From: Actinomycetota bacterium | Lineage (GTDB): Bacteria; Actinomycetota; Actinomycetes; Mycobacteriales; JACQDL01 | Length of the DNA: 64,000 nucleotides | Direction of reading: 5' to 3' | NCBI GenBank assembly: GCA_016201065.1 | Contig: JACQDL010000011.1 | Span: 13,772 to 77,771 of the forward strand | Shown here: positions 1 to 64,000 of the stretch, piece after piece | Numbering within the stretch: the first letter of the stretch is position 1 | Layout of the letters: every line of letters starts with the position of its first letter | Notes under the pieces: model-generated | Database searches by the model: none | Told to the model about the DNA's origin: nothing | The model's input: only the letters and a program-made list of their open reading frames with translations | Translations under genes and position numbers: made by a program

Positions 1-187
1 CGGGCACCCACAGTGAGCACCATGCCGTCAATCCGCAGGTGGTCGCCCAGGATCGCGGCGGCCAGCAGCACCCCCGCCAACCCGACCCCCACCGTCTTGG
101 GATGCAACAGGGTGCGGTCGCGCTCGTGGGCCAACAGCCAGAACTCCGCCACCACACCCAGGGCGGGTGGGCCACCCCTGGTGGAGG

Positions 188-622
188 TCACCGCCGCCTC
201 CCGGCCGGCCGGGAGCGTCCCGACGTTGATGGTGTGGTGGACCCACCGGGGCGTGGCAGGCCCACCACACTGTCACCCGCGACCCGGAGCCCCTTGGCGT
301 CCGGACCCGGGGAGTCACTCTGCATATCCGCCACCGGACCTGCCGGCTGGGGGTAGCGCGCCTGGGGTGGGCAGGTCAGCGGTTGCCGGCACACCGGGCA
401 GTCACACCACGACAACCCCACCAGCCCCGGCGGGATACCCAACCCGCAGGTGACACGGACCAGGACCGCATACGACCCGATCCGACGCCGCCCACGACTG
501 ATCTCCTCGACCTCCGGCGACGTCTGCCCGGTCAGGTCCGCAATCATCTGCCGGCTGTAGCCCCACCGCCGCAGCGCCCGATACACCGCACCAAAATCGT
601 GCCCGGCCAACGCCACCCGCAT
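188..622 (-). CDS. Putative XRE-type helix-turn-helix protein
   Basis: ORF 188..694. The internal Met at 622 gives MRVALAGHDFGAVYRALRRWGYSRQMIADLTGQTSPEVEEISRGRRRIGSYAVLVRVTCGLGIPPGLVGL, an HTH pattern typical of actinomycete XRE regulators. The C-terminal half is low complexity, so the extent is uncertain. Confidence 0.4.
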   Translation of the reverse strand: MRVALAGHDFGAVYRALRRWGYSRQMIADLTGQTSPEVEEISRGRRRIGSYAVLVRVTCGLGIPPGLVGLSWCDCPVCRQPLTCPPQARYPQPAGPVADMQSDSPGPDAKGLRVAGDSVVGLPRPGGSTTPSTSGRSRPAGRRR

Positions 623-748
623 CTCCGGCTCCTCCCACACCGACACGGGAGGACACCGGGGTGCGGTGCTACGGATACGCCGCTGGTCAGGCACCGGTCA
701 CCACCCACACCAATGGCGTGCGCGGACGCCACCTGACGGGAAGGACGG

Positions 749-961
749 TCACTGGATCCCACCCTCAGCGGGAAGCAGCACAGCGCGGACCTCGCGCGGC
801 GTCATGTGCAAGCCGTACGCGATGACGAACACCGACTCACCGGTTGTGTGGCGGGCCACGATCCGTTCGGCGACCTCCGGCGCGATCACCACCCGACCCG
901 GCGGAACCCGGTCCGGTGCCCGCCCGTGCTGGACCTGGGGTGGTGTCAAGTCCTCACCCAC
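749..961 (-). CDS. Small hypothetical protein (possible DNA-binding)
   Basis: 70-aa ORF directly upstream of and co-oriented with the 188..622 HTH ORF. No recognisable motif; called on position only. Confidence 0.25.
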   Translation of the reverse strand: MGEDLTPPQVQHGRAPDRVPPGRVVIAPEVAERIVARHTTGESVFVIAYGLHMTPREVRAVLLPAEGGIQ

Positions 962-1388
962 GCTGTCTCCTCACGTACCTGCGACCTCGTCCGCATGCCG
1001 GACGTCGGCGTGATCGTGGGGCGACCGCGTGTTCTGGGTTCGCCTCACGGTGCGTGTACTGGCCGGAAGTGTTGTTCGTGGACCAACGCCGCCGACATGG
1101 CGGGAAGGAGCCGTTGAACGGACCTATGGAGGCCATTTCGACAAGGATCTCGGCCACCTCGCTGCCTCCGCTCGCTGAGTCGATGGGCGGTACCCGGCGG
1201 TGGTGCCGCATGTGGGGAAGATCAATCCAGTTGTTGCCCGGTCCACGGCGGGTTGCCCCGAGTCGTGCGGTGTTGCGTGTTGCGTGACTACTGTGCAGCG
1301 GGGAGGCTGACCCACAGCAGGGCGCACAGGGGGGCGCATTTGTGCGTGGCCACGCCCACGTGCGCCTACCCCGACGAATAGGTGCCCG

Positions 1389-2744
1389 ATGACAACCAGC
1401 CGGCCCGGCGGCAACGACAGGCTCCGCCAGGCGATGCACGCGGCAGGCCTGTCGAACAAAGCCCTCGCACGGGCGGTACGACAGCTCGCCGCCCGGCACG
1501 GGGACCATCTGGCCACCGATCACACCACCGTCGCCCGCTGGTTGACCGGCACCAACCCACGCGAAAGCACCCTGGACTACATCCTTGAGGCCATCTCTGC
1601 GAGGCTGGGCACACCGCTGGACGCCGAGGACCTCGGCTTCCTCGTAGCCGAACGCGTCGCGGCCGACCTAGGGCTGCGGTACCTGCCGTCGCTGCACGAT
1701 TCGATCGGTGTGCTCGCGGAGCTCACCCGCCTGGACGCCACACAGCACCCCACCATCAGTGCCAGCACCTACTCAGCCGACGCGGTGCACGCCCTCTGCC
1801 TGGACTGGCTGTTCGGCGAGTCCACGAACGATCTCAACGAGAACCACAAGCCGGTTCGGGCTACGGACGTTGACGAACTGCGGATGATGACCGCGACGTT
1901 CGACCACCTCGACCGTCGGGGCGCCGGCGAAGAACACCGACAACTGGCGGTGCGCTACCTGCACGACATCGTGGTACCGAAACTGGGAAGGGCTGCCACC
2001 GACCCGGCTGGTCGCGACTTCCTCCAGGCGACCGCGATCCTGTGCGAACTCATCGGCTGGATGGCCTTCGACACCCTCCACCACGCGACCGCGCAACGCT
2101 ACTTCTCACAAGCCATCAGGTTCGCCGAGGCCGCCGGCGATCAGGGCTACGCGGCGTTCGCGGTGGCGAGCATGGCCGACCAGGCCCTTTTCGTCGGCCA
2201 ACCCACGCAGGCACTACGCCTCGCGCAGGTCGCTGGCGACCGAAGCGGACGCACCGGCCACCCAGTCACCACGACCGAGGCGCATGTGCTCCGGGCCCGC
2301 GCGTACGCCACGCTCGGCGAGGTCAAGTCCTGTTCAAGGGCGCTCACCCGTGCCGAGCGCACCTTCAACCAACTCGACGGCACCGACCACCCGACTTGGG
2401 CAGCCCACTGGACCGAGTACGTCCTGTCCAGCCACGCGGGCACCTGCTGGACCGATCTCGGGCAGGTCGACGAAGCCAGCCGGCAGATCGGGTTCGCGTG
2501 GCGGGCCGCTCAGCACCAACCCCGCCGCCTCGTCTACAACACGGTCCAACTCGGTCGTATCGCGTTACTGCGTCACGACGTGGAGGAAGCCTGTCACTAC
2601 CTCGGCCTCGCCGAGGAGAACAACAACGACCTCCTGTCCGAACGGTCCGCCTGGCACGTCACCCGGCTGCGCGACACGCTCACCACCGACCACGGCGGTC
2701 ACACCGCGGTGCGGCAACTCAGGGCCACGACCCCGCAGCCGTGA
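1389..2744 (+). CDS. HTH transcriptional regulator with C-terminal TPR-like helical repeat domain
   Basis: 451-aa ORF. N-terminal HTH (LRQAMHAAGLSNKALARAV...HTTVARWLTG). The C-terminal region is helical-repeat-like (YFSQAIRFAEAAGDQGYAAFAVASMADQALFVGQ..., LRARAYATLGEV...). The N-terminus resembles that of ORF 3792. Confidence 0.7.
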   Translation: MTTSRPGGNDRLRQAMHAAGLSNKALARAVRQLAARHGDHLATDHTTVARWLTGTNPRESTLDYILEAISARLGTPLDAEDLGFLVAERVAADLGLRYLPSLHDSIGVLAELTRLDATQHPTISASTYSADAVHALCLDWLFGESTNDLNENHKPVRATDVDELRMMTATFDHLDRRGAGEEHRQLAVRYLHDIVVPKLGRAATDPAGRDFLQATAILCELIGWMAFDTLHHATAQRYFSQAIRFAEAAGDQGYAAFAVASMADQALFVGQPTQALRLAQVAGDRSGRTGHPVTTTEAHVLRARAYATLGEVKSCSRALTRAERTFNQLDGTDHPTWAAHWTEYVLSSHAGTCWTDLGQVDEASRQIGFAWRAAQHQPRRLVYNTVQLGRIALLRHDVEEACHYLGLAEENNNDLLSERSAWHVTRLRDTLTTDHGGHTAVRQLRATTPQP

Positions 2745-2791
2745 ACAGGTGAGCCACCCGGGCACGCGGTGCGCCGTAGTACCGTGACCTG

Positions 2792-3328
2792 GTGAGCTTG
2801 GCCGAGGACCTGCTGGCCGACGGCGAGCCGGAGAAGGAACACCACGCAGGGATCGCCACCCGGCAACCCCGCAAGCGGGTCGCTGGCGGTGCCCTCATCC
2901 ACGACGGCTCCGGTCGGTTGCTGTTCGTGATCCCCAATTACAAGCCCGGCCTGGAGATCCCTGGTGGCATGGCCGAGGAGAACGAGTCACCAGCCGCCGC
3001 GTGCCGCAGAGAAATCCGTGAAGAACTCGGGCTTGAACTCGACATCGGCGAACTCCTCGTCGTCGACTGGCTCCCCGCCCACGGCGTCTGGCCCGACGGG
3101 CTCATGTTCCTCTTCAACGGCGGCGTGATCGACAGTGTTGCCGCCCCAGGTATCGCCGCGAGGGATCCCGAGCTCGACGGGACCGTCTTCATGCACCTCG
3201 CCGACGCGGCCCCCCGTCTGCGACCCTCCATGATGCGTCGCCTCACCACCGCACTCGACGCCCTCCGTGACGGACGTCCCCGCTACGCCGAATTCGGGCG
3301 GAGCGGCCTGACCCAGCCAACCGAGTGA
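2792..3328 (+). CDS. NUDIX hydrolase
   Basis: Nudix box GX5EX7REUXEEXGU seen as GGMAEENESPAAACRREIREELGL. 178 aa, GTG start. Confidence 0.85.
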   Translation: MSLAEDLLADGEPEKEHHAGIATRQPRKRVAGGALIHDGSGRLLFVIPNYKPGLEIPGGMAEENESPAAACRREIREELGLELDIGELLVVDWLPAHGVWPDGLMFLFNGGVIDSVAAPGIAARDPELDGTVFMHLADAAPRLRPSMMRRLTTALDALRDGRPRYAEFGRSGLTQPTE

Positions 3329-3791
3329 CGCTCCAAGATCATCGCCGCCAGGTGCCACAGCCACCGGGACGCATCTGCCGGTAGGTCGGCCACCGACGCC
3401 CGGGGCGGTCGTGCCGCATGCCGGGCCACGATGCGCGCGGGTCGCCACAGATGCGTCCGTCCGACCGCCAGGTCAGGCGCCGGCATCAGGCCGTGCCCTT
3501 GGTAGCCGCACCAGCCGAGACCGAGACGCCGCAAGGGTGCGAGCAGTAATTCGGTGGGGTGGAAGTCCTCACGGACTCGCGCACGGATCGGACAAATTGC
3601 CGTACGGTGCCGCGACCCTCGCGCCGATGCGTTGACCTTTTCAATGACACGCACCGGACATTGACCGGTCGTGTGCCGGACGTTGGAGGAGTCCGTCCCG
3701 GTTCCGTGGAAGCCGGTGACCGTGTGGTCCGGTTCGGTGGTCGTACCGTTCTCGCGCCCACGGGACCGGACCAACCCATGAGGAGGGGTGA

Positions 3792-4267
3792 ATGAGCGGA
3801 CCGGTGTCGTATACCACCCGTTTGGCCACCCTTCTCGCCGGTCGACATCAGACCCGTGAAGAGGTCCTGGCGGATTTCCACGAGTGCGCCCGGCAACTCG
3901 CCGGGGCGGCGACCCTGTCGCTGCGGCAGTTGGATCGGTGGCTGGCCGGGAGGATGACCGGCCTGCCCCGACCCACCGCCTGCCGGGTGGCCGAGGCCAT
4001 GTGGGGCGAGCCGATTCAACACCTGCTCGCGCCCCCGGAGCCCGAACCGTCGATCCACCCGGCCCCCCGGGTGTTGGACCGTTCGCGGAGCGGCCTGCCC
4101 TCCGGGCTGCTGCCGTTGACCCCGAGCTGGTGCCGCGCTGGCACAAGCTCGGGGTGTTCGCCGTGTCGGAGAACCTGTTCGGGCCGCAGCACCCGACCAG
4201 CACCGTCATGCGGGAGCTGGCCGTCATCCGCATTGAGTCGACCGCGATGTGCAGGAACTCGTCATGA
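3792..4267 (+). pseudogene. Truncated/frameshifted HTH regulator remnant (paralog of the N-terminus of the 1389..2744 protein)
   Basis: Strong SD (gaggagggg) lies before ATG 3792. The first ~85 aa look like an HTH (LSLRQLDRWLAGRMTGLPRPTACRVAEAMWG). The frame then degrades, and protein-like sequence continues in the frame of ORF 3884..4267 (AVDPELVPRWHKLGVFAVSENLFGPQHPTSTVMRELAVIRIE). It ends convergently against the E1 gene. Confidence 0.35.
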
Positions 4268-5737
4268 CGTGGAGTGTCGGTTGCGCCGTGCGCGGACGTC
4301 TTGGATGAGTTTGGCGTCGGTTTGACAGGTGCAGTTGTGTCTTGCGTTTCTTTTCTGGACCATGCCTGGCTGCGGTCCGTACAGGGTATCGTATTCGATG
4401 TCTCGGGAGATTGATTCTGGATGGGTGTTGTGTCGGATCAGGGCGCCGACAACGAGGGCTGCAGCTTGTTGCGCGGCGAAGACGATCGATGGCCGGAACT
4501 GCCCGGGATCTGGTCGAGCGGTGAGATCAAGAGCGCGAGCCAAGCCGCACACGGGTCGCCCTAGGTGGGCAGAGAGCAACCGCCGGCTGTTGGGCGACAG
4601 TTCACGGAGGTCATCCTTGGTGAGGGGTAGGTCGCCTCGGGCAATCCGGTCGAGGCGAAGTCCGGTAGCCTGGGCGAGGAGTTGTTCCGCCGATTGTCCT
4701 TTGCTGGATGGCTGTTGCGGGTAGTAGCAGCGCAGGCATGGCCCTGCAAAGGTTGCCTCGGAAAGGCCCACGGTGGTGCCAACGTTTCCGCCGGTGCTGC
4801 CGTCCAGAACCAAGTTGGCGTGCAGTCGGGCGATCTCGTGTCGCGCGTGGATGCTGTCGACCGCCCCGAGGACGGTCCGAGGTGGGGGCTCGTTGCCATT
4901 GTCGACTAGATTGAGGTATTCCAGAGCTCTGATCGGGTGGCGCCGGACGTCTATCCCCGGTAGGTGCTGGACGAGAATGTCCACTTTCGGAAGTCGCTTG
5001 GCTGCGGCGGCGAGGTCGCCGAGACTGTAGGTCGCGACATTCGGTTCCTCGAAGGATTCGGGATCCACGACAGCGAGGGTCCCAGTCGCAGATAGTTCGC
5101 GAAGGATCAACGCGACGGCGGTGCCGATGGCGCCAGCTCCGATAAGAACATGATGATCGAGAATCGATATTTCCGCGGCGACTCCCGGTTCGGCGAGAGT
5201 GACGGGGCATAGGTCGATGCGGTCCCGTTTGACGTGCCGGTTGGGCGCGAGGTCGATGATCTCCTTGAATACCTCCGCGGCGAGGACGGCGGCGGTGTAG
5301 ACCGACCCCAGTCCGGTGCCGCGGTGAACGGTTGGGAAGGGGTGGCCGGCCCGGCGCAGTCGCACACCGTGGCCGTCGGGAACACCGCTGATGCCAGCGC
5401 CTAAGGGCGTGGTCCCGACGTGGACGTGTAGGTCGGTGCCGGTACTGCGCCCGAACTGGAGTGGGCGGTCAGGGTCGATGCCGGCGGCAAGTGCGGCAAG
5501 GTCGTCCAAGACCGCTCCACGAAGGTTGGAAGCGCGCGGATCGAGGCGCACGGTGATCGGGAGCCGGCGAAGGTTGCCTATCAGGACCTGCAGACATGAC
5601 AGCTGTCCTGGATCCGCAGTAACACAGACGGTCGTGGATTTCAATCGCTCCTGTACATTGGAGGGCCGGTAGGTGCCTTGTGTGGCCAGCCGTAGCGGGC
5701 GACTGTAGTCAGTGGGCACGTACACCGCCCGCGTCAA
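4262..5737 (-). CDS. E1-like ThiF/MoeB-family adenylyltransferase (BilD-like)
   Basis: Rossmann nucleotide loop HHVLIGAGAIGTAVA. ThiF-like core with cysteine pairs GPCLRC and CTC. ~490 aa with an extra N-terminal domain. Last gene of the overlapping Ubl-E2-JAB-E1 operon. The annotated start is TTG at 5737; alternative GTG starts are at 5725 and 5719. Confidence 0.85.
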   Translation of the reverse strand: MTRAVYVPTDYSRPLRLATQGTYRPSNVQERLKSTTVCVTADPGQLSCLQVLIGNLRRLPITVRLDPRASNLRGAVLDDLAALAAGIDPDRPLQFGRSTGTDLHVHVGTTPLGAGISGVPDGHGVRLRRAGHPFPTVHRGTGLGSVYTAAVLAAEVFKEIIDLAPNRHVKRDRIDLCPVTLAEPGVAAEISILDHHVLIGAGAIGTAVALILRELSATGTLAVVDPESFEEPNVATYSLGDLAAAAKRLPKVDILVQHLPGIDVRRHPIRALEYLNLVDNGNEPPPRTVLGAVDSIHARHEIARLHANLVLDGSTGGNVGTTVGLSEATFAGPCLRCYYPQQPSSKGQSAEQLLAQATGLRLDRIARGDLPLTKDDLRELSPNSRRLLSAHLGRPVCGLARALDLTARPDPGQFRPSIVFAAQQAAALVVGALIRHNTHPESISRDIEYDTLYGPQPGMVQKRNARHNCTCQTDAKLIQDVRARRNRHSTS

Positions 5738-6194
5738 CGGTCAGGACGGCGACCGGACCGTCTATCAGAGTTGCCGATGGTGACGGGGCCCAGTCGGATC
5801 CGGTGAACGCCCACCATCCCCAGGAGGCCGGGTCGCCTGGCGGGCTTGCGAAGTCCGGGACGACCGCGGCGAGGAATCCACGCATTCGGATGCATCCTCG
5901 CCGGTCGGTCTCAGACAAGAACGCGGTCCGGGCGTGTGAGTGGAGGTGGGCGCGGACTTGGAGCTGGTGTTCCTCGGCGTAGGTGAACAGTCGGTCCAAT
6001 ACGGGCATGGCGAGGTGGAACTGGTCACGGCGCCTAGTGATTCCGGCGGTGCCGGCGAGTGCGACGGCGGTGACCTGCAGACCGCCGGGAGCGGTCATGA
6101 GCAGTGCCCCGGTCTCCAGTCCTAGCTCGCCGTAGCAGCGGATGTGCTCGGCGATGGCCGCTGTCGCCCCGCGCGGCAGGTCGAGGCGGCTCAT
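5709..6194 (-). CDS. JAB/MPN (JAMM) metalloprotease, deubiquitinase-like (BilC-like)
   Basis: JAMM motif HxHx7Sx2D seen as HLHSHARTAFLSETD, with an upstream Glu (LGLETGALL). 161 aa. The ATG overlaps the E2 stop (ATGA at 6191-6194). Confidence 0.85.
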   Translation of the reverse strand: MSRLDLPRGATAAIAEHIRCYGELGLETGALLMTAPGGLQVTAVALAGTAGITRRRDQFHLAMPVLDRLFTYAEEHQLQVRAHLHSHARTAFLSETDRRGCIRMRGFLAAVVPDFASPPGDPASWGWWAFTGSDWAPSPSATLIDGPVAVLTVDAGGVRAH

Positions 6195-6625
6195 GCTGCG
6201 CGTCGTCCTCCGGCCCGGTGGATGTCAGCGTGGAGGTTCTCCACCACGAAGAGGAAGGGGTTGCCAGTAGTTCGCCATACGTGTGGGCCGGACCGCCACT
6301 CGGGGTGCAGCCCTTGACCTTCGGCGGTGAACGGCTTGCACACATCGGTGGGCGCCCGATAACCCGGCGCCGACGGCCACGCCGAGGTATCGGTGGTAGC
6401 ACCGCCCGCCTCGACTGCGAATAGAACCGAGGGTGGCAGGTCGGGATAGAGGTTCCAGGCGATCCGGGCAACGAACGACGCGTGGCCATCGGGTCCGGCG
6501 ATCATCACCCAGTACAACCCGTCGGGGTCGCTGTCTCTGAGCACCAACCGTCCGCCGGCCCCGGCCAGGAAGTCCGCGACCTGGGTGGCATCCCGGTTCA
6601 GGCGCAGCTGGCTCTCCAGATCCAT
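6191..6625 (-). CDS. Prokaryotic E2/UBC-like protein (BilB-like)
   Basis: 144 aa, located between the Ubl and JAB genes. Candidate catalytic Cys in APTDVCKPF, followed by HPEW. An SD-like AGGTGA lies 7 nt upstream of the ATG. Confidence 0.7.
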   Translation of the reverse strand: MDLESQLRLNRDATQVADFLAGAGGRLVLRDSDPDGLYWVMIAGPDGHASFVARIAWNLYPDLPPSVLFAVEAGGATTDTSAWPSAPGYRAPTDVCKPFTAEGQGLHPEWRSGPHVWRTTGNPFLFVVENLHADIHRAGGRRAA

Positions 6626-6632
6626 GCCTACG

Positions 6633-6923
6633 TCACCTGGATCCAGAGATGGTCTCGGTCCGCAGCGCCAGTTTCACTTGGTGGCCGTGGCCGTGACCAC
6701 CTCTCAGGTCATCCAGAAATGTCCCGGCATCGACCTCGCTGCCGTCATGGAGCAGGTAGTACCGGGTCGTACCGTCGGCCGCAATCCCGAAGGCGGCCAG
6801 GGCGTCCGACAACACCTGTCCAACGGTCGTGGCCTTCGGGTACTCGTGCTCGTAGGGCCTGGCGGCTGCGGCGAAGGTGACGACCACCTCGACGTGGTGC
6901 TCTTCGTGGGCCTGCAGGGACAT
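6633..6923 (-). CDS. Ubiquitin-like beta-grasp protein (BilA-like / multiubiquitin-type, single domain)
   Basis: 96 aa, first gene of the operon, with strong SD ggaaggag. The pattern HVEVVVT...TTVGQVLSDALAAFGI...YYLLHDGSEVD...QVKLAL is typical of prokaryotic Ubl domains. The C-terminus is ...TETISGSR, with Gly two residues before the end. Confidence 0.65.
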   Translation of the reverse strand: MSLQAHEEHHVEVVVTFAAAARPYEHEYPKATTVGQVLSDALAAFGIAADGTTRYYLLHDGSEVDAGTFLDDLRGGHGHGHQVKLALRTETISGSR

Positions 6924-6940
6924 ATGACTCCTTCCGAGGG

Positions 6941-7031
6941 GCCGACAGCGTCGGCACTACTGCATCAGCGAAGTTGCAACGACACTTTGGCACGACGATC
7001 TGTTGCACGCAAGCGGCGCCGCACGTACTGT
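6941..7031. promoter_or_regulatory. Divergent promoter/operator region between the Ubl operon and the XRE gene
   Basis: Palindrome GCCGAC-agc-GTCGGC at 6941-6955. GTTGCAAC palindrome at 6973-6980. GTTGCACGCAA (TTGC-N2-GCAA) at 7002-7012. On the plus strand, -35 TTGCAC (7003-7008), a 17-nt spacer and -10 TACTGT (7026-7031) end 6 nt before ATG 7038, which suggests a leaderless transcript. Confidence 0.35.
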
Positions 7032-7037
7032 GCGTTC

Positions 7038-7562
7038 ATGCCGGTGGAGGGCACCGACGGGACGTCAGCAGACGACCGCGATGACTGGGTCGGGGAGGTG
7101 GAGCGCCTCGACATCGGTGCGCTCGGGCAGATGCTGCGTGAGCGCCGGGCGGGGCTTTCTATCCGGCAGGCCGCTCGGGACGCCGGGGTGAGCTTCAGCA
7201 CCTTCGCCCGGGTCGAAGGCGGCGCGCAGCCAGATCTGGCGACGTTCGCGAGACTGTGCGCCTGGCTGGGGGTGTCCCCGGCGAGGTTCTTCACCCCAGT
7301 CGTGGAGCGTGAGACATCTCCATTGGAGGACGCCATCACGCACCTGACGGGCGACCCCCGGTTGTCTGCGGTTACGGCGGGCAGGATCGCAGGAGTGTTG
7401 CGGGACATGTACGAGGCGCTCGCCCGTGACGCCGCACCACAGCCGATCATCGCCTGTCACCTCCGGGCTGCACCCCTCCTCCGCCCCGGGGTCGCCCCGC
7501 GCTTGGCTGCTCTCCTCACAGATCTGCATGACGAACTCCAGCGGCAGGTCGAGGCGCGGTAG
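7038..7562 (+). CDS. XRE-family HTH transcriptional repressor (CapH-like)
   Basis: Internal ATG at 7038 of ORF 6585..7562. HTH seen as LGQMLRERRAGLSIRQAARDAGVSFSTFARVEGG. Lies immediately upstream of an ImmA/IrrE peptidase gene (3-nt gap). Confidence 0.8.
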   Translation: MPVEGTDGTSADDRDDWVGEVERLDIGALGQMLRERRAGLSIRQAARDAGVSFSTFARVEGGAQPDLATFARLCAWLGVSPARFFTPVVERETSPLEDAITHLTGDPRLSAVTAGRIAGVLRDMYEALARDAAPQPIIACHLRAAPLLRPGVAPRLAALLTDLHDELQRQVEAR

Positions 7563-7564
7563 CT

Positions 7565-8122
7565 GTGACCCTCCCCCGAGGCTTCAAGGCCACTGCTGAG
7601 CGTGAAGCGACTCGTATCCGCCACGAAATGGGCGTATCAGAGGGTGACCCGGTCAATATCCTGTCCGTTGCGGAGCACGTCCAGGCCATAGTGGTGGGCG
7701 CCGACCGGCTGGTCGCCATCGAACGACTCGAAGAACTAGAGCGTCTTCAGGCATACGCTTTCTCGGCCGCAACATTCGACGTCAAGGGCAAGTCATACAT
7801 CGTCACCAATCCGCTCAGGTCTCGAGGGCGCCTAGCCAGCGACGTCGCCCACGAGATCGCGCACCTGCTCCTGCAACACGACCTCACTGAGATCCGCGAG
7901 ATCGAGGGCGTCCCATTTCGTACGTGCCGGCCAGATGAGGAAGAGCAGGCCACAGTGTTCGGCGGAACCCTCTTGTTGCCACGTCCCTTGCTCCTCAATG
8001 CCGCCAGGCGCGGCCTGGGTCCCGAACAGATCGCCGTCGCCTATGGTGTCACCACCGAAATGGCCCGATTTCGGTATACCACCACCGGCGTAGCCAAACA
8101 GGTTCTCCGCCGACCGCGGTAA
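7565..8122 (+). CDS. ImmA/IrrE-family zinc metallopeptidase (CapP-like)
   Basis: HExxH motif in VAHEIAHLLLQHDL. 185 aa. Paired with the upstream XRE gene. Confidence 0.85.
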   Translation: MTLPRGFKATAEREATRIRHEMGVSEGDPVNILSVAEHVQAIVVGADRLVAIERLEELERLQAYAFSAATFDVKGKSYIVTNPLRSRGRLASDVAHEIAHLLLQHDLTEIREIEGVPFRTCRPDEEEQATVFGGTLLLPRPLLLNAARRGLGPEQIAVAYGVTTEMARFRYTTTGVAKQVLRRPR

Positions 8123-8141
8123 TTACCCCACATGCTGCAAG

Positions 8142-9523
8142 CACGGGATCGGCAAGTTGGCGTTTTAGGGCGCGAAGATGCTTGTTATGGTCGCATGTCT
8201 TGTTTGACGTAGGGACGGCTTGCTGGTAGCGGTTTCTCTGATTCATGGGGATGGCCTCTAGCCCGGCATGATCACGGGTACCGAATCCTGATCTGACCGG
8301 AACAAGAGGCCATCCATGTCAGTGTCGCACGCCCGCGAGTCCGCCATGACCAACACCGACGGGGAGGCACCTGGCCTGCTGGATGTGCTCGCGCAGGTCC
8401 GGGACCCGCGTAAGAGGCGCGGGCGCAGGTTCGGCCTGGTGTTCCTGCTCGCGGTGGCGGTGGCGTGCGTGCTGGCCGGGGCGAAGAGCTTCCGGGAGAT
8501 CGGCGACCATGCCGCCGACCTGCCGCAGGACGTACTGGCCCGGCTCGATGGGAGGCCGCATCCGCTGCTGCGGCGGATCACCGTGCCCAGCGAGACACGG
8601 ATCCGCACCCTGGTCCACGCCATCGGCGCCGATGCCCTCGATGACCTGGTCGGGGGCTGGCTGCGGGCCCTGGTGGAGGCCGGCCGGTTGGACGGGCTGC
8701 TGAGGGCGATCGCGATCGACGGGAAGTGGCTGCGTGGTGTCGCCGACGGGCAGGTGAAGCTGTTCGCCGCGATGCTGCACGAGGAGAAGGTGATCATCGC
8801 CCAGCACCGCATCCCGGACGAGACGACCGAGACCACCCAGGTCAAGGAGTTGCTGGACGCCGTGGACCTGGACAACGCGGTGGTCACCGCCGACGCGGCC
8901 CACACCCAGCGCGAGACCGCCCAGTACATCGCGGGCAGCAAGGACGACGGGAACCGCGGTTGGCGACTACTTCCTGTTCCTCAAGGGAAACCAGCCGACC
9001 CTGCAGGCCGCGGTCTTCGACGCCATCCAACACGGCGGCCCCCGCGACCCGGACCACACGGAACTGGACCACGGCCATGGTCGGATCATCCGCCGCTCCA
9101 TCTGGGTCACCGACGCCGGGGACCTGGACTTCCCGCACGTGTCCCAGGTGGCGCGGATCCGCCGCGACCGCTACGACCTCGACGGCACCCTGATCAGCAA
9201 GGAAATCGTGCACGCCGTCACCAGCCTGAAAGAAGACCGCGCCACGGCCGTGGACCTCGCAAGGATCGCCCGCGGCCAGTGGGGCATCGAATCGGCGCAC
9301 TGGCTACGCGACACCACCTACGCCGAAGACGCCAATACCGGATATGCCGGGAATGGTCCGCAGGTCATGGCCACCTTCAGGAACATCGCGGTCAGCCTGC
9401 TCCACATCGCCGGCGTCACCGAGATCACCCGCACCCTCCAGGCCATCGGACGCGACCGAACCCGCCTACTCAACTACCTACCGATATGAGACCAGTATCA
9501 CAAACGACTTTACCGATCCCGTG
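8142..9523 (+). mobile_element. ISAs1-family insertion sequence (1382 bp) with 10-bp target site duplication
   Basis: Terminal inverted repeats are CACGGGATCGG(C/T)AA at 8142 and its reverse complement ending at 9523. Flanking direct repeats ATGCTGCAAG lie at 8132-8141 and 9524-9533. It encodes an ISAs1/H-repeat-type transposase. Confidence 0.85.
8316..9489 (+). pseudogene. ISAs1-family transposase, frameshifted
   Basis: The N-terminal part is in the frame of ORF 8316 (LLDVLAQVRDPRKRRGRRFGLVFLLAVAVACVLAGAKSF...TADAAHTQRETAQYIAG). The continuation (GDYFLFLKGNQPTLQAAVFDAIQ...WGIESAHWLRDTTYAEDA) is in the frame of ORF 9139..9489. A single-nt frame change lies near 8960. Confidence 0.8.
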
Positions 9524-9584
9524 ATGCTGCAAGCACCTCAACCTCACCGGCCCAACCGTCGCGACCTGTAGTGCCGGCACCGTC

Positions 9585-9614
9585 GCCGACCAAGCAGCGC
9601 AGTTGCCAGTCGGC
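9585..9614. terminator. Possible bidirectional hairpin between convergent ImmA-like and kinase genes
   Basis: GCCGAC...GTCGGC 6-bp stem plus 3 further pairs after a bulge. Lies between the IS end and the kinase stop. No U-tract. Confidence 0.25.
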
Positions 9615-9672
9615 ACCGACGCCCCGCCGGCGTGTCGCATCCTCACCGCTGGTCGTGTCGGAGCTCCCGACC

Positions 9673-11235
9673 TCATACTTGCCGGAGTCGTTCGATCTGC
9701 CGTTCGAGGTTGATCAGATGGGTGGAGTGCGGGCCGTAGGTGATGCGGAACGCGGGCCTGAGTTCCTCCAGTACGGCGCGGGCCTCGGCGGTGCGTTGCT
9801 CCGTCGCCAGCATCTGCGCGATGACGAACCTGCTCTCAAGCACCCGTTCGGCGTTGTCCGGGTCATCGGCCTCAACGTTGCTGGTGAAGTAACGAAGATG
9901 GGCGAGCGCGGGCGCGGGTGCCCCGATTTCGGCGTAGGCGTGCCCCGCGTGGTAGGCGCACTCCAGCACCCTCGGGTGCGACGCCACCAGACCCCCAGCA
10001 CGGTACCGTTTACCAGCCCCGGCTAGGAGGGCGGCAGCGCGCCGGTACTCGCCGACGTAGAACAGGGCCAGCCCGAGCAGTTGCTGGAGTTCCAGTTCGA
10101 AGAACGGGTTGGCTGAGGAGCGTCGCAGTCCCGCTTCGAGCAGTCGCACCGCGCCGGTGTTGTCGCCACTGTCCAGCAGTGCGGCGACCGAAACGCGGAT
10201 CTGCTCGAACTCGGCATCGGTCAACGGTGCGCCACCGCCAGCGGGTTGGCGCGGTGGAGGTGGGGCGAGCAATGGAGTTCGGAACGGCCGGGTCGGGTCC
10301 CGGTTCGCACCACCCACACCCGCCCCTGGGGTGTGGGTGAAGGTCACCAGCGTGCGGTAGACCTGCTCCGCCGACGGGCGGCTGTCGGGGTCCTTGGCGA
10401 GCATCGTGTGGAGGAGCTGCTCCACCGGTTCGGGAATGTCCGCCCGGGTGGCGCGCGCCGACGGGGCCGGGGACTGGATGTGGTGGGCGCGCAGCGAGGC
10501 GTTCGGTGTGTCCAGGAACGGTGGGTCACCAGTGAGCAACTCGAACATCAGGCAGCCGAGGGAGTAGATGTCTGAGGCGGCGGTGACGGCCCGCCCCAGG
10601 TGTTGCTCGGGCGACATGTAGGTCGGGGTGCCCACGGTGCGGTCCACTTGGGTCAGCCGCGGTAGCGCGCCCGCGCCGCGCAGGATCGCGATGCCGAAGT
10701 CGAGGACCTTCACCACGCCGCCGTCGATGACCATGATGTTGGCGGGTTTGATGTCGCGGTGGACGATGTCGACCCGGTGGACGTCTGCCAGCACGGCGGC
10801 GATCTGGGCGCCGATCGCGGCGGCCCAGGAGATCGGGGGCGGTGCGGCCTCGTAGTCGGTCCGGTCGAGGAGCCCTTCGAGGGTGGAGCCTCGCAGCAGT
10901 TGCATGACCAGCCAGATCCGGGTGGAGCCGTCGGGTTGCTCGTCAATGCCGGTGTCGTAGACCGCCGGGGTACCGGGGTGTTCCAACTGTGCCGCGGTTC
11001 GGATCTCCCGGAGGAAGCGGGCACGGTCGCGTTGTTGCGCGTCGAGTAGTTCCTGGGCCTCGGGTCCATCCCCGGTGCGGGCGTGGGTGGGTTGGCGGAG
11101 CATCTTGATGGCGATGGCTCGGTCGAGGCGCTCGTCGTGGCCGTGGTAGACCTCGCTCATCCCGCCGCGGCCGAGCAGCGCGTCGACACGGTAGCGGCCG
11201 CTGAGCAGGTGTTCCGGCTCGACCTCTGGCGTCAT
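9673..11235 (-). CDS. Hanks-type Ser/Thr protein kinase with C-terminal TPR-like domain
   Basis: Kinase motifs AIKML (VAIK), HRDIKPANIMV, DFGIA and GTPTYMSPEQ. A Pro-rich linker precedes helical repeats (LLGLALFYVGEYRRAAALL..., YHAGHAYAEIG...). The ATG overlaps the hsdR stop (ATGA at 11232-11235). Confidence 0.9.
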   Translation of the reverse strand: MTPEVEPEHLLSGRYRVDALLGRGGMSEVYHGHDERLDRAIAIKMLRQPTHARTGDGPEAQELLDAQQRDRARFLREIRTAAQLEHPGTPAVYDTGIDEQPDGSTRIWLVMQLLRGSTLEGLLDRTDYEAAPPPISWAAAIGAQIAAVLADVHRVDIVHRDIKPANIMVIDGGVVKVLDFGIAILRGAGALPRLTQVDRTVGTPTYMSPEQHLGRAVTAASDIYSLGCLMFELLTGDPPFLDTPNASLRAHHIQSPAPSARATRADIPEPVEQLLHTMLAKDPDSRPSAEQVYRTLVTFTHTPGAGVGGANRDPTRPFRTPLLAPPPPRQPAGGGAPLTDAEFEQIRVSVAALLDSGDNTGAVRLLEAGLRRSSANPFFELELQQLLGLALFYVGEYRRAAALLAGAGKRYRAGGLVASHPRVLECAYHAGHAYAEIGAPAPALAHLRYFTSNVEADDPDNAERVLESRFVIAQMLATEQRTAEARAVLEELRPAFRITYGPHSTHLINLERQIERLRQV

Positions 11236-14200
11236 GGGGTGCCTGTCTGTCTGGTCATCTCCTCGCGGAGCTTGGCCAACGCTTCATCGCGCGCCGGTTC
11301 GGTGATGATGCGGTAGGCGCGACGGCGGGCGGCCTCCTTGACGGTCGCCCGGAACTCTGGGTTGTCGAAGTAGTTCTTGGTGAAGGTGGTGTTGCGGTCG
11401 GCGTTCTCGGCGACGAGGTCGTCCAGGCGATCGTCTGCGACCTGCCCGAATCGGTCTTCGTCGTTCATCAACGCGATCTGCTGCATGCCGGTGTCTTGGA
11501 CCAGGCCGGTGATCTGCTGGTAGATGAGGATCTCATCGGAGGTGCCCAGGCCGAGGCCGAACCGGTCGTTGAGTTCGGCGATCACCTCCGCCAGGGGCGC
11601 CATCTCGGGTTCGTGGCGGCCACCGCCGTCGGCGGCGTGGCCCCGCACGTCACGGTCACCGACGGCGGTCAGAGACACATCGTGCTTGCCGGTGAACTCC
11701 AACCGGAAGTGGGTCAGGTCGGCGTCGCCGACGTCGACCGCGGTCGAGGGGCGCCCCGGCAGGCGGACCAGCAGGATCCGGCCGTACTGGTAGAGCCGCT
11801 CCAGGTCGGGATCACCCCAGTCGATGATCTGTGCGAGCAGGCTGTAGGCACGCAGATAGGTCTGCAGGGCGCTGCGGAAGCCCTCACGCTCGTCATCGGT
11901 GTCCAGTGCCCGGAACCGGTCGACCGCGGGGGTGAGGTACTGGTGCAGCCGGGCGTGGAGCTTCTTCTCCGCCGTGGCCGGCAGCCGGTCGGGTCCCGCT
12001 TCACCGAGGACCCGCAGGAACGCCTGCATTTCCGAGGCCGCCAGCAGCCCGTACTCCATGACTTCGCGTTGCTTGTCGTAGAGCAGGTTGGGGTCGGCGG
12101 GCTCGGTGATCGTCGTTTCGAACCAGTCCTTGAACGCCTCCTGGATGGTGGCGGCGTCGTTGACGAAGTCCAGGATCCGTACGTCGTCCTGGGCTTTCAA
12201 CGGGTGGATCCGGTTGAGGCGCGACAGGGTCTGCACCGCGGCGACACCTGTCAGGGGCTTGTCGACGTACATGCCACACAGCAGCGGCTGGTCGAACCCG
12301 GTCTGGTACTTCTCCGCCACGACCAGCAACCGGTACTCCTCCTGGTCGCGGGCAGGAGCCTGCGGGTCGTCGGCCTTGGTGTAGGCGAACCGGTCGGGTA
12401 GTTGCGTCTCCCCGAACCCGTTCAGCTGCGCCTCGGTGTACTCCACCCCGGTGGACTCCTCCGTCAGCGACCCCGAGAACGCCACCAGCACCCCTAGGTG
12501 GTGGCCGCGTTCGTGGACGTGCCGGCGGATCGCCTGGTACAGGTCCAGGGCGTCCTGCCGGCTGCCGGTGACGACCATCGCCTTCGCCCGCCCACCCAGC
12601 CGGGGCTCGATGTCCTCCTGGAAGTCCTCGACGATCAGCTTGGCCTTCTGCGCGAGGGAGTTGGGGTGCCGTAGCGCCATGCGCACCAGCTTGGCTTTCG
12701 CCTTGGCCTCATCGACGTCGGGGTTGCTGATCGCCGAATCAAGCTGGTCGAGGGCGGCATTGCGCAGCCGCCACTTGGTGTCGTAGGTGAGGTAGTTGGC
12801 CAGCACGTCGAGGATGTAGCCCTCCTCGATCGCCTGGCGCATCGAGTACACGTGAAACGGCACGTACATGCCTGGTGTCGCATCATGCGGGTTAACCCGG
12901 TCCGGGTCCCAGGTGCCGAACAGCTTCAGGGTTGGTGACTTCGGGGTGGCGGTGAACGCGAAGTAGGACAGGTTCGGTTGCCGGCCCCGCACCCGGGTGA
13001 GGTAGGTGGCCTCGTCCTCCTCCTCATCCGCTCGGGCAGCGTTGACGCCGAGGGCCTGCTTGAGGCGGGTCGCGGCGTCCCCACCCTGGGAGGTGTGTGC
13101 CTCGTCGATGATCACGGCGTAGCGGCGACCACCCAAACCCGCGCCGGCGATCTTGTCCAGGATGTAGGGGTACTTCTGCAGCGTGCTGACTACGATCTTG
13201 GATGTGGCGTCCTCCAACGCGGCGGCGAGCTGGGTCGAGTCATCGTCGATCGTCTTGACCACACCGGGTTCGTGGTCGAACTGGAATATCGTCCGCTGCA
13301 ACTGCCGGTCCAGCGCGGTCCGGTCGGTGATCACCACCGTCTTGTGGAACACCGGGTGATTGTCGTCGTCGAAGAGGCTCGACAACCGGTGGGCCAGCCA
13401 GGCGATCGTGTTGGACTTACCCGAACCTGCCGAGTGTTGGATCAGGTAGTTGCTGCCCGCGCCGTGCGTGCGGGCGTGCGCGACCATCTTCTGCACGGCG
13501 TCCCACTGGTGGTATCGGGGGAAGATCCGGGGCGTGGTGTGCGGGCTGACCCATACCCCCTTCTTCTCCGCTTCCTGGACGTGCACGAACCGTTGTAGGA
13601 TCTCCAACCAGTTGTCCCGCTGCCAGATCTGCTCCCACAGGTACCCCACCGCGTAGCTGCCGGGCTCCGCCGGCGGGTTCCCGGATCCCCCACTCACCCC
13701 GGGGCCGCGCGAACCAATGTTGAATGGCAGGAACTGCGTGTCCTCACCCGCAAGACGGGTCGCCACGTATGCACGGTCCGGGTCAGCCGCGAAGTGAACC
13801 ACCGCACGCTTGGCGAACAACAGCTCGTTCGGATCTCGGGAACGGTACTGCGCGATCGCATGATTCACGTTTGTTCCAGTATTGGGATTCTTTAGCTCCG
13901 CGGTCGCCACCGGAATACCATTCACGAACAGGACAACATCAACCGACTTCTTGCGATCCCGGGTACTGAAGTGCACCTGCCGCGCCACGGTCAGGATGTT
14001 CGCGCCGTATTCACGCAACGCATCCGCAGCGAGTGTGTGACCGGGGCGGAAGTAGGCCAGATCAACCAGGATCCCCCGATCCTTCACACCGTAGCGGAGC
14101 ACATCGAGCACACCACGAGCATCCACCTCGGACGCCACACGCTGCGCGAACCGTCCCCGCGCCTCGGCCGCACTCCCGTAGAGCTCGACCAGCCTGTCCC

Positions 14201-14360
14201 AGCTCTCTCGCTGGCTCCCCCCGATGAACCGGAACAGCTCAGTGATATCCAAACCCAGATCCGCCTGGTACGTACCCTGGGCCATCACCCAGCCGCGTGC
14301 AAGCAGCTCGTACTCTGCACGTCCCTCAAAGCCACGCTCCCAATGCGCACCGGGACTCAT
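11232..14360 (-). CDS. hsdR: Type I restriction enzyme R subunit
   Basis: 1042 aa. Walker A HSAGSGKSNTIAW, DEAH box VIIDEAHTSQ, and the N-terminal nuclease region typical of HsdR. The ATG overlaps the stop of the reconstructed hsdS. Confidence 0.95.
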   Translation of the reverse strand: MSPGAHWERGFEGRAEYELLARGWVMAQGTYQADLGLDITELFRFIGGSQRESWDRLVELYGSAAEARGRFAQRVASEVDARGVLDVLRYGVKDRGILVDLAYFRPGHTLAADALREYGANILTVARQVHFSTRDRKKSVDVVLFVNGIPVATAELKNPNTGTNVNHAIAQYRSRDPNELLFAKRAVVHFAADPDRAYVATRLAGEDTQFLPFNIGSRGPGVSGGSGNPPAEPGSYAVGYLWEQIWQRDNWLEILQRFVHVQEAEKKGVWVSPHTTPRIFPRYHQWDAVQKMVAHARTHGAGSNYLIQHSAGSGKSNTIAWLAHRLSSLFDDDNHPVFHKTVVITDRTALDRQLQRTIFQFDHEPGVVKTIDDDSTQLAAALEDATSKIVVSTLQKYPYILDKIAGAGLGGRRYAVIIDEAHTSQGGDAATRLKQALGVNAARADEEEDEATYLTRVRGRQPNLSYFAFTATPKSPTLKLFGTWDPDRVNPHDATPGMYVPFHVYSMRQAIEEGYILDVLANYLTYDTKWRLRNAALDQLDSAISNPDVDEAKAKAKLVRMALRHPNSLAQKAKLIVEDFQEDIEPRLGGRAKAMVVTGSRQDALDLYQAIRRHVHERGHHLGVLVAFSGSLTEESTGVEYTEAQLNGFGETQLPDRFAYTKADDPQAPARDQEEYRLLVVAEKYQTGFDQPLLCGMYVDKPLTGVAAVQTLSRLNRIHPLKAQDDVRILDFVNDAATIQEAFKDWFETTITEPADPNLLYDKQREVMEYGLLAASEMQAFLRVLGEAGPDRLPATAEKKLHARLHQYLTPAVDRFRALDTDDEREGFRSALQTYLRAYSLLAQIIDWGDPDLERLYQYGRILLVRLPGRPSTAVDVGDADLTHFRLEFTGKHDVSLTAVGDRDVRGHAADGGGRHEPEMAPLAEVIAELNDRFGLGLGTSDEILIYQQITGLVQDTGMQQIALMNDEDRFGQVADDRLDDLVAENADRNTTFTKNYFDNPEFRATVKEAARRRAYRIITEPARDEALAKLREEMTRQTGTP

Positions 14361-14552
14361 GCTACCCCTCGCCTCGCCGTAGTTGCGTCGAGCTGACCGG
14401 TCACGGCGGCAGTTATAACTGCCTGACGGCGTTCAGACAGAAGCTCTCGGAGACGGCCAACTTCATCGCGCAGCGGTCTCGTTACGCGAATCGCATTCCC
14501 GATTTCGCGCTGCTCCATCGGATGAACGCGGGGAACCGCTATGCTTCCGAAA

Positions 14553-16255
14553 GTAAGCAGTCAGGGGTAGGCGGTTTGGGTGGTTACGCTGCGAGAGCGG
14601 ATGCGGTGGTGTTGCGGGGTGGCATCCAGGCGGTGTTGTTGAGGGCGTCGCGGATCGCGTCGAGGGGCCGGCAGCCGTGGTTGCGGGCGGTGATGAGGTA
14701 GGACCGGATGCGGCAGTGGCGTTGCAGGGTGGCCAGGGTGCGCCAGCAGCCGGAGACCTTCTGGGCGAGCTTGAAGCCACGGATCGCGGCTTCGGATCCG
14801 TTGTTCGTGGGGGGCACGTCGGTGCGGGTGGTGAACAACCACACCTGGTCGGTTTTGCGTTTCAGGCGTCTGGCGAGGACCAGACCGGGGTGGTTGCCCT
14901 TGGGCCAGGGCCGGGAGGTGTTGATCGAGATCCCGCAGGCCACGGCCTGGTCGAACTTCTCGCGGGCCCGGGTGATGGCGTCGGCATCCAGGGCGGTGCC
15001 GTTGCGGCGGGTGTGGTTGACGGCGTGGATCGCCACCCGTAGGGCGTCGGCGGCCTGGATGCTCCAGGCCTGGGTGAGTGGGTCGATGTCGGTGACGTCC
15101 TGTAGGTGGCGGAGCATGTGAGCAAGGCATTGCTGCACGCCCGCCAGGCCGGTGTCATAGGACAGGTACCCACCGAAGTCGTCACGAACCAGGGTCCCGG
15201 TGTAGTTGTCCAGTATCGGCGAACGCGGTGATCTCCTTCTTGGTGCGGGTCCCGGCCGCACCGAACCACACCAGGTCCGCCCCACCACCGGTGTAGCCGT
15301 GCAGGGTCCGCACGGTGAACACGTGCGGGTTGCTGATGTCCGCACCCGTCGTGGCGGCCTGGGTGGTGGCGCCGGAGGTGCTGATCGGGGCGGGTGTCTC
15401 ATCGGTGCCCAGCACGTCGGCTTCGCACAGCGCCGCCTTCAACGCCTCCTCGAATCCGGCCCCGCTCAACGCGGCATCCAACCGGGCCAGGCAAGCCGAG
15501 ACGTACCCGGTGGAGACCGGCACCCCCAACAGCGCCGACATCATCTCCGCAGCCCGCTCGACGCCGATCACGTCCTGGGACGCCAGCCATGTCGAGGCCG
15601 CCGCGACCTGCGGGCCATAGCAGGCCGGACCACCCCGCACCCCGACCGGCAGCTCCGCGGTCGTGGCACACCCACACGCACAGACCCGCCGCATGATCAG
15701 GTACTCGGTCACCGTCACCGCCAACACGGGCAGGTCGAACACCTGCACATTGGAGGCGACCGACCCGCGCGCACCGACCAAACTGCCACCACAACCGGAG
15801 CACACGGCAGGCTCCACCGCGTCGGTCCGGTCCGCCTCCGCCACCCGCGCCAGACCACGACCCCGATGCCCCGGCTGCCCACCCTGCTTCCGCTTGACCA
15901 CACCCCGCCCGGGTGACCCCACCGCGTCCGACCCATCGGAGGAGTCGTCCCCGGACCCGGCGCTCCCACCGGGCTTGGCCCTCGCCCTCGACGCGGGCCC
16001 GTCCTGGCTCGGTGGCAGCGACGAGTTCGACGAATCCCGGCCCGCGGCCCGCCGCAACGCGACCAACTCCACCCGCATCGCCTCGATCAGCGCCGCCTGC
16101 TCAGCCAACTGCGCGCTCTGCACCGCGACCAGCGCCACCAACTCCTCATACGAGGCCGGCACGGGCGAATCAGACACGCCCCAGAGTCAAACATGATCAA
16201 ACCCCAGCCAGCAACACCGACCCACCCCAGCTCACCCGGGGGCCTGACTGCTTAC
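14553..16255 (-). mobile_element. IS66-family (single-ORF type) insertion sequence, 1703 bp, 8-bp target site duplication
   Basis: Terminal inverted repeats are GTAAGCAGTCAGG at 14553-14565 and its reverse complement CCTGACTGCTTAC at 16243-16255. Direct repeats TTCCGAAA lie at 14545-14552 and 16256-16263. Confidence 0.85.
14584..16177 (-). pseudogene. IS66-family transposase, frameshifted
   Basis: The N-terminal ORF 15182..16177 has a leucine-zipper-like LAEQAALIEAMRVELVALRR and zinc-finger CSGCGG. The C-terminal ORF 14584..15402 reads DNYTGTLVRDDFGGYLSYD...QQCLAHMLRHL. A single-nt frame change lies near 15213. Confidence 0.8.
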
Positions 16256-17275
16256 TTCCGAAACGCTCCCAATTTCGAAAGTCTATCGCCCGCTCACGAG
16301 CACTGCCACCGAAGAGACTTAGATACCCATCCAGAGCAAGGATACGAAGCAGTCGCCCATAGAATGCGGCATCGCCACTGTCTCGCGGAAGACACACGTG
16401 ATAGACTGGACTGCAGATGCCGCTAGATTCCGAGTCGCCGATAGAGCCAGCGAATCCATCTAATCCATGTACCACTACATCCCCGACCTCGACCCCCTGA
16501 ACATACGGATCAGACTTGGCCGATTCGGTGAATCCGTGCGTCCGCCGCTCGTCGCGCGCTACCACTTGACCGTCACGAAATTCTGACACAATCGAATCTT
16601 GGGTAGCTCGCCGCTGCAACTTCACAATTAGTCGCTTCAGCGGGACGAGATCAGACCCGTCAACGCTGGCAATCTTACTTCGACCGATCACCGTTCGCAC
16701 ACGCGCATCGACACGATCATTGTTTAGATCTACCAGTCGCCGATTGGCCTCTAGCAATCGGTCTATCGCGTCAACCTTGGCGTCAAGGAAGTCGACGATG
16801 CGCTGTTGCTCATCTAGTGGTGGGTGGAGCAGCGGGAGCAAACGAAGTGAGTCCCAAGGGACATCGAACTGAGACGGCGGCATGAACTTCGATATTCTCG
16901 TCAGTTCGGACAAATAAGGTCTCGAAAGAAGCAGATAATTCAGATATCGAGGAGACCAGCCAGAGTTCGGGCGACAGACGTAGTATGCGGGACTAACAAT
17001 TCCGTCTCGGGGAGAAACGCCGAGACCTCCCTGCCAAGTCCGTAGCTTGTTGAACACTACATCGCCGACCCGGACATATTGATACTTGCCGAGGTCCTCG
17101 CCGAGGTTATTGTGGTTGTCCGACCGAGATTCCCTGGGAATCACTCCAGCATTCAGAAATACGGACAGTGGTTCAGCTTCTGGCTTGCCAGTTTCTTGTA
17201 TCCTCCGAGTGGCCACGCAGAGTCGCATCCACCGCCAGCCATCGGGTAGATCAATTTCCTGCAGCACTCCTTGAC

Positions 17276-19252
17276 TCACCCTGTCACCTTGCCCAGCAGT
17301 TTCTGGATCTGCGCCTCCAGGTCCCGCAGTTCGACGTCGATCTCCGCCAGCGGCCGGGGCGGCGTGTAGACGTAGAAGTGACGGGTGAAGGGGATCTCGT
17401 AGCCAACCTTGGTCTTCTCGCGGTCGATCCACGCATCTGGGACATGCGGAGTCACCTCCCGCTGGAAGTACTCCTCGATGTCCTCGTCGAGCGGAATGTT
17501 CTCATAGTCGCGCAGGTCTGGGTCGGGCAGCACCTGGCCCTTGGCCCTTTGCACCTCGCCTTCGGGATCAGAGACTGCCACGGCGCCCCAGATTCCTTTG
17601 AGGATCGACTGGGTCGAAGGCCAGAACACACCGGCCCTACGCCCGGCGGCGCGTAGGGCGTCGCTAGCTTCGGCCTTCGTCCACCACGTCGTGCCAAGGA
17701 GGGGACGTACTGCCCCGAGAAAGGCGTCTCGCTGCTCCCATTTCCCGAGCGGTTTCGCGTGTTCGAGGGCAGCGAGGGTGTCCTCGGTGATCTCGAAGCG
17801 CTGCTTGAGAGGACGCTCAACGGTGATCCGGTGGTAGCCGAAGTCGCGAGTACGGAACACCTTGACCCTCCCGTGGTCGGGGTGTTCGGGGTCGGCCGCG
17901 ATGGCGAGCGCGTTGCCGTAGACGGTGGTGATGTGATCGATCTGGGCGTCGCTGATGAGTTTGCGCTTGTCGCCCAGTGATTTGCGCATCTTTTCCCACT
18001 GGTCCCGGGCATCGAGCAGGATCACCTTGTCGCGCAACACTGGGGATTTGCGGTTGGAGAGGATCCAGAAGTAGGTGGAGATGCCTGTGTTGTAGAACAG
18101 CTGGTCGGGCAGGGCGACGATGCCTTCCAGGAGATCGTTCTCAAGGATCCACTGTCTGATGCGTGACTCGCCTGAGCCAGCGGCCCCGGTGAACAGGGGT
18201 GATCCGTTGAAGACGATGGCGAGACGGCAGCCCTTGCCCTCGATCGGCTCCATCTTGGAGATCATGTGTTGGAGGAAGAGGAACGACCCGTCGTTGATCC
18301 GCGGCAATCCGGCCCCGAACCGACCCGCATGGCCCTGTTCCGCCTCGCGTTCGACAGTGTCCTTGACCTTCTTCCACTCCACCCCGAAAGGTGGATTGGC
18401 GAGCATGTAATCGAACGTCTTGCCCTGGTGCGCGGGCGCGCTGAAGGTGTTACCGAAGGCGATCGTGCCGCGGTGTTCGCTGATCAACATGTCTGCCTGA
18501 CAGATCGCCCACGACTCCCCGTTAACCTCCTGTCCGAACAGGTACACCTCCGCCTTCGGGTTGATCTCCTTGATGCGGTCCTCGGCCGCGGTGAGTATCC
18601 CACCGGTCCCGCAGGCCGGGTCCAGGATGTTGATTACCTGCCCGTCTCCGGCCACCGTGTCCGAGTCCGGTGCGATGAGGAGGTTCACCATGAGCTTGAT
18701 GACCTCGCGGGGGGTGAAGTGCTCACCGGCGGTCTCGTTGGAGTCCTCAGCGAACTTGCGGATCAGGTGCTCGAAGACATACCCCATGTCGTGGTTGGAC
18801 AGCTTGTCCAGGTCCCGCATCGCGGCGAACCGCCCCACGACCTGATAGAGGAGTTTCGCCCCCATCAGGCGTGTGATCTGTTCATCCAGCTGGAACCGCT
18901 TCAGGATGTCCTGGACGTTCGGGGAGAAACCGTTGACGTAGTCGCGGAGGTTCTTCGCGGTTCGGGCCGCATCCGCCGCGATCGACTCGAAGTCCTGGCT
19001 GGAGACGTTGTAGAAGGGTAGCTTCGCCGCGCGGGTCAGGAGCGGATGCTTGTTCTCGATGCCGGCGCTGTGCTTGTTGCGTTCGTGGACCGCATCCCGG
19101 GTCGGCGCCATCACCGAGTCCAGGCGACGCAGCAGCGTGAACGGCAAGATGGCCTGACCGTACTCGTGGCGCTTGTAGTCACCACGCAGCAGGTCGGCAA
19201 CGGCCCAGATCTCGCTGGCCATCCGAGTGTGGCTCGGACCGGAACTGGTCAC
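17276..19252 (-). CDS. hsdM: Type I R-M DNA methyltransferase subunit
   Basis: 658 aa. Motif I ILDPACGTGGIL and motif IV DYMLANPPFGVEW, with an HsdM N-terminal domain. The start overlaps the upstream gene's stop (ATGA at 19249-19252). Confidence 0.95.
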   Translation of the reverse strand: MTSSGPSHTRMASEIWAVADLLRGDYKRHEYGQAILPFTLLRRLDSVMAPTRDAVHERNKHSAGIENKHPLLTRAAKLPFYNVSSQDFESIAADAARTAKNLRDYVNGFSPNVQDILKRFQLDEQITRLMGAKLLYQVVGRFAAMRDLDKLSNHDMGYVFEHLIRKFAEDSNETAGEHFTPREVIKLMVNLLIAPDSDTVAGDGQVINILDPACGTGGILTAAEDRIKEINPKAEVYLFGQEVNGESWAICQADMLISEHRGTIAFGNTFSAPAHQGKTFDYMLANPPFGVEWKKVKDTVEREAEQGHAGRFGAGLPRINDGSFLFLQHMISKMEPIEGKGCRLAIVFNGSPLFTGAAGSGESRIRQWILENDLLEGIVALPDQLFYNTGISTYFWILSNRKSPVLRDKVILLDARDQWEKMRKSLGDKRKLISDAQIDHITTVYGNALAIAADPEHPDHGRVKVFRTRDFGYHRITVERPLKQRFEITEDTLAALEHAKPLGKWEQRDAFLGAVRPLLGTTWWTKAEASDALRAAGRRAGVFWPSTQSILKGIWGAVAVSDPEGEVQRAKGQVLPDPDLRDYENIPLDEDIEEYFQREVTPHVPDAWIDREKTKVGYEIPFTRHFYVYTPPRPLAEIDVELRDLEAQIQKLLGKVTG

Positions 19253-20952
19253 GTCGTTCCCCTTAGCTTCTTATCGGTCTCAGTATCGATAGTCTCGCCC
19301 GGGCCCACCGCTGCCGGCATCAGGGCTCCGGTGGTCAAGCCGTATATAGTCTGGTCCAGGATCGCTCGGGTCACCCCAGCCAGACGGTCCGCCACCATCT
19401 CCAACTGCTCCAGCAGCCGGAAGGCGTCTCCGTAGCGACGCTGCTCGGCCAGGGTCAACCGTGGTATCCGGCAGCGTCGCACGTCGTCGCGGGTCAGCGC
19501 GCCGTGGGTGTTCGCCACCGGCGCCGCCAACGCGTCGGTCCGCACGAACCGTGCAACAAAATGCGGATCCAGGCGGTCGGTGTCGATTCCGATCACTTGG
19601 GCGATGCCCCGTTCGTCCTCCGGCGTCCCGCGGGCCACGACCGGTTCGCGCCCCATGGTGCGAAACAGCAGATCACCCGCCCGGGGAGTGGCATCCCGTG
19701 GCAGGATCGTGAGCGCCTTGGACCGTTCCAGCTCACCCAACGTCACCTCAGGAAATCGTGGTGGCACGCCCGGCGCCACTGGCCTCGGTAGTGCCTGTCC
19801 GAGCTTGGCGTGCAGCCTCGCCACCCGATGGGTGAACTGCCCGAGGTCGGCGACCGACTCACCGAACCGGGCCCGCAGGTACCGCGACGGCACCAGCGGC
19901 ACCTCACCATCCAACAGCTCCGCCTGCGGCACCACCCGCGCCACCGGCGCGTGATCCCCGGCCCACAGCGCGTGCCAGGCCGCGTGCACCTGCGGCACGT
20001 CCGCAGCAGCACCGACCCCGGTCAGATCCACCATCCGCACACCCCGTGCGACACCGCCACGCTGTAGCACCCACAGGTGCACCGCACCCGCACCGGAGGG
20101 TGTCAAGCCCTCCGGCAATGCGATGACCGCACGTAGCACCCCAGCCCGCACCAACGCATCCCGCACGTGACGGCCGGAAGGACGCACCCCCGTCACCGCC
20201 GGCACCATCACCACAGCCATCCCACGCGGACGCAGGTGCCCCAGGCAGTGCTGCACCCACGCCAACTCCGGATCGGCCGGATCGGGCAGGCCGTACCGCC
20301 ACCGTGGATCGGCGGCAAGGTCCGGCGCGGGCCACTGCCGCACCGATGGCGGCGGGATGCACACCACCGCGCGTGCGGTCGCGCGGGACGCGGCGAACCG
20401 GTCCGCCTGCAGCGCATCACCCACCCGAACATCCGCATCGAGGCCAGACAGCGATCGGCGCACCGCCTCGGCGTGGACCTCATCCGGGGCCTGCCCAGCA
20501 AGGCGCACATGGTCACCGAACCGCTCGGCTACCGCCGTGAGGACAATCGCGTCCCGGCACGCCGGATCCAACACGACTGGGGGGTCCACCTCGTCGCCGG
20601 GACGATCGGTATCACCCAGGCGGGGCAACAGGGACACCACCACGCGCGCTAGCAGCTCCGGCGGGGTCAACGCTGTCGGGCCACGATCGGGATTCCCTGG
20701 CGGCGATGCGTCACCGAGCTGCTGCGTCCCGGTGCTGGTACGGCCCTCCGCCGCAAGCTGCTCCGCCTTCCCCGTGTCCACGAGCCACTGCTGCACAGCG
20801 GCCCAGGAGAACAACGGGCTGTTGGGCCCACCCGCGACGGGCTGCGGGAATTCGGGATACCGCCTGCGCCAGTTCGCCACCGCCGCTCGGCCAACACCGA
20901 CCCGCCGGGCGATCCATGCGGCGGTGACGGCGCCCGAGACCTCACTGTTCAC
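19249..20952 (-). CDS. HTH + N6-methyltransferase-like (degenerate motifs) + HsdS-like TRD fusion protein
   Basis: 567 aa, GTG start. N-terminal HTH (VTAAWIARRVGVGRAAVANWRRRYPEFPQP). The central gamma-class MTase-like fold has motif I as VLDPACRDAIVL (no GxG) and motif IV as VVCIPPPSV (no NPPF/Y). The C-terminal half-TRD with conserved helix reads CRIPRLTLAEQRRYGDAFRLLEQL. Confidence 0.7.
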   Translation of the reverse strand: MNSEVSGAVTAAWIARRVGVGRAAVANWRRRYPEFPQPVAGGPNSPLFSWAAVQQWLVDTGKAEQLAAEGRTSTGTQQLGDASPPGNPDRGPTALTPPELLARVVVSLLPRLGDTDRPGDEVDPPVVLDPACRDAIVLTAVAERFGDHVRLAGQAPDEVHAEAVRRSLSGLDADVRVGDALQADRFAASRATARAVVCIPPPSVRQWPAPDLAADPRWRYGLPDPADPELAWVQHCLGHLRPRGMAVVMVPAVTGVRPSGRHVRDALVRAGVLRAVIALPEGLTPSGAGAVHLWVLQRGGVARGVRMVDLTGVGAAADVPQVHAAWHALWAGDHAPVARVVPQAELLDGEVPLVPSRYLRARFGESVADLGQFTHRVARLHAKLGQALPRPVAPGVPPRFPEVTLGELERSKALTILPRDATPRAGDLLFRTMGREPVVARGTPEDERGIAQVIGIDTDRLDPHFVARFVRTDALAAPVANTHGALTRDDVRRCRIPRLTLAEQRRYGDAFRLLEQLEMVADRLAGVTRAILDQTIYGLTTGALMPAAVGPGETIDTETDKKLRGTT

Positions 20953-20990
20953 ACTTAGACCGTATCACGTCGTTAGTTGGTCTGTGAACA
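20946..20990. promoter_or_regulatory. Inverted repeat spanning the start codon of the HTH-methylase-like gene
   Basis: TGTTCACA at 20946-20953 and TGTGAACA at 20983-20990 form a perfect 8-bp inverted repeat. Extra GACC/GGTC pairing lies in the AT-richer divergent intergenic region. The GTG start (20952) sits inside the left arm. Confidence 0.3.
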
Positions 20991-21122
20991 TCTTACAAAC
21001 GCTCACATGATGCTACGGTGTCTCCGTCGTTGCACGCGGTCCTCCCGCCATCCGGGCCGCGAAGCACGGCCCCATCAGGACCGGAGCTGATCCGGTTCGA
21101 GACCACGAAAGGAACCCACGCC

Positions 21123-22829
21123 ATGCCAAACAGCAGCTCGCACCAGCGCCATCGGGTGCGCCACAAGCAGCGGCGCACGGCCGTCGCGCCCACCCGCCCG
21201 GTCACCCTGCACCGGCTGCTTGAGGGCAGCAGCTTCGACGACGCACTGGACTACCTCGAAGACCAAGCGCTGGAGGACCTCGATGCGAACGTGGACTTCG
21301 TGGAACTGCCCGGATCGCGTGCACTGTTCGTGCATGCCCAGGAGCCCGCCCGACCGGCGGAGTGGTGCGCCCAGGCGAGCATCACGACCGGGATCGACGT
21401 TCGCTATGCCACCCGCGGCGCCGGAGGTCTCCTGATCTTCCAGCTCGACGGCGACGTGTACGCCCTCGGCTACGGCAAGGGCCACCTCTGGCTCAGCGAC
21501 GCGGTGAAGGACCCGCGTTTCGGCCTCCACTACGCCATCCGCAGCGTGGACGCCGACCAGATCCTCGACGTAGTGCGTCGACTACCCGGCGCACGAGGCC
21601 GCACCGACAGCACCCTCGTTCCCGGTGGCACCACAGTCTGGCAGCTTGGGATCGAGCGCCATGCCGAGATCGTCCGCCGGATCGGCGGCCTGGTCGAGAA
21701 CAGCTCCTTGACCTTCGCGCGGGCCCGCGGGCGCTCGGTCAAGGTCGCCGGTGCCTGCGGGCTACATCTGCGCCTGGGCGTGAAGCCGGCGGACCTCGTA
21801 TCGGACGTACGCGAGATCGCCGCCGTATGCCTCCGCCAGGTCCCACACCCCGACCTTGCATTCGTGGAGAACGTCACGCCCGTCACCAGCCAGGCCCTCA
21901 TCGCGGACCTGAACACGCAGCTCGACACGCTCCTCGGCGAGGTCACCCCCGCTGTGGACCGGCTCACGGTCACAGTCCCCGATGCCGCCCTGCCACACCT
22001 GGCGGACGCCCACGGGTTCGCTGTGCGCATCGGCAGCGCCACCAGGAGGCTCACCGATCTACACCGCGAAGACGTACTCGACCGGACCCGGCTGCAGCCG
22101 CCTGGTCGGCGCATCGACGGCCTACGAGCAGGGTGGATCGGCCTGTTGGCTGAGGACACGGGCACCCGGTCCCTGGGCAGATCATCGGCGTTGAAGTGGA
22201 TCGAAGCCACCGCGTCAGTGGGCCCGCGCCGGTTCTTCCTGCTGGAGGGCCAGTGGTACGAGTTCGGTGCCACCTATCTTGAGGAGGTCCGCGACTACAT
22301 CGGCGGCCTGCTGAATCGCGGCGCCCCCACCCTCGACCTGCCCGCCTGGCGCCCCGATATGAAGGAGAAGGACTACAACCTTTACGTAGCCGACGTGCGG
22401 CGCAGCCAGTATCTCTGCCTCGACCGGCGCGGAGTTACCACTCGCCTACACCGCACACACGGCGTCGAAATCTGCGATCTACTCGGCCCGAACGACGAAC
22501 TCATCCACGTCAAGCGCGCCAGCGGATCTCCGCCGCTCAGCCATCTCTTCGCGCAAGGCCAAGTCGCCGCCGAGACTCTGATCAACTCGCCCGAGGCCCG
22601 GCGTTCCTTCTCCAAGCTCGTGGGCACCGCTGGCCGGGGCCGCACGATCCCGGAAGACTTCACCCCCAAGAAGATCGTCTACGCCATCCTGCTCAAGAAC
22701 GGCGAGGCCCTGACACCGGATACCCTGTTCCCGTTCTCACAGGTCGCTCTCCGCCAAGCCAGCATCTCCCTCCGGGGAAAGACCGAGGTGGAGATCATCC
22801 CGATCCACTTGGCGCAGCCCGGCCCATGA
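21123..22829 (+). CDS. TIGR04141/DUF6119-like sporadically distributed protein with putative PD-(D/E)xK-like C-terminal core
   Basis: ATG at 21123 is preceded by gaaagga. The C-terminal signature is YNLYVADVRRSQYLCLDRRGV...GVEICDLLGPNDELIHVKRASGSPPLSHLFAQGQVAAETL, matching the pattern I recall for TIGR04141. It lies divergent to the R-M operon. Confidence 0.65.
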   Translation: MPNSSSHQRHRVRHKQRRTAVAPTRPVTLHRLLEGSSFDDALDYLEDQALEDLDANVDFVELPGSRALFVHAQEPARPAEWCAQASITTGIDVRYATRGAGGLLIFQLDGDVYALGYGKGHLWLSDAVKDPRFGLHYAIRSVDADQILDVVRRLPGARGRTDSTLVPGGTTVWQLGIERHAEIVRRIGGLVENSSLTFARARGRSVKVAGACGLHLRLGVKPADLVSDVREIAAVCLRQVPHPDLAFVENVTPVTSQALIADLNTQLDTLLGEVTPAVDRLTVTVPDAALPHLADAHGFAVRIGSATRRLTDLHREDVLDRTRLQPPGRRIDGLRAGWIGLLAEDTGTRSLGRSSALKWIEATASVGPRRFFLLEGQWYEFGATYLEEVRDYIGGLLNRGAPTLDLPAWRPDMKEKDYNLYVADVRRSQYLCLDRRGVTTRLHRTHGVEICDLLGPNDELIHVKRASGSPPLSHLFAQGQVAAETLINSPEARRSFSKLVGTAGRGRTIPEDFTPKKIVYAILLKNGEALTPDTLFPFSQVALRQASISLRGKTEVEIIPIHLAQPGP

Positions 22830-23259
22830 TCCGCACTCACCAGTTCGCGAAGCCCGTTCAACCAGGCAGCACGAAGCACTCGTCGACGACCAATACGCCC
22901 CGCGATGCCTGCTCAACAGCCATTTCCCTTGTCGCGCTACCCCTGCCGGGGGCACTCACCTGCGCGCTGGGGCGAGCTGCCTGGCTGACCGCGAATCCTG
23001 GTCATCCAGTCCTCGATCTGAAGGCTCCCACCGGCGATCCATCCAGGATGGTCTAGGCGACCCGCCATCCTACGAGCGCGCGACGTGGCGTTCGCGGGCC
23101 ACGGGAAGTCGCAGCTCAGGGCCGCGCACCACGGGTAGGGTGTTCTTATGCCGTAACCTCGTCTCCACCGATTGAACCGTCTGGCGATCCGTTGGTCTCC
23201 GGTGGTCGTGGGAGTTGGGGCGTCGCGCAGCGCGGCGCGCCATGCGACGATCAGCGGCG

Positions 23260-24081
23260 ATGATGCCGCCTGACAACCACGTCCACTCCGAGTGGTCGTA
23301 CGACGCCGCCGCCTGGGGGTCGATGGATCGGACCTGCGCTCGGGCGATCGAGCTGGGTCTGCCGTCCGTCGCGTTCACCGAGCATGTTGACTTCACCGCA
23401 TGGGGGGCGGGTGACCGGCCCCGTACGCCGGCGCCGTCCATCGACGAGCGCGACTCGGTCCGCCCGCTCGACATCGTCGGCTATCACGAATCAGTGCGGC
23501 ACTGCCGCGACCGATATCCAGATTTGCGAATCCTGTCCGGTATCGAGGCCGGTGAGCCGCACCTCTTCGCGGGCAGCGTCGCGGCGGTGCTCGGTGCCGG
23601 GCCATTCGACCGGGTCCTCGGTTCGTTGCACTCGGTCCACCACGAGGGACTGCTGATCGATCCTCCGCCGCTGTTTCGGGTCCTCGCCCCCGAGGTCGGG
23701 ATGCGCCGCTACCTCACCGAGATGATCGACATGATCGAGGGTAGCGACGTGTTCGAGATCCTGGCTCATGTTGACTAACCGCGCCGGTACTGGCCAGCCG
23801 GTGCCACGCCGTTCGACGAGCGGGACTACGAGGAGGAATACCGCATGGTGTTCCGTACCCTCGCCGGGACCGGTCGGGTGCTGGAGATCAACACCTGCGG
23901 CCCGCTGGCGTCTGTGCGGCTGGTGCGCTGGTGGCGGGAGGAAGGAGGAGACGCCGTGTCGTTCGGCAGCGACGCCCACTCCCCCACACGGGTGGGTGCC
24001 GATTTCGACGTTGCGGTGGCCGTCGTGGAGCAGGTCGGATTCCGGCCCGGCCGCGACCCGTTCGACTTCTGGTACCGGTAG
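23260..24081 (+). pseudogene. PHP-family (histidinol-phosphatase-like) phosphoesterase with in-frame TAA stop
   Basis: N-terminal HVHSEWSYD, and later EILAHVD followed by TAA at 23776-23778. The same frame then continues PRRYWPAGATPFDE...VLEINTCG...VSFGSDAHSP to 24081. ORFs 23215..23778 and 23845..24081 share one frame. Confidence 0.75.
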
Positions 24082-24165
24082 CGCCCTCGCGTGGGCAGCA
24101 CCCCGCCCCACCCGAGGTCGCCTAGGCTGTCGCTGCTCATCCGGATCGTCACCCGAGGAGTGGTC

Positions 24166-24840
24166 GTGCGGCTCGGTCCCGCGTTGCCGGCGCTTGTCAC
24201 CGTGGCCCTGTTCGGCGGTTGCGCGAACACCGCGCAGCGGCCCAGCCTCATCGAGGCCAGCCCGACGTCGGTGGCCACGTCGCCCTCGCCGGCGCCGCGC
24301 GCGACCCGCTCCGAGCCGGTGGTCACTCGGGACGGACCATGCCCCTACTTCGACATCGACTTCGCCGCGCAGACCATCGGTCAGCACCTCGGTCGAAGCA
24401 CGGTGACCACCGCACGCCCGTACCCCGGCTGCACGCTCTACCGACCGGACGGCGCGCCCGCGGTCCGGATACAACTGCGGGCCATGCCGACCATCGCCCA
24501 GGCCCAGGAGCTGGCCGTCGCCGGTCTCGGGCCCGGCGCGAACCCGGTCAGCGGAGTCGGCGACCGGGGCACCGTCCTTGTCGTACCGGACGGCACGCGG
24601 CTGCTCGTCAGCAGGGGGCGGGTCCTGGTCGATCTCTGGATCAACCAGCAGAGCTCGCTGCAAGCGAGCGACCTGGCCGCGGCCGCGCTCAGGTGGCTCG
24701 GCCAGGGCTGGACCCGTCGGGTCGTCGGGCTCGCTCATCGTGAGAGGATGGGCAGGATCGACGGTAATGACGCCGGACCGAGGAGCTGGAGTGGCGCAGT
24801 ACGGGATCTTGCACACCAACCGTGGCGACATCCGTCTTGA
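24166..24840 (+). CDS. Putative lipoprotein
   Basis: A GTG at 24166 lies 5 nt after gaggag. Signal peptide with lipobox: LPALVTVALFGGCAN. The C-terminal ~25 codons overlap the ppiA start, so the end is uncertain. Confidence 0.5.
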   Translation: MRLGPALPALVTVALFGGCANTAQRPSLIEASPTSVATSPSPAPRATRSEPVVTRDGPCPYFDIDFAAQTIGQHLGRSTVTTARPYPGCTLYRPDGAPAVRIQLRAMPTIAQAQELAVAGLGPGANPVSGVGDRGTVLVVPDGTRLLVSRGRVLVDLWINQQSSLQASDLAAAALRWLGQGWTRRVVGLAHRERMGRIDGNDAGPRSWSGAVRDLAHQPWRHPS

Positions 24841-25315
24841 GCTGTTCCCTGATCACGCGCCCAAGACGGTGCGCAACTTCGTCGAGCTCGCCGAGGGTGG
24901 GCGCGAGTGGACAGACCCCCGTACCGGCGCGAAGAGCACGGAACGGCTCTACGACGGCACCGTGTTCCATCGGGTCATCAAGGGATTCATGATCCAGGGT
25001 GGTGACCCGACCGGGACCGGCCGGGGCGGTCCCGGGTACCGGTTCGCTGACGAGATCCACCCCGATCTCGCCTTCACCCGGCCGTACCTGCTCGCCATGG
25101 CGAACTCGGGTCCGGGCACCAACGGCTGCCAGTTCTTCATCACGCTCGCGCCGACGAGCTGGCTCAACACCCGGCACACCATCTTCGGTGAGGTCGCCGA
25201 CTCCGCCGGGCGGGCCGTGGTCGACGCGATCGGGGTAACCGACACCGACGGCAATGACCGGCCGGTGGAGGACGTGGTCATCAACTCGGTGACCATCGAG
25301 AGTTCCGCCGGCTGA
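24767..25315 (+). CDS. ppiA: Peptidyl-prolyl cis-trans isomerase (cyclophilin type)
   Basis: Cyclophilin motifs HTNRGDIRLELF, FHRVIKGFMIQGGDPTGTGRGGPGY and MANSGPGTNGCQFFIT. The start is ATG 24767, or GTG near 24791. Confidence 0.9.
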   Translation: MTPDRGAGVAQYGILHTNRGDIRLELFPDHAPKTVRNFVELAEGGREWTDPRTGAKSTERLYDGTVFHRVIKGFMIQGGDPTGTGRGGPGYRFADEIHPDLAFTRPYLLAMANSGPGTNGCQFFITLAPTSWLNTRHTIFGEVADSAGRAVVDAIGVTDTDGNDRPVEDVVINSVTIESSAG

Positions 25316-25350
25316 CCGACGGCTGACCGTCGCGAATCGCGGATCCGAGG

Positions 25351-26208
25351 GTGGACGGCGAGCAGCCCGCGCTGACCCGATGTTACCGGCATCGGGACCG
25401 GGAGACGGGCGTCCGGTGCACCCACTGTGACCGGCCGATCTGTCCGGACTGCTTGAGGTCGGCGTCGGTGGGGTACTGGTGCCCCGAGTGCGTACGCGAG
25501 GCGGAGGCGCGCGTACGGTCGGCGAAGGCACCGTATGGGGGGGCGCTGGTCGAGGGCGCTCTGGTCACCATGTCGTTGATCACGATGAACGTCGTGGCGT
25601 ATGTGCTCACCGCGCTGAACAGTGCCGGCGGCTTCGCCAGCAACTATGCCTCGAGCATGTTCGGGCAGCTCGCGTTGTGGACCCCGGCGATCGCCGCTCA
25701 CCAGCAGTACTGGCGCCTGCTGACCTCGATGTTCCTGCATTTCGGCCCGTTCCACCTGCTGGTGAACATGATCGCTCTGGCGGTCGTCGGGAACCAGCTC
25801 GAAGTGATCTTCGGCAGGGCTCGGTACCTCGCGGTGTATCTCGTCGCCGGTCTCGGCGGCTCGGTCGCGGTGTACCTGCTCCAGGCGCCGGGAGCGGTGA
25901 CGGCGGGTGCCTCTGGCGCTCTGTTCGGGTTGTTCGGCGCGGTCCTGGTGGTGGTCCGTCGCCTTCGGGCGAACCCGCGGCCGATCTTGTTCACCATCGT
26001 CCTGAACCTGGTCGTGACGTTCCTGATCCCCAACATCAGCAAGTGGGCGCACATCGGCGGCCTCGTGACCGGCGTGGCGCTGGCGGCGGTGATCGTCTAC
26101 GCGCCGGCCGGGAAGAACCGTTCGGCGCTGCAGGTCTCTGGTGTCGGCGTCATCGTCGCCGTCCTCGCCACGCTGGTCGTGCTGCGCACAGGTCAGCTGG
26201 TCGGGTGA
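25351..26208 (+). CDS. Rhomboid-family intramembrane serine protease with N-terminal zinc ribbon
   Basis: Zinc ribbon CYRHRDRETGVRCTHCDRPICPDC. Rhomboid motifs GASGALFGLFG and HIGGL. Multiple TM segments. Confidence 0.9.
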   Translation: MDGEQPALTRCYRHRDRETGVRCTHCDRPICPDCLRSASVGYWCPECVREAEARVRSAKAPYGGALVEGALVTMSLITMNVVAYVLTALNSAGGFASNYASSMFGQLALWTPAIAAHQQYWRLLTSMFLHFGPFHLLVNMIALAVVGNQLEVIFGRARYLAVYLVAGLGGSVAVYLLQAPGAVTAGASGALFGLFGAVLVVVRRLRANPRPILFTIVLNLVVTFLIPNISKWAHIGGLVTGVALAAVIVYAPAGKNRSALQVSGVGVIVAVLATLVVLRTGQLVG

Positions 26209-26654
26209 TCGTCCGGCGGCGTTCCCTGGCGCGGAATCTGGCTGCCATGCGCAAGGTGCGCGCGATGAGCCTGCTCGATCGCCGTCGCGACGTCGCGGGG
26301 ATCGGCGCCGAGCGACCGCCTACCGAAGATGACCAGCTCGGTCCCGGAGTCGATCTCCAAGGTCCGCGTCGTCATCCCGAATCGCGGATGCTCATCGAGC
26401 CTGACCTCGCGGATCTCGGCCCAGCCGAGGTCCAGACGGCGGGCGGGCGTGCGGATCAGGAGACCAGCGGGCCCGACCGCCAGCCGGGGACGCCAGAGCA
26501 GGTCGCCACCGGCGAGCACGGCGAGGCCGGCAGCGCCGACCGATCCCAGCAACCTGCCGGCGGGATCGCTCATCAGCGCGAGGGTCAGCAGCGCTGCGGC
26601 AGCTCCCGCGCTCAGCACCGTTTCCGCACGGCGGACCGACCACTGAGTCGTCAT
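26193..26654 (-). CDS. Membrane protein with PH-like domain (Rv0010c-like position)
   Basis: Start at MTTQWSV (ATG 26654). Two N-terminal TM segments, then LLIRTPARRLDLGWAEIREVRLDE...RTLEIDSGTELVIF. Conserved position next to crgA. Confidence 0.6.
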   Translation of the reverse strand: MTTQWSVRRAETVLSAGAAAALLTLALMSDPAGRLLGSVGAAGLAVLAGGDLLWRPRLAVGPAGLLIRTPARRLDLGWAEIREVRLDEHPRFGMTTRTLEIDSGTELVIFGRRSLGADPRDVATAIEQAHRAHLAHGSQIPRQGTPPDDHPTS

Positions 26655-26750
26655 GCAGTCCCCACTGTGATCATCCACAGCTGTGGATAGTGGCTGTTGA
26701 TGAATGACAGTGATGTAGTACCACTCGTCGTCCGGAGGCGTGACCGTTGG

Positions 26751-27023
26751 TCAGCGCCAACGGACGGCCATCCCCAGACCGCCGACGAGCAGCCCGAAGC
26801 CGATCGCGAAGTTCCAGCCTCCAAGGTCCTTCATGACCGGGACCCGCTCACCGGCGAGGTAGTTGACCACGATGTAGATCAACCCCAGCAGTAGCACCAC
26901 CCCCATGGCGGCCGGGTACCAGGCCGGGCTGGGGCCCTTCTTGCGGGCCACCGTCGCGCTGGAGGGCAGCACATCGCTGGGCGGGGTGTAGACGGCTTTC
27001 TTGCGGACACGAGACTTGGGCAC
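26751..27023 (-). CDS. crgA: Cell division protein CrgA
   Basis: 90 aa. MPKSRVRKKAVYTPP... plus two TM segments and a C-terminal VRWR; the classic CrgA pattern. Confidence 0.9.
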   Translation of the reverse strand: MPKSRVRKKAVYTPPSDVLPSSATVARKKGPSPAWYPAAMGVVLLLGLIYIVVNYLAGERVPVMKDLGGWNFAIGFGLLVGGLGMAVRWR

Positions 27024-27086
27024 GGTGGCTCTCCTGTAACCAGTACGTCCGGGCTAGCGTAGACACCACGGACAGAAGGGGGAGCG

Positions 27087-27845
27087 ATGGGCGCACGGAT
27101 CGGCGAACGGGTCTGGGCTGGCCTCGTGCCGACGACCTTCCTGCTCGCCGGCTTGCTGTTCGGGACCAGTGCGGAGACCGCCCACGGCACCGACCTGCGC
27201 CCCAGCGGGCGCCCCGACCTGTCCAGCCTGATCGCTGCCACAGAGCGTCGGGTCGGCAGCGACACCAGGCTTGTCACCAGCCTAGAGGACGAGGTCGACC
27301 GGTTGGACCGGGTCAGCGCCAGGAACGACACCCGGGTGGCCTCGGTGCAGGCCGGGTCCGACGCGCTGGCGGGGCCGGTCGGTCTGAACCCGGTGCACGG
27401 CCCTGGCCTGACCGTCGTGCTCAACGACGCGCCTCGGCGGCCGGACGGGAGCCTCCCGCCGAACGCCCGCAACGTCGACGACGTCGTCGTGCACCAGCAG
27501 GATGTCCAGGCTGTGGTCAACGCGCTGTGGGCAGGTGGAGCGGACGCGATGACGATCCAGGACCTGCGGGTCATCTCGACCGGCGCGGTCAAGTGTGTGG
27601 GCAACACCCTGTTGCTGTATGGGCACGTCTACTCGCCACCATTCCGGATCACCGCGATCGGCGACCCGGCGCGTCTTCGGGCCAGCCTGGAGGCCTCCAA
27701 CGGGGTCCAGCAGTACCGTCTCGCCGTGGAGTATTTCGGGCTCGGCTACCGGGTGACCAGCGAGCGCGATGTCGTGCTCGTCGGGTACGACGGACCGGTA
27801 CGGCTCGGGTACGCCGAGACCATCGCGGGACCGGGCGGCAACTAG
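27087..27845 (+). CDS. DUF881-domain membrane protein
   Basis: N-terminal TM followed by a coiled segment. Motifs GPGLTVVLNDAP and VVHQQDVQAVVNALWAGGADAM. Conserved neighbour of crgA. Confidence 0.8.
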   Translation: MGARIGERVWAGLVPTTFLLAGLLFGTSAETAHGTDLRPSGRPDLSSLIAATERRVGSDTRLVTSLEDEVDRLDRVSARNDTRVASVQAGSDALAGPVGLNPVHGPGLTVVLNDAPRRPDGSLPPNARNVDDVVVHQQDVQAVVNALWAGGADAMTIQDLRVISTGAVKCVGNTLLLYGHVYSPPFRITAIGDPARLRASLEASNGVQQYRLAVEYFGLGYRVTSERDVVLVGYDGPVRLGYAETIAGPGGN

Positions 27846-27887
27846 CTCGGGATCGGGCACGAACGAGCAGGACTGGGAGACGAGCAG

Positions 27888-28952
27888 GTGCCGAAGGACG
27901 ACCTCGTCGAGCAATTGCACCGGTTCCGCGACGAGCAGCGAGCCGTCCGCGCCGGCCGGCAGGCCGCTGGCCATCGCCCGGCGGCGCGGCAGCCGGCGAT
28001 GTCCCTGGCTGGCAGGCCCGACCAGGAGCCGGCGACGGAGGTCGGGGAGTGGCTCGATCCCGGGACCGACCGACTCGCGGACGGGCCGCAACCTGCGGGT
28101 GACGGTGATCCCGCGGGCCCGACCGGATCGGGCGGTGACCCTCCGATCGGACCCGGCGACGGCGAGCCGGGCGACGGCGGCTCCGGCGGTGGGGATGGCG
28201 CCGGCTCGGGTGAGGTGTGGATCGAGCGGCTCCGTACCGGCGTGCGGGGCGTCGGCCAGGCCTTCATCACCCTCGGCGTGGTGATCCTGCTCTTCGTCGC
28301 CTACGAGCTGTGGATCACCGGCCTGTTCACCCAGCACAAGCAGGGCCAGCTCAAGACCAGGCTGGCCCAGGAGTGGAACAGTGGTGAGGATCCGACCGTC
28401 GCGGAACCTGGCGCCAAGGCGCGCGAGATCCCCCTCGGCCAGGGCATCGCGCTGATCAGGATTCCGGCGTTGGGCCTGGACTATGCCCGGGCGGTCGTGG
28501 AGGGTACCGGCGAGGCTGCGCTCGCCGAGGGGCCCGGGCACTACGTGTCCACCGCCATGCCCGGACAGATCGGGAACTTCTCGGTTGCCGGCCACCGGGT
28601 GGGCAAGGGATCGCCGTTCCTCGACCTGGACCGCCTCCGGGCTGGTGACTCGATCGTCGTCGAGACGCGGCAGTACTACTACCTCTACCGAGTTCTCGGC
28701 GACCAGCGGACCGGCAATCCCGGCACGCCCGGCCCGGCCGGGGTTCCCGGGTTGGAGATCGTCAGACCGACCGACGTCGGTGTGATCGCTCCGGTACCGA
28801 ACCATCCGGGCATCACCCCGGATCGCCGGCTGCTGACGCTGACGACCTGCCACCCGAAGTTCTCCGCCGAGCAGCGGCTGATCATCCACGCGGAGCTGCA
28901 GGGCGTGCCCTGGCCGAAGTCCAAGGGGCTGCCGCCAGCGCTCACCGGCTGA
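27888..28952 (+). CDS. Class E sortase
   Basis: TLTTCHP catalytic motif, HRVGKGSPF, a TM anchor and a long Gly/Pro/Asp-rich N-terminal region. The start (GTG 27888) is uncertain. Confidence 0.85.
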   Translation: MPKDDLVEQLHRFRDEQRAVRAGRQAAGHRPAARQPAMSLAGRPDQEPATEVGEWLDPGTDRLADGPQPAGDGDPAGPTGSGGDPPIGPGDGEPGDGGSGGGDGAGSGEVWIERLRTGVRGVGQAFITLGVVILLFVAYELWITGLFTQHKQGQLKTRLAQEWNSGEDPTVAEPGAKAREIPLGQGIALIRIPALGLDYARAVVEGTGEAALAEGPGHYVSTAMPGQIGNFSVAGHRVGKGSPFLDLDRLRAGDSIVVETRQYYYLYRVLGDQRTGNPGTPGPAGVPGLEIVRPTDVGVIAPVPNHPGITPDRRLLTLTTCHPKFSAEQRLIIHAELQGVPWPKSKGLPPALTG

Positions 28953-28992
28953 CCCGCCAACCACACACCCGTCCCCGGAGGAGCCTCGCGTC

Positions 28993-29151
28993 GTGTACAG
29001 CTGGATTTGGCGGAAGCTGCCGGGCGGCATGCCGGCCAAGGTCGTCGGTTGTGCGATCCTGTTCCTGGCCGCGGTCGCGCTGCTGTTCCTTGTCGTCTTT
29101 CCGTGGGCGGAGCCGAGATTGCCGTTCAACAACGTGACGGTGGACGGATGA
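28993..29151 (+). CDS. Small membrane protein (52 aa)
   Basis: Not in the ORF track (<60 aa). GTG 28993 gives VYSWIWRKLPGGMPAKVVGCAILFLAAVALLFLVVFPWAEPRLPFNNVTVDG, with one TM segment. Its TGA overlaps the trpG/pabA ATG (ATGA at 29148-29151). Confidence 0.5.
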   Translation: MYSWIWRKLPGGMPAKVVGCAILFLAAVALLFLVVFPWAEPRLPFNNVTVDG

Positions 29152-29825
29152 CCGCCCTGGGGTCGGGCCGCCCGGCGAGGGTGCTGGTCATCGACAACTA
29201 CGACAGCTTCGTCTACAACCTGGTCCAGTACCTGGCCCAGCTCGGTGCCGAGTGCGTCGTCCGGCGCAACGACGCGGTCTCCGCCGGCGAGCTCGGTGAC
29301 CTGGCCGTGGACGGGGTCTTGATCAGCCCCGGGCCCGGCGCCCCGGCGGGCGCCGGGGTGAGCATGTCGATGGTGTCGGCCTGTGCGGAGCGGCGTCTGC
29401 CGCTGCTCGGCGTCTGCCTCGGGCACCAGGCGATCGGCGCGGTCTTCGGCGGTGTCGTGGGGCAGGGACCGGAGCTGGTGCACGGCAAGACCAGTCTCGT
29501 CGAGCACGCCGGCGTCGGCGTGCTCGACGGCCTGCCGCAGCCGTTCCAGGCGACCCGGTACCACTCGCTGGTGGTGGCGGAGTCATCGCTGCCGGCAGAG
29601 ATCGAGGTGACCGGGCGGACCGGTGGCGGAGTGGTCATGGCATTGCGGCACCGGTCGCTGCCGATCGAGGGCGTGCAGTTCCACCCGGAGTCGGTACTCA
29701 CCGAGGGCGGCCACCTGCTGCTCGCGAACTGGTTGGCGAGCTGTGGCGACCCGACGGCCCGCGATCGGGTGCCGGAGCTGGCCGCCCCCTACGACGCCCT
29801 GCGCGAGGCGGCCTTCTCCGGCTGA
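29148..29825 (+). CDS. trpG: Anthranilate/aminodeoxychorismate synthase component II (glutamine amidotransferase)
   Basis: VLVIDNYDSFVYNLVQYL, GVCLGHQAIG (catalytic Cys) and GVQFHPES. Start at internal ATG 29148 of ORF 29007..29825. Confidence 0.9.
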   Translation: MTALGSGRPARVLVIDNYDSFVYNLVQYLAQLGAECVVRRNDAVSAGELGDLAVDGVLISPGPGAPAGAGVSMSMVSACAERRLPLLGVCLGHQAIGAVFGGVVGQGPELVHGKTSLVEHAGVGVLDGLPQPFQATRYHSLVVAESSLPAEIEVTGRTGGGVVMALRHRSLPIEGVQFHPESVLTEGGHLLLANWLASCGDPTARDRVPELAAPYDALREAAFSG

Positions 29826-29849
29826 ACCCTTGGTGGAGCCCCGGTGGAG

Positions 29850-31664
29850 CTACGGTGTCACGGTCGGGCTGGGAGTCGGCGTGGGTGTGGGCGTCGGTGG
29901 CGGTGTCGTGGTGGGTGGCGGCGTCGTCGCCGTGGGCTTCGGAGGTGTCGTGAACACGGTGATCGTCGTGTCGAGGCTCTTCCGGCTCCCGGTGTCGGGC
30001 TTGCTCCCCCAGACATAGCCTCTCGGCAGGTCACTGCCGTCCGTCGGTGCGCTCTCGACGAACTTGTAGGAGCTGAATCCGGCGGTCCTGAGCAGCTGAA
30101 TGGCCTCGGTGACGGTCTTGCCCGCCAGGTCCGGCACCGCGTTGAACCCGCTGGCGACGTACACGGTCACCGTGGCGTTCGGCTTGACGGCGGCACCCGC
30201 CGCCGGATCGGAACCGAGCACGCTGCCCTTCGGCTTCGCACTGTCCTGCTCGGTCCGTACCGCCTGGAGGCCGAGCTGTTCCAGAGCCTGCCGAGCGGCA
30301 TCGAAGCTGGTGAAGTTCCGTACGTCCGGCACGGCGACCGTGTCCGGTGGCGCGCCAACCCACAGGGTGACCGTGGCGCCCTTCGTCACCTGGCTCGACG
30401 TGCGGGGGTCCGTCCGGGTCACCTTGCCGACCATGTCCGTGGAGGCGGTCATGTCCTGCTGGACGACCCCGACGTTGAGGCCGGCCTCGGTGAGGGTCTT
30501 GCGAGCGTCGGCCTCGCTCATGCCGACGACGTTCGGCAGCGCGAAGGTGCCCGGCCCGGCCTGCGGCGTGAGCAGCTTCGTGGTGAGGAGGGCGGCAAGC
30601 CCGAACACGGCCACCACGGCCAGGCCGAGCAGGACCATCGCCACCACCCGCCGGTTGCCGTCGCGGCCGTCCGGGCCGCCTGGGGGCCGCGGCAGACCGG
30701 TCCGGGTCGTTGCCGCCCCGTGCCAGTCGGCGGCGTTCATCCGGCTGGTGGCGGTGCCGCCGAGCACGGTGGTGTGCTCCTCCTCGTCCATCACCGGCTC
30801 CGCCTGCACCGGCCGGCCGGTCATCGCGCGGACCAGGTCGGCGCGCATCTCACCGGCCGACTGGTACCGGTTGAGCGGGTTCTTGGCCAGCGCCTTCATC
30901 ACGATCGCGTCGAGTGACCGCGGCAGGTCCCGGTTGATCTGCGAGGGCGGCGGCGCCTGCTCCCGCACGTGCTGGTAGGCGACCGCGACCGGCGAGTCAC
31001 CCGTGAATGGCGGCTGCCCGGTGAGGAGTTCGTACAGCATGCAGCCGAGCGAGTACACGTCGCTGCGCGCGTCGACCGGTACGCCCCGGGCCTGCTCCGG
31101 CGAGAGGTACTGGGCCGTGCCGATCACCGCCGCGGTGGCCGTGACGGTTGCGGCGTTGTCGGCCACCGCGCGGGCGATGCCGAAGTCCATCACCTTCACG
31201 GCGCCGTTCCGGGTGATCATCACGTTGCCCGGCTTCACGTCCCGGTGCACGATCCCGGCACGGTGCGAGAAGTCCAGTGCGGCGCAGACCTCAGCAGCGA
31301 TCTCCATCGCGCGCTGTGGGTGCAGCCGGCCCTCGGACTTCAGGACCTCGCGAAGTGTGTGTCCGTCGACATACTCCATCACGATGTACGGCGTGTGCCC
31401 ATTGACCCCCGTGACGCTGACGCTGTCCTCGCCGGTGTCGTAGACCGACACGATCGATGGGTGGTTCAGCGATGCGGCAGCCTGCGCCTCACGCTTGAAC
31501 CTCGCCTGGAACGACGGGTCGCGGGCAAGGTCGGCGCGCAGCACCTTGATGGCGATCTCGCGGCCCAGCCGTACGTCGCGGCCGTGGTGCACCTCGGCCA
31601 TGCCGCCGTAACCCAGGGTGTCTCCCACCTGGTAGCGGCCTCCCAGCAGGCGTGGCTGTGTCAT
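29850..31664 (-). CDS. pknB: Ser/Thr protein kinase PknB with PASTA repeats
   Basis: Kinase motifs AIKVL, HRDVKPGNVMI, DFGIA and GTAQYLSPEQ. A TM segment, repeated PASTA-like modules and a (TP)n tail follow. Confidence 0.95.
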   Translation of the reverse strand: MTQPRLLGGRYQVGDTLGYGGMAEVHHGRDVRLGREIAIKVLRADLARDPSFQARFKREAQAAASLNHPSIVSVYDTGEDSVSVTGVNGHTPYIVMEYVDGHTLREVLKSEGRLHPQRAMEIAAEVCAALDFSHRAGIVHRDVKPGNVMITRNGAVKVMDFGIARAVADNAATVTATAAVIGTAQYLSPEQARGVPVDARSDVYSLGCMLYELLTGQPPFTGDSPVAVAYQHVREQAPPPSQINRDLPRSLDAIVMKALAKNPLNRYQSAGEMRADLVRAMTGRPVQAEPVMDEEEHTTVLGGTATSRMNAADWHGAATTRTGLPRPPGGPDGRDGNRRVVAMVLLGLAVVAVFGLAALLTTKLLTPQAGPGTFALPNVVGMSEADARKTLTEAGLNVGVVQQDMTASTDMVGKVTRTDPRTSSQVTKGATVTLWVGAPPDTVAVPDVRNFTSFDAARQALEQLGLQAVRTEQDSAKPKGSVLGSDPAAGAAVKPNATVTVYVASGFNAVPDLAGKTVTEAIQLLRTAGFSSYKFVESAPTDGSDLPRGYVWGSKPDTGSRKSLDTTITVFTTPPKPTATTPPPTTTPPPTPTPTPTPSPTVTP

Positions 31665-31799
31665 CGTGTCCTCGATGGTTGTGGTCCGGTTGGTGGACTC
31701 GCCGGGCTGGCGCGTCCTCGGTCCGGTGGCACCGCGATCCGGTTGACCAGCCGGTAGCGGCCACCTAGGGGGACGTCACGGGTCTGTGTGGCCACCGAC

Positions 31800-33284
31800 T
31801 CACCCTCCCCCCTGGATGCCGAGCACGGCCTTCATGACGTCGCGGGCGATCGGCGCCGCGGCCCTGCCGCCCGTCGTCTCGTTCCCGGCCACGCCCCCAT
31901 TCTCGATGAGAACCGCCACCGCCACCTTCGGGGCGCTGTCCTGCATCGCGTACCCCACGAACCATGCGTGCGGCGGCTTGCCCGGTGCGTTGTCCGCCGT
32001 GCCGGTCTTGCCGCCGACCGTGTAGCCCGGGATCTGGGCGAGGGTGCCCGTACCGTTTTGCACGACGCTGGCCATCATCGTGCCGAGCTGGTCCGCGACG
32101 TCGGATGACAACACCCGGCGCTCGTCGCCCTGGGTCGTGCCCCCCACCACGGTGAGATCGGGCGCGCGCACCTGGCTGACCAGGTACGGCTGCGCCAACG
32201 TGCCCCGGTTGGCCACCACGGCCGCGATCATGGCGCCCTGCAGCGGTGTCATCTTCACGTTCATCTGCCCGATGCCGGTCAGCTTCAGCGCGGGTTCGTC
32301 GGGGACCTCGCCGATCGTGCTCGCGCTGACCGGCAGTGGCACCGCGGAGGCTTCGCCGGTGAGGCCGAAGGCCTCCGCCTGCTGCCGGATCGCGTCCTCG
32401 CCGAGGGTGTTGGCCAGCTGCCCGAACGCGGTGTTGCACGAGATGGTGAGCGCGTGGATGAGGGTGTCGGGGCCACCACCGGCGCAGCTCTCGCCGTCGA
32501 AGTTGTGCAGTGACCGCGTCGTCGTCGCAGGGGTCGAGGTGGACAGCGGCAGCGAGTCGGGAGCCGGGATCTGGGTTTCTGGGTGGTAGCTGCCGGTGCC
32601 GAGAGCCGCGGCGGCCACGATCACCTTGAAGACGCTGCCCGGTGGGTAGTTCTGGTTGACCGCCCGGTTGAGCACCGGACTGGCCGGATCGGTGATCAGT
32701 TTCTGATAGGCGGCGCTGATCTTCTTGGGGTCGTGCCCGGACAGCACCGTCGGGTCGTACGAGGGAGTGCTGACCATGGCCAGGATCGCGCCGGTGCTGG
32801 GGTCGAGGGCGACGACCGCGCCACGGTGGCCCGCCATCGACTGGTAGGCCACCTGCTGCGCGTGGGCGTTGATGGTCAGCACGACGCTGCCGCCCCGCGG
32901 GTCGCGCCCGGTGAACAGATCGGTGAGCCTGCTGGTGAACAGCCGAGGATCCTCACCGGACAGGATCGGTGCCTCGGCCTGCTCCAGGCCGCTCTTGCCG
33001 TAGATCAGCGAGTAGAAGCCGGTGAGTGTCCCGTACGCCGGGCCTCCCGGGTACTGCCGCAGGTAGCGCAACCGGTCGTCGGTCGCCCTGGAGGACGCGA
33101 TCGCCCTGCCATCCACCACGATCTCCCCACGCTGCCGCTGGTACTCGCTCAGGAGCGGGCGGAGGTTGCTCGGGTCGTTGCGCAGCGCGTCGGCGTTGAT
33201 CACCTGCACGTAGTTCGCGTTGGCAATCAGGAGGCCGAAGAGCACCATCACCGCGATGGCGACCCGGCGGACCGGCGCGTTCAT
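31800..33284 (-). CDS. pbpA: Penicillin-binding protein A (D,D-transpeptidase)
   Basis: Motifs PGSVFK (SxxK), SCN and GKTGTA (KTG). 494 aa. The ATG overlaps the rodA stop (ATGA at 33281-33284). Confidence 0.9.
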   Translation of the reverse strand: MNAPVRRVAIAVMVLFGLLIANANYVQVINADALRNDPSNLRPLLSEYQRQRGEIVVDGRAIASSRATDDRLRYLRQYPGGPAYGTLTGFYSLIYGKSGLEQAEAPILSGEDPRLFTSRLTDLFTGRDPRGGSVVLTINAHAQQVAYQSMAGHRGAVVALDPSTGAILAMVSTPSYDPTVLSGHDPKKISAAYQKLITDPASPVLNRAVNQNYPPGSVFKVIVAAAALGTGSYHPETQIPAPDSLPLSTSTPATTTRSLHNFDGESCAGGGPDTLIHALTISCNTAFGQLANTLGEDAIRQQAEAFGLTGEASAVPLPVSASTIGEVPDEPALKLTGIGQMNVKMTPLQGAMIAAVVANRGTLAQPYLVSQVRAPDLTVVGGTTQGDERRVLSSDVADQLGTMMASVVQNGTGTLAQIPGYTVGGKTGTADNAPGKPPHAWFVGYAMQDSAPKVAVAVLIENGGVAGNETTGGRAAAPIARDVMKAVLGIQGGG

Positions 33285-34708
33285 TGCGTCACCACCTCGG
33301 TGACCGCCTCGGCGAGCGGTGGCGGCGGCGCGGCCGGCGGAGGGGCCGGTCGGCGGGCCCCGTCAGAGATCCGCAAGAGTAGCCCGACCAGTGCGAAGTT
33401 GGCGACCAGGGAAGAGCCGCCGTAGGACAGGAACGGCGAGGTGAGTCCGGTCAGCGGGACCAGCTTGGTGACTCCGCCGACGACCACGAACACCTGCCAC
33501 GCCAGCGAGAACGCCAACCCGGCGGCGAGCAGCTTGCCGAAGGCGTCACGCACCTGCAGCGAGGTCCGGAATCCCCGCTCGACGATGATCGCGTATACCA
33601 GGAGCACTGCGACCAGCCCGAACATGCCGAGCTCCTCACCGATCGCGGCGAAGATGAAGTCGGTCTTCGCGAACGGCACCATCTCGGGGTGGCCGTTGCC
33701 GAGCCCGGTCCCCAACACGCCGCCGGTGGCCAGGCCGAAGAGCGCCTGCAGGATCTGGGTGGCGTTCGCCCGGTGCCCGAACGGGTCGAGCCAGTAGTCG
33801 AACCGGACCCGCACGTGCGGGATGGTGTGGTAGGCGAGGAAGGCGCCGCCAGCGAACAGCAGGACGCCGATCAGCACCCAACTTGTGCGCTCGGTGGCGA
33901 TGTAGAGCATGGCCACGAAGATGCCGAAGAAGAGCAGCGAGGTACCCAGGTCGCTCTCGCCCACCAGGACCAGCAGGGACAGCGCCCAGGCCATGATCAC
34001 CGGGCCGAGGTCGCGACCGCGGGGCAGGTCGATCCCGAGCACGCTGCGGCTGGCGAGGCTGAGCACGTCGCGTTTGGCCACCAGATACGCCGCGAAGAAC
34101 ACCATCAGCGCCAGCTTGGCGAACTCCCCCGGCTGGATCGTGAAGCCGAAGAGCTTGATCCAGATTTTGGCGCCGTTCACCTCGGAGTAGCGAGCGGGCA
34201 GCAGCGCAGGGAGGGCCAGGAACGTCAGGCCCGCGAACGCGAGCGTGTAGGCGTAGCGGGCCAGGGCCTTGTGGTTCCGGACGATCAGCAGGGTCGCGGT
34301 GAACAGCGCGAGCCCCAGTCCGGTCCACACGATCTGCACGCTGGCGTCGCCGCGGGGGATCGGATCGCCGCTTTGCCGGGCGCGTTCGATGACCGCGACG
34401 TCGAGTCGGCGGATGAGCACCAGTCCCAGCCCGTTGAGCAGCGCCGCGCTGGGCAGGAGCAGCGGATCGGCGTACGGCGCGAGCACCCGGACCACGATGT
34501 GCGCGGCCAGCCAGAGCAGCGTGAACCCGGCCCCGTAGGTGACGACGTCGGCACCGACCGAGTTGGTGGTGTTGAGGTCGACGATCGCGTCGGCGGCGGT
34601 CACCGTGAGGATGGCGAAGACGAGCAGGGCGAGCTCAAGGCCACGGCCGGTCCGGAGTGCTTCGTCCTGGGACGGGACGCCACGCATGCCAGCGGTCGCC
34701 TCGGTCAT
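33281..34708 (-). CDS. rodA: FtsW/RodA/SpoVE-family peptidoglycan polymerase
   Basis: Polytopic membrane protein. Start chosen at MTEATAGMRG (ATG 34708), which overlaps the pstP stop. The longer ORF to 34930 is an out-of-frame read through the pstP 3' end. Confidence 0.9.
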   Translation of the reverse strand: MTEATAGMRGVPSQDEALRTGRGLELALLVFAILTVTAADAIVDLNTTNSVGADVVTYGAGFTLLWLAAHIVVRVLAPYADPLLLPSAALLNGLGLVLIRRLDVAVIERARQSGDPIPRGDASVQIVWTGLGLALFTATLLIVRNHKALARYAYTLAFAGLTFLALPALLPARYSEVNGAKIWIKLFGFTIQPGEFAKLALMVFFAAYLVAKRDVLSLASRSVLGIDLPRGRDLGPVIMAWALSLLVLVGESDLGTSLLFFGIFVAMLYIATERTSWVLIGVLLFAGGAFLAYHTIPHVRVRFDYWLDPFGHRANATQILQALFGLATGGVLGTGLGNGHPEMVPFAKTDFIFAAIGEELGMFGLVAVLLVYAIIVERGFRTSLQVRDAFGKLLAAGLAFSLAWQVFVVVGGVTKLVPLTGLTSPFLSYGGSSLVANFALVGLLLRISDGARRPAPPPAAPPPPLAEAVTEVVTQ

Positions 34709-36129
34709 CACCCCACCGTCCGGCAGTCCCGGCCGGGAACCTGAGGAACCGTCGAGGGCGGTTCGGTGGTGGTCGGGGGCTGGGTCGACCGAGCCGCCCT
34801 CGGTGTGGTGGTCGCGGCGGCGGCGGTCGGGGCCTTGGTCCGGCCGGCTGCCGGTGCGCTGGTTGACGGAACACCGATCGATGGTGCGATGGTTGACGGA
34901 ACACCGATCGATGGGGTCGGTTCGGAACATTCGGGAAGCATCTGGTCCTGCTCCAGACGACCGATGATGTCCGACGCTTCGGCCTGGCTGGAGGCGGTGA
35001 GGCTGCCGTCACGAACCTTGTCGCGGGCCAGCTGCTGAAGGTCGGCCAGCGCCAGCGAGCTGGTGTCGACCAGGTCGAAGAGATGAACCGGTCCGACGCT
35101 CGCGTTGATCCCGCGGTAGACACCCACCCGCTCGCCCGCAGCGCCCACGTAGTACTGGCTCTGGATCCACTGCCAGACCCCGTAGCCGGCTCCGGCGAGC
35201 ATCAGCAGCGCGACGAACCCGAAGACCAGCCGGCGGCCCGTGCGGCGGGGGCGCGGTGGCGGCGTAGCAGTCGGTTCGACGTCTGACCCGGCTCGCTGGC
35301 GGGAGGTCGGTGCGGCGATCGCGGCCCTGCCGGCGGCACTGTTCGGGCGCACCTCCCGCCGGCCGTTGTGCAGGCCGGCCGCGCCGGCAACAACCGGGAT
35401 GTCGTCGCCGTAGGCGCGGTCGATCACGTCCGCCACGATCACGGTGACGTTGTCCGGGCCACCCCCCCGCAGCGCCAGCTCGACCAGCCGGTCGGCGGCG
35501 GCGCGCGGATCGTTGGTCCGCAGCGCCTCGTGCAGGGTGTCGTTGGAGAGCACGTCGGTCAGGCCGTCCGAGCACAGCAGGTACCGGTCTCCTGGTCGAA
35601 CCTCCCGCACCGAGAGATCGGGCACCAGGTCGCCACCGTTGACGGCACGCAGCAGCAGGGAGCGCTGCGGATGGTTGCTCGCCTCGGCGAGCGTGATCTG
35701 GCCCTCGTCCACGAGCGCCTGCACGTAGGTGTCGTCGTGGGTGATCTGGGCGAACTGGCTGCCACGCAGGAGGTAGCAGCGCGAGTCGCCGACATGGACC
35801 AGGCCGAGGCGGTTTCCGGCGAACAGCAGGGCGGTCAGGGTGGTGCCCATGCCTTCGAGGCCGGGGTCGGCCTCGACCAGCTCGCGCAGGTGTTGGTTGG
35901 CCGAGTCGGTGGCGTCGCGGAGGGCCCCGATCAGGTCCGGGCTCGGTGCGTCGTCGTCGAGATGGGCCAGCGCCGAGATTGCCACCTTGCTCGCCACCTC
36001 GCCGCCGACATGCCCCCCCATCCCGTCGGCGAGCGCGAGCAGCCTCGGGCCGGCGTACACCGAGTCCTCGTTGTTGCCGCGGATCAGCCCGCGGTCGGAG
36101 CGCACGGCGTAGCGCAACGCCAGGCTCAT
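34708..36129 (-). CDS. pstP: PP2C-family Ser/Thr phosphatase PstP
   Basis: MSLALRYAVRSDRGLIRGNNEDSVYAG, ALADGMGGH and DNVTVIVADV, then a TM segment and a Pro/Thr-rich extracellular tail. Start at ATG 36129. Confidence 0.9.
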   Translation of the reverse strand: MSLALRYAVRSDRGLIRGNNEDSVYAGPRLLALADGMGGHVGGEVASKVAISALAHLDDDAPSPDLIGALRDATDSANQHLRELVEADPGLEGMGTTLTALLFAGNRLGLVHVGDSRCYLLRGSQFAQITHDDTYVQALVDEGQITLAEASNHPQRSLLLRAVNGGDLVPDLSVREVRPGDRYLLCSDGLTDVLSNDTLHEALRTNDPRAAADRLVELALRGGGPDNVTVIVADVIDRAYGDDIPVVAGAAGLHNGRREVRPNSAAGRAAIAAPTSRQRAGSDVEPTATPPPRPRRTGRRLVFGFVALLMLAGAGYGVWQWIQSQYYVGAAGERVGVYRGINASVGPVHLFDLVDTSSLALADLQQLARDKVRDGSLTASSQAEASDIIGRLEQDQMLPECSEPTPSIGVPSTIAPSIGVPSTSAPAAGRTKAPTAAAATTTPRAARSTQPPTTTEPPSTVPQVPGRDCRTVG

Positions 36130-36184
36130 CGCCGTCTCCAGTCTGCGGCGTCCGCTCGGGAGCGCACGCACCAGTTGTGGTCGG

Positions 36185-36658
36185 TCATGAGCGAAGCTCG
36201 AGGACGGTCTTGCCGATGCGGATCGGCACGCCAGGGGGTACCTGCGTTGGTCCCGTTACCTTCGCTCGGTCGAGGTATGTGCCATTGGTCGAGCCGAGGT
36301 CCTCGACGTACCAGTCGCCCTCTCGCTGGGTCAGCCTGGCATGCCGTGAGCTGGCGTAGTCGTCGGTGAGCACCAGGGTGGAGTCGTTGGCACGGCCGAT
36401 CATGATGGGCTGCTCGCCCAGCGCGATCTTCGTGCCAGTCAGGGCGCCGTCGACGACGAGCAGCTGGTGCGGTGCCTTGCCGCGACGCCTGGGTGTCGAG
36501 GGCCTCGGGGCCGTCCGGGCCGGGACGGTCGCCATCCGCGGTTGGTTGGAACCGAACAGATCGGCACGGATGACGCGCAATGCCGCGAAAACGAACAGCC
36601 ACAGCACGATCAAGAACCCGACGCGTGTGGCCTGGACCACAACGAAGGGTGTGTTCAT
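36185..36658 (-). CDS. fhaB: FHA-domain protein FhaB
   Basis: N-terminal TM plus C-terminal FHA (IGRANDSTLVLTDDYASSRHARL...DLGSTNGTYL). Confidence 0.85.
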   Translation of the reverse strand: MNTPFVVVQATRVGFLIVLWLFVFAALRVIRADLFGSNQPRMATVPARTAPRPSTPRRRGKAPHQLLVVDGALTGTKIALGEQPIMIGRANDSTLVLTDDYASSRHARLTQREGDWYVEDLGSTNGTYLDRAKVTGPTQVPPGVPIRIGKTVLELRS

Positions 36659-37809
36659 GCGGGTCCTTGCCGGTACACGACGACGCTGTGGCCAATCCGG
36701 ATGACGTCACCGTCGACGAGCTGCCAGCTCTGCACCCGGTGGCCGTTGACGATAGTGCCGTTGGTCGATCCGAGGTCGTTCAGGGTCGCGACGTGCCCGT
36801 CAAATCGGATCTCGACGTGCCGGCGCGATACCCCGGTGTCGGCAAGGCGGAGGCGGGCATCCTGGCCGCGACCGACGACGTTCGGACCGACCTCCAGGGC
36901 GACCCGGCGTTCGGTGCCGTCCACCACCAGCCAGTGCCGGATCGGCGGTCCGCCCGGCGCCGGGTACGGCGGCTGCCGACCGGGGTACCCGTTCTGGTCA
37001 TGGCTCTGCTGGTACTGGTCGTGTGGGGCCTGGTCGCCGCCGTATCCCGGCACGCCGTACCCGTCGCTGCGGTTTGGCTCCTCACCGTAGCCGGGACCGG
37101 TACCCCCAGGGCCGGCCGGATAACCCGGTCCGCCGCCGGGATGCGGTGGGTACTCGGGCTCCGGGTAACCACCCTGGTCGGGGTAACTACCCTGGTCGGG
37201 GTAACCGCCCTGGTCGGGGTAACCGCCTTGCTGGTAACCGCCTTGCTGGTAACCGCCTTGCTGGTAACCGCCGTATCCGCCCTGGTCGGGGTATCCGCCC
37301 TGGTCGGCGTAGCCGCCTTGCTGGTGGCCGCCGTAGTCGGCGTAGCCGCCCTGGTCCGGGTAGCCGTCCTGTTGGTAGCCGCGCTGGTCGGAGTAGCCAC
37401 GGTCCCCGCCGTAGACCGGGCGGCGGCGCGGCCCGGCATCGGGGTCCACCCTGCTGTTGATCCGGAACATCCCGGTGGGGAGGTCGTGAGCCTGGGTCAG
37501 CGACACCTCGATGTCACCGAACGTCGACCAACCCTCGGCGTCGATGTGTTCCTGGACCATCTCGGCCAGAGTCTGGGTGAGCTGCCCCTCCCAGGGAGCC
37601 AGCCGCTCGTAGTCCGTGATCCCGAGCTGAACCTCATACCGGTTCGGCACCAGCACCCGGCCGGCGCCGACGATCGCCCGCTTCTCCTCGGCCTCGCGCT
37701 GGAGCGCCTTCGCGACCTCCACCGGTTCGACCTGGCCCTTGAAGAGGCGCGCGAAAGCGTTGCCGACCAGTCCCTCGAGTCGGCGCTCGAAGCGCTGCAA
37801 CACACCCAC
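36655..37809 (-). CDS. fhaA: FHA-domain protein FhaA (DUF3662 + FHA)
   Basis: N-terminal MGVLQRFERRLEGLVGNAFARLFKG (DUF3662), a GGY/PDQ-rich linker, and a C-terminal FHA (VGRGQDARLRLADTGVSRRHVEI...DLGSTNGTIVNG). Confidence 0.9.
   Translation of the reverse strand: MGVLQRFERRLEGLVGNAFARLFKGQVEPVEVAKALQREAEEKRAIVGAGRVLVPNRYEVQLGITDYERLAPWEGQLTQTLAEMVQEHIDAEGWSTFGDIEVSLTQAHDLPTGMFRINSRVDPDAGPRRRPVYGGDRGYSDQRGYQQDGYPDQGGYADYGGHQQGGYADQGGYPDQGGYGGYQQGGYQQGGYQQGGYPDQGGYPDQGSYPDQGGYPEPEYPPHPGGGPGYPAGPGGTGPGYGEEPNRSDGYGVPGYGGDQAPHDQYQQSHDQNGYPGRQPPYPAPGGPPIRHWLVVDGTERRVALEVGPNVVGRGQDARLRLADTGVSRRHVEIRFDGHVATLNDLGSTNGTIVNGHRVQSWQLVDGDVIRIGHSVVVYRQGPA
37218..37272. repeat. 15-bp tandem repeat (3.7 copies) inside fhaA linker
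   Basis: GGTAACCGCCTTGCT is repeated head to tail, encoding (QQGGY)n on the minus strand. It is embedded in a broader degenerate GGYPDQ-coding repeat at ~37140-37345. Confidence 0.9.
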
Positions 37810-37905
37810 GACTGACCCTCCTTGGACGTCCAGTTCCGATCGTATCCATCCCCATGCCCGAACGGGTCGTCAGTGCGCGACCGTGCTACCCTCCCCTGGC
37901 TGCTT

Positions 37906-37988
37906 GGGCGAGTGGCGGAATGGCAGACGCGCACGGTTCAGGTCCGTGTGTCCGCAAGGACGTGAGGGTTCAACTCCCTCCTCGCCCA
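37906..37988 (+). tRNA. tRNA-Leu (anticodon CAG)
   Basis: Acceptor GGGCGAG/CTCGCCC plus discriminator A. D-arm GCGGAATGGCAGACGC. Anticodon stem-loop cacgg-TTCAGGT-ccgtg. Long variable arm. T-arm GAGGG-TTCAACT-CCCTC. CCA is not encoded. Confidence 0.85.
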
Positions 37989-38114
37989 CTCGATAGTGTG
38001 CTATTGGTCATTCACCTCCGTCCGTGCGCGTCGCTCTAGGTTGTCACGTCCGGGCCGTCAGGTGACAGGCAGATCCGTCGGGGCGTTTCTGGAGCAGCCA
38101 CCGCGACCGTTCGC

Positions 38115-38954
38115 CTAGCCGGTCGCCGCGAGCAGGAGTACGCCCGTCACCGCGGTGAACGCCCCCACCCGTTGCGCCGGGCGCAACCGCTCGCGGAGCA
38201 GGCTGCGCGCGAGCAATGCGGTGACCAGGGGGTAGAGGGACGCCAGGACCGCCACCACCGACAGCAGCCCGTTCCGGGTGGCCAGCCCGTAGGCGGCGTT
38301 CGCGGCGACGTCACCCAAGCCGATCGCGGCCGCCAACGCGAGGTCCTTGCCGGAGAAGCCGACCGAGATCCGGCTGCGGAGCAACAGCGGGCCGACGATG
38401 AGCAGGCCGCTGATCCGTTGTGTGACCAGCACCATCGTGAGGTCGTGCTGGGCGCCGCCGGCCATCGCTGTGTAGTACCCGCCGAAGCCGACGGCCGCCA
38501 CGAGCGAGAGCAGGATCGTGCTCCAGGCAGCGCGTTGGCCGCCGCGGAGCTGCGCTCCGCTGGCCAGCACGATGCCGAGGATGGTCAGCGCGATGGCGAC
38601 GAACCGCAGCGTCCCGGGTCGCTCACCGTGGCCGACGCCGACCAGTACGGGAAGCAGCACGGCGGTGGATGCGATGGCCGCCACCAGGCCCATCGGGCCG
38701 GCGGCCAGGGCCCAGTAGAAGGCCACGAGTCCCGCCGTACCCAGCACGCCGGCGGCCACGCCGTAGGGCAGGTACCCGTGCGGAGCACCCCACGACCACC
38801 GCACGCTGGCGAGCCCGACCAGCACGATCAGGGCCGCGAGCTAGGATATCAGGACGACCGCCAGCACTGGTCGGCGCCGGCTGAGGACCCCGCCACCGAA
38901 GTCCGAGGAGCCCCACAGGACGCTCGCCCCGAGCGCCATCAAGGCCGCCGCCAT
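38115..38954 (-). pseudogene. EamA/DMT-family transporter with in-frame TAG stop
   Basis: Start at MAAALMALGASVLWGSSDFGGG (ATG 38954). TAG on the minus strand at 38841-38843. The same frame continues LAALIVLVGLASVRW... through ORF 38115..38825. 10-TM-like EamA pattern. Confidence 0.75.
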
Positions 38955-39142
38955 ACCCCTCCCTTCCCGTGCGCCACCACGCCGTCCGACCGGCTCACGG
39001 TAACGCCTGCCGGCAGCCTGCTGGCGCGATGTGATTGACGGCGGCTTGCCGTCCTGTGGACACACCGGGGAATCTGCTCCCGACCGGACTACTGTCAATG
39101 CCACCATATGGTGCAATGCCGGGCGTGGAAGGTTGGGTGGGA

Positions 39143-39529
39143 ATGGATCGGCACGATCGTGTTGAGGTGCAGCGGCAGCAGATCGAGCGTCGGATCGAGC
39201 GTTACGAGGAGCTCCGAGAGAAGATCGCGAAGCTCGCGGCCACGGTGACCTCCGCCGACGGATCGGTGTCCGTCACGGCCCGACCTGGTGGCGCGGTGAC
39301 CCACCTCACGCTCTCGGCGCAGGCCATGCGGCGTGGCCCAGAGGGTCTCGCGGCACTGCTGCTGGCGACGATCCAGCAGGCCAACGCCGAGGTCGCAGCG
39401 CTCCTGACGGCCGAGACCAAGGAGTTCGTCTCTGACCGCACCGATCTGGCCGGGCTGCTCGGCGCGCGCCTGCCGGTGGTCGATCGCGCGGGCGGCGCTC
39501 CGCTTCCGCCTCGACCGGCGGGGCGGTAG
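39143..39529 (+). CDS. YbaB/EbfC-like (EspL-like) protein
   Basis: Start at ATG 39143. A coiled N-terminus is followed by SADGSVSVTARPGGAVTHLTLSAQAMRRGPEGLAALLLATIQQANAEV, typical of the YbaB-like fold. First of three tightly linked genes. Confidence 0.5.
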   Translation: MDRHDRVEVQRQQIERRIERYEELREKIAKLAATVTSADGSVSVTARPGGAVTHLTLSAQAMRRGPEGLAALLLATIQQANAEVAALLTAETKEFVSDRTDLAGLLGARLPVVDRAGGAPLPPRPAGR

Positions 39530-39531
39530 TC

Positions 39532-39867
39532 GTGGCCGGCGAGTTCCACGTTCCGCTGGCCAGCCTGAGCGGGCTTGCCGACCAGCTGGCGGCTCTCGCC
39601 CGACGGGCCGCCGGCACGCGGGACCAGGCCATGGTCGCCGAGGTCAGGCCGGACGAATGGGGACTGCTGGGGTACGCCTGCGGACTCCCCATGAGCTATC
39701 ACGCGCTCGCCGACGCGATCCATCGCGAACTCGACCTCTCGGTGTCATTTCTGGACGGCGCGGCGCAGCGGCTGGCGGTGACGGTCGACAGCTATCGGCG
39801 CGCGGACCAGGCGTCGGTCGGGCGAACCGACATCCTTGAGCGGCGGATCGGCGGGTCTGCTCAGTGA
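39532..39867 (+). CDS. Small helical protein, EspC/DUF2580-like (type VII secretion-associated-like)
   Basis: 111 aa, GTG start 3 nt after the upstream stop. The helical pattern LSGLADQLAALARRAA...LDGAAQRLAVTVDSYRRAD resembles ESX-associated small proteins; the assignment is from memory only. Confidence 0.4.
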   Translation: MAGEFHVPLASLSGLADQLAALARRAAGTRDQAMVAEVRPDEWGLLGYACGLPMSYHALADAIHRELDLSVSFLDGAAQRLAVTVDSYRRADQASVGRTDILERRIGGSAQ

Positions 39868-40802
39868 GCTACGCCCCGGCGGACGGCCAGATCATCGACA
39901 CGCAGGACGTGCTCGGTCGGGCACCCGTGGTCGGGAACCTCATCGCCGACTGCACCGCGGCGGCCCATGGCGACTACCAGACGGTGATCGCGCAGTGTCT
40001 CGATCTGGGTATCCAGGGGTGGCAGCTCGGGGAGGACCCTCTTGGCTGGTTGATCGGCGCCGGGCTGAGCTGGCTGGTCGGGGTCTTCCAGCCGCTGGAG
40101 GACGGGCTCGGTCTGGTCACCGGCAATGGTGATCGGATCAAGCGGGACGCCGAGCAGTGGCACGAGGTCGCCCGCCAGCTCAAGGCGCTCTCGGTCGACC
40201 TGACGGGGTCCTGGGAGCGTGGTGTCGAGGACTGGCACGGGGATGCCGCAGACAGGGCGAACGCTCGGACGAGCCGGTTTCTGGACGGCGTCCACGGCGT
40301 CGGGGCGCAGATCGAGGCGCTTGGCTCGGTACTCGGCGCGAGCCAGCTGCTCATGGAGGTCGCCCGCGGCCTGGTGCTTTCGATCATCGCCGAGGTGGTG
40401 GAGAAGGTCGTCGTCACCTGGATCGCCGCTCAGGCCGTCGCGGTGGCGACGTTTGGTGCATCCGAGGCGTTGGCGATGGATCTCACCGTCATCGAGGTCG
40501 AGCTCGCCGAGGTCCGGGTCACGGCAGTTGTCGCGCGCTGCGAGCGTGCCCTCGTCTCGGTGGAGTCGGCGTTCGCCACGATGGCCGAGCGCGTCCTGCA
40601 CGGCGCCGTCAGCGAGGGGATCCACGATGGCACCCGGGAGGCGTTGGCGGAGTTCGCGAGGGACGGCGTCAGGGAGGGCGTCAAGTCCGGCTATGTGGCG
40701 GCGGTGCCGGCGGTCGTCGGCGGTGTGCGGCCTGGCCCGGGTGAGCCGCCCGACTCAGGTCTGATCGAGAGCGAGCTCAACCCCGGGCAACCGCTGACCT
40801 AG
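39864..40802 (+). CDS. Hypothetical protein with WXG-like helical N-terminal region
   Basis: 312 aa, with the start overlapping the upstream stop (GTGA). Contains WHEVARQLKALSVDLTGSWERGVEDWHGDAADRANARTSRFL (W-x-G motif in a helical hairpin context). No recognisable C-terminal toxin domain. Confidence 0.4.
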   Translation: MSYAPADGQIIDTQDVLGRAPVVGNLIADCTAAAHGDYQTVIAQCLDLGIQGWQLGEDPLGWLIGAGLSWLVGVFQPLEDGLGLVTGNGDRIKRDAEQWHEVARQLKALSVDLTGSWERGVEDWHGDAADRANARTSRFLDGVHGVGAQIEALGSVLGASQLLMEVARGLVLSIIAEVVEKVVVTWIAAQAVAVATFGASEALAMDLTVIEVELAEVRVTAVVARCERALVSVESAFATMAERVLHGAVSEGIHDGTREALAEFARDGVREGVKSGYVAAVPAVVGGVRPGPGEPPDSGLIESELNPGQPLT

Positions 40803-41188
40803 CCGGCCGCGCTGGCCAGCCGGCTCCAGGTGCGCACGATGTCGCGGACCGACACGATCCCGCATGCCTCGCCGTCCTCGAGCACGATGAGGTGCCGGAA
40901 CCCGCCCCGGACCATGGCCTCGGCCGCCTGATCGACCGTCCACTCGGTGCCCGCGAAGACCAGATCACTGGTGAGGTGGTCCGCGGCGAGTTCCAGGTCC
41001 GGGTTCTGGCCGGCCCCGAGAGAGCGGAGGATGTCCCGCTCGGTGAGGATTCCGATGCCCGATGTGTCGGGGTCGATGACGGCGGCCGCACCGACGTTGC
41101 GCGCGGCCATCAGCCTTGCTGCCGCACGAAGGGTGTGGTGTGGGCCGACCGATAAGACTGGTGCGTTCATTGCTTCACGGACCCGCAT
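40799..41188 (-). CDS. CBS-domain pair protein
   Basis: 129 aa with two CBS-like repeats (VREAMNAPVLSVGPHHTLRAAARLMAARNVGAAAV; GILTERDILR; FRHLIVLEDGEACGIVSVRDIV). Confidence 0.85.
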   Translation of the reverse strand: MRVREAMNAPVLSVGPHHTLRAAARLMAARNVGAAAVIDPDTSGIGILTERDILRSLGAGQNPDLELAADHLTSDLVFAGTEWTVDQAAEAMVRGGFRHLIVLEDGEACGIVSVRDIVRTWSRLASAAG

Positions 41189-41329
41189 GTGGGGTCACCT
41201 CCGCACGGCCAAGGGTGTCTCCCCATGGTGACCTCGATGTGTGCTGGGTCACAAGCACCCGGTCCGACTACCTTCGATCATCGCGGGTGCAAGAGTGCAC
41301 GATCACGGTGATTCCGCCGGGCGATCGTG

Positions 41330-41368
41330 GACCGGGCGGTGCCGCTTCGACGACGGCACCGCCCGGTC
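41330..41368 (-). terminator. Strong GC hairpin downstream of the cytochrome b-like operon
   Basis: A 15-bp perfect stem (GACCGGGCGGTGCCG / CGGCACCGCCCGGTC) with a 9-nt loop lies 12 nt beyond the stop at 41380 (minus strand). No U-tract, consistent with an actinobacterial I-shaped terminator. Confidence 0.55.
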
Positions 41369-41379
41369 GGCGGGTGTGC

Positions 41380-42339
41380 TCAGCCGGTCGGGCGGCGGTA
41401 GTGGGCCCGCCAGATGAGCCGGTACACCGGGATCGCCCGGGGAATCGAGCGGATTCCCGGGATGAACGGTACGAAGACCATCACCAGCGTCAGGACCGCC
41501 ATCAGCCCCCACACCAGGGCGTCGGCGTTGTCCGAGGTGGAGAACGGCGGGACCTGGTACCAGAACGTGTACAGCCACAGCCACGCCTGGCCCGGGTAGT
41601 TGCCGGTCTCGTTCATCATTCCCCACTGGTCGCCGCCGAGATGCTGCGCGCGGGCCTGGTCCTCCAGGTAGCCGCTATCGGCGAGGAACAGCAGCGGCTT
41701 GGTGAAGTCGCTGGCGTAGAACTGGCTGCCCTCGCTGACCAGCGCACCATCGAGCCCACCGCTCTGCGCCAGGGTGAGCAGCCGCCCGGTGAGCACCGGC
41801 ACCGGCCCGTACTCGCCCGCGGCCACCTTGGCCGGGTCACCGTCCGGGGCGTTGGTGAGCGCGTCACCGTAGCTCGTCGCCCAACTGGTCTGCTGATCCG
41901 CGCTGGCAGCCGCGTAGGTCGCCATGGCGGTGCTCAGCTCCGTGTCACCGGGCACCGAGCGGAGCGGCGTGAGCACGAAGTCGCTCGCCGTATCCACCGG
42001 GGTACGGACCCCGCCCCACTTCTGCAGGACCAGCGGGCCGATCTTCTGCCCGTCGGCGGCCGTGTTGTACGGCGGACCGTACTCGGCGGTGCCGCTGCTG
42101 CCGTTGAGCTCGGAGACGGCGGTGGCCACGAAGTCGTTGGGATCTGCCTGGGCCCAACCCTGCAGCGTGATGGGCTTCTCGTCCGGTGAGGAGAAGACGG
42201 CGGCGAACCCGACCGTGAGGAGGGTCATCGCGAGCAGCGCGACGACGAACTCCTTGACCAGGTCGTAGCTGCGCCAGGGACCGGCCCAACCTTGGGCGGC
42301 CGGGCTGGCGGCGCGGCTGCGGCGCGTTGCGGTGGTCAT
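41380..42339 (-). CDS. Membrane protein with large extracytoplasmic domain and cytochrome b C-terminal/subunit IV-like tail
   Basis: Start at MTTATRRSR (ATG 42339), overlapping the upstream stop (ATGA). An N-terminal TM, a ~220-aa soluble region, then C-terminal WLWLYTFWYQVPPF...LVWGLMAVLTLVMVFVPFIPG, which resembles the PEWY/helix F-G region of cytochrome b or subunit IV. Confidence 0.55.
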   Translation of the reverse strand: MTTATRRSRAASPAAQGWAGPWRSYDLVKEFVVALLAMTLLTVGFAAVFSSPDEKPITLQGWAQADPNDFVATAVSELNGSSGTAEYGPPYNTAADGQKIGPLVLQKWGGVRTPVDTASDFVLTPLRSVPGDTELSTAMATYAAASADQQTSWATSYGDALTNAPDGDPAKVAAGEYGPVPVLTGRLLTLAQSGGLDGALVSEGSQFYASDFTKPLLFLADSGYLEDQARAQHLGGDQWGMMNETGNYPGQAWLWLYTFWYQVPPFSTSDNADALVWGLMAVLTLVMVFVPFIPGIRSIPRAIPVYRLIWRAHYRRPTG

Positions 42340-43031
42340 GAGGTTGCCTCCTCCGCCGCCGCGGGGGCGGCGACCTCGAACGGCGGTACGACGCCCCGCA
42401 GCCGTACCAGCAGGACATGCAGCACCACGATGGCGCCGAGCACCAGCGGCAGCAGCACGACGTGCCACAGCAGCATCTGCCCGGTGTTCAACACGTTGAA
42501 CCAGGCGCCGACGCCGACCGAGTTCAGACCGTCCCTGGCCTGCGTGGAGATCCACTGCGAGTCGAAGTTCTGCTGCACGAGGTAGCCGGTGAACGCCGTG
42601 CCGATCGACCCGAGGAAGGCGACCATCCCGGTGATCCAGGTCAGGGCGCGGCGGCCCCGCCAGGCGGCCATGAAGAACTTGCCCCACAGGTGGATCACCA
42701 TGACAAAGAAGAACAGCTCCACGCTCCACAGGTGAAGCGAGTTGACGAAGAGGCCCACCGGCGAGCTGTGCCACCACGCGGCGCCGGCCAGCGCGAGCCA
42801 GCTGCCAGTCCCCACTACGACGATCAGGGCGGTCAGGCTCAGCATGCCGAAGACATAGATCCAGCTCGCCACGTAGGACGGCTGGTAGTCGGGAAGCAGC
42901 TGGTCGGGTGGCAGGGTGCGGACGGCGCGGCGGCGGACGGCCGCGGTCCATCCGGTCGCCGGCGGGTCGTCCGGCCGTACGTCGGCCGGAGGCACGTTGG
43001 TCGGAGGCACGTTGGTCGGAGGCGTGGTCAT
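42336..43031 (-). CDS. Cytochrome b N-terminal (b6-like) domain protein
   Basis: 231 aa with four TM helices. His pairs lie 14 residues apart (SLHLWSVELFFFVMVIHLW) and 15 apart (WHVVLLPLVLGAIVVLH), i.e. b6-type heme-ligand spacing. Confidence 0.8.
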   Translation of the reverse strand: MTTPPTNVPPTNVPPADVRPDDPPATGWTAAVRRRAVRTLPPDQLLPDYQPSYVASWIYVFGMLSLTALIVVVGTGSWLALAGAAWWHSSPVGLFVNSLHLWSVELFFFVMVIHLWGKFFMAAWRGRRALTWITGMVAFLGSIGTAFTGYLVQQNFDSQWISTQARDGLNSVGVGAWFNVLNTGQMLLWHVVLLPLVLGAIVVLHVLLVRLRGVVPPFEVAAPAAAEEATS

Positions 43032-43201
43032 GGCTTCTGCCTTCCCTTCGGGAAGGGCAGCAGCAGGGCGACCGCGAACACGGCGATCATCACGAGGATG
43101 ACCACGAAGTTCGCCAGGGAGATCTGGACGACCCCCCAGTGCAGGTAGTGCCCCGGTTGGTTCAGGTCAACCGGGGCCGAGAGAATGGTCACGGGCACCT
43201 T
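43028..43201 (-). CDS. Small single-TM protein (57 aa), first gene of cytochrome b-like operon
   Basis: A GTG at 43201 lies 6 nt after the SD ggaaaggaagg. The TM segment is ISLANFVVILVMIAVFAVALLL. The stop overlaps the cytochrome b start (ATGA). Confidence 0.4.
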   Translation of the reverse strand, partial: KVPVTILSAPVDLNQPGHYLHWGVVQISLANFVVILVMIAVFAVALLLPFPKGRQKP

Positions 43202-43473
43202 CCTTTCCGTGCCGGCCACTGCCGCCCGGATTGTCGGGCAGTCTGAGCCAGGGAACCGGCTGAGCAGCAGTGACGGTAGGGCATTACGGCCGTCCGGCGA
43301 CGGCCGTAGTCCCTGCCGGGAGGCGCCGCCGTGGGCCCCCGCCACGGCGGCGACCCGGCCGGCGAGCATCCAGGTTGGTGGAATTTGCAGTAATTATCGC
43401 CGTCCGGGCCGGTTGTCCGCCGACGATCACCCGATCGTGGCTCGTCAGGTTACCGAGGCGCTAGGTTGCACCC

Positions 43474-45264
43474 GTGTTCACTACCCGCCCGGAGCTGGCC
43501 GGCACGTTCGGCATGGTGGCCTCCACCCACTGGCTGGCCACGGCCGCCGGCATGGCGGTCCTGGAGGACGGCGGCAACGCCTTCGACGCCGCGGTCGCGG
43601 CGGGCTTCGTCCTGCAGGTGGTGGAGCCGCACCTCAACGGTCCGGGTGGCGAGGTGCCGGCGGTCTTCGTCACCGCCCAGGATCAGGCGCCGAAGGTGCT
43701 CTGCGGCCAGGGAACGGCACCGGCGGGAGCGACCTCCGCCCACTTCCGGGAGCTTGGGCTGGAGCTCGTTCCCGGGACCGGTTTCCTGCCCGCCACGGTG
43801 CCGGGCGCGTTCGGTGCCTGGCTGGCGCTGCTGCGAGATCACGGGACGAAGCGGCTGCGGGATGTGCTCCGCTTCGCCATCGACTACGCCGGGGCGGGGC
43901 ATCCGCTGTCGCCGAGCGCGGCGGCAGCCATCGCCTCGGTGGAGCCGATGTTCCGGGAGCACTGGCTGACGTCAGCGCCGGTGTGGTTGCCGTCGGGTCG
44001 CGTTCCGGAAGCCGGACGGTTGTTCCGGAACCCGGTGCTCGCCACGACCTACCGGCACATCCTCATCGAGGCCGAGTCGGCCGGCGCCGATCGCGAGACG
44101 CAGATCGAGGCCGCGCTCAGTTCCTGGTACGCGGGCTCGGTCGCCGCTGCGATCGAGAAGTTCTGCCAGCTTCCGGTGCTCGACGACTCCGGCCGCCGCC
44201 ATGCCGGCGTGCTCACCGGAGCGGATCTGGCCGGCTGGCGGGCGTCGTACGAGGAACCGGTCCGGCTGGACTTTCGAGGCTGGACGGTGTGCAAGGTCGG
44301 CGGGTGGAGCCAGGGGCCGACGCTGCTCGCCCAGCTCGGCATGCTCGATGCCCTGGGTGAGCTTCCGCCGCTCGGCAGCGCCGACCTCGTGCATCGGGTC
44401 GTCGAGGTGGCGAAGCTCGCGTTTGCCGACCGGGAGGCCTGGTACGGCGATGTCCCTGATGTCCCGCTCGCCGGGTTGCTGTCCCGGCAGTACGCGGCGC
44501 GGCGGGCCGGGCTGGTCGGCGACACGGCGTCCCTTGAGCTGCGTCCCGGCGCGCCGGCCGGGCGGGCGCCACGCCTGCCGGAGTACCTGCGCCGCGGCAT
44601 GGTGCCGGGCGGGCGGGCCGGGACGGCCGGTGCGCCCGGACTCGGCGAGCCGACGGTCTCGCCGCGGGGCACCACGCGGGGCGACACCTGCCACGTCGAC
44701 GTGGTGGACCGATGGGGCAACATGATCTCGGCGACACCGTCCGGGGGATGGTTGCAGAGTTCCCCGGTCGTGCCGGGACTCGGCTTCTGTCTGGGCACCC
44801 GGGCGCAGATGTTCTGGCTGGAGGAGGGGCTGCCGAACTCGCTGGCCCCCGGCAAGCGGCCACGGAGCACCCTGTCGCCGACGCTGGCGCTGCGGGGCGG
44901 TAGCCCGGTGCTCGCCTTCGGCACGCCCGGTGGAGACCAGCAGGACCAGTGGCAGCTCGGCTTCTTCCTCAACCATGCCGTGTTCGGGCTGAACCTGCAG
45001 GCCGCGATCGACGCGCCGACCTGGCACACCACCGCGTTCCCGTCGTCGTTCTGTCCGCGCCGGACGGCGCTCGGCGAGGTCGTGGTCGAGGACCGGTTGG
45101 GACCGCGGGTCATCGAGGATCTCGCCAAGCGAGGCCACCGGGTCGTCCGGTCCGGTCCGTGGTCGCTCGGCCGGCTCTCCGCGGTGAGCCGGGACCCGGA
45201 CAGTGGCCTGCTCCGCGCCGCGGCCAACCCCCGTGGCATGTTCGGCTACGCCGCCGGCCGCTGA
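43474..45264 (+). CDS. ggt: Gamma-glutamyltransferase family protein
   Basis: 596 aa. N-terminal GMVASTHWLATAAGMAVLEDGGNAFDAAVA and an autoprocessing-site-like RGDTCHVDVVDRWGNMIS. GGDQQDQ lies near the C-terminus. Confidence 0.85.
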   Translation: MFTTRPELAGTFGMVASTHWLATAAGMAVLEDGGNAFDAAVAAGFVLQVVEPHLNGPGGEVPAVFVTAQDQAPKVLCGQGTAPAGATSAHFRELGLELVPGTGFLPATVPGAFGAWLALLRDHGTKRLRDVLRFAIDYAGAGHPLSPSAAAAIASVEPMFREHWLTSAPVWLPSGRVPEAGRLFRNPVLATTYRHILIEAESAGADRETQIEAALSSWYAGSVAAAIEKFCQLPVLDDSGRRHAGVLTGADLAGWRASYEEPVRLDFRGWTVCKVGGWSQGPTLLAQLGMLDALGELPPLGSADLVHRVVEVAKLAFADREAWYGDVPDVPLAGLLSRQYAARRAGLVGDTASLELRPGAPAGRAPRLPEYLRRGMVPGGRAGTAGAPGLGEPTVSPRGTTRGDTCHVDVVDRWGNMISATPSGGWLQSSPVVPGLGFCLGTRAQMFWLEEGLPNSLAPGKRPRSTLSPTLALRGGSPVLAFGTPGGDQQDQWQLGFFLNHAVFGLNLQAAIDAPTWHTTAFPSSFCPRRTALGEVVVEDRLGPRVIEDLAKRGHRVVRSGPWSLGRLSAVSRDPDSGLLRAAANPRGMFGYAAGR

Positions 45265-45295
45265 AGGTCGGGCCGGCTCGCTCGGGTCGACCGGG

Positions 45296-48365
<3,070 letters not shown>

Positions 48366-48450
48366 GGCCCGACCTTACAAGTACGTGACGGCCAATCCGG
48401 ACGTTGCCGTGGTGGCGTCATCGGGTGTGCGGAGGTCCTACCCTGGCGGG

Positions 48451-49098
48451 ATGTTCTCCGCACGTTCCATGCCGGTGATGCCCGCCCGCGAGTCGGCCCT
48501 ACCGGGCCGGTCGACCCCGTTGACCGCGTCGACCTCCCACCTCGTCAGCGGCAACCGGACCGTGCCGCCGTTCCCATCGGGACTGGCCACGGCGGTGTTC
48601 GGGCTGGGCTGCTTCTGGGGTGCGGAGCGCGCCTTCTGGCAGCTGCCCGGCGTCCACTCCACGGCGGTCGGGTACGCCGGCGGCTACACCCCGAACCCGA
48701 CGTACGAGGAGGTCTGCTCGGGGCGGACCGGGCACGCCGAGGTGGTCCTCGTGGTCTTCGACCCCGAGGTCGTCAGCTACGAGGTGCTGCTGTCGGCATT
48801 CTGGGAGAATCACGACCCGACGCAGGGCATGCGGCAGGGCAACGATGTCGGGACCCAGTACCGGTCGGCGATCTACCACGCCGACGAGGCACAGCACGCG
48901 GCCGCCGTCCGCAGCCGGGACGGCTATGCGGCGCGGCTGGCCGACGCCGGGTACGGCGCCGTCACCACCGAGATCGCGGCGGCCGGGCCGTTCTACTACG
49001 CCGAGGACTACCACCAGCAGTACCTGGCCCGGAACGTCGACGGCTACTGCGGCCTCGGTGGTACGGGTGTGTCCTGCCCGGTCGGCCTCGGCGTCTGA
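48451..49098 (+). CDS. msrA: Peptide-methionine (S)-S-oxide reductase
   Basis: GLGCFWGAE active site, [26 protein letters not shown] and YHQQYL. Start at ATG 48451 inside ORF 48187..49098. Confidence 0.95.
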
Positions 49099-49102
49099 GC
49101 GG

Positions 49103-49130
49103 ACGAGCGCCCAGCGCTGCGGGCGCTCGT
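49103..49130 (+). terminator. Hairpin terminator after msrA
   Basis: Perfect 10-bp stem ACGAGCGCCC / GGGCGCTCGT with an 8-nt loop, starting 5 nt after the msrA stop. No U-tract. Confidence 0.5.
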
Positions 49131-49363
49131 GGGCGAGGAGTGGGTAGAGCAGGCCGTCCCGCCAGGCGCCATTCGTGAACACGTGGTCGCGTGCCGTTCG
49201 GAGACACCTCAGGTCGGGGGACGGCGGGCCGATGACTCCGTTGCGGGCGTGGGCCGCAGGTTGCGTGCCACCTGGACAGGCGTGGGATGTGCACGCCTGG
49301 TGCCAGGTGCCGCGCGATGGATGGGCCCGTGGTCGCGTGCCGACCCGATCAGGAGGAAACATC

Positions 49364-49906
49364 GTGGGCGATGTGGCGACTACCGCGTTCGATCAGCTTG
49401 GGGTCCCGCTCGAACGGGACCTGTTCCTGCGCAGCCTCATCCGCGAGCTGGCCGGCACCCTTGAGGACGTCGTCGGGCTCGCCGAGGCGTCCGGCTTCAT
49501 CAGCGTCGTCGGGCAGCGCATCGGCGAGATCATCAACAACGACTACAAGGCGGCGCTCGACCAGTCCACGCTGAGCCGCGAGCAGGTGTCGGCGGCGCTG
49601 GTGGACCTCAAGGCGCGGATCCAGGGTGACTTCTACGTCGTTCACGAGGACGAGGACAAGATCGTCTACGGCAACCGGGTCTGCCCGTTCGCCGAGAAGG
49701 TGTTGGACCGGACCTCGATGTGCATGATGACGTCCAACGTCTTCGGCACGATCGCGGCTGACAACCTCGGCTACGCCAAGGTCGAGCTCCAGCAGACGAT
49801 CGCCGCTGGCGACGCCGGCTGCCGGGTCGTCGTCCACCTCACGCAGACCGCCGAGGCGGAGCTTGCCGAGGGGCGCGAATACTTCGGGAGCATCACGCCA
49901 GCATGA
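49364..49906 (+). CDS. Methanogen-output-domain-1-like signalling protein
   Basis: A GTG at 49364 follows the SD aggagga. [19 protein letters not shown]...[37 protein letters not shown]... matches the pattern I recall for this domain. The stop overlaps the downstream kinase ATG (ATGA). Confidence 0.55.
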
Positions 49907-51630
49907 TCGACGCACTGCGCGCGGTGATCCGGACCCTCCCCGAGCCGGCGGTGGTTGTCTCAGGGGAGGGTGCGGTGCTCGTCGCGAATCCAGCGCTGGC
50001 CAAGCTGCTCGACCGGCCAGCTGCGGAGCTGGAGTCCACGCAGTTCGGCGGCTACGTCGATGCCGAGCCCGCCCGGTTCGCCGGGTACCTCCGGGCCTGC
50101 GTGCGCAGCAGTGACCCGACGCCCGGCCGGCTGCTGGTACGCACCCGCGACGGACAGGTCGTGGACCTGCGGTGCACCGGTGCGGCGGTGCGGGGACGGG
50201 CGGCCGCTGGCCCGCCCGCGGTGCTGATCCGGCTGGAGCCGGCCGAGCAGGCCGGCTCCGTCTTCGCCGAGCTCAACACGCGGATGACCGAGCTGGCCGC
50301 GGGCTACACCGCTCTCGAGGCCGAGAAGCTGCAGCTCGAGTTCCGGGTCGCGAGCCGAACGGCGGCGCTTCGGGCGCGGACCACGCAGCTGGAGGAGAGC
50401 GAGGCCCGCACCCGAGCGATTGTCGAGGCCGCAGCCGACGGCATCGTCACGCTCAGTGACGAGGGCCTGGTCGAATCGTTCAACGGGGCAGCGGCCCGGA
50501 TGTTCGGATACCCGTCGCATGACGCGGTCGGCATGCCCATCTCGACCCTCTTCCCGGCCCTCCACACCCCAGCACGGTCGGACCGGCAGTTCGGCGACCG
50601 CTTCGGTCGGGACGGCCGCGGTGATGACTACCGCGAGCTCGCCGCCCAGCGGCGGGACGGCGAGAACTTCCCGGTGGAGCTGGCGCTGTCCGAGGTCAAA
50701 CTCGCCGATCGGGTGATCTACAGCGGAATCATCCGGGACATCACGGCCCGGCGCCTCGCGGCCCAGCAGGTCGACGCCCTGACCAAGCAGCTCATGGACG
50801 CCTCGCGGCGGGCCGGGATGGCCGAGATCGCGACCGGCGTCCTGCACAACGTCGGCAACGTGCTCAACAGTGTCAACGTCTCAACCGGCGTGCTCACCGA
50901 CGGTATTCGCAAGTCGAAGGTCTCGTCGCTGGCAAAGGTCGTCGAGCTCCTTGACACGCACGCGGACGAGATCGGGACATTCCTCACCGAGGACGACGCC
51001 GGTCGGCGGATCCCCAGCTACCTCGCGGACCTGGCGAAACATCTGGAGGCGGAGAAGGCGCGCCTGCTCGGCGAGCTTCAGTCACTCACCGCGAGCGTCG
51101 ATCACATCAAGGCGATCGTCACGCTCCAGCATTCCTACGTCGGCACGATGGGGGTCAGCGAGCTGATCTCGGTCCAGGCGGTCATGGACGACGCGCTGCG
51201 CATCAACTCGGCGGCACTCGACCGGCACGTGATCACGGTCGTCAAGGAATACGACGACCTGGCGCCGATCATGGTCGACAGGCATCGGCTGTTGCAGATA
51301 CTCGTCAACCTGGTGCGGAACGCGAAGCACGCGATAGCGGATCACGAGATGGACCCGCGAGTGCTCACCCTGTCCGTCGCCAAGGGTGAGCAGGCGACCA
51401 TCCGGATCGCGGTCGCCGACACGGGTGTGGGCATCCCCGCGGACATCATGGACAAGATCTTCGCGCACGGTTTCACGACCCGACCGGATGGGCACGGCTT
51501 CGGCCTGCACCACAGCGCGAACGCCGCGACCGAGATGGCCGGATCGCTCACCGCGCACAGCGACGGGCTCGGCACCGGAGCGACCTTCACCCTGGTCCTC
51601 CCGGCGACCACGGACGAGGCCGGGTCGTGA
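49903..51630 (+). CDS. PAS-domain sensor histidine kinase
   Basis: Two PAS-like regions, an H-box [18 protein letters not shown], and an HATPase N-box [11 protein letters not shown] with G-boxes DTGVGI and GHGFGLH. Confidence 0.85.
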
Positions 51631-53060
51631 TCGGCGGGGATCGGTACGAGACCAGGCGGGTCCTCGTCATCGACGACAACGAGGCGATCCACCAGGATTT
51701 CGCGAAGATTCTGGGCGGCAGTTCCGGGCCGGACGGCGGTCTCGCCGAGGTCGAGGCCGCGCTGTTCGGCGACGAGCCGACCATGAAACCGCTCGGTACC
51801 TTCGAGATGGACTCGGCCTTCCAGGGGCGTGACGGGTTCCGGATGGCTCGGGTGGCCCGCGAGGAAGGGCGACCCTACGCGCTGGCCTTCGTCGATGTTC
51901 GGATGCCGCCGGGATGGGACGGGATCACGACCATCGAGCATCTCTGGAGCGAGGATCCGACGCTCCAGGTGGTGATCTGCACCGCCTACTCCGACTACGG
52001 CTGGGATGAGACGCTCCAGCGCCTCGGGAGCCCGCAGAACCTGCTGATCCTCAAGAAACCGTTCGACAGCGCTGAGGCGCTCCAGCTCGCGTACGCGTTG
52101 AGCGAGAAGTGGCGGCTGGAGCTGCTCATCCAGAAGAAGATCGACGAGTTGGACCGTGCGGTGGCCAGCCAGGCCGAGAAGCTCAGCGAGCAGCGTCGTG
52201 AGCTTCAGACCGCGCATTCCCAGCTACTCCAGTCCCAGAAGCTCGAGGCGATCGGGCAGCTGGCGGCGGGCATAGCGCACGAGATCAACACGCCGGTCCA
52301 GTTCGTCGCCGACAACCTGCTCTTCCTGCAGGACGCGTTCGGCGGGTTGACCAATCTCATCACGGCTCACCAGCGGTTGCTGGGCGCCAGCCGTGCGGGG
52401 CCGGCGCCGGCCGAGGCGCTCGCCGACGTCGACTCGGTTGTCGCCGGGATGGATCTCGAGTTCTTGATGAGCGAGGCGCCGCAGGCGATCGAGCAGGCAG
52501 GCGACGGTGTGCAGCGCATCTCCAAGATCGTCAGATCGCTGAAGAACTTCTCCCATCCAGGGGGCGAGGCATTGCGACTGTCGGACCTGAACGAGGCGAT
52601 CGAGAGCACCATCACGGTCGCCGGCAGCGAGTGGAAGTACGTCGCTGAGGTGGTCGCCCGCTACGACCCGAACCTTCCACTCGTGTCCTGCGTGCTGGGG
52701 GAGTTCAACCAGGTGATCCTCAACATGGTGGTGAATGCCGCGCACGCGATCAAGGACGTCGTCGGAGACAGCGGCGAGAAGGGAACCATCACGGTCACCA
52801 CCCGGGCGGACGGCCAGTGGGTGGAGATCACGATCCAGGACACCGGCGCCGGGATCCCCCCGGACGTTCGGGCGAAGATCTTCGACCCCTTCTTCACCAC
52901 CAAGGAGGTTGGTCGGGGGACCGGGCAGGGGTTGGCCATCGCGCACTCGGTGGTGGTGAGCAGCCACCACGGCAAGATCGATGTGGAGAGCGAGGTCGGT
53001 CACGGCACGGTGTTCACGATCCGGTTGCCGATCGAGCAGGACTCCGCACTCGCCGGGTAG
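51627..53060 (+). CDS. Hybrid response regulator / histidine kinase
   Basis: N-terminal receiver (RVLVIDDNEAIH...AFVDVRMPPGWDG...LKKPF). H-box LAAGIAHEINTP. HATPase NAAHAI, DTGAGIP and GTGQGLAI. The GTG start overlaps the upstream stop (GTGA). Confidence 0.85.
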   Translation: MIGGDRYETRRVLVIDDNEAIHQDFAKILGGSSGPDGGLAEVEAALFGDEPTMKPLGTFEMDSAFQGRDGFRMARVAREEGRPYALAFVDVRMPPGWDGITTIEHLWSEDPTLQVVICTAYSDYGWDETLQRLGSPQNLLILKKPFDSAEALQLAYALSEKWRLELLIQKKIDELDRAVASQAEKLSEQRRELQTAHSQLLQSQKLEAIGQLAAGIAHEINTPVQFVADNLLFLQDAFGGLTNLITAHQRLLGASRAGPAPAEALADVDSVVAGMDLEFLMSEAPQAIEQAGDGVQRISKIVRSLKNFSHPGGEALRLSDLNEAIESTITVAGSEWKYVAEVVARYDPNLPLVSCVLGEFNQVILNMVVNAAHAIKDVVGDSGEKGTITVTTRADGQWVEITIQDTGAGIPPDVRAKIFDPFFTTKEVGRGTGQGLAIAHSVVVSSHHGKIDVESEVGHGTVFTIRLPIEQDSALAG

Positions 53061-53069
53061 CGGGCCCCG

Positions 53070-53594
53070 TCACCCCGCGGAGACGTCGTCGATGTGGTGG
53101 ATCACGTCGTGGACGAGGTAGCGGGCCAGCGTGTCGATGGTGAACCGGGCGCCGTCGCTACGGCCACCGGTGCGTTGCCACTGCTCGCCGGTGACCCCAT
53201 CGAAGGTCGCGGCGATCTGCTCGGCGGCCTCCGCGAGCTGCGCGGCGACCTCGGCCGGGTCCTGATCGGTGTAGTGCTCCGCCACAGCGGTCGCGTCCTG
53301 GTCCCAGTTGGGGAACTCCGGGTCGTCCTCGACGAGCATCAGCCGGAGGCGCTCGTCGTACCGGCGGAACACGTCACGCACGTGGCAGCCGTACTCCAGC
53401 GGCGACCAGACGTCCGGTGCAGGTCGCTGGCGCACGTCACCCGAACCGGTCAGCACGGCACGCCAGTCGGTTGCGTTGGCGCGGATCATGGCGGGCACCG
53501 CCTGCCGGTCCAGCGCACGGGTGTCAAGGCCGCACTCCGCGCAGGGGCGGTCCAGCACCCAGGTCCAGTCCTTGGTGTCCGGGACGATGGTCAC
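53070..53594 (-). CDS. DinB-family protein
   Basis: 174 aa. WSPLEYGCHVRDV and a C-terminal LVHDVIHHIDDV, a His-rich four-helix DinB_2-like pattern. Confidence 0.7.
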   Translation of the reverse strand: MTIVPDTKDWTWVLDRPCAECGLDTRALDRQAVPAMIRANATDWRAVLTGSGDVRQRPAPDVWSPLEYGCHVRDVFRRYDERLRLMLVEDDPEFPNWDQDATAVAEHYTDQDPAEVAAQLAEAAEQIAATFDGVTGEQWQRTGGRSDGARFTIDTLARYLVHDVIHHIDDVSAG

Positions 53595-53679
53595 GCCCCA
53601 GAGGGTAGCGGCCGCGCTCGCGGTGGCGGCAGTGATCTCGGCGCCGTCGCCTGGGTTGCTGGAGCACTAGGGTGCCGGC

Positions 53680-55071
53680 GTGCGCCCTGATGCCCGTGCC
53701 GTTGAGGACGCCCCACCGGTCGGGGCGGTCTACCTGGTCGGCGACATCGGGTCGACGTACACCAAGCTGGTGGCCGTCGAGGCGGGTACCGGCCGGCTGC
53801 TGGCGACCGCTGCGCACCCGACGACCGTCGGCGGTGACGTGCTCGACGGCTACGACGCGGCCAGGACCGCGCTGCTGGACGCCATCGGCGGCCCGCCAGA
53901 GATCACCGAGATGGCCTGCTCCAGTGCGGGCGGTGGGCTCCGGCTCGCGGTGGTCGGCCAGGAGCGGCTGATCTCGGCCGAGGCCGGCCACCGGGTCGCC
54001 CTGTCGGCCGGTGCCCGCGTGGTCGCGGTGACGTCGGGTCGGCTCGATGCCGACCGGCTTCGCGAGCTGCGGGCCGCCAGTCCGGACGTGATCCTGCTGG
54101 TGGGCGGCACGGACGGCGGTGATGAGTTGGTGCTGCGGCACAACGCGGGTCGGCTGGCCGGCGCGCGGCTGGCTGGCGCGCGGCTGGCGGTTCCGCTCGT
54201 CGTGGCCGGCAACGTGGCGGCCCGCGATGACCTGGTCGCGATGCTCCGTGCCCGCGGTCGGCTGGCGTTGCCGACCGCGAACGTGCTCCCCGACATCGGC
54301 GTGCTGGACCCGCAGCCGGCCCGCGCGGTGATCCGGCAGGTCTTCCTCGACCACGTCATCGGTGGCAAGCGGTTGTCCCGCCAGCCGCGGTTCGGCGAGC
54401 TCGTCCGGGCCGTCACGCCGGACGCGGTGCTGGACGGCGTGACCCTGCTGGCCCGAACCGTGGCAGCCGCCGACGAGACCGCCGGCGACGTCCTCGTCGT
54501 CGACGTCGGCGGGGCGACCACCGACGTCTACTCGGCGGTCAACCACCCCGGCGAGGAGTTCGGACCCGCCCGGCAGGCCGTCGCGGAGCTACCGGACCGG
54601 CGCACCGTGGAGGCCGATCTCGGGGTGCGCTGGTCCGCGCCGGGTGTGCTCGACGCGGCGGCGGCCGGCGGGCTGGCCGTCGACGATCTGGCCGGACCCG
54701 CCGCGCGGCGGGCGGCCGATCCCGCGTTGCTGCCCCTCGATCCGGGCGAGGCGTCGGTTGACCTGCGGTTGGCGACCCTGGCCGCGACGATCGCGGTGCG
54801 CCGGCACCACCGTCAGGTCGCCGGCCACGGCCTGCACGGGGTGACCCATGTCGTGATCTCCGGTGGTGTGTTCCGGCACGCCCCGGCGGAGGCCCGGCAG
54901 GCGGCCCTGGCCAGCCTGCGGACCGACCCCGTGGTCGGGACGCTCCTCGGCTCCGCCGGGCAGGCGATCGACGGGCACTATGTCCTTGCTGCGGCCGGTT
55001 TGCTCGCCCGGGTCGATCCCCGAACCGGCGGTCGGCTGCTGCGGCGGTACCTGATCCGCCCCGGCCCATGA
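53680..55071 (+). CDS. GlmL/MutL-like (glutamate mutase accessory, ASKHA-fold) protein
   Basis: N-terminal phosphate-1-like VYLVGDIGSTYTKLVAV, and later VLVVDVGGATTDVYS, i.e. two actin-like ATPase motifs. The family assignment is from memory. Confidence 0.55.
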   Translation: MRPDARAVEDAPPVGAVYLVGDIGSTYTKLVAVEAGTGRLLATAAHPTTVGGDVLDGYDAARTALLDAIGGPPEITEMACSSAGGGLRLAVVGQERLISAEAGHRVALSAGARVVAVTSGRLDADRLRELRAASPDVILLVGGTDGGDELVLRHNAGRLAGARLAGARLAVPLVVAGNVAARDDLVAMLRARGRLALPTANVLPDIGVLDPQPARAVIRQVFLDHVIGGKRLSRQPRFGELVRAVTPDAVLDGVTLLARTVAAADETAGDVLVVDVGGATTDVYSAVNHPGEEFGPARQAVAELPDRRTVEADLGVRWSAPGVLDAAAAGGLAVDDLAGPAARRAADPALLPLDPGEASVDLRLATLAATIAVRRHHRQVAGHGLHGVTHVVISGGVFRHAPAEARQAALASLRTDPVVGTLLGSAGQAIDGHYVLAAAGLLARVDPRTGGRLLRRYLIRPGP

Positions 55072-55075
55072 CACC

Positions 55076-55420
55076 ATGCGTGGCATGCAGCAGGTCCCAC
55101 ACATCCCGTACGTCGAGGTCCCCGCCGTCCCCGGTGACGCGCTCCTGCTTGACGTCCGCGAGCCCGACGAATGGTCCGCCGGACGGGTCAAGGATTCACT
55201 GCATGTCCCGATGGGGCAGGTCCCGGCCCGGCTCGCGGACATCCCGGCGGACCGTCGGATCGTGGTCGTGTGCCGCAGCGGCGGCCGGTCGGCCCGGGTC
55301 ACCGAGTTCCTCCGCCAGCACGGATACGACGCGGTCAACCTGAACGGGGGTCTGCAGGCCTGGGATCGGGCCGGCCGCAGCCTGGTGAGCGACAACGCCG
55401 GGGTTGGTCAGCTCCGCTGA
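55076..55420 (+). CDS. Rhodanese-like domain protein
   Basis: LLDVREPDEWSAGRV and the active-site loop VVVCRSGGRSARV, then NLNGGLQAW. Confidence 0.85.
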   Translation: MRGMQQVPHIPYVEVPAVPGDALLLDVREPDEWSAGRVKDSLHVPMGQVPARLADIPADRRIVVVCRSGGRSARVTEFLRQHGYDAVNLNGGLQAWDRAGRSLVSDNAGVGQLR

Positions 55421-55917
55421 TCCGGCCGGGTCAGCCGTAGCGAGCCGGACTCGTGATCGAGAAGCCAGCGTTTCACCGGGAGGCCGTAGGCGTATCCGCC
55501 GAGGCTACTGTCGGTCCTGACCACCCGGTGGCACGGCACGACCGGCGCGATGACGTTGCGCGCGCAGGCCTGTCCGGCGGCCCGCACCGCCCTCGGTGAG
55601 CCGGCCCGCGCGGCCAGGTCGGCGTAGCTGATCGGGTGTCCCGGTGGCACCGTGCGCAGCACCTTCCACGCCTGCTGCATGAACGGGCCGCCCGGCTGCT
55701 CGACCGGCAGCTCGTCCAGCGCCGTCAGGTCACCGGCGAGGTAGGCGCGCACCGCCTGGGTGATGGCGCCGAGGTCGCTCCGCTGCCGCACGGCTGGCGT
55801 GCCGAGCCGGGCGAGCAGTCCCGCGGCGGACCCGAAGCCGGCGCCACGCAGCGCCCCGGCGTCGTCGGCGACCAGGGTTAGCGGCCCGGTCGGGGTGTCG
55901 ACGGTGGACAGGTGCAT
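55408..55917 (-). CDS. ogt: Methylated-DNA--protein-cysteine methyltransferase
   Basis: The active site VVPCHRVV lies in the last 170 codons of ORF 55408..57171. Start at MHLSTVDTPTG (ATG 55917). Confidence 0.9.
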   Translation of the reverse strand: MHLSTVDTPTGPLTLVADDAGALRGAGFGSAAGLLARLGTPAVRQRSDLGAITQAVRAYLAGDLTALDELPVEQPGGPFMQQAWKVLRTVPPGHPISYADLAARAGSPRAVRAAGQACARNVIAPVVPCHRVVRTDSSLGGYAYGLPVKRWLLDHESGSLRLTRPDQRS

Positions 55918-57404
55918 CGCGCCTCCCGGCGTTCGTGGTCGAGGTTGGGCAGGTTCCACAGGTACATGGCCGCGTAGGCCCGCCACGGCCGCCACCGCTC
56001 CGCGCAGCCGGCCAGGTCGGTGATCCCGAGCGTGGCGGCGGCCCGGCGCAGCCCGAGATCGCCGGCCGGCAGCGCGTCCGGATCGCCCAGGGCCCGCATG
56101 GCGACGTAGCCGGCCGTCCACGGTCCGATGCCGGGCAGCGCGCGCAGCGCCAGGTCGGTGGCGTGCCGGTCCGCTCCCGGGTCCAGCGTGACCGCCCCGG
56201 ACCCGACCGCCGCGGCGAGCGCGCGCAGCGTGCCCTGCCGCGTCCTCGGCAGCCCCAGCTGCGACAGGTCCGCCTCGGCCACGACCCCGGCGGTCGGGAA
56301 CAGCCGCCACACCGCCGCCTCGCCGGTCTCCCCCATCGTCCCGGCGGGCGCGAACGCGGGCGCGGGCAGCGGCTCGCCGAGCGCGCTGACCAGCCGGCCG
56401 CAGATCGTGCGTGCCCCGGCGACGGTCACCTGCTGGCCGAGCACCGCACGGACGGCCAGCTCGAAGCCGTCGGCCGCGCCCGGCACCCGCAGGCCCGGCC
56501 CGGCGGCGATCAGCGGCGCGAGCCTCCGGTCGGTGCCGAGGATGCTCGCGACCGCGTCCGGGTCCGCGTCGGTGTCCAGCAGCCGCCGGCAGCGCTGCAC
56601 GGCCGGGGTCAGGTCGCGCAGGTCGGTGAGGTACAGCCGGACCTGGCTGGCGTCGGTGTCCGGGGTGAGCTCGGCGAACGCGGCGCCGTGCGGCAGGCGG
56701 AGCGTACGCCGGTAGCTTCCGCCGGACACCGTCTCCAGGCCGGGCACGGCCCGCGCCGCGTACCACCGCAGCAGCGCCCCGACCTGGTACGGCGGGCGGT
56801 GCCGGAGCCGCAGGGTGATCGGCCCGCCGGCCTCGGGCCCGGCCGGTGCGGCGAGCCGGGCCTGCGACGGGGTACGGCCGAAGGCCGCCCGGAACTCGTC
56901 GTTGAACTGCCGGATGCTGCCGAACCCGGCGGCGAAGGCGACGTCCGCCAGCGGCATCGCGCTCGACTCGACCAGCAGCCGGGCCGTCTGCGCACGCCGG
57001 GTCCGAGCCAGCGCCAGCGGCCCGGCGCCGACCTCCGCGACCAGGGTCCGGTGCAGGTGCCGCTCGCTCACCGCCAACCGGCGGGCGACCTCGGTCACCC
57101 CGCCGGCGTCGGCGGCACCATCCGCGATCAGGCGCAGCGCACGGGCCGCGAGGTCGGCCCGCACGTCCCACTCCGGCGATCCGGGGGTGGCGTCTGGCAG
57201 GCAGCGGCGGCAGGCCCGGAACCCGGCCGCCTGCGCCGCCCCGGGCACCCGGTAGAACCGGACGTTCGCCGGCTTCGGGGTCTGCGCGGGGCAGCTCGGC
57301 CGGCAGTAGATCCCGGTCGAGGTGACCGCCGTCACGAATCGGCCGTCGAACCGGCGGTCCCGGCTGGCCACCGCCCGGTAGCAGCTCTCGAAGTCCTCCA
57401 GCAC
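55878..57404 (-). CDS. alkA: Ada regulatory domain + AraC HTH + AlkA DNA-3-methyladenine glycosylase II fusion
   Basis: N-terminal Ada Zn domain (FVTAVTSTGIYCRPSCP...FRACRRCLPD), an AraC-type HTH (FGSIRQFNDEFRAAFGRTPS), and a C-terminal HhH-GPD (LPGIGPWTAGYVAMRALGDPD). Overlaps ogt by 40 nt, as in mycobacterial ada-alkA/ogt. Confidence 0.85.
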   Translation of the reverse strand: MLEDFESCYRAVASRDRRFDGRFVTAVTSTGIYCRPSCPAQTPKPANVRFYRVPGAAQAAGFRACRRCLPDATPGSPEWDVRADLAARALRLIADGAADAGGVTEVARRLAVSERHLHRTLVAEVGAGPLALARTRRAQTARLLVESSAMPLADVAFAAGFGSIRQFNDEFRAAFGRTPSQARLAAPAGPEAGGPITLRLRHRPPYQVGALLRWYAARAVPGLETVSGGSYRRTLRLPHGAAFAELTPDTDASQVRLYLTDLRDLTPAVQRCRRLLDTDADPDAVASILGTDRRLAPLIAAGPGLRVPGAADGFELAVRAVLGQQVTVAGARTICGRLVSALGEPLPAPAFAPAGTMGETGEAAVWRLFPTAGVVAEADLSQLGLPRTRQGTLRALAAAVGSGAVTLDPGADRHATDLALRALPGIGPWTAGYVAMRALGDPDALPAGDLGLRRAAATLGITDLAGCAERWRPWRAYAAMYLWNLPNLDHERREARCTCPPSTPRPGR

Positions 57405-57420
57405 GGGTCCAGTCTGCGCC

Positions 57421-57454
57421 GGGTCCGGTCCCGCTGCTGGCGGGATTCGGACCC
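57421..57454 (-). terminator. Hairpin downstream of acyl-CoA ligase gene
   Basis: GGGTCCG-G-TCCCGC-tgctg-GCGGGA-tt-CGGACCC gives 13 paired positions. It lies between the ligase stop (57469) and the ada-alkA start (57404). Confidence 0.45.
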
Positions 57455-57468
57455 GGCCGTGGGGCGGG

Positions 57469-59088
57469 CTACCCGGTCGGCAACGTGTAGCCGGCGAACC
57501 TCGTCCGGAGGTCCTTCTTCGAGAACTTCCCGACCGAGGTCTTCGGCACCTCGTCGATGAACACGACGTCGTCCGGCAGCCACCACTTCGCCACCCTCGG
57601 CGTGAGGAACTCGATCAGCTCCTCCTTGGTCGCCGTCGCACCCGCCGCGAGCACGACGCAGGCCAGCGGCCGTTCCTGCCACTTCGGGTGCGCGACCCCG
57701 ATCACCGCTGCCTCGGCCACCGCGGGGTGCGCCATCAGGTGGTTCTCCAGGTCCACGGAGCTGATCCACTCGCCGCCGGTCTTGATCAGATCCTTGGTGC
57801 GGTCGACGAGCCGGATGCTGCCGGAGCGGTCGACCGCGGCCACGTCACCGGTGCGGAGCCAGCCGTCCGCGGTGAACTGCTCGGCGCCATCGCCCCGGTA
57901 GTACGCCGAGGCGATCCACGGACCCCGGACCTGGAGCTCACCGGTGACCTCGTCGTCCCAGGGCAGCTCGTCGGTGGTGTCCGGTTCGACGATGCGCACA
58001 TCGACGCCGACCGGCGGGTAGCCCTGCCGCGACCGGATCTCCGCCAGCTCCTCCTCGGGTCGGCCGGCCAGCTCGGGGGGGAGGTTGTTCATCGACCCGA
58101 GTGGGCTGGTCTCCGTCATCCCCCAGGCCTGGGTGATCGGCAGTCCCAGCTTCGCGCGGTAGGCCTCCGACAGCGCCGTGGGCACCGCCGACCCGCCGCA
58201 CACGATCAGCCGGAGGCTCGACAGGTCGCGCCCCTCCAGCATGGGCAGCGCGGCCATCCAGATCGTCGGTACGCCCGCGGCGAGGGTGACCCGCTCCGAC
58301 TCGATCAGCTCGGCCAGCGGTCCGGGCTGCATCCGCGGGCCGGGCAGCACCAGCGCCGCGCCGGACATCACCGGCGCCTGGGCGAGTCCCCAGGCGTTGG
58401 CGTGGAACATCGGCACGATCGGGAGCACCACATCGCTCTGCCGGATCGCCATCACCTGCTCGGTCATGATCGACAATGAGTGCAGGTACAGCGACCGGTG
58501 GGAGTACAGCACGCCCTTCGGGTTGCCGGTGGTGCCGCTCGTGTAGCACATCGCGGCGGCCAGGTTCTCGTCCTCGATCCGGTACCGCATCGGTGCCGCG
58601 CCGGCCAGCAGGTCGGCGAAGTGCACGATCCGTGGGTCGTCCGGGATCTCGGCCGGCGCCCCGTCGTCCATCACGACGATGTGCCGGACCGTGGCGAACG
58701 TCGGCACCAGCGGCCACAGCAGCGGCAGCAGCGACCGGTCGACGAAGATCACCTCGTCCTCGGCGTGGTTGACCACGAAGGTGAGCTGCTCGGGGAAGAG
58801 CCGGATGTTCAGCGTGTGCAGGACGCGCCCGCTGCACGGCGCCGCCCAGTACAGGGCGAGGTGCCGTGCGGTGTTCCACGCGAACGTGCCGATCCGGGCC
58901 CGCTCGGACAGGCCGAGTGACTCGAACGCGCTGCCGAGCCGGCGGACCAGGCCCGCCCACTCGCCGTACGTCGTGCGTTCGACTCCGGTCGCTGTCGCGG
59001 TGACCAGCTGCCGGTCGGCGTACATCCGTTCGGCCCGATCGAGAACAGGGGGCAGCGTCAGCGGATAGGACTGCATCAGGCCATCCAT
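57469..59088 (-). CDS. Long-chain acyl-CoA synthetase (AMP-binding family)
   Basis: AMP-binding motif YTSGTTGNPKGV, TGD and a C-terminal PKTSVGKFSKK. Start at ATG 59088 after the SD gaggag. Confidence 0.9.
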   Translation of the reverse strand: MDGLMQSYPLTLPPVLDRAERMYADRQLVTATATGVERTTYGEWAGLVRRLGSAFESLGLSERARIGTFAWNTARHLALYWAAPCSGRVLHTLNIRLFPEQLTFVVNHAEDEVIFVDRSLLPLLWPLVPTFATVRHIVVMDDGAPAEIPDDPRIVHFADLLAGAAPMRYRIEDENLAAAMCYTSGTTGNPKGVLYSHRSLYLHSLSIMTEQVMAIRQSDVVLPIVPMFHANAWGLAQAPVMSGAALVLPGPRMQPGPLAELIESERVTLAAGVPTIWMAALPMLEGRDLSSLRLIVCGGSAVPTALSEAYRAKLGLPITQAWGMTETSPLGSMNNLPPELAGRPEEELAEIRSRQGYPPVGVDVRIVEPDTTDELPWDDEVTGELQVRGPWIASAYYRGDGAEQFTADGWLRTGDVAAVDRSGSIRLVDRTKDLIKTGGEWISSVDLENHLMAHPAVAEAAVIGVAHPKWQERPLACVVLAAGATATKEELIEFLTPRVAKWWLPDDVVFIDEVPKTSVGKFSKKDLRTRFAGYTLPTG

Positions 59089-59269
59089 GGGGGTTCTCCT
59101 CGCTCCGGGTTCCGCACCCGCCGACACTGCCGGGCACACCATCGCAGCACAAGGCCCGCTCGGCCGCTCGGACCGGTGCTTTTTCCGGAGATCCACGGCC
59201 GGCGGCCGGGGCCGCAGGTACCGTCACGGTGGCCGCGCCGCCGCGCCGCGCGGGTCCGGGGAGGCTCAG

Positions 59270-60085
59270 ATGAGTGGGTCCGTGCTGGTGGTCGCCCACC
59301 GCGGTTCGTCGCACCGGCGGCCCGAGCACACGCTGGCGGCGTATGTCGCCGCGGTCGAGGAGGGTGCCGACGCGCTGGAGTGCGATGTGCGGCTGACCAG
59401 GGACGGGCACCTCGTGTGTGTCCACGACCGCAGGGTGAACCGCACCTCCGACGGCCGCGGCGTGGTCAGCGAGAAGTCCCTCGCCGACCTGGCCACGCTC
59501 GACTTCGGCTCCTGGCACGGCGGGCTGCCCGACGCCGCCGACGAGCTGGTCGCGCCGGACTTCGACGACGACGGAGCGGACCGCCGGGTGCTCACCCTGT
59601 CCCGGCTGCTGGAGTTCGTGGTCGACGCCGGGCGACCGGTGCGGCTGTTCGTGGAGACCAAGCACCCGACCCGGTACGGGGGTCTCGTCGAGCAGCAGCT
59701 CGTCCAGGTGCTGCGGTACTTCGGGCTGGACCGGCCGGACGACCGGGACGGGTCCCCGGTGGTCATGATGAGCTTCGCCGCCGCGGCCGTCCGGCGGGTC
59801 CGGACCCTCGCCCCGGGCCTGCCGACGATGGTGCTCCTCGACCGGCTCCTGGCGGTACGGCGATCCGGCCGGCTGCCCACCGGCGTGGTCTGGTCCGGAC
59901 CCGGTCTGCACGTCGTGCGGGCGGTACCGGACTACGTGCAGCGGGTGAAGGCCCGCGGTGGTCGGGTGTACGTGTGGACCGTCGACGAGGCACCCGACAT
60001 CGAGCTGGTGCGGTCGCTCGGCGTTGACGCCATCGCGACGAACCGTCCCACCGAGGTGCTGGCCCGGCTGGCCGGATACGGCTGA
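59270..60085 (+). CDS. Glycerophosphodiester phosphodiesterase
   Basis: VVAHRGSSHRRPEHTLAAY, ALECDVRLTRDGHLVCVHD and a C-terminal VWTVDE...GVDAIATNRP. Start at ATG 59270. Confidence 0.85.
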   Translation: MSGSVLVVAHRGSSHRRPEHTLAAYVAAVEEGADALECDVRLTRDGHLVCVHDRRVNRTSDGRGVVSEKSLADLATLDFGSWHGGLPDAADELVAPDFDDDGADRRVLTLSRLLEFVVDAGRPVRLFVETKHPTRYGGLVEQQLVQVLRYFGLDRPDDRDGSPVVMMSFAAAAVRRVRTLAPGLPTMVLLDRLLAVRRSGRLPTGVVWSGPGLHVVRAVPDYVQRVKARGGRVYVWTVDEAPDIELVRSLGVDAIATNRPTEVLARLAGYG

Positions 60086-60118
60086 CATCGGGCCGGGAAA
60101 GCGGTCCAGGGTTGAGGG

Positions 60119-60637
60119 GTGCCGACCGATGGGTACTCCATGGGTTCGAGGTGCTGCCCGACCAGGCAGGGCGCGGGGGTGACAGACGTGCTGAGGTCCG
60201 TCTCGGTGCCGCACGACGTGGCCAGCGCCGTCCAGGTCCGCCGGCAGCTCGCCGCGGACCTGCGGGAGTGCGGGCTGGCCGAGGACTCGGTGCGGGACGC
60301 TGTGCTGCTCGGCAGCGAGCTGGTGGGCAACGCGGTACGGCATGCCCGGCCGCTACCGGACGGCACGGTCCGGGTTAGTTGGCAGATCACCGGCGGCCGG
60401 CTGCGGCTGACCGTGACCGATGGCGGAACCGGCACCGGCACCGGTGCGCCGCACCTGGTGTCCGCCGACCCGACCGCCACGGCGGGCCGCGGGCTGTCCA
60501 TCGTGGACGCGATCGCCTCCCTCTGGGGGGTCGAGACGACCGACGGCAGCACGCAGGTGTGGGTGGCCCTGCCGGCCCGGTCCGGCGCCGCCGCGGGGTC
60601 GCCGCGGGCGCTGGCTAGGCTGGCGGCGCCGACCTGA
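60119..60637 (+). CDS. ATP-binding anti-sigma-factor-like (HATPase_c_2) protein
   Basis: LGSELVGNAVRHA (N-box-like) and GRGLSIVDAIA (G-box-like). The start is ambiguous (60119, ATG 60140 or GTG 60179). Confidence 0.6.
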   Translation: MPTDGYSMGSRCCPTRQGAGVTDVLRSVSVPHDVASAVQVRRQLAADLRECGLAEDSVRDAVLLGSELVGNAVRHARPLPDGTVRVSWQITGGRLRLTVTDGGTGTGTGAPHLVSADPTATAGRGLSIVDAIASLWGVETTDGSTQVWVALPARSGAAAGSPRALARLAAPT

Positions 60638-60682
60638 GCACCCGGAGCGTTCCCGGGGCCGATCCGTCCACTGGAGCATGCC

Positions 60683-61609
60683 GTGAGCCGACGTCGCCGT
60701 CCCGTCACCGCTGGATCGCCGGCCGGCGACTCGCGCCGCCGGCCCTGCCCCTGCGGCTCGGGCAAGCGCTACAAGAACTGCCACGGCTCGGCCACCGACG
60801 TGCTGGTGGCCCGGCCGTTCGCGGGGCGGGTGGACGAGTGCGACTGGGTCGCGTTGCGCGAGCTGGTACCGGCGGCCACCGCGCCGCTCCGGATGGCCGA
60901 CCCGGCCCATGCCGGCCGGTCCGTGCTGCTCGCGACGGTGCTGCCGGTGGCGCTGCCGGCGATCGTGCGGGCCGACGGGACGATCCTGGTCGGGCTCCAG
61001 GTGCCCGTTCGCTCCGGTGACGTGAGCCGGGACATCGGGCGCGCACTACAGCGGGCGTTGGACGCCGAGCCCGGCACGATGCTGTCGTCGGCGGAACTGC
61101 CCGGGGCCGGCCCCCGGATCCAGGAGCTGCTCGACCCGGCGCCGCTGGAGATCACCGTGCGCCAGGACTTCGGGTTCTGGATGGACGACCCGGAGCTGGC
61201 CGGGGCCGAGGTCCAGGCATCGCTGGAGCGGGCGAACGCGGCGGCGCTGCCGACCGAACGGCTGGCCTCCGTGGACGCGGCGTACTGGATCGACGCCGGA
61301 GAGCGGGCGCACCTGCGATGGGTCCTGCCGCAGGAGGAGGACGCGGTGCTGGATGCGCTGGCCCGCCTCTCCGCGGTGGGCGAGCTGGGGTTGGGTCAGC
61401 GCACCCGGTACGCCGGATCGTTCCGGACCCACGGCCTGATGGCTCCGGTGTGGGACCTGCCACCCGACGTACCCGCCACCGAATGGGAGGCGCCGGCGAA
61501 GGAGTTCGCCGGCCGGCTCGCCGAGGCCCTCGCCGATCCGGCGCCGCTCACCGACCGTCAGCGGCGTGCCCGCGACGGCATCCGGTCCCGCCAGCTCACG
61601 CTGCGCTGA
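60683..61609 (+). CDS. SEC-C metal-binding motif protein (DUF5926-like)
   Basis: The N-terminal CPCGSGKRYKNCHG is a SEC-C motif. 308 aa. Confidence 0.7.
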   Translation: MSRRRRPVTAGSPAGDSRRRPCPCGSGKRYKNCHGSATDVLVARPFAGRVDECDWVALRELVPAATAPLRMADPAHAGRSVLLATVLPVALPAIVRADGTILVGLQVPVRSGDVSRDIGRALQRALDAEPGTMLSSAELPGAGPRIQELLDPAPLEITVRQDFGFWMDDPELAGAEVQASLERANAAALPTERLASVDAAYWIDAGERAHLRWVLPQEEDAVLDALARLSAVGELGLGQRTRYAGSFRTHGLMAPVWDLPPDVPATEWEAPAKEFAGRLAEALADPAPLTDRQRRARDGIRSRQLTLR

Positions 61610-61629
61610 GGGCAGTCGGGTATAGCTGC

Positions 61630-62172
61630 TCACCGTGGCGACAGGTGCTCGCGGAGGAACGCAGGCGGTGGCCTTCCGTGCTGGCGGGCCAGGTTACGCA
61701 CGGTGAGGGCGTCGGTGAGCCTCGGTCGGTCATCTGTGAGGTCGGCTTCGCGCAGGCGGCCGTCGTCATCGAAGCGGAGGGTCAGCACACGGGCCTCGTC
61801 GAGCAGCCAGAAATCCTCCATGGGTATGTCGAGCTGGGCGGCATCTGCCCGGTCGATGTAGGTGATCCGTTCGCCGGCGGCGACGGCGAGGGCCACCATC
61901 TGCATCCCGAACAGGGCGTAGTCCGAGGGGGGCCAGGTGACGACCCTCAGCCGCTCGAACCGGATGCCATTGGTGTGGCGGTCGGCGATGAAGTCTGGCC
62001 AGTGGCGATACCAGCGGTGGTCGGTGTCGGGTTCGCCAGCGAGGAACCGGGCGAGGTGCTCGGTCTCGTCCGGCTCCTCGTACCGTTCGCGGGTCTCCAG
62101 GCGGAACGCGGAGTGTTCGACGCCCATGACCAGGGCGTCGAACTCCTCCCGCGTGGTGATGGTTCGAGTCAC
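61630..62172 (-). CDS. DUF6879-like protein
   Basis: 180 aa. FDALVMGVEHSAFRLETRERYEEPDE...FLAGEPD...W matches the pattern I recall for DUF6879. The start overlaps the upstream gene's stop. Confidence 0.5.
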   Translation of the reverse strand: MTRTITTREEFDALVMGVEHSAFRLETRERYEEPDETEHLARFLAGEPDTDHRWYRHWPDFIADRHTNGIRFERLRVVTWPPSDYALFGMQMVALAVAAGERITYIDRADAAQLDIPMEDFWLLDEARVLTLRFDDDGRLREADLTDDRPRLTDALTVRNLARQHGRPPPAFLREHLSPR

Positions 62173-62375
62173 TGCGCCGTCGGGAAGTGCCGCACGAGGC
62201 CGGCGGGGATCTCGATGGCGTCCTCGTGCTCGGGTAGGCCACGTTCCCGCAACGTGGTGAGCGCGTCGGGGTCGGCGATCTTCCAGCCTTGAACGACATA
62301 GGTGCCGTGGTCGGTGGCATAGACCGACGGGCAGCCAGTCCCGATGGACTCGGTGCCGAGGTGGGTCAGCTTCAC
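62169..62375 (-). CDS. Small hypothetical protein (68 aa)
   Basis: A GTG at 62375 lies 9 nt after GGGAG. Sequence: VKLTHLGTESIGTGCPSVYATDHGTYVVQGWKI... Translationally coupled to the DUF6879-like gene. Confidence 0.4.
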   Translation of the reverse strand: MKLTHLGTESIGTGCPSVYATDHGTYVVQGWKIADPDALTTLRERGLPEHEDAIEIPAGLVRHFPTAQ

Positions 62376-62617
62376 GATGATCAACTCCCGTTCATGCGGC
62401 CGGAATGCTGCCGTCGTCCCGCAATGCGGGCGTTGTTCTTCCGGAGCCAGGGTAGGGCAGCAACACCAGCCACGCAGCACGGAGGCAGCGCTTGCGGGCA
62501 GGTGACCTGGTACGTTCGGATGGCCCGAACGAGTTGTTCCAGCGACCGGTCCCCATGGTCGCCTACGTGGCCGCTACCACGCGATGGGCATGGTCGCATG
62601 CGCGGGGACGACAACAG

Positions 62618-63859
62618 TCAGGTAACTACGTTGCGGATTTCTCCGTACAGGTCGTTGGCACTCGCGGCACCGTGGAACGGCGCCGCGCGAAGTAGACTGC
62701 CAAGTCGGTCGAGGCGCTTTTTGATCCAGGAAATCTGTCGTTCTGGTGGTAGATCAAGAATCGGGCGCACCGCTATCGCTGCGGCGTCCAGGTCGCCGAG
62801 CTGGAGATGTGCCGTGCCCTGGTAGACCTGGGCAAGAGCCTCGTCGTCGAGTGACCGGGTCTCGGGCGGTTCCGACTTCCACCTCGTGATCGCCTCGGTT
62901 GCCTCTTGCGCCGCGCGTTCGGCGTTACCCTTGCCGTCGAGCCAGATGAGACTGCTACTCGCGTAGTAGTGCTGTTTGGCAACAGAGAACTCAAATATGC
63001 CACCGAGGGTATCGGGTGTGGAGAGACGATCGCGTTCGTCCCGGGCGGTATCGAGCGCGCTGTTCGTTCCCGCTGAGTCGCCGAGGTTGGCGTGGCACTG
63101 CGCCATGCCGCACAACAGCCTTATCCGTCCGGCGCCCGACGCGGGATATCGTAGGCCATCTCGCACGTATTCTAGAGCTTGTCCGTAGTTGGCCTGGAAG
63201 CGTGCGACAAGGCTTTGTGTGCCGCGCACCCATGAACGTAGCGCGTCGTCGTCGGCACGTTCCGCGCAAGTCCAAGCAGCCTCGATGTGGGTTGAGGCGG
63301 CGTCCGCGTTTCCGAGATCAAGTGCAGCGTACGCAAGTACACCCTGCACATGGCCGAGCGCAACGTAAAGGCCAGCGAGATCGTGTGACTGATAGTTCTG
63401 GTACCGCAAGCGGTGAAGGATTTCGCTACGCAGCGAAACTGCTTCTTGAAGCATCGGGGCTGGCGCATTCCCCATATAGGCTATGGCTAGCCTATCGACT
63501 TCAATATCGATGTCATTCGACGTAAGTCGTTCGTCAGTGGTGGCGATCAAGCGAAGCGAATCCGTCACCGACGCGGTGAGCAGCCTGCCGACCAGTTCGG
63601 ACCGTTTCCGATCTTCTGCCTCAAGTTCCCATACTTCGGTCAACGTGCCGCTGCACCCGAGCGCGCTGTCCGCAAGTTCGGCGAACCGGCGGTGCGGAAA
63701 CTTCTCCCCTTTTTCCACGTGACCAATGTAGCCACGATTGAAACGGATGTTGTCGCCGAGATCCCTGAGCGACCATCCTTGTTCGCGACGCTTCTGGCGT
63801 ACAAGCGCACCGAACGGCTGCGTAGAACCGGAGCCGGCGGGCTCTGAAGGCTGAGGCAC
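62618..63859 (-). CDS. XRE-family HTH regulator with C-terminal TPR domain
   Basis: A GTG at 63859 lies 7 nt after ggaaggagg. HTH: LVRQKRREQGWSLRDLGDNIRFNRGYIGHVEKGEKFP. The C-terminal TPR-like repeats read LGHVQGVLAYAALDLGNADAA and CGMAQCHANLGDSAG. GC is noticeably lower than in the flanks. Confidence 0.75.
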   Translation of the reverse strand: MPQPSEPAGSGSTQPFGALVRQKRREQGWSLRDLGDNIRFNRGYIGHVEKGEKFPHRRFAELADSALGCSGTLTEVWELEAEDRKRSELVGRLLTASVTDSLRLIATTDERLTSNDIDIEVDRLAIAYMGNAPAPMLQEAVSLRSEILHRLRYQNYQSHDLAGLYVALGHVQGVLAYAALDLGNADAASTHIEAAWTCAERADDDALRSWVRGTQSLVARFQANYGQALEYVRDGLRYPASGAGRIRLLCGMAQCHANLGDSAGTNSALDTARDERDRLSTPDTLGGIFEFSVAKQHYYASSSLIWLDGKGNAERAAQEATEAITRWKSEPPETRSLDDEALAQVYQGTAHLQLGDLDAAAIAVRPILDLPPERQISWIKKRLDRLGSLLRAAPFHGAASANDLYGEIRNVVT

Positions 63860-64000
63860 GGCGCGGCCTCCTTCCTGTCGCCTGATGATGCCTGGCTGCG
63901 GTGGGCGACACCTGAAGTATCGACGGCATCCCAACGTCCGAGGAAGCTGGAGTCATGCCAGGAACGATATTGGTCGGCTCATCTCCACGTCGAGTCCGTG

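What the first reader, a model, noticed from the sequence alone, without database searches (positions are those of the whole stretch)
4262..6923. Complete Ubl-E2-JAB-E1 (Bil-like) ubiquitin-like conjugation operon in an actinobacterial accessory island
**Seen in the sequence**
- Four co-oriented genes lie on the minus strand in this order:
  - a 96-aa beta-grasp-like protein;
  - a 144-aa protein with a candidate catalytic Cys (APTDVCKPF...HPEW);
  - a JAMM protease (HLHSHARTAFLSETD);
  - a ~490-aa ThiF-type E1 (LIGAGAIGTAVA, with CxxC/CxC pairs).
- The junctions are tight or overlapping: a 7-nt gap, an ATGA overlap, and an 11-29-nt overlap.

**Established knowledge**
This gene order matches the BilABCD systems shown to conjugate a Ubl to phage structural proteins. 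It also matches the Ubl/E2/E1/JAB operons predicted by comparative genomics.

**Unusual points**
- The Ubl is a single short domain rather than an ISG15-like tandem.
- It ends in ...TETISG-SR. This implies removal of two residues, presumably by the JAB protein, to expose a C-terminal Gly.
- The host is a high-GC actinomycete. As far as I recall, Bil-type systems have not been tested experimentally in this group.
Basis: partly seen in the sequence, partly recalled or inferred. Interest (0 to 1): 0.85.

Follow-up and report, generated by a model that had tools for sequence, protein, structure and literature searches.

The report
Divergent actinobacterial Bil-type ubiquitin-like conjugation operon
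This is a real, intact four-gene ubiquitin-like tagging system (tag, E2, trimming protease, E1) with its own repressor/protease switch, belonging to the already known bacterial "Bil" anti-phage family but from a divergent actinobacterial branch that current annotation models miss.

Summary
**Observation:** confirmed in every detail.

- **The genes.** Four co-oriented minus-strand genes encode:
  - a beta-grasp Ubl (6633-6923);
  - a UBC-fold E2 (6191-6625);
  - a JAMM peptidase (5709-6194);
  - a BilD-like E1 (4262-5719).
- **The junctions.** They are a 7-nt gap, an ATGA overlap and an 11-nt overlap.
- **Conservation.** All catalytic residues are present. They are invariant or nearly so in 43 related cassettes.

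**Interpretation (Bil-like):** supported. The three "unusual points" are not unusual. The Bil literature already reports single-domain Ubls, short tails after the conserved Gly, pre-processing by BilC, and CapH/CapP regulators.

- The cassette has six genes. A divergent HTH repressor (7038-7562) and an ImmA/IrrE (CapP-like) peptidase (7565-8122) accompany it in 26 of 39 species-level loci. Most other loci carry CapP-like modules in different arrangements.
- The E2 escapes Pfam, PADLOC and NCBIfam. Only profile-profile comparison links it to BilB-like/DUF7665 (99.3%, E 1.5e-20).
- The family is small: 99 clusters among 1.84 billion representatives. It is mostly Actinomycetota and often lies on mobile elements.
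- Public records call the Ubl, E2 and JAB "hypothetical".

**Verdict:** a new, divergent member of a known kind. Interest is moderate to low. Function is inferred by homology only.

The parts
6633..6923 (-). bilA-like ubiquitin-like protein: 96 aa, single beta-grasp domain, conserved Gly94 followed by Ser-Arg
   Evidence: - ORF found.
- PADLOC BilA E 4e-8, matching only the second Ubl domain of the Type I profile.
- AF2 mean pLDDT 81.6 with beta-grasp topology.
- Foldseek top hits are Caldiarchaeum ubiquitin, SUMO, ubiquitin and GABARAP; 440 hits at E<=1e-3.
- G94 is invariant in 45 homologues.
- Among the 38 species-level loci where a Ubl C-terminus could be read, 29 end exactly at this Gly, 6 carry 2 extra residues and 2 carry 1.
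6191..6625 (-). bilB-like E2: 144 aa, UBC fold, catalytic Cys96 with Glu102 and His107
   Evidence: - No Pfam, PADLOC, NCBIfam or PDB-sequence match.
- AF2 pLDDT 97.1.
- Foldseek hits are E2 enzymes (Ubc15, Ubc7, Rad6, UBE2R1) and BilB of 8tz0/8tyz, TM 0.55-0.64.
- The family profile matches BilB-like/DUF7665 sequences by hhalign: 99.3%, E 1.5e-20, with Cys, Glu and His aligned.
- Y60, P61, S66, C96, E102, H107 and W110 are invariant in 43 cassettes.
5709..6194 (-). bilC-like JAB/JAMM metallopeptidase: 161 aa, with Glu27, His85-x-His87, Ser94 and Asp97
   Evidence: - PADLOC BilC E 6.6e-10.
- Pfam Prok-JAB E 2.4e-4, below the gathering score.
- PDB 8tyx BilC E 4.2e-6, with Glu27 aligned to the mutated catalytic E33.
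- E27, H85 and H87 are present in 42 of 43 cassettes; S94 and D97 in 43 of 43.
4262..5719 (-). bilD-like E1: 485 aa from GTG 5719 (491 aa from TTG 5737). N-terminal inactive adenylation-like domain, active ThiF domain, Cys-containing insertion; no ubiquitin-fold domain was detected
   Evidence: - Pfam ThiF E 2.8e-9, above the gathering score.
- PADLOC BilD E 2e-4.
- PDB 8tyz BilD E 0.018.
- Full-length alignment with E. aridi BilD pairs C397 with catalytic C417, and C334/C337/C469/C471 with C340/C343/C491/C493.
- G200, G202, N233, K251, R299, C337 and C397 are invariant in 43 cassettes. C334, C469 and C471 are present in 42 of 43.
- The 485-aa form is independently called. The NCBI call of 415 aa cuts the conserved N-terminus.
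6924..7037 (.). 114-bp divergent control region between the Ubl gene and the HTH gene, holding two copies of a conserved motif (6960-6973 and 7000-7013)
   Evidence: - An alignment of this intergenic region from 12 loci shows two conserved blocks of the form CTT(n)GC(k)TG(nnn)CA(g).
- The loose pattern occurs only at these two places in the whole 64-kb window. The pattern was derived after seeing the data.
- No sigma-70 consensus site or terminator was found.
7038..7562 (+). CapH-like XRE-family HTH regulator, 174 aa
   Evidence: - Pfam HTH_31 E 1e-10.
- PADLOC capH only weak, E 0.007-0.03.
- Start defined.
- Found directly divergent from the Ubl gene at 63-69% identity in 22 of 39 species-level loci, and at about 32% in 4 more.
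- NCBI name: helix-turn-helix transcriptional regulator.
7565..8122 (+). CapP-like ImmA/IrrE (M78) zinc metallopeptidase, 185 aa, with HEIAH motif
   Evidence: - Pfam Peptidase_M78 E 3.1e-13.
- PADLOC capP E 9.1e-11.
- Co-occurs with the HTH gene in 26 of 39 species-level loci.
- NCBI name: ImmA/IrrE family metallo-endopeptidase.

Best explanation
**What it is.** The locus is a six-gene, horizontally mobile Bil-type (bacterial ISG15-like) ubiquitin-like conjugation cassette.

**Proposed mechanism.** Every step below is inferred from homology; none was shown here.
1. The JAMM peptidase removes the C-terminal Ser-Arg from the 96-aa Ubl and exposes Gly94.
2. The E1 adenylates Gly94 at its ThiF active site and takes the Ubl as a thioester on Cys397, which sits in a mobile insertion.
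3. The Ubl passes to Cys96 of the UBC-fold E2. Glu102 and His107 lie next to that Cys.
4. The E2 transfers the Ubl to lysines of a target without a dedicated E3. By analogy with Type I Bil, the target would be a phage tail protein, so progeny virions come out defective.
5. The same JAMM enzyme can also trim conjugates.

**Proposed regulation.** The HTH repressor would hold the operon off at two conserved sites in the 114-bp divergent promoter region. It would be inactivated when the ImmA/IrrE (CapP-like) peptidase cleaves it in response to DNA damage or infection.

**Placement.** The cassette belongs to a small, mainly actinobacterial branch. Its Ubl and E2 are closer to Type I Bil (BilB-like/DUF7665) than to Type II (CEHH). 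The Ubl has a single domain.
For: **Anatomy and coupling**
- Four tightly coupled genes with translational overlaps.

**Folds**
- Ubl: beta-grasp.
- E2: UBC fold.

**Homology to Bil proteins**
- BilA E 4e-8, BilC E 6.6e-10, BilD E 2e-4 in PADLOC.
- BilC 8tyx E 4e-6 and BilD 8tyz E 0.018 among solved structures.
- E2 profile against BilB-like sequences: 99.3%, E 1.5e-20. Those sequences themselves hit PADLOC BilB (E 4e-9 to 3e-15) and Pfam PF24702.

**Catalytic residues in 43 cassettes**
- Invariant: E2 C96/E102/H107, E1 C397 and the GxGxxG glycines, JAB S94/D97.
- Present in 42 of 43: JAB E27/H85/H87 and E1 C334/C469/C471.

**Ubl C-terminus**
- Gly is invariant. It is the last residue in 29 of 38 Ubls, and the rest of the readable ones have tails of 1-2 residues.

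**Natural gene fusions in the wider family**
- Ubl-E2 and E2-JAB fusions tie the parts together functionally.

**Published mechanism**
- Type I: E1 thioester, G163 requirement, conjugation to the central tail fibre.
- Type II: E1:E2:Ubl structures, BilC cleavage after the conserved Gly, CapH/CapP association.

**Regulators**
- capP E 9.1e-11.
- The pair is present in 26 of 39 loci.
- Alternative CapH/CapP arrangements occur in other loci, with capH E 2.6e-11 and capP E 1.7e-11 and 1.6e-17.

**Context**
- IS elements and a type I restriction-modification system lie next to the cassette in the window.
- Integrase, relaxase and conjugation genes flank it in relatives.
- It occurs on two plasmids.
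Against: **No experiment supports any step in this clade.**

**Sequence similarity to characterised Bil proteins is low**
- The E2 has no direct hit to PADLOC BilB, Pfam BilB-like, Prok-E2 or UQ_con.
- hhalign against E. aridi BilB gives only 23% probability, and the Ubl against E. aridi BilA gives nothing.
- Prok-JAB is below Pfam's threshold.

**Structure evidence has limits**
- Foldseek E-values for the E2 are modest, 3e-3 at best.
- The structure models are predictions.

**The target is unknown.** It need not be a phage tail protein.

**The regulator assignment is imperfect**
- The HTH matches capH only weakly.
- The M78 protein, at 185 aa, covers only positions 5-153 of the 242-position capP profile. 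It may work like ImmA rather than CapP.

**No copy was found in phage records.** This says nothing either way about defence.
Confidence: 0.72

Rival explanations
1. The biochemistry is the same, a genuine Ubl conjugation cascade, but the biological role is not anti-phage. The cassette would be a cargo module of mobile elements, induced by DNA damage. It would tag host or rival-element proteins, for example to control conjugation, superinfection or a stress response. A stress role of this kind has been suggested for Bub operons.
For: - The cassette lies next to integrase, relaxase, DUF87/TrwB-like, NlpC/P60 and DUF6112 genes in relatives, and on plasmids.
- It is coupled almost always to ImmA/IrrE-type switches, which are also the classic regulators of integrative elements.
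- The Corbett group proposes stress-sensing roles for related Ubl systems.
Against: - Both characterised Bil types are reported as phage defence systems.
- The window's neighbours are a type I restriction-modification system and IS elements, typical of a defence island.
- CapH/CapP pairs are described as regulators of immune systems.
Confidence: 0.2
2. It is a sulfur-carrier or cofactor pathway of the ThiS/MoaD-ThiF/MoeB kind, like the actinobacterial CysO-MoeZ-Mec+ cysteine pathway. There a beta-grasp protein is adenylated and thiocarboxylated by an E1-like enzyme and a JAMM protease releases the product. (The description of that pathway rests on my own knowledge, not on a tool result.)
For: - The E1 is a ThiF-family protein; TIGR02356 ThiF gives E 7e-7 but far below its cutoff.
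- A beta-grasp protein ending in Gly sits with a JAMM enzyme in an actinobacterium.
Against: - A UBC-fold E2 with an invariant Cys is an obligate part of the cassette.
- The E1 has the BilD architecture, with a conserved catalytic Cys in an insertion. No rhodanese domain was found.
- No cysteine synthase or sulfur-transfer gene appears in the annotated neighbourhoods examined.
- The top 50 structural matches of the Ubl are ubiquitin, SUMO, GABARAP-type and ISG15 proteins, not ThiS or MoaD.
- The distribution is sporadic and linked to mobile elements.
Confidence: 0.03
3. The HTH and M78 genes are not part of the system. They would be the ImmR/ImmA-type immunity switch of a neighbouring integrative element that happens to lie next to the operon.
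For: - ImmA/IrrE-HTH pairs are common on integrative elements; NCBI names the M78 protein 'ImmA/IrrE family metallo-endopeptidase'.
- The PADLOC capH match of the window's HTH is weak.
- Two or three loci (L018, L035, and L037 before closer inspection) showed no such gene by tblastn.
Against: - The pair sits immediately divergent from the Ubl gene in 26 of 39 species-level loci.
- Where neighbouring genes were listed (window, L001, L005, L007), the outer flanks of the cassette differ from locus to locus.
- The shared intergenic region carries conserved motifs.
- Other sub-branches carry different CapH/CapP-like modules at the same cassette.
- 15% of Type II Bil operons are reported to carry CapH/CapP.
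Confidence: 0.08

Closest known systems
Type I BilABCD (bacterial ISG15-like system, e.g. Collimonas sp. OK412; Millman 2022, Hör 2023/2024)
   Same: - Gene order Ubl-E2-JAB-E1.
- Protein sizes match the Type I profiles: E2 144 aa against a 159-position profile, JAB 161 against 168, E1 485 aa against a 453-position profile and a reported ~53-kDa protein.
- The Ubl matches the PADLOC BilA profile (E 4e-8) and the JAB matches BilC (E 6.6e-10).
- The E2 profile is homologous to BilB-like/DUF7665 sequences.
- A conserved C-terminal Gly.
   Different: - The Ubl has one beta-grasp domain, not two. It matches only the second domain of the BilA profile.
- The E2 itself gets no BilB or PF24702 hit.
- BilD similarity is marginal, 18 bits.
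- The hosts are Actinomycetota rather than mainly Alphaproteobacteria.
- A CapH/CapP-like module is nearly always attached.
Type II BilABCD (CEHH/6C operons, Ensifer aridi TW10; Chambers 2023/2024; PDB 8tyx, 8tyz, 8tz0)
   Same: - Same gene order.
- Single beta-grasp Ubl with a short tail after the conserved Gly, which BilC removes.
- E1 with an inactive plus an active adenylation domain, a Cys insertion and a four-Cys Zn site. All of these align.
- The catalytic Glu and the HxH...S..D motif of the JAB align with BilC.
- A C(+6)E...H arrangement around the E2 cysteine.
- CapH/CapP association is reported.
   Different: - The E2 is 144 aa against 204 aa.
- E2 similarity is limited to the 'YPxxPPSV' flap (hhalign 23%).
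- No Metal_CEHH (PF14455) hit.
- The Ubl shows no detectable sequence similarity to E. aridi BilA.
- E1 identity is 22%.
- CapH/CapP occurs in 15% of Type II operons, against at least 26 of 39 here.
Bub operons (Type I/II; 6E/DUF6527) and Type II CBASS Cap2/Cap3
   Same: - Bacterial E1/E2/JAB-based conjugation of a C-terminal Gly.
- The Ubl-E2 fusions in the wider family of this E2 recall the BubAB fusion.
- The E1 gives weak hits to CBASS E1-E2 (Cap2) profiles.
   Different: - No DUF6527 serine protease.
- No E1-E2 or JAB-E1 fusion in this cassette.
- No CD-NTase.
CapH/CapP (and ImmR/ImmA, IrrE/DdrO) repressor-protease switches
   Same: - A divergent HTH plus an M78 zinc peptidase next to an immune operon.
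- capP E 9.1e-11.
- Sister branches carry clear CapH (E 2.6e-11) and CapP (E 1.7e-11).
   Different: - The window's HTH is longer (174 aa) and matches capH only weakly.
- The peptidase is short (185 aa) and covers only the N-terminal two thirds of the capP profile.

Membership tests
Bil (BilABCD) systems, broad sense | Four separate genes in the order Ubl - E2 - JAB/JAMM - E1 | tested here: met
   - ORFs and junctions confirmed.
- E2-JAB-E1 follow in the same order in all 48 related loci, with the Ubl detected upstream in 46.
Bil (BilABCD) systems, broad sense | BilA: ubiquitin-like beta-grasp protein with a conserved C-terminal (or near C-terminal) glycine | tested here: met
   - AF2 model plus Foldseek.
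- PADLOC BilA E 4e-8.
- G94 invariant, with tails of 0-2 residues.
Bil (BilABCD) systems, broad sense | BilB: UBC-fold E2 with a catalytic Cys and a nearby conserved His | tested here: met
   - AF2 pLDDT 97; Foldseek hits to E2 enzymes and to BilB 8tz0/8tyz.
- hhalign to BilB-like sequences 99.3%.
- C96 and H107 invariant.
- There is no direct HMM hit to BilB or PF24702.
Bil (BilABCD) systems, broad sense | BilC: JAB/JAMM metallopeptidase with an intact E...HxH...S..D site | tested here: met
   - PADLOC BilC E 6.6e-10.
- PDB 8tyx E 4.2e-6 with the catalytic Glu aligned.
- E27, H85, H87, S94 and D97 conserved.
Bil (BilABCD) systems, broad sense | BilD: multidomain E1 (inactive plus active adenylation domains, Cys insertion with a catalytic Cys, structural Zn site, no UFD) | tested here: met
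   - ThiF above the Pfam cutoff.
- Full-length alignment with E. aridi BilD pairs C397 with C417 and the four Zn cysteines.
- Residues conserved in 43 cassettes.
- The domain architecture is inferred from the alignment, not from a structure.
Bil (BilABCD) systems, broad sense | Conjugates the Ubl to proteins and protects against phage | not testable with these tools
   This needs biochemistry and phage challenge. It is published only for proteobacterial systems.
Type I Bil | ISG15-like Ubl with two tandem beta-grasp domains | tested here: not met
   - The protein is 96 aa and its model has one beta-grasp domain.
- It matches only positions 72-135 of the 162-position BilA profile.
- Type I operons 'overwhelmingly' encode two-domain Ubls.
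Type I Bil | All four proteins recognised by the Type I-derived models (PADLOC BilA-D; Pfam PF24702 BilB-like) | tested here: not met
   - BilB and PF24702 give no hit.
- BilD scores only 18 bits, BilA 32 bits and BilC 37 bits.
Type II Bil (CEHH/6C) | E2 of the CEHH family (Pfam Metal_CEHH PF14455; C, E, H, H motif) | tested here: not met
   - No PF14455 hit.
- hhalign to E. aridi BilB gives 23%, over the flap only.
- C96, E102 (+6) and H107 are present, but the second His of the motif is absent.
CapH/CapP regulatory module | An adjacent HTH repressor and an M78 peptidase that cleaves it on DNA damage | tested here: inconclusive
   - The domains and the adjacency are met: capP E 9.1e-11, HTH_31 E 1e-10, and co-occurrence in 26 of 39 loci.
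- The capH match is weak.
- Cleavage and DNA-damage sensing cannot be tested here.

The most novel reading that the evidence does not exclude
This mainly actinobacterial branch may be a third Bil lineage, with two properties that set it apart.
- It would be hard-wired to a DNA-damage or infection-sensing protease-repressor switch. Three different CapH/CapP-type arrangements have been recruited to the same cassette.
- It travels on integrative, conjugative and plasmid elements.

Its target might then not be a phage tail protein. It could be a host or mobile-element protein. The cassette would act as an inducible ubiquitin-like signalling module in bacteria that already use Pup-proteasome tagging.
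Probability: 0.12. Interest if true: 0.6.

Novelty: new member of a known kind. Interest (0 to 1): 0.36.

Why it matters
- **Reach of the family.** It extends the Bil family of ubiquitin-like anti-phage systems into Actinomycetota, and sporadically into Acidobacteriota, Dormibacterota and Deinococcus.
- **A gap in detection.** The E2 scores nothing against Pfam BilB-like/Prok-E2, PADLOC BilB or NCBIfam. Public records call three of the four core proteins 'hypothetical', so this branch has probably been missed by model-based surveys. The alignments made here could seed better models.
- **Practical value.** Streptomyces and Mycolicibacterium have large phage collections (my own knowledge). A native-host test of what a Bil system tags, and of how the CapH/CapP-type switch turns it on, would therefore be feasible.
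- **What it does not change.** It leaves the current understanding of how Bil systems work as it is.

Tried and rejected
**Direct searches for the E2 and Ubl found nothing or little**
- The E2 gave nothing in Pfam (including the Prok-E2 families and UQ_con), PADLOC or NCBIfam.
- PDB sequence searches with the E2 and the Ubl gave only chance-level hits or none.
- hhalign of the E2 and Ubl family profiles against the single E. aridi BilB and BilA sequences gave 23% (flap only) and no match. A Type II assignment was therefore rejected.

**Calibration of the PADLOC Bil models**
- E. aridi Type II proteins also fail the PADLOC BilA and BilB models and score only 51 bits on BilD.
- Weak PADLOC scores therefore do not by themselves exclude Bil membership.

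**Control-region scans**
- The consensus promoter/terminator scan and the repeat finder found nothing in the control region.
- The conserved motif pair emerged only from cross-species alignment.

**Resources that were not available**
- Supplementary tables of the Type II Bil paper are not held. I could not check whether any listed operon is actinobacterial.
- Look-up of P0063 failed.

**Ideas considered and dropped**
- A Ser/Thr kinase as part of the system. Kinases lie near the cassette in the window, L001, L005, L011, L027 and L043. The positions vary and the count is close to what kinase-rich actinobacterial genomes would give by chance (my own estimate, not computed).
- ORFs 3283-4233(-) and 3792-4325(+), downstream of the E1, as extra operon genes. 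Their GC by codon position is not coding-like. The 384-aa gene that follows the E1 in Streptomyces has no counterpart in the window.

Full report
**1. Observation**

- Ubl, 6633-6923 (96 aa);
- E2, 6191-6625 (144 aa);
- JAB, 5709-6194 (161 aa);
- E1, 4262-5737 (491 aa from a TTG start).

The junctions were read from the DNA.
- Ubl to E2: TGA, then 7 nt, then ATG.
- E2/JAB: an ATGA overlap.
- JAB/E1: a 29-nt overlap from the TTG start, or 11 nt from the GTG at 5719.
- A GGAAGGAG ribosome-binding site precedes the Ubl ATG.

The GTG at 5719 (485 aa) is the likelier E1 start. Relatives begin at the equivalent position, and an independent gene call gives this form. NCBI's 415-aa call removes conserved N-terminal sequence.

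GC by codon position is coding-like in all four genes and in both regulator genes. It is not coding-like in the two ORFs downstream of the E1. The public record is an Actinobacteria/Actinomycetota MAG. There the Ubl, E2 and JAB are 'hypothetical protein' and the E1 is 'ThiF family adenylyltransferase'.

**2. What each protein is**

*Ubl*
- PADLOC BilA gives E 4e-8, but only to the second domain of the two-domain Type I profile. Pfam gives only sub-threshold ubiquitin-like hits.
- With 45 homologues, AlphaFold2 gives a beta-grasp model of mean pLDDT 81.6.
- Its best structural matches are Caldiarchaeum ubiquitin (24-26% identity), SUMO, ubiquitin, GABARAP and ISG15. There are 440 matches at E<=1e-3.
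- Gly94 is invariant.
- In 38 species-level loci, 29 Ubls end exactly at that Gly, 6 have two extra residues and 2 have one.

*E2*
- No curated model sees it: Pfam, PADLOC, NCBIfam and PDB sequences all fail.
- It has 163 close homologues. All are unnamed, none has a Pfam domain, and they come from Streptomyces, Micromonospora, Actinomadura, Kribbella, Nocardioides, Mycobacterium and others.
- The alignment shows the classic UBC 'YPxxPPSVxF' flap and an invariant Cys96...His107.
- The AlphaFold2 model is very confident: pLDDT 97.1, pTM 0.91.
- Every top Foldseek hit in the PDB is an E2 enzyme (Ubc15, UBE2R1, Ubc7, Rad6) or BilB from the E. aridi E1-E2-Ubl complex. TM-scores are 0.55-0.64, probabilities are about 1.0, and the best E-value is 3e-3.

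*JAB*
- PADLOC BilC gives E 6.6e-10.
- The solved BilC structure 8tyx gives E 4.2e-6. Glu27 aligns with the catalytic E33 that was mutated in that structure, and the HSHx6Sx2D motif has the same spacing.

*E1*
- ThiF scores above Pfam's threshold. BilD of 8tyz is the best PDB sequence match, at E 0.018.
- A full-length alignment with E. aridi BilD (22% identity) pairs three sets of features:
  - the glycine-rich loop;
  - Cys397 with the catalytic Cys417;
  - Cys334/337/469/471 with the Zn-binding Cys340/343/491/493.

*Conservation across 43 cassettes*
- Invariant: E2 C96/E102/H107; E1 G200/G202/N233/K251/R299/C337/C397; JAB S94/D97.
- Present in 42 of 43: JAB E27/H85/H87 and E1 C334/C469/C471.

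**3. Placing the E2 and the operon**

A profile of the E2 family, searched against 1.84 billion cluster representatives, found only 99 clusters at E<=1e-3. The family is small.

Its most distant members are themselves significant matches to PADLOC BilB (E 4e-9 to 3e-15) and to Pfam PF24702. PF24702 appears as DUF7665 in hmmscan and as 'BilB-like' in the precomputed annotation. Profile-profile comparison of the two groups gives 99.3% probability and E 1.5e-20, with the Cys, Glu and His aligned.

Comparison with the Type II E2 (E. aridi BilB, CEHH family) reaches only 23% over the flap. The Ubl shows nothing against E. aridi BilA.

As a calibration, E. aridi's own proteins also miss the PADLOC BilA and BilB models and score 51 bits on BilD. 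This cassette is thus roughly as far from canonical Type I as Type II is. Its Ubl and E2 lean towards the Type I/BilB-like side, and its protein sizes fit Type I profiles.

The wider family contains natural Ubl-E2 fusions (P0170, P0185, P0188, P0192, P0241). In these the Ubl part ends in '..QG' directly before the E2 domain. It also contains E2-JAB fusions (P0236, P0253). These fusions independently tie the three activities together.

**4. Conservation and context**

A scan of one genome per species found 39 loci.
- Most are Actinomycetota: Streptomyces, Kitasatospora, Micromonospora, Actinomadura, Nocardioides, Frankiaceae and Solirubrobacterales.
- One is a Thermoanaerobaculia MAG and one a Dormibacterota MAG.

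In all 48 fetched loci the E2 is followed by the JAB and the E1. tblastn finds the Ubl upstream in 46.

Directly divergent from the Ubl gene lie an XRE-type HTH gene (7038-7562; HTH_31 E 1e-10) and an ImmA/IrrE M78 peptidase gene (7565-8122; Peptidase_M78 E 3e-13, PADLOC capP E 9.1e-11).
- This pair is present in 26 of the 39 species-level loci.
- A second sub-branch has a clear CapH (E 2.6e-11) plus a 301-aa CapP (E 1.7e-11) in the same divergent position.
- A third sub-branch, in Solirubrobacterales, has a LuxR-type regulator, an unknown protein and a CapP-like peptidase (E 1.6e-17) downstream of the E1.
- Counting these, about 34-37 of 39 loci carry an M78 module.

The 114-bp region between the Ubl and HTH genes aligns across genera. 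It contains two conserved blocks, at window 6960-6973 and 7000-7013. The loose consensus occurs nowhere else in the window, but the pattern was derived after seeing the data.

The flanks mark the cassette as mobile cargo.
- In the window: a frameshifted DDE transposase, a kinase, a type I restriction-modification system interrupted by an IS66 fragment, and a DUF6119 gene.
- GC content is 0.58-0.69 over most of 4-23 kb, against 0.68-0.79 in most of the rest of the window.
- From about 30 kb the window holds the core pknB-pbpA-rodA-pstP cluster, followed by a tRNA-Leu gene.
- In relatives: integrase, relaxase, DUF87/TrwB-like, NlpC/P60 and DUF6112 genes.
- Two plasmids carry the cassette (Janibacter melonis, Deinococcus aetherius). 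No phage record does.

**5. Mechanism**

Shown here:
- the gene anatomy;
- the two predicted folds;
- homology to Bil proteins;
- intact and conserved catalytic residues;
- the conserved terminal Gly;
- the linked regulator module.

Inferred from the published Bil work:
- the JAMM enzyme trims Ser-Arg to expose Gly94;
- the E1 adenylates Gly94 and forms a thioester on Cys397;
- the Ubl passes to E2 Cys96 and then onto target lysines without an E3;
- in Type I the target is the phage central tail fibre, which yields defective virions;
- the HTH repressor is relieved by the M78 peptidase after DNA damage or infection, as described for CapH/CapP.

The target in this branch is unknown.

**6. Rivals**
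- *A sulfur-carrier pathway of the CysO/MoeZ/Mec+ kind.* This is unlikely. The cassette always includes a UBC-fold E2 with an invariant Cys. The E1 has the BilD architecture. No sulfur-transfer genes are nearby. The Ubl resembles ubiquitin and SUMO.
- *A non-defence role for the same biochemistry on mobile elements.* This cannot be excluded.
- *The regulator pair belongs to a neighbouring element.* Its fixed position across varying flanks argues against this, as does the recruitment of different CapH/CapP modules to the same cassette.

**7. Comparison with what is known, and novelty**

The literature already covers each 'unusual' point.
- 78% of Type II Ubls have a single domain.
- Overhangs of 2-9 residues after the Gly are reported for Type I, and up to nine residues for Type II, where BilC removes them.
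- CapH/CapP accompanies 15% of Type II operons.

Canonical systems were found mostly in Alphaproteobacteria and Rhizobiaceae. I found no paper on an actinobacterial Bil system.

The locus meets the broad Bil definition on every feature I could test. It fails the type-specific features of both types: no tandem Ubl and no Type I model hits for the E2, and no CEHH E2.

I therefore file it as a new, divergent member of a known kind, from a branch that annotation tools currently miss. It is not a new kind of system. Interest is moderate to low, 0.36.

Noticed in passing
window 6924-7037 (motifs at 6960-6973 and 7000-7013): The divergent promoter region between the Ubl and HTH genes holds two copies of a motif, CTT(n)GC(k)TG(nnn)CAG on the Ubl-sense strand. 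The motif is conserved in the same region of 11 other loci from several genera. The loose pattern occurs nowhere else in the 64-kb window. It is a candidate operator or promoter element, but the pattern was derived after seeing the data.
   Followed up: partly
proteins P0170, P0185, P0188, P0192, P0241 (Ubl-E2) and P0236, P0253 (E2-JAB): The wider E2 family contains natural fusion proteins. In the Ubl-E2 fusions the Ubl part ends in '..QG' just before the E2 domain. There are also E2-JAB fusions that hit PADLOC BilC strongly (E 5e-26 and 3e-31). The Ubl-E2 fusions recall the BubAB fusion of Type I Bub operons and imply obligatory proteolytic release of the Ubl.
   Followed up: partly
L005/L006, L013, L043, L045; L007-L009, L038, L040, L046-L048: Sister branches of the cassette carry different regulator modules. 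One is a divergent CapH (119 aa) plus CapP (301 aa). The other lies downstream of the E1 and consists of a LuxR/GerE-type protein (331 aa), an unknown 318-aa protein and a CapP-like peptidase (248 aa). So the same cassette has recruited three arrangements of an M78-based switch.
   Followed up: partly
window 9673-11235 (-); L001 13227-14429; L005 9413-12081; L011, L027, L043: A Ser/Thr protein kinase lies near the cassette in the window and in several relatives. The window's kinase has a long C-terminal extension. In L005/L006 a kinase and a TPR protein follow the E1 directly. The positions vary, and the frequency may not exceed chance in kinase-rich actinobacteria.
   Followed up: partly
window 8316-9524 (+) and 9139-9489 (+): There is a DDE_Tnp_1 / DDE_Tnp_1_assoc transposase between the cassette and the kinase. 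After about residue 215 its reading frame turns into Arg/Pro-rich sequence, and a plausible C-terminal part continues in another frame (ORF 9139-9489). It is probably a frameshifted, dead IS copy.
   Followed up: no
window 11232-20952 (-): A type I restriction-modification locus lies here. It has HsdR (11232-14360), HsdM (17276-19252), a second N6_Mtase protein (19249-20952) and an unassigned 411-aa ORF (16197-17432, possibly HsdS). An IS66-family transposase fragment (14584-15402) sits between HsdR and the rest. This region includes the lowest GC in the window, 0.58-0.62 at 16-19 kb.
   Followed up: partly
window 21018-22829 (+): A 603-aa protein gives a full-length, very strong match to DUF6119 (E 1e-114). 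It sits directly beside the restriction-modification genes, and its function is unknown.
   Followed up: no
window 3283-4261: About 1 kb downstream of the E1 has no convincing gene. The two long ORFs there (3283-4233 minus, 3792-4325 plus) lack a coding-like GC pattern by codon position. The first 85 or so residues of the plus-strand ORF look like a regulator N-terminus, so this may be a gene remnant.
   Followed up: no
window 4262-5737 (E1): The NCBI annotation of this MAG calls the E1 as 415 aa. This cuts about 70 residues of the conserved N-terminal domain. Residues from about position 8 onward are conserved across the family (R16 is invariant), and an independent gene call gives 485 aa.
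   Followed up: yes
window 29850-37989: The conserved actinobacterial cell-wall and signalling cluster lies here, followed by tRNA-Leu(CAG) at 37906-37989. It consists of PknB (kinase plus PASTA domains), PbpA, RodA/FtsW and a PP2C phosphatase. This marks the core chromosome next to the accessory region.
   Followed up: partly
window 1389-3328 (+): An HTH-plus-TPR regulator (451 aa) and a NUDIX hydrolase (178 aa) lie on the far side of the E1. No link to the cassette was seen in the related loci.
   Followed up: no

What the first reader, a model, noticed from the sequence alone, without database searches (positions are those of the whole stretch)
6924..8122. Divergent XRE repressor + ImmA/IrrE protease (CapH/CapP-like) module apparently controlling the Ubl operon, with GTTGCA operator-like repeats and a leaderless promoter
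**Seen in the sequence**
- The 114-bp region between the Ubl start (6923) and the XRE start (7038) carries three elements:
  - a perfect palindrome GTTGCAAC (6973-6980);
  - a related TTGC-N2-GCAA site (7002-7012);
  - a GCCGAC-agc-GTCGGC palindrome next to the Ubl SD.
- The GTTGCA elements coincide with plausible -35 boxes for both divergent promoters.
- On the plus strand, TTGCAC-17 nt-TACTGT ends 6 nt before the ATG. This suggests a leaderless XRE mRNA.
- The XRE gene is followed after 3 nt by an HExxH (HEIAHLLLQH) ImmA/IrrE peptidase.

**Established knowledge**
CapH/CapP pairs de-repress CBASS and other defence operons when the protease cleaves the repressor after DNA damage.

**Inference**
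The same logic is applied here to a ubiquitin-like conjugation system. I do not know this combination to be characterised.
Basis: partly seen in the sequence, partly recalled or inferred. Interest (0 to 1): 0.7.

Follow-up and report, generated by a model that had tools for sequence, protein, structure and literature searches.

The report
Repressor-protease switch for Bil defence operon
A repressor gene and a protease gene sit back-to-back with a bacterial ubiquitin-like (Bil-type) anti-phage operon and most likely keep it switched off until the protease cuts the repressor; this regulator–operon pairing has already been reported, so this is a well-resolved new example, not a new kind of system.

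Summary
The two "GTTGCA" elements are real, but they are fragments of a larger conserved 18-bp operator, TGnnnCAnnnAAGnnnCA. It occurs twice on the repressor-gene strand, at 6961-6978 and 7001-7018.

**The regulator pair**
- The same XRE/ImmA pair was found in 71 actinobacterial species.
- The protease gene follows the repressor gene wherever the contig allows.
- The operator pair is kept whatever lies upstream: Bil-like Ubl-E2-JAB-E1 (22 loci), Bub-like multi-ubiquitin operons (about 23) or CBASS (about 15).
- Sister Bil operons that carry other regulators lack the motif.
- By context and homology this is therefore a CapH/CapP-type module. Its repressor mRNA is leaderless: TANNNT lies 6-7 nt before the start codon in all 22 Bil-linked orthologues.

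**Not new**
- Chambers et al. reported divergent CapH/CapP on 15% of Type II Bil operons.
- Lau et al. saw the pair next to ubiquitin-like operons in 2022.

**What differs here**
- The protease is short (185 aa). It lacks the GAF domain that forms half of the ssDNA-sensing groove in characterised CapP and IrrE.
- The repressor is long (174 aa) and has an invariant ACHLRA...RPG motif.

Repressor binding, its cleavage and the inducing signal are all inferred. Interest is modest.

The parts
6961..6978 (+). Distal 18-bp operator, TGCATCAGCGAAGTTGCA.
   Evidence: It matches the conserved motif TGnnnCAnnnAAGnnnCA exactly and is the only such match in the window. It is the top weight-matrix hit in 64 kb. 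Homologous sites occur in almost all 71 orthologous loci.
7001..7018 (+). Proximal 18-bp operator, TGTTGCACGCAAGCGGCG.
   Evidence: It is the second-best weight-matrix hit in the window. The first 14 bases, TGTTGCACGCAAGC, are identical in L001, and L002 differs only at the last of them. It lies 40 bp from the distal site; 43-44 bp is usual.
7003..7031 (+). Candidate repressor promoter: TTGCAC, a 17-nt spacer, then TACTGT. The transcription start would be at or next to the A of the ATG at 7038, giving a leaderless mRNA.
   Evidence: Sequence read. TANNNT lies 6-7 nt before the start codon in all 22 Bil-linked orthologues and in 35 of 70 loci overall, with 13 different hexamers that keep T, A and the final T. 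The predicted starts agree with the database N-termini of P0006, P0015 and P0021. No transcription start site has been measured.
6984..7012 (-). Candidate Bil-operon promoter on the minus strand: -35 TTGCGT (7012 to 7007), a 17-nt spacer, -10 CAAAGT (6989 to 6984). The start would be near 6977, so the distal operator would cover about -1 to +17.
   Evidence: The same layout (TTGCGT or TTGACT, 17-18 nt, NANNNT) occurs in 23 of 53 distinct upstream regions, all but two of them in the clade with leaderless repressor genes. A promoter with its -35 in the distal operator fits 0 of 53. This is inference.
6941..6955 (.). Palindrome GCCGAC-AGC-GTCGGC. It would form a hairpin in the Bil 5'UTR if the start is near 6977.
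   Evidence: Present. Hairpins of different sequence at the same place occur only in L001 and L002. The UTR fold has z = 0.70. No function is established.
6928..6935 (-). Shine-Dalgarno sequence of the Ubl gene, GGAAGGAG.
   Evidence: Read from the sequence.
7038..7562 (+). CapH-like XRE repressor, 174 aa. The HTH spans residues 26-84. A helical C-terminal domain follows, with the invariant ACHLRA...RPG..RL at residues 139-156.
   Evidence: Pfam HTH_31 at 1.6e-10. 425 homologues of 160-200 aa. Alignment A1. AlphaFold2 model with pLDDT 78. The best PDB fold match is DdrO 6jq1, and the CapH N-terminal domain 7t5u ranks 28th.
7565..8122 (+). CapP/ImmA-like Zn metallopeptidase, 185 aa. It has H96-E97-xx-H100, E127 and an invariant C121 in a beta-hairpin insertion. 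It has no GAF domain.
   Evidence: Pfam Peptidase_M78 at 3e-13. PADLOC capP at 9e-11, covering only profile positions 5-153 of 242. All 120 listed homologues are 168-195 aa. AlphaFold2 model with pLDDT 88. Best PDB fold matches are PprI/IrrE 8sln, 3dte and 3dti, aligned over about 179 of 240 residues.
6633..6923 (-). BilA-like ubiquitin-like protein, 96 aa, ending ...ISG-SR.
   Evidence: PADLOC BilA at 4e-8. The Gly is invariant, and most orthologues end exactly at it.
6191..6625 (-). BilB-like E2, 144 aa. C96, E102 and H107 are invariant (CEHH-like).
   Evidence: Alignments. There is no Pfam, PADLOC or PDB sequence hit.
5709..6194 (-). BilC-like JAB deubiquitinase, 161 aa.
   Evidence: PADLOC BilC at 6.6e-10; Pfam Prok-JAB at 2.4e-4.
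4262..5737 (-). BilD-like E1, 491 aa.
   Evidence: Pfam ThiF at 2.8e-9. The family profile hits E. aridi E1(BilD) 8tyz at 5.9e-4 over residues 20-273. Invariant CxxC (334, 337), CxC (469, 471) and C397.

Best explanation
The region 6924-8122 is a CapH/CapP-type derepression switch. It belongs to the ImmR/ImmA and DdrO/IrrE superfamily and controls the divergent Bil-like operon (Ubl-E2-JAB-E1, 6923 down to 4262).

**Proposed mechanism**
1. The 174-aa XRE protein binds as a dimer or higher oligomer to two 18-bp operators, 6961-6978 and 7001-7018, whose starts are 40 bp apart.
2. The proximal operator covers two back-to-back -35 boxes: TTGCAC on the plus strand and TTGCGT on the minus strand.
3. 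The distal operator covers the likely start of the Bil mRNA.
4. Occupancy therefore represses both the Bil operon and the regulator's own leaderless transcript.
5. On an inducing signal, presumed to be DNA damage or phage infection, the co-transcribed 185-aa HExxH peptidase cuts the repressor in its C-terminal oligomerisation domain. My guess for the site is at or near the invariant L142|R143.
6. The repressor leaves the DNA and the ubiquitin-like conjugation system is expressed.

**Shown here**
- The identities of the genes.
- Strict pairing of the two regulator genes.
- Their divergent position next to defence cargo.
- Conservation and specificity of the operator.
- Conservation of the -10 box at leaderless distance from the start codon.

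**Inferred**
- Binding of the repressor to the operators.
- Both transcription start sites.
- Cleavage of the repressor and the cleavage site.
- The nature of the signal.
For: **The genes**
- Domain hits: HTH_31, Peptidase_M78, PADLOC capP at 9e-11, and BilA, BilC and BilD.
- Structure models: the peptidase matches PprI/IrrE, and the repressor's best match is DdrO.

**Conserved context in 71 orthologous loci, one genome per species**
- The peptidase gene follows the repressor gene in all 69 loci with room for it.
- Divergent upstream cargo is Bil-like in 22 loci, multi-ubiquitin plus JAB-E1 in about 16, Multi_ubiq plus DUF6791-ThiF plus DUF6527 in 7, and CBASS CD-NTase in about 15.

**The operator**
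- At weight-matrix score 12 or more there are 124 same-strand hits in 11.3 kb of upstream regions. There are 13 hits in 1.15 Mb elsewhere, both strands counted.
- The invariant positions T1, G2, C6 and G13, C17, A18 are dyad-symmetric, as expected for an HTH dimer.
- Double dissociation: loci with the same regulator but different cargo keep the motif. Sister Bil operons with a different HTH/M78 pair (L081, L084) or a CapK/CapS-like pair (L082, L083, L085) have no such site in the intergenic region.

**Promoters**
- The leaderless -10 box is conserved in all 22 Bil-linked loci.
- The candidate Bil promoter layout is conserved in 23 of 53 distinct regions.

**Literature**
- CapH represses and CapP cleaves it on ssDNA or DNA damage (Lau et al. 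2022).
- CapH/CapP lie divergently upstream of 15% of Type II Bil operons (PMC10557695).
Against: - No experiment bears on this locus or on any member of this subfamily.
- The peptidase lacks the GAF domain, which forms one wall of the ssDNA groove in CapP and IrrE (PMC13228613). The published activation mechanism cannot be transferred as it stands.
- The PADLOC capH match is marginal, at 6.8e-3.
- No sequence-level match to solved CapH or CapP was found.
- The promoters are weak by consensus scan, and the Bil promoter assignment rests only on comparison.
- The window's operators diverge more from the consensus than most. The proximal site scores 13.6, close to the shuffle maximum.
Confidence: 0.75

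Rival explanations
1. The pair is the immunity module (ImmR/ImmA type) of a prophage or integrative element. It controls excision or lytic genes, and the Bil operon is only a neighbour.
For: - The peptidase is short and lacks a GAF domain, like B. subtilis ImmA.
- The island carries IS remnants next to the pair.
- Some sister loci have integrases within a few kb.
Against: - No integrase, excisionase or phage gene adjoins the pair in the window.
- The conserved divergent neighbour in at least 60 of 71 species is a defence operon, not mobility genes.
- No homologue was found in 50,697 phage records or 72,556 plasmid records.
Confidence: 0.06
2. The pair autoregulates only itself or acts on distant targets, and the Bil operon is constitutive or controlled by something else.
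For: - The Bil promoter has not been mapped.
- The proximal operator clearly overlaps the repressor's own promoter.
- Lau et al. found that capP is dispensable for phage protection by CBASS.
Against: - The distal operator lies only 37 bp from the Ubl start codon.
- The cargo changes between species, but the operator pair always faces it.
- In sister Bil operons the same slot holds CapK/CapS-like regulators.
- No other strong operator site exists in the 64-kb window.
Confidence: 0.1
3. The pair is an XRE/COG2856 toxin-antitoxin-like or stand-alone defence module. The peptidase would be an effector acting on other proteins, not a dedicated anti-repressor.
For: XRE-COG2856 pairs have been proposed as toxin-antitoxin-like modules (from my own knowledge, not tested here). 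The repressor's large, conserved C-terminal domain could be a sensor or an inhibitor.
Against: - Conserved operators flank a variable cargo, which fits a transcription switch.
- The closest structural relatives, IrrE/PprI and DdrO, form a protease-repressor pair.
Confidence: 0.05

Closest known systems
CapH/CapP (Lau et al. 2022; E. coli MS115-1 and Thauera sp. K11 CBASS regulators)
   Same: - Two genes: an XRE HTH repressor followed by an HExxH M78 peptidase.
- They lie divergently upstream of a defence operon and share its promoter region.
- Orthologues of this very pair flank CBASS, Bub-like and Bil-like operons.
- The PADLOC capP model matches.
- The peptidase has an insertion with an invariant Cys between HExxH and the third zinc ligand.
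   Different: - The peptidase is 185 aa and ends after the helical linker, with no GAF domain. The peptidase-GAF groove that binds ssDNA therefore cannot exist.
- The Cys lies 21 residues after the second His. In CapP it lies 13 after.
- The repressor is 174 aa against about 107 aa. It has a roughly 25-aa variable N-terminus and an 80-aa four-helix C-terminal domain carrying ACHLRA...RPG.
- There are two 18-bp operators. For E. coli CapH one 22-bp site is described.
- The repressor mRNA is leaderless.
CapH/CapP-associated Type II BilABCD operons (Chambers et al. 2023/2024, PMC10557695)
   Same: - Gene order Ubl-E2-DUB-E1, with capH/capP upstream in the opposite direction.
- A single-domain Ubl of about 96-98 aa with a Gly that needs trimming.
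- An E2 with a C-x5-E...H motif.
- An E1 with CxxC plus CxC zinc-site cysteines and a Cys in an insertion.
   Different: - The sequences are very distant. Only the E1 family profile reaches E. aridi BilD, at 5.9e-4. The E2 matches no model.
- The hosts are Actinomycetota, not mostly Rhizobiaceae.
- The spacing of the E2 histidines differs.
ImmR/ImmA of ICEBs1 and phage phi105 (Bose et al. 2008, 2011)
   Same: A short M78 peptidase without a GAF domain, encoded directly after the XRE repressor that it cleaves. The repressor is autoregulated.
   Different: - Here the controlled genes are a defence operon, not excision or transfer genes.
- There is no mobile-element context.
- Activation through RecA or RapI is unknown here.
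DdrO/IrrE (PprI) of Deinococcus
   Same: Best structural matches for both proteins. The logic is the same: the protease cuts the repressor's dimerisation domain. DdrO is cut at a Leu|Arg bond (from my own knowledge), which resembles the invariant L142-R143 here.
   Different: - IrrE has a GAF domain and is encoded apart from ddrO.
- It controls a chromosomal repair regulon through the 17-bp RDRM palindrome.

Membership tests
CapH/CapP | Two genes upstream of a defence operon and divergent from it, sharing its promoter region | tested here: met
   114-bp shared intergenic region. The same layout occurs in the orthologous loci.
CapH/CapP | Association of the same regulator family with CBASS | tested here: met
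   About 15 orthologous loci have a CD-NTase as the first divergent gene, with PADLOC cyclase matches at 7e-161 and 2e-157.
CapH/CapP | CapH: an N-terminal XRE HTH plus a C-terminal oligomerisation domain | tested here: inconclusive
   The HTH is confirmed. A helical C-terminal domain is predicted and is invariant in parts. Oligomerisation cannot be tested with a single-chain model.
CapH/CapP | CapP: an HExxH zinc metallopeptidase domain (Pfam PF06114) | tested here: met
   PF06114 at 3e-13. H96, E97, H100 and E127 are invariant.
CapH/CapP | CapP: a central HTH-like linker domain | tested here: met
   Helices at 140-182 are modelled with high confidence and aligned with IrrE/PprI over about 179 residues.
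CapH/CapP | CapP: a C-terminal GAF domain that forms the ssDNA groove | tested here: not met
   The protein ends at residue 185. All 120 listed homologues are 168-195 aa. The PADLOC capP match covers only profile positions 5-153 of 242.
CapH/CapP | Cysteine-switch loop (present in about a third of CapP proteins) | tested here: inconclusive
   Invariant C121 lies at the end of a lower-confidence beta-hairpin insertion (109-120) and is followed by D124-E125. The Cys-zinc distance could not be measured.
CapH/CapP | ssDNA- or DNA-damage-stimulated cleavage of the repressor | not testable with these tools
   Needs biochemistry.
ImmR/ImmA (mobile-element immunity) | Controls excision or transfer genes of a prophage or ICE, and is encoded within that element | tested here: not met
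   The neighbours are Bil, IS remnants, a kinase and a type I R-M system. No phage or plasmid homologues were found.
BilABCD (Type II-like) | Gene order Ubl-E2-JAB-E1 | tested here: met
   and the 22 syntenic loci.
BilABCD (Type II-like) | E2 with the CEHH motif (E. aridi C138, E144, H146, H151) | tested here: inconclusive
   C96, E102 (Cys+6, as in E. aridi) and H107 are invariant. H115 is present in 15 of 17 sequences. The His spacing differs.
BilABCD (Type II-like) | E1 with an inactive and an active adenylation domain, a four-Cys zinc site and a catalytic Cys in an insertion | tested here: met
   The profile hits 8tyz E1(BilD) collinearly over residues 20-273. CxxC (334, 337), CxC (469, 471) and C397 are invariant.
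BilABCD (Type II-like) | Ubl with a reactive C-terminal Gly, exposed by the DUB where extended | tested here: met
   G94 is followed by SR. Most orthologues end at the Gly.
BilABCD (Type II-like) | Conjugation activity and anti-phage protection | not testable with these tools
   Needs experiments.

The most novel reading that the evidence does not exclude
This actinobacterial CapP subfamily has no GAF domain, so it cannot form the peptidase-GAF groove that binds ssDNA in CapP and IrrE. It may therefore sense infection or damage in another way. Possibilities are a RecA-type partner as for ImmA, a zinc- or redox-controlled Cys121 switch, or the repressor's enlarged C-terminal domain acting as the sensor. 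If so, Bil, Bub and CBASS induction across Actinomycetota would run on a mechanistically distinct trigger.
Probability: 0.35. Interest if true: 0.55.

Novelty: new member of a known kind. Interest (0 to 1): 0.3.

Why it matters
It adds no new principle. Divergent CapH/CapP pairs on Bil, Bub and CBASS operons are already published.

It does provide a concrete, testable regulatory map for a large actinobacterial subfamily that nobody has studied experimentally:
- exact operator sequences with their invariant bases;
- two predicted transcription start sites;
- a predicted cleavage motif;
- the observation that the sensor protease lacks the domain thought to hold the signal.

The last point could guide work on how Streptomyces and its relatives induce ubiquitin-like and CBASS defences.

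Tried and rejected
1. **E. coli-type promoter and terminator scan of 6700-8400.** It found nothing, so the promoter calls rest on TANNNT conservation only.
2. **A Bil promoter with its -35 in the distal operator or in GTTGCAAC.** No distinct upstream region (0 of 53) has an NANNNT box at 16-19 nt. Rejected in favour of a -35 inside the proximal operator.
3. **The hairpin at 6941-6955 as a conserved RNA element.** Analogous hairpins occur only in L001 and L002. The Streptomyces and Kitasatospora loci have none. The fold has z = 0.70. No function is assigned.
4. **Sequence searches of solved structures.** The peptidase, E1 and E2 as single sequences, and the E2 profile, gave nothing useful. Only the E1 profile reached BilD.
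5. **Phage and plasmid collections.** No homologue of the peptidase was found.
6. **My first GC3-based gene caller.** It missed most island genes. I replaced it with a GC3-minus-GC2 caller plus tblastn with class representatives.
8. **Failed look-ups.** Two of the E1-context look-ups returned no record.
Full report
**Observation.**
- GTTGCAAC lies at 6973-6980.
- GTTGCACGCAA lies at 7002-7012.
- GCCGAC-AGC-GTCGGC lies at 6941-6955.
- TTGCAC (7003-7008), 17 nt, then TACTGT (7026-7031), 6 nt before the ATG at 7038.
- The intergenic region is 114 bp.
- The XRE ORF is 174 aa (7038-7562).
- The HExxH ORF is 185 aa (7565-8122). It starts 2 nt after the XRE stop, not 3.

Taken alone the short palindromes are weak evidence. 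GTTGCAAC occurs once against 0.43 expected. An E. coli-type promoter scan finds nothing.

**Genes.**
- The plus-strand pair is an HTH_31/HTH_3 protein and a Peptidase_M78 (ImmA/IrrE) protein. PADLOC matches capP at 9e-11 and capH only weakly, at 7e-3.
- The minus-strand operon is Ubl (96 aa; PADLOC BilA 4e-8), an E2-like protein with no model match, a JAB protein (BilC 7e-10) and a ThiF-type E1 (BilD 2e-4).
- Alignment of orthologues shows Bil Type II-like hallmarks:
  - E2 has invariant C96, E102 (Cys+6, as in E. aridi BilB C138/E144) and H107.
  - E1 has CxxC (334, 337), CxC (469, 471) and C397. This parallels the zinc site and catalytic Cys of E. aridi BilD.
  - Ubl has an invariant Gly that is C-terminal in most orthologues. 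Here it is followed by Ser-Arg, so trimming by the JAB enzyme is implied.
- The E1 family profile reaches PDB 8tyz E1(BilD) at 5.9e-4, collinearly over residues 20-273. Single-sequence searches reach nothing.
- This is a distant actinobacterial branch of Bil.

**Related loci.**
- The repressor has hundreds of homologues of 160-200 aa in Actinomycetota.
- The window itself matches a metagenome-assembled "Actinobacteria bacterium" contig of 80 kb.
- A scan of one genome per species gave 71 orthologous loci.
- The peptidase gene follows the repressor gene in all 69 loci with room for it.

The divergent upstream cargo varies:

| Cargo | Loci |
|---|---|
| Bil-like Ubl-E2-JAB-E1 | 22 |
| Multi-ubiquitin + small protein + JAB-E1 fusion (6E/Bub-like) | about 16 |
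| Multi_ubiq + DUF6791-ThiF + DUF6527 (Bub-like) | 7 |
| CBASS CD-NTase, with E2/JAB, a Cap2-like E1-E2, or a small protein that looks membrane-spanning by eye | about 15 |
| Unidentified or truncated | 11 |

PADLOC cyclase matches for the CBASS loci are 7e-161 and 2e-157. The regulator is thus a portable cassette that includes CBASS among its cargo, which is the operational definition of CapH/CapP.

**Operator.**
- Phylogenetic footprinting of the upstream regions shows a conserved 18-bp motif, consensus TGTWKCAGCAAAGCGTCA. Its invariant skeleton is TGnnnCAnnnAAGnnnCA.
- The outer invariant positions (T1, G2, C6 and G13, C17, A18) are dyad-symmetric, as expected for an HTH dimer. The asymmetric core keeps a fixed orientation.
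- The motif occurs as two direct copies on the repressor strand, usually 43-44 bp apart.
- At score 12 or more there are 124 same-strand hits in 11.3 kb of upstream regions. There are 13 hits in 1.15 Mb elsewhere.
- In the window the copies are TGCATCAGCGAAGTTGCA (6961-6978) and TGTTGCACGCAAGCGGCG (7001-7018).
- With a matrix trained only on loci carrying other cargo, these two sites are the top two hits in 64 kb (20.1 and 13.6; shuffle maximum 12.0 ± 2.7).
The TTGC-N2-GCAA is the middle of the proximal copy.
- The motif tracks the regulator, not the cargo. Sister Bil operons that carry a different HTH/M78 pair (about 30% identity; L081, L084) or a CapK/CapS-like pair (L082, L083, L085) have no such site in their intergenic regions.

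**Promoters.**
- A TANNNT box lies 6 nt (occasionally 7-8) before the repressor's start codon in all 22 Bil-linked loci and in 35 of 70 loci overall. The inner bases vary: TAATGT, TACGAT, TAGAAT, TAAGGT, TACGCT and others.
- The implied start codons agree with database N-termini. A leaderless repressor mRNA is therefore well supported for this clade, though no start site has been mapped.
- For the Bil operon the best candidate is on the minus strand: -35 TTGCGT (7012 to 7007, inside the proximal operator), 17 nt, -10 CAAAGT (6989 to 6984).
- The same layout (TTGCGT or TTGACT, 17-18 nt, NANNNT) is found in 23 of 53 distinct regions. A promoter anchored in the distal operator fits none of the 53.
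- This places both -35 boxes back-to-back in the proximal operator. It places the distal operator at about -1 to +17 of the Bil mRNA, ahead of a UTR of about 54 nt.
- That UTR contains the GCCGAC hairpin and the Shine-Dalgarno (SD) sequence GGAAGGAG.
- The hairpin has counterparts only in L001 and L002 and is not thermodynamically unusual.

**Proteins.**
- The repressor model (pLDDT 78) has the HTH at residues 26-84 and four further helices.
- The invariant ACHLRA (139-144) sits at the end of the only low-confidence internal segment.
- Its best PDB fold match is DdrO, the substrate of IrrE, and the match is weak (E 1.7e-3). The CapH N-terminal domain ranks 28th.
- The peptidase model (pLDDT 88, pTM 0.85) aligns with PprI/IrrE (8sln, 3dte, 3dti; query-normalised TM-score up to 0.60) over the peptidase and helical linker domains. 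It ends there.
- The whole peptidase family is about 185 aa.
- Invariant residues are H96, E97, H100, E127 (the second His + 27, as in CapP) and C121. C121 lies at the tip of a beta-hairpin insertion of lower confidence and is followed by D124-E125. This resembles the CapP cysteine-switch loop but with different spacing, and it is not verified.

**Literature.**
- Lau et al. 2022 defined CapH/CapP. CapH binds a site upstream of the predicted -35 site of the CBASS promoter. CapP cleaves CapH at F82|R83 when ssDNA is present.
- They already listed ubiquitin-like 6a and 6e operons among the cargo.
- Chambers et al. found capH/capP divergently upstream of 25 of 162 Type II BilABCD operons.
- 31% of Bub operons have CapH+CapP.
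- A 2026 preprint places ssDNA in the groove between the peptidase and GAF domains of CapP.
- CapK/CapS is a third regulator type, also seen on Bil operons.
- The combination is therefore known from genome surveys. It has not been tested experimentally on a Bil operon.

**Verdict.** This is a CapH/CapP-type switch on a distant Bil-like operon: a new member of a known kind.
- Binding, cleavage, the cleavage site and the signal are all inferred.
- The distinctive feature is the peptidase without a GAF domain. It leaves open a different activation mechanism, which I rate at about one in three.

Noticed in passing
window 8258-9524: Directly downstream of the peptidase gene lies a broken transposase gene (DDE_Tnp_1_assoc plus DDE_Tnp_1). 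The reading frame degenerates after about residue 206, and the C-terminal part continues in another frame (ORF 9139-9489). This IS remnant marks the edge of the regulator cassette.
   Followed up: partly
window 9673-19252: A defence-island context.
- A type I restriction R subunit lies at 11232-14360 (minus strand).
- Its stop overlaps by 4 nt the start of a Ser/Thr protein kinase gene (9673-11235), so the kinase appears to be co-transcribed with hsdR.
- hsdM lies at 17276-19252.
- A frameshifted IS66-family transposase (14584-16177) sits between them.
   Followed up: partly
L082 2270-3166 and 1654-2220; L083 1229-2113 and 637-1215; L085 1229-2143 and 697-1281: Sister Bil operons of the same E1 clade (Janibacter melonis, whose E1 NCBI labels as plasmid-borne; Oryzobacter telluris; a JGI metagenome) carry a different pair in the divergent upstream slot. 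It is a roughly 300-aa protein plus a roughly 190-aa DUF4325/HTH_24 protein. This resembles the CapK/CapS kinase-repressor pair described in 2026. Regulators have evidently been swapped on otherwise similar operons.
   Followed up: partly
L081 2159-3107; L084 1214-2184: Two further sister Bil operons have an HTH/M78 pair from a different subfamily. The HTH is about 121-123 aa as called and the peptidase is 191-200 aa. In L081 both proteins are about 30% identical to the window's pair. These loci lack the 18-bp motif, which implies a different operator.
   Followed up: partly
window 7452-7505 (repressor residues 139-156): The motif ACHLRA-x4-RPG-x3-RL is invariant in all 28 aligned repressors and lies next to the only low-confidence internal segment of the model. 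It is a candidate protease recognition or cleavage site, by analogy with Leu|Arg in DdrO and Phe|Arg in CapH.
   Followed up: partly
window 1389-3328: Upstream of the Bil operon lie a 451-aa HTH_31 + TPR protein (1389-2744) and a NUDIX hydrolase (2792-3328) on the plus strand. Their relation to the island is unknown.
   Followed up: no
window 31460-31481 and 51288-51309: Weak matches to the operator matrix (scores 11.9 and 10.0). They are at the level of the shuffle maximum and are probably chance.
   Followed up: no
window 4262-5737: The database copy of the E1 protein (P0241) is only 415 aa. Orthologue alignment supports the longer 491-aa reading, which includes the N-terminal inactive adenylation-like region.
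   Followed up: partly

Follow-up and report, generated by a model that had tools for sequence, protein, structure and literature searches.

The window, i.e. the whole stretch of 64,000 nucleotides analyzed here from contig JACQDL010000011.1 of an Actinomycetota bacterium, carries five genes on the minus strand between positions 9673 and 20952. They encode a 567-residue protein (p567), HsdM, HsdS, HsdR and a Ser/Thr kinase (STK). Type I restriction-modification (R-M) systems are commonly viewed as sets of three genes that are complete in themselves. Apart from the five genes and one insertion sequence (IS), the interval contained nothing else, and no spare ORF was present at its tightly overlapping junctions. 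The features of the locus are:

9673-11235, minus strand: soluble Hanks-type Ser/Thr kinase with a C-terminal TPR-like domain (520 aa), last gene of the operon
11232-14360, minus strand: hsdR, restriction subunit of the type I system (1042 aa), a PD-(D/E)xK nuclease joined to an SF2 translocase, assigned from domains and motifs
14357-14544, minus strand: hsdS 3' fragment with the C-terminal conserved helix; its TGA overlaps the hsdR ATG
14553-16255, minus strand: IS66-family insertion sequence (1703 bp) with DDE_Tnp_IS66 matches, interrupting hsdS
16256-17279, minus strand: hsdS 5' fragment with TRD1, the central conserved region and most of TRD2; its GTG start overlaps the hsdM stop
17276-19252, minus strand: hsdM, active-looking type I m6A methyltransferase subunit (658 aa), assigned from domains and motifs
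19249-20952, minus strand: p567, first gene of the operon (567 aa), with HTH, linker, HsdM-like and TRD-like parts
20959-20964, minus strand: -10-like hexamer TACGGT, 6 nt upstream of the p567 GTG, part of a putative near-leaderless promoter
20983-21007, no strand assigned: operator-like palindrome TGTGAGCG-N9-TGTTCACA in the p567/DUF6119 intergenic region
21018-22829, plus strand: divergent DUF6119/TIGR04141 gene, with its true start likely near 21120

The start/stop tetranucleotides, read directly, were GTGA at the p567/hsdM (19249-19252) and hsdM/hsdS (17276-17279) junctions, and ATGA at the hsdS/hsdR (14357-14360) and hsdR/kinase (11232-11235) junctions. The first-pass annotation had listed four such 4-nt overlaps; three were as given, and the p567/hsdM tetranucleotide, reported there as ATGA, is corrected to GTGA. 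Its description of five translationally coupled genes applies to the IS-free reconstruction only, since the operon in the window is interrupted by the IS. The motifs that it had named, DPACGTGG and NPPF in HsdM and the Walker A (GSGKS) and DEAH in HsdR, were all found in the sequence. A scan of the operon coding strand returned no internal terminator-like site.

The IS is bounded by perfect 13-bp inverted repeats, GTAAGCAGTCAGG, at 14553-14565 and 16243-16255, and flanked by an 8-bp direct repeat of the target, TTCCGAAA, at 14545-14552 and 16256-16263. The transposase gene is broken up into two ORFs that overlap each other (15182-16177 and 14584-15402). Deleting the IS and one repeat copy in silico restored an in-frame HsdS of 403 aa, with the TGA overlapping the ATG of hsdR. 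The system in the window is thus disabled by an IS66-family insertion in hsdS.

The core of the operon has the features of a type I R-M system. HsdM combines HsdM_N (PF12161, E 1e-19) and N6_Mtase (PF02384, E 2.5e-57) with intact motifs I and IV, and matches the PADLOC profile MTase_I (PDLC03029) over its full length with E 4.5e-248; the intact DPACGTGG and NPPF suggest an active enzyme. HsdR contains HSDR_N, SWI2_SNF2, ResIII and T1R_D3-like domains, so that an N-terminal PD-(D/E)xK nuclease, read as D...ELK, is joined to SF2 motor motifs. Its match to TIGR00348 (E 3e-57) scored 194.5 bits, under the cut-off of 284.55. HsdS matches PADLOC Specificity_I (E 4.9e-33) and has two variable TRDs with conserved helices separating them, in a gene that is IS-split in the window. 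Across 57 loci, the mean identity of HsdS was 0.19-0.28 in the TRDs and 0.40-0.53 in the conserved regions; with TRDs hypervariable across the operon loci, the core behaves like real R-M. HsdM, HsdS and HsdR therefore appear to form an ordinary, specificity-diversifying type I R-M system.

The kinase domain (residues 15-294; Pkinase E 1.1e-41) is followed by a TPR-like domain at about 340-520. All the elements of a Hanks-type kinase were found, i.e. the VAIK lysine (AIK here), the αC glutamate, HRDxKxxN, DFG and APE/SPE (SPE here). K44, E77, HRD159-161, K163, N166, DFG179-181 and SPE208-210 were invariant in 20 homologues, which agrees with the earlier description of an active-looking Hanks kinase and suggests that the enzyme is catalytically competent. 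The TPR repeats proposed in the same annotation are backed by a weak NCBIfam match (residues 357-506, E 2.5e-5) and by TPR_12/TPR_14 Pfam matches in many full-length homologues. The PADLOC PD-T4-6 profiles, for which there are no curated cut-offs, match only the kinase domain (about residues 8-310, E 4.5e-82). In related loci the kinase gene is the final cistron, and it never stood alone among the loci examined.

The first gene encodes a protein that begins with an AlpA/excisionase-like HTH and continues with a disordered, Thr-rich linker (TGK..QL..GRT.TGTQ), a Rossmann domain like that of HsdM and a C-terminal part made up of one TRD-like domain and a long helix. In the Rossmann domain, both motif I (DPACRDA) and motif IV (CIPPPS) are degenerate, and the N6_Mtase match of the protein is weak (E 5e-16). 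Profile searches against the PDB matched HsdM and an HTH. For the AF2 model (pLDDT 74), the top Foldseek matches were PacII M1/M2, EcoR124 HsdM and M.TaqI, and HsdM chains from structures with bound Ocr and ArdA are among its neighbours. The TRD-like domain aligned with TRD2 of HsdS by hhalign profile-profile comparison with a probability of 93.8% and E 1.7e-7, which supports the TRD named at first pass. In all 25 aligned members of the family, motif IV reads C-[E/I/V/T/L]-PP-x and motif I is devoid of the glycine loop, so the label of pseudo-methyltransferase fits the whole family. Conservation is highest in the HTH and the TRD-like domain, and the latter has a mean identity of 0.67, versus 0.19-0.28 for true HsdS TRDs. 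In the linker, a low-pLDDT segment, T72, T74, T76 and Q77 are invariant or nearly so; the linker is absent from distant p567-like proteins that likewise pair with kinases. We interpret p567 as a probable exapted HsdM-TRD fusion that lost the methyl-transfer chemistry and gained an HTH.

The order p567-HsdM-HsdS-HsdR-STK was found in 17 of 17 related genome loci with unrelated flanks, distributed over many actinomycete genera, including Streptomyces, Nocardia, Actinomadura, Nonomuraea, Acrocarpospora, Sinosporangium, Marinactinospora, Pseudonocardiaceae and others. In an independent metagenome scan anchored on HsdM, p567 lay upstream in 36/39 contigs and the kinase followed hsdR in 18/19 loci. 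HsdM relatives at 44-48% identity belong to plain R-M systems with neither p567 nor the kinase. The p567/hsdM junction is a 4-nt overlap in 35 of 61 loci and the hsdR/kinase junction in 12 of 36, the rest being mostly gaps of <100 nt. The first-pass annotation had named a lack of conservation next to hsdMSR as the mark of chance adjacency, and had proposed a search for hsdR stops overlapping kinase starts; both accessory genes proved conserved, and the overlap recurs. The architecture is a conserved actinobacterial operon rather than a chance adjacency. The annotation had also not recognized it as described, in line with our failure to find a dedicated model, entry or paper on the five-gene architecture in PADLOC, NCBIfam or the literature. 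The operon presumably functions in phage defence. One close locus (L100) has no kinase, and in another (L102) a STAND NTPase is inserted between hsdS and hsdR.

The two accessory genes also occur together away from R-M. Among 66 loci with distant p567-like genes (31-39% identity), about half have a kinase directly after, and at least 13 of those with the kinase carry a divergent PP2C phosphatase. Several of the distant genes are paired with full-length kinase-TPR homologues where R-M is absent. Because distant p567-like genes lie beside kinases without R-M, the core of the system seems to be the pair of p567 and kinase. The p567-like genes adjoin McrBC-UvrD clusters and DUF6119 as well.

The unit exceeds five genes: an operator and a promoter are conserved as well, and a divergent DUF6119 gene is often present. 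With ≤1 mismatch allowed per half, 26 of 48 close loci have the consensus TGTGAACA-N8-12-TGTTCACA some 40 nt ahead of the p567 start, and the 4.76 Mb searched gave hardly any other matches. Related half-sites, a family defined post hoc, precede 45/48 close and 34/64 distant p567-like genes, versus 2% of random windows. The operator keeps a fixed distance from the p567 start and is retained in loci without DUF6119; in distant loci with half-sites, the p567-like gene is the only gene in common. This co-occurrence suggests that p567 binds the operator, and another regulator could do so. TAnGGT or TAnAGT occupies the position of the -10-like hexamer in homologous loci, pointing to a probable near-leaderless promoter, and a consensus scan gave no match to a sigma-70-type promoter. 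The divergent gene matches PF19614 (E 1e-114) and TIGR04141 (E 3e-111) and lies upstream of p567 in 13/17 genome and 5/19 metagenome loci, making DUF6119 a frequent but facultative sixth partner. Elsewhere, DUF6119 genes occur alone or next to other defence-like clusters. The AF2 model of the DUF6119 protein (pLDDT 81) had no PDB fold match.

We tentatively favour, with somewhat less than an even chance of its being right, a model in which p567 is a DNA-binding regulator and sensor, and the kinase switches p567 and/or the R-M system, placing restriction under phospho-control. The model builds on the observed gene content, conservation, motif state, operator and R-M-independent association of p567-like and kinase genes, and from these we infer the operator binder, the kinase substrates and the kinase trigger. 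The type I R-M system would be nested between two constant accessory genes acting as a pair, with p567 as the dedicated DNA-binding regulator and sensor of the operon. A p567 dimer would bind the palindromic operator beside its own near-leaderless promoter, which the divergent DUF6119 gene would share. The TPR domain would serve as the sensor through which an infection-linked cue reaches the kinase, which in turn would switch p567, e.g. via the invariant Thr-rich linker, and/or the R-M subunits. Restriction, and possibly a growth-arrest response too, would then be phospho-controlled. Drawbacks of the model are the missing linker in distant kinase-paired p567-like proteins, the locus without the kinase, the facultative DUF6119 and the null sigma-70 scan. 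Moreover, a plain transcription factor would need no conserved methyltransferase-like fold with a TRD, so p567 may do more than regulate.

The retained HsdM fold and single TRD, devoid of chemistry, are what one would expect if p567 were a dead M2S1 mimic whose DNA-binding groove baits phage anti-restriction proteins, i.e. DNA mimics of the Ocr/ArdA type. Occupancy of the bait would switch on the kinase via its TPR domain, and phosphorylation of host or phage proteins would abort the infection once restriction is neutralised, by a logic that may resemble PrrC/EcoprrI, Ronin and PARIS. The invariant TRD fits a constant ligand, and the structural neighbours of p567 include the HsdM chains from Ocr and ArdA complexes. 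The pair is found without R-M, as Ronin is found without hsdR, and Ronin activity is independent of HsdM catalysis (bioRxiv 10.1101/2023.04.06.535777). We nevertheless consider this reading rather unlikely, as it leaves the conserved HTH and operator of p567 unexplained and no toxic effector domain besides the kinase is evident. A broader proposal, possible but on the unlikely side, is that Actinomycetota possess a guard module, so far unrecognised, made up of p567 and the kinase. There, p567, as a dead methyltransferase mimic with a TRD, would sense phage anti-restriction proteins or the DNA state at a fixed site and signal through the TPR-Hanks kinase, with a PP2C reset in the R-M-less versions, so that restriction, DUF6119 or growth arrest is induced or unleashed. 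Such a module would amount to innate immunity under phospho-relay control, built around a classical R-M system.

The kinase might instead phosphorylate HsdR or HsdM and so gate restriction, with p567 as an auxiliary assembly or regulatory R-M subunit. This could serve restriction alleviation and self-protection when DNA is damaged, or take place as the system becomes established in a new host. The position of the kinase after hsdR and the overlap of the two genes, here and in other loci, are compatible with such control. The HsdR subunit of EcoKI is reportedly phosphorylated. Interplay between a methyltransferase and a kinase also has a precedent in the Pgl system (PMC4365076). We regard this as quite unlikely, because many p567-like/kinase pairs lack any HsdM, HsdS and HsdR, therefore the primary substrate there cannot be an R-M subunit; in addition, a conserved phospho-acceptor in HsdR or HsdM was not identified. 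That the p567-kinase system and the R-M system merely share an island, independent and uncoupled, is improbable. Defence genes do cluster in islands, p567-like genes do lie beside McrBC-UvrD clusters and DUF6119, other genes can enter these loci, as the STAND NTPase did, and one locus lacks the kinase. However, across genera the R-M genes keep a fixed order on one strand, enclosed by p567 and the kinase and joined by overlaps or very short gaps, the coding strand is free of internal terminator-like sites, and HsdM of the operon clade is almost never without p567. It is very improbable that p567 serves as a second, active methyltransferase in the manner of the PacII-type M1M2S systems, even though PacII M1/M2 match it best in both structure and sequence; two-methyltransferase type I systems exist (PMC9613975, PMC5100572). 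Motif IV of p567 starts with E, I, V, T or L and in no case with D, N or S, and with neither a (D/N/S)PP(Y/F) motif nor a SAM-binding loop in 25/25 members, we rejected M1M2S membership. Furthermore, p567 has its own TRD and HTH, unlike M2 subunits, and HsdS already supplies two TRDs for two HsdM copies.

Among known systems, PrrC-EcoprrI likewise has an accessory non-R-M gene in a co-transcribed hsdMSR locus, thought to be a second line when restriction is countered. There, the accessory is an anticodon nuclease inside the locus, whereas here a dead HsdM-TRD-HTH fusion and a Hanks kinase flank the core. Ronin comprises RonA with HsdM/HsdS and no HsdR, and works with a catalytic-site mutant of HsdM; EcoR22I decoy or programmed-cell-death R-M systems are grouped with it (bioRxiv 10.1101/2023.04.06.535777). 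In both, type I methylase-like proteins serve a non-methylation role, and the Ronin module is coupled to a non-nuclease effector. That effector is a 61-aa membrane toxin; here it would be a kinase, and p567 is naturally degenerate family-wide, fused to TRD and HTH, and accompanied by complete HsdMSR. Neither a PrrC anticodon nuclease nor a RonA small membrane toxin is encoded in 9673-20952, so a PrrC/Ronin-type locus was rejected. MADS (mad1-8), found in Streptomyces too, unites an N6-methyltransferase, a specificity subunit and a Ser/Thr kinase in one operon and uses a bipartite type-I-like motif (bioRxiv 10.1101/2023.03.30.534895); it has eight genes and no canonical HsdR, which is present here. 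Scores of 45 vs 720 bits for NCBIfam MADS2 and 131.7 vs 460 bits for MADS6 ruled it out. None of the six proteins matched other MADS families in NCBIfam, and PADLOC gave only domain-level matches to mad2 and mad6. Pgl/BREX type 2 (PglW kinase, PglX methyltransferase, PglY, PglZ; PMC4365076) is also an actinobacterial defence with a kinase and an adenine methyltransferase, but the core here is classical HsdMSR. It was rejected at 41.6 vs 990 bits for the PglW model NF033442, and no PglZ or PglY/DUF499 domains or homologues were found in the operon. As in R-M operons with C proteins, the leading gene encodes an HTH protein that would time or limit R-M expression, and a palindromic operator lies at the promoter of this gene; C proteins are type II and about 80-100 aa long, whereas p567 has 567 aa, a methyltransferase-like fold with a TRD, a kinase partner and putative operator binding. 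Stk2 and PD-T4-6 are Hanks-type kinases acting as anti-phage effectors, but are single-gene systems with which the operon kinase, with its own conserved TPR tail, shares only the generic kinase domain. The operon would thus belong to an already-known kind, guarded or kinase-linked R-M, in a five-gene form that appears not to have been described previously.

To our knowledge, Ser/Thr phospho-signalling has so far been linked to bacterial restriction only in Pgl/BREX-2 and MADS. In soil Actinomycetota, a whole clade of type I R-M systems almost always comes flanked by a dead methylase-TRD-HTH protein on one side and an active kinase on the other. Experiments could make cheap use of the conserved operator and near-leaderless promoter, of the kinase residues that never vary and of the Thr-rich linker. 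DUF6119/TIGR04141, a family to which no function has been assigned, is placed in a defence-linked context. Should the coupling prove functional, the operon would show the wiring of Ser/Thr phospho-signalling into bacterial restriction, and would provide an actinobacterial example of R-M proteins exapted as sensors or regulators, as in Ronin.

The minus-strand operon at 9673-20952 lies in a GC-rich window (about 0.60-0.76) and encodes p567 (the 567-aa product of its first gene), HsdM, HsdS, HsdR and a Ser/Thr kinase. Its parts are as follows.

19249-20952, minus strand: p567 ORF, 567 aa, weak N6_Mtase match
17276-19252, minus strand: hsdM ORF, 658 aa, HsdM_N and N6_Mtase
16197-17432, minus strand: ORF encoding HsdS from the GTG at 17279, PADLOC Specificity_I
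14584-15402 and 15182-16177, minus strand: two IS66-family transposase ORFs, from domain matches
11232-14360, minus strand: hsdR ORF, 1042 aa, HSDR_N, SWI2_SNF2 and ResIII
9673-11235, minus strand: kinase ORF, 520 aa, Pkinase

Read from the sequence in operon order, the junction tetranucleotides are GTGA (p567/hsdM), GTGA (hsdM/hsdS), ATGA (hsdS/hsdR) and ATGA (hsdR/kinase). The first-pass annotation had given ATGA for p567/hsdM and agreed with the other three. Every catalytic motif it named was found, and the HsdMSR core satisfies the definition of a type I R-M system at the sequence level. The five-gene operon that it described thus stands in gene set, overlaps and motifs, but the window copy is broken by an IS in hsdS.

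The IS66-family element ends in perfect 13-bp inverted repeats GTAAGCAGTCAGG (14553-14565 and 16243-16255) and is bounded by an equally perfect 8-bp target duplication TTCCGAAA, which suggests a recent insertion. Its removal in silico gave an in-frame 403-aa HsdS with a stop overlapping the hsdR start; as it stands, the operon copy in the window is inactivated by the insertion. The transposase is encoded by two overlapping ORFs of 331 aa and 272 aa (14584-16177, minus strand) sharing the stretch 15182-15402, and a frameshift, whether programmed or inactivating, could account for this split. An IS4/IS5-like transposase gene (DDE_Tnp_1_assoc, DDE_Tnp_1; 8316-9524, plus strand) lies directly downstream of the kinase gene and, with the IS66 copy, marks the region as a mobile-element hotspot. 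We also observed a Prok-JAB ORF (161 aa) that overlaps an unannotated 144-aa ORF and adjoins an HTH_31 protein (5709-6625, minus strand; 6585-7562, plus strand); these genes may form a further small module of the island, of a defence or toxin-antitoxin-like kind.

More than 100 full-length homologues of the kinase were found in Actinomycetota, at 59-78% identity; the window protein is 100% identical to one from an 'Actinobacteria bacterium' MAG, and its next relatives are from Pseudonocardia. The first three neighbourhoods (Streptomyces anthocyanicus CP109571, locus L001; Marinactinospora rubrisoli; a 1-Mb metagenomic contig) have unrelated flanks, and 3/3 contain a divergent DUF6119 gene, a ~560-590-aa N6_Mtase-like gene, HsdM, HsdS, HsdR and the kinase. 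A p567 family profile scan, with one genome per species, gave at least 577 loci, of which 80 were kept. The five-gene block was colinear in 17/17 loci, i.e. the 14/14 kept loci with p567 at ≥ 44% identity and the first three, and DUF6119 lay upstream in 13 of these 17. As an independent test, metagenome contigs were anchored on HsdM at ≥ 60% identity. Among the evaluable contigs, p567 was upstream of HsdM in 36/39 and the kinase followed hsdR in 18/19, while DUF6119 was present in 5/19 of the HsdM-anchored contigs. At 44-48% identity, HsdM relatives come from plain type I loci in which p567 and the kinase are both absent. The p567/hsdM junction is a 4-nt overlap in 35/61 loci and the hsdR/kinase junction in 12/36, the remainder of the latter being mostly gaps of 13-103 nt. 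The recurrent block, the HsdM-anchored linkage and the tight junctions rule out chance adjacency as the origin of the architecture. Conservation of the kinase and the 567-aa gene beside hsdMSR, a check proposed in the first-pass annotation, is therefore borne out in genomes and metagenomes alike.

Two close homologous loci differ in gene content. In L102 (6431-11886), hsdS and hsdR are separated by an insertion of a DUF6879 gene and a gene for a 788-aa NB-ARC/TPR STAND NTPase, a further case of foreign defence-like genes embedded in this R-M locus. Among the close loci that could be evaluated, only L100 (16238-21941) lacks the kinase; there, hsdR is followed directly by housekeeping genes (SAICAR synthetase, CoA transferase), which suggests either kinase loss or an island boundary.

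The kinase had been described as active-looking, with TPR repeats. The Hanks signatures K44, E77, HRD159-161, K163, N166, DFG179-181 and SPE208-210 are invariant in 20/20 homologues, and the C-terminal ~180 residues are TPR-like. The PADLOC PD-T4-6, mad6 and NCBIfam PknB-type matches cover the generic kinase domain only, with scores far under the equivalog cut-offs.

The reading of p567 as a pseudo-MTase with a TRD is likewise upheld. In 25 aligned members, motif I retains its VLDPAC start without the glycine-rich SAM loop, and NPPF of motif IV is replaced by C-[E/I/V/T/L]-PP-x in 25/25 (CIPPPS in the window). Judged from this alignment, the loss of catalytic residues is a trait of the family and not decay in the window genome. 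A PDB profile search matched HsdM subunits (PacII M1, E = 3e-21; EcoR124 HsdM) and, at the N-terminus, an HTH DNA-binding domain. The top Foldseek matches of the AlphaFold model (pLDDT 74) were PacII M1/M2, EcoR124 HsdM and M.TaqI-type MTase-TRD enzymes, and the C-terminal 175 residues matched the HsdS family over its second TRD and terminal helix (hhalign probability 93.8%). The best-conserved parts of p567 are the HTH and the TRD-like domain (mean pairwise identity 0.68 and 0.67); in the HsdS proteins of these loci, by contrast, the true TRDs are hypervariable, at 0.19-0.28. Diversifying HsdS TRDs beside a constant p567 TRD are an observation beyond the first-pass annotation. They indicate that specificity diversifies in the R-M core, as is usual for genuine R-M systems, and that p567 probably recognises something constant. 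The linker after the HTH, disordered judging by its low model confidence, carries an invariant Thr-rich motif, TGK..QL..GRT.TGTQ (residues 60-77; about 20722-20775, minus strand), limited to the R-M-embedded clade. Actinobacterial kinases prefer TQ, and the motif is a candidate phospho-acceptor for the operon kinase.

Close loci, including the window, L004-L017 and L085-L146, share an arrangement upstream of p567: a palindrome TGTGAACA-N8-12-TGTTCACA, then a CTTGC element, and a TAnGGT or TAnAGT hexamer 6-9 nt ahead of the start codon. In the window, we located:

20983-21007: palindrome TGTGAGCG-N9-TGTTCACA
20959-20964: TACGGT hexamer, 6 nt upstream of the p567 GTG

The hexamer position suggests a leaderless or near-leaderless operon mRNA, and together the three shared elements suggest a putative operator and near-leaderless promoter. 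Allowing each half-site up to one mismatch, we found the palindrome in 26/48 close loci, mostly ending about 40 nt before the start, while the other loci show more degenerate versions; sites upstream of p567 are nearly all the matches in the 4.76 Mb searched. The palindrome is kept in loci without DUF6119 (e.g. L011, L013) and hence belongs to p567. Half-sites of a motif family defined post hoc (TGTSAAC, TGTGTAC) precede 45/48 of the close p567-like genes and 34/64 of the distant ones, compared to 2% of random 120-nt windows. As the p567-like gene is the sole common gene and its HTH is conserved, the simplest reading is that p567 would bind its own operator and autoregulate.

In the 66 more distant p567-like loci (31-39% identity), type I genes are mostly absent, and a kinase gene lies directly downstream on the same strand in about half. 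In several of these (L028, L037, L050, L043, L060), the partner of the p567-like gene is a full-length kinase-TPR homologue and R-M is absent, and L039 and L054 hold a divergent version of the full block. At least 13 kinase-paired loci, in Nonomuraea, Amycolatopsis, Nocardia and Streptosporangium, have a divergent PP2C phosphatase (L034, L036, L038, L040, L046, L049, L051, L057, L059, L062, L071, L081, L083); this R-M-less three-gene module (around 9100-13400) has a conserved motif of its own upstream, CATTGGTTGA..CTTCACAAGCA. In ~ 20 Streptomyces loci (10000-17000; L047, L055, L061, L063, L068, L075, L078, L080 and others), the p567-like gene faces, in convergent orientation, a trio of UvrD-helicase, McrC and McrB (AAA_5 with DUF4357) genes, with DUF6119 upstream in some and the upstream motif TGTGTACGTTGTCAACG ... 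CGTGTACGCTGG. Given how often they are neighbours without R-M, the kinase and the p567-like protein seem to form a core pair for signalling, and in one clade the type I R-M genes are nested between them. DUF6119 and McrBC-UvrD are alternative neighbours of p567-like genes. In the window, the divergent DUF6119/TIGR04141 gene lies at 21018-22829 on the plus strand. DUF6119 is also found by itself or next to a DUF499/helicase cluster (L166-L168) and is thus a facultative, if frequent, partner; its AF2 model is confident, the PDB fold search gave no match, and E450, D453, K465, S474 and Q479 are invariant in its C-terminus. The operator and promoter, the core pair and this facultative partner likewise go beyond the first-pass annotation.

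According to a survey, the defence systems studied so far in Actinobacteria are very few. The first-pass annotation did not recognise the architecture, and no PADLOC v2 or NCBIfam model, nor the searchable literature, describes it. MADS, an eight-gene operon including an MTase, a specificity subunit and a kinase (bioRxiv 10.1101/2023.03.30.534895), was rejected, as the NCBIfam MADS models score far under their cut-offs for the operon proteins. We also rejected BREX-2/Pgl (PglY and PglZ absent; PglW score 41.6 vs 990), a PrrC or Ronin type (no such effector in the operon) and a PacII-type two-MTase system. Pgl and MADS share the MTase-plus-kinase theme with the present operon, which in its mode of working most resembles a guarded or regulated R-M system.

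An active second MTase of the PacII type is contradicted by the degenerate catalytic motifs of p567. Pure co-localisation of a p567/kinase pair with R-M is contradicted as well, since the R-M genes are interleaved and the linkage is 36/39 for p567 and 18/19 for the kinase. A model of restriction control, with HsdR or HsdM as targets of the kinase, loses weight given the many p567-like/kinase pairs that exist without R-M. The main rival is a decoy, in which dead p567 would bait anti-restriction DNA mimics and the kinase would fire. It accounts for the conserved MTase/TRD surface and parallels the logic of PrrC, Ronin (bioRxiv 10.1101/2023.04.06.535777) and PARIS, yet leaves the HTH and operator of p567 unexplained. 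The decoy and a regulator/sensor role are not mutually exclusive.

The composite-system interpretation of the first-pass annotation is supported, as far as comparative genomics reaches, by conservation, p567 motif loss and invariant kinase residues. Taken as a whole, the operon is most likely a composite unit of defence: a sensor-kinase pair would control a functional type I R-M system or serve as its backup. In this model, p567 would act as a dimeric regulator and sensor that binds DNA at the promoter of its own operon, and the TPR kinase would switch p567, or R-M subunits, upon an infection-linked cue.
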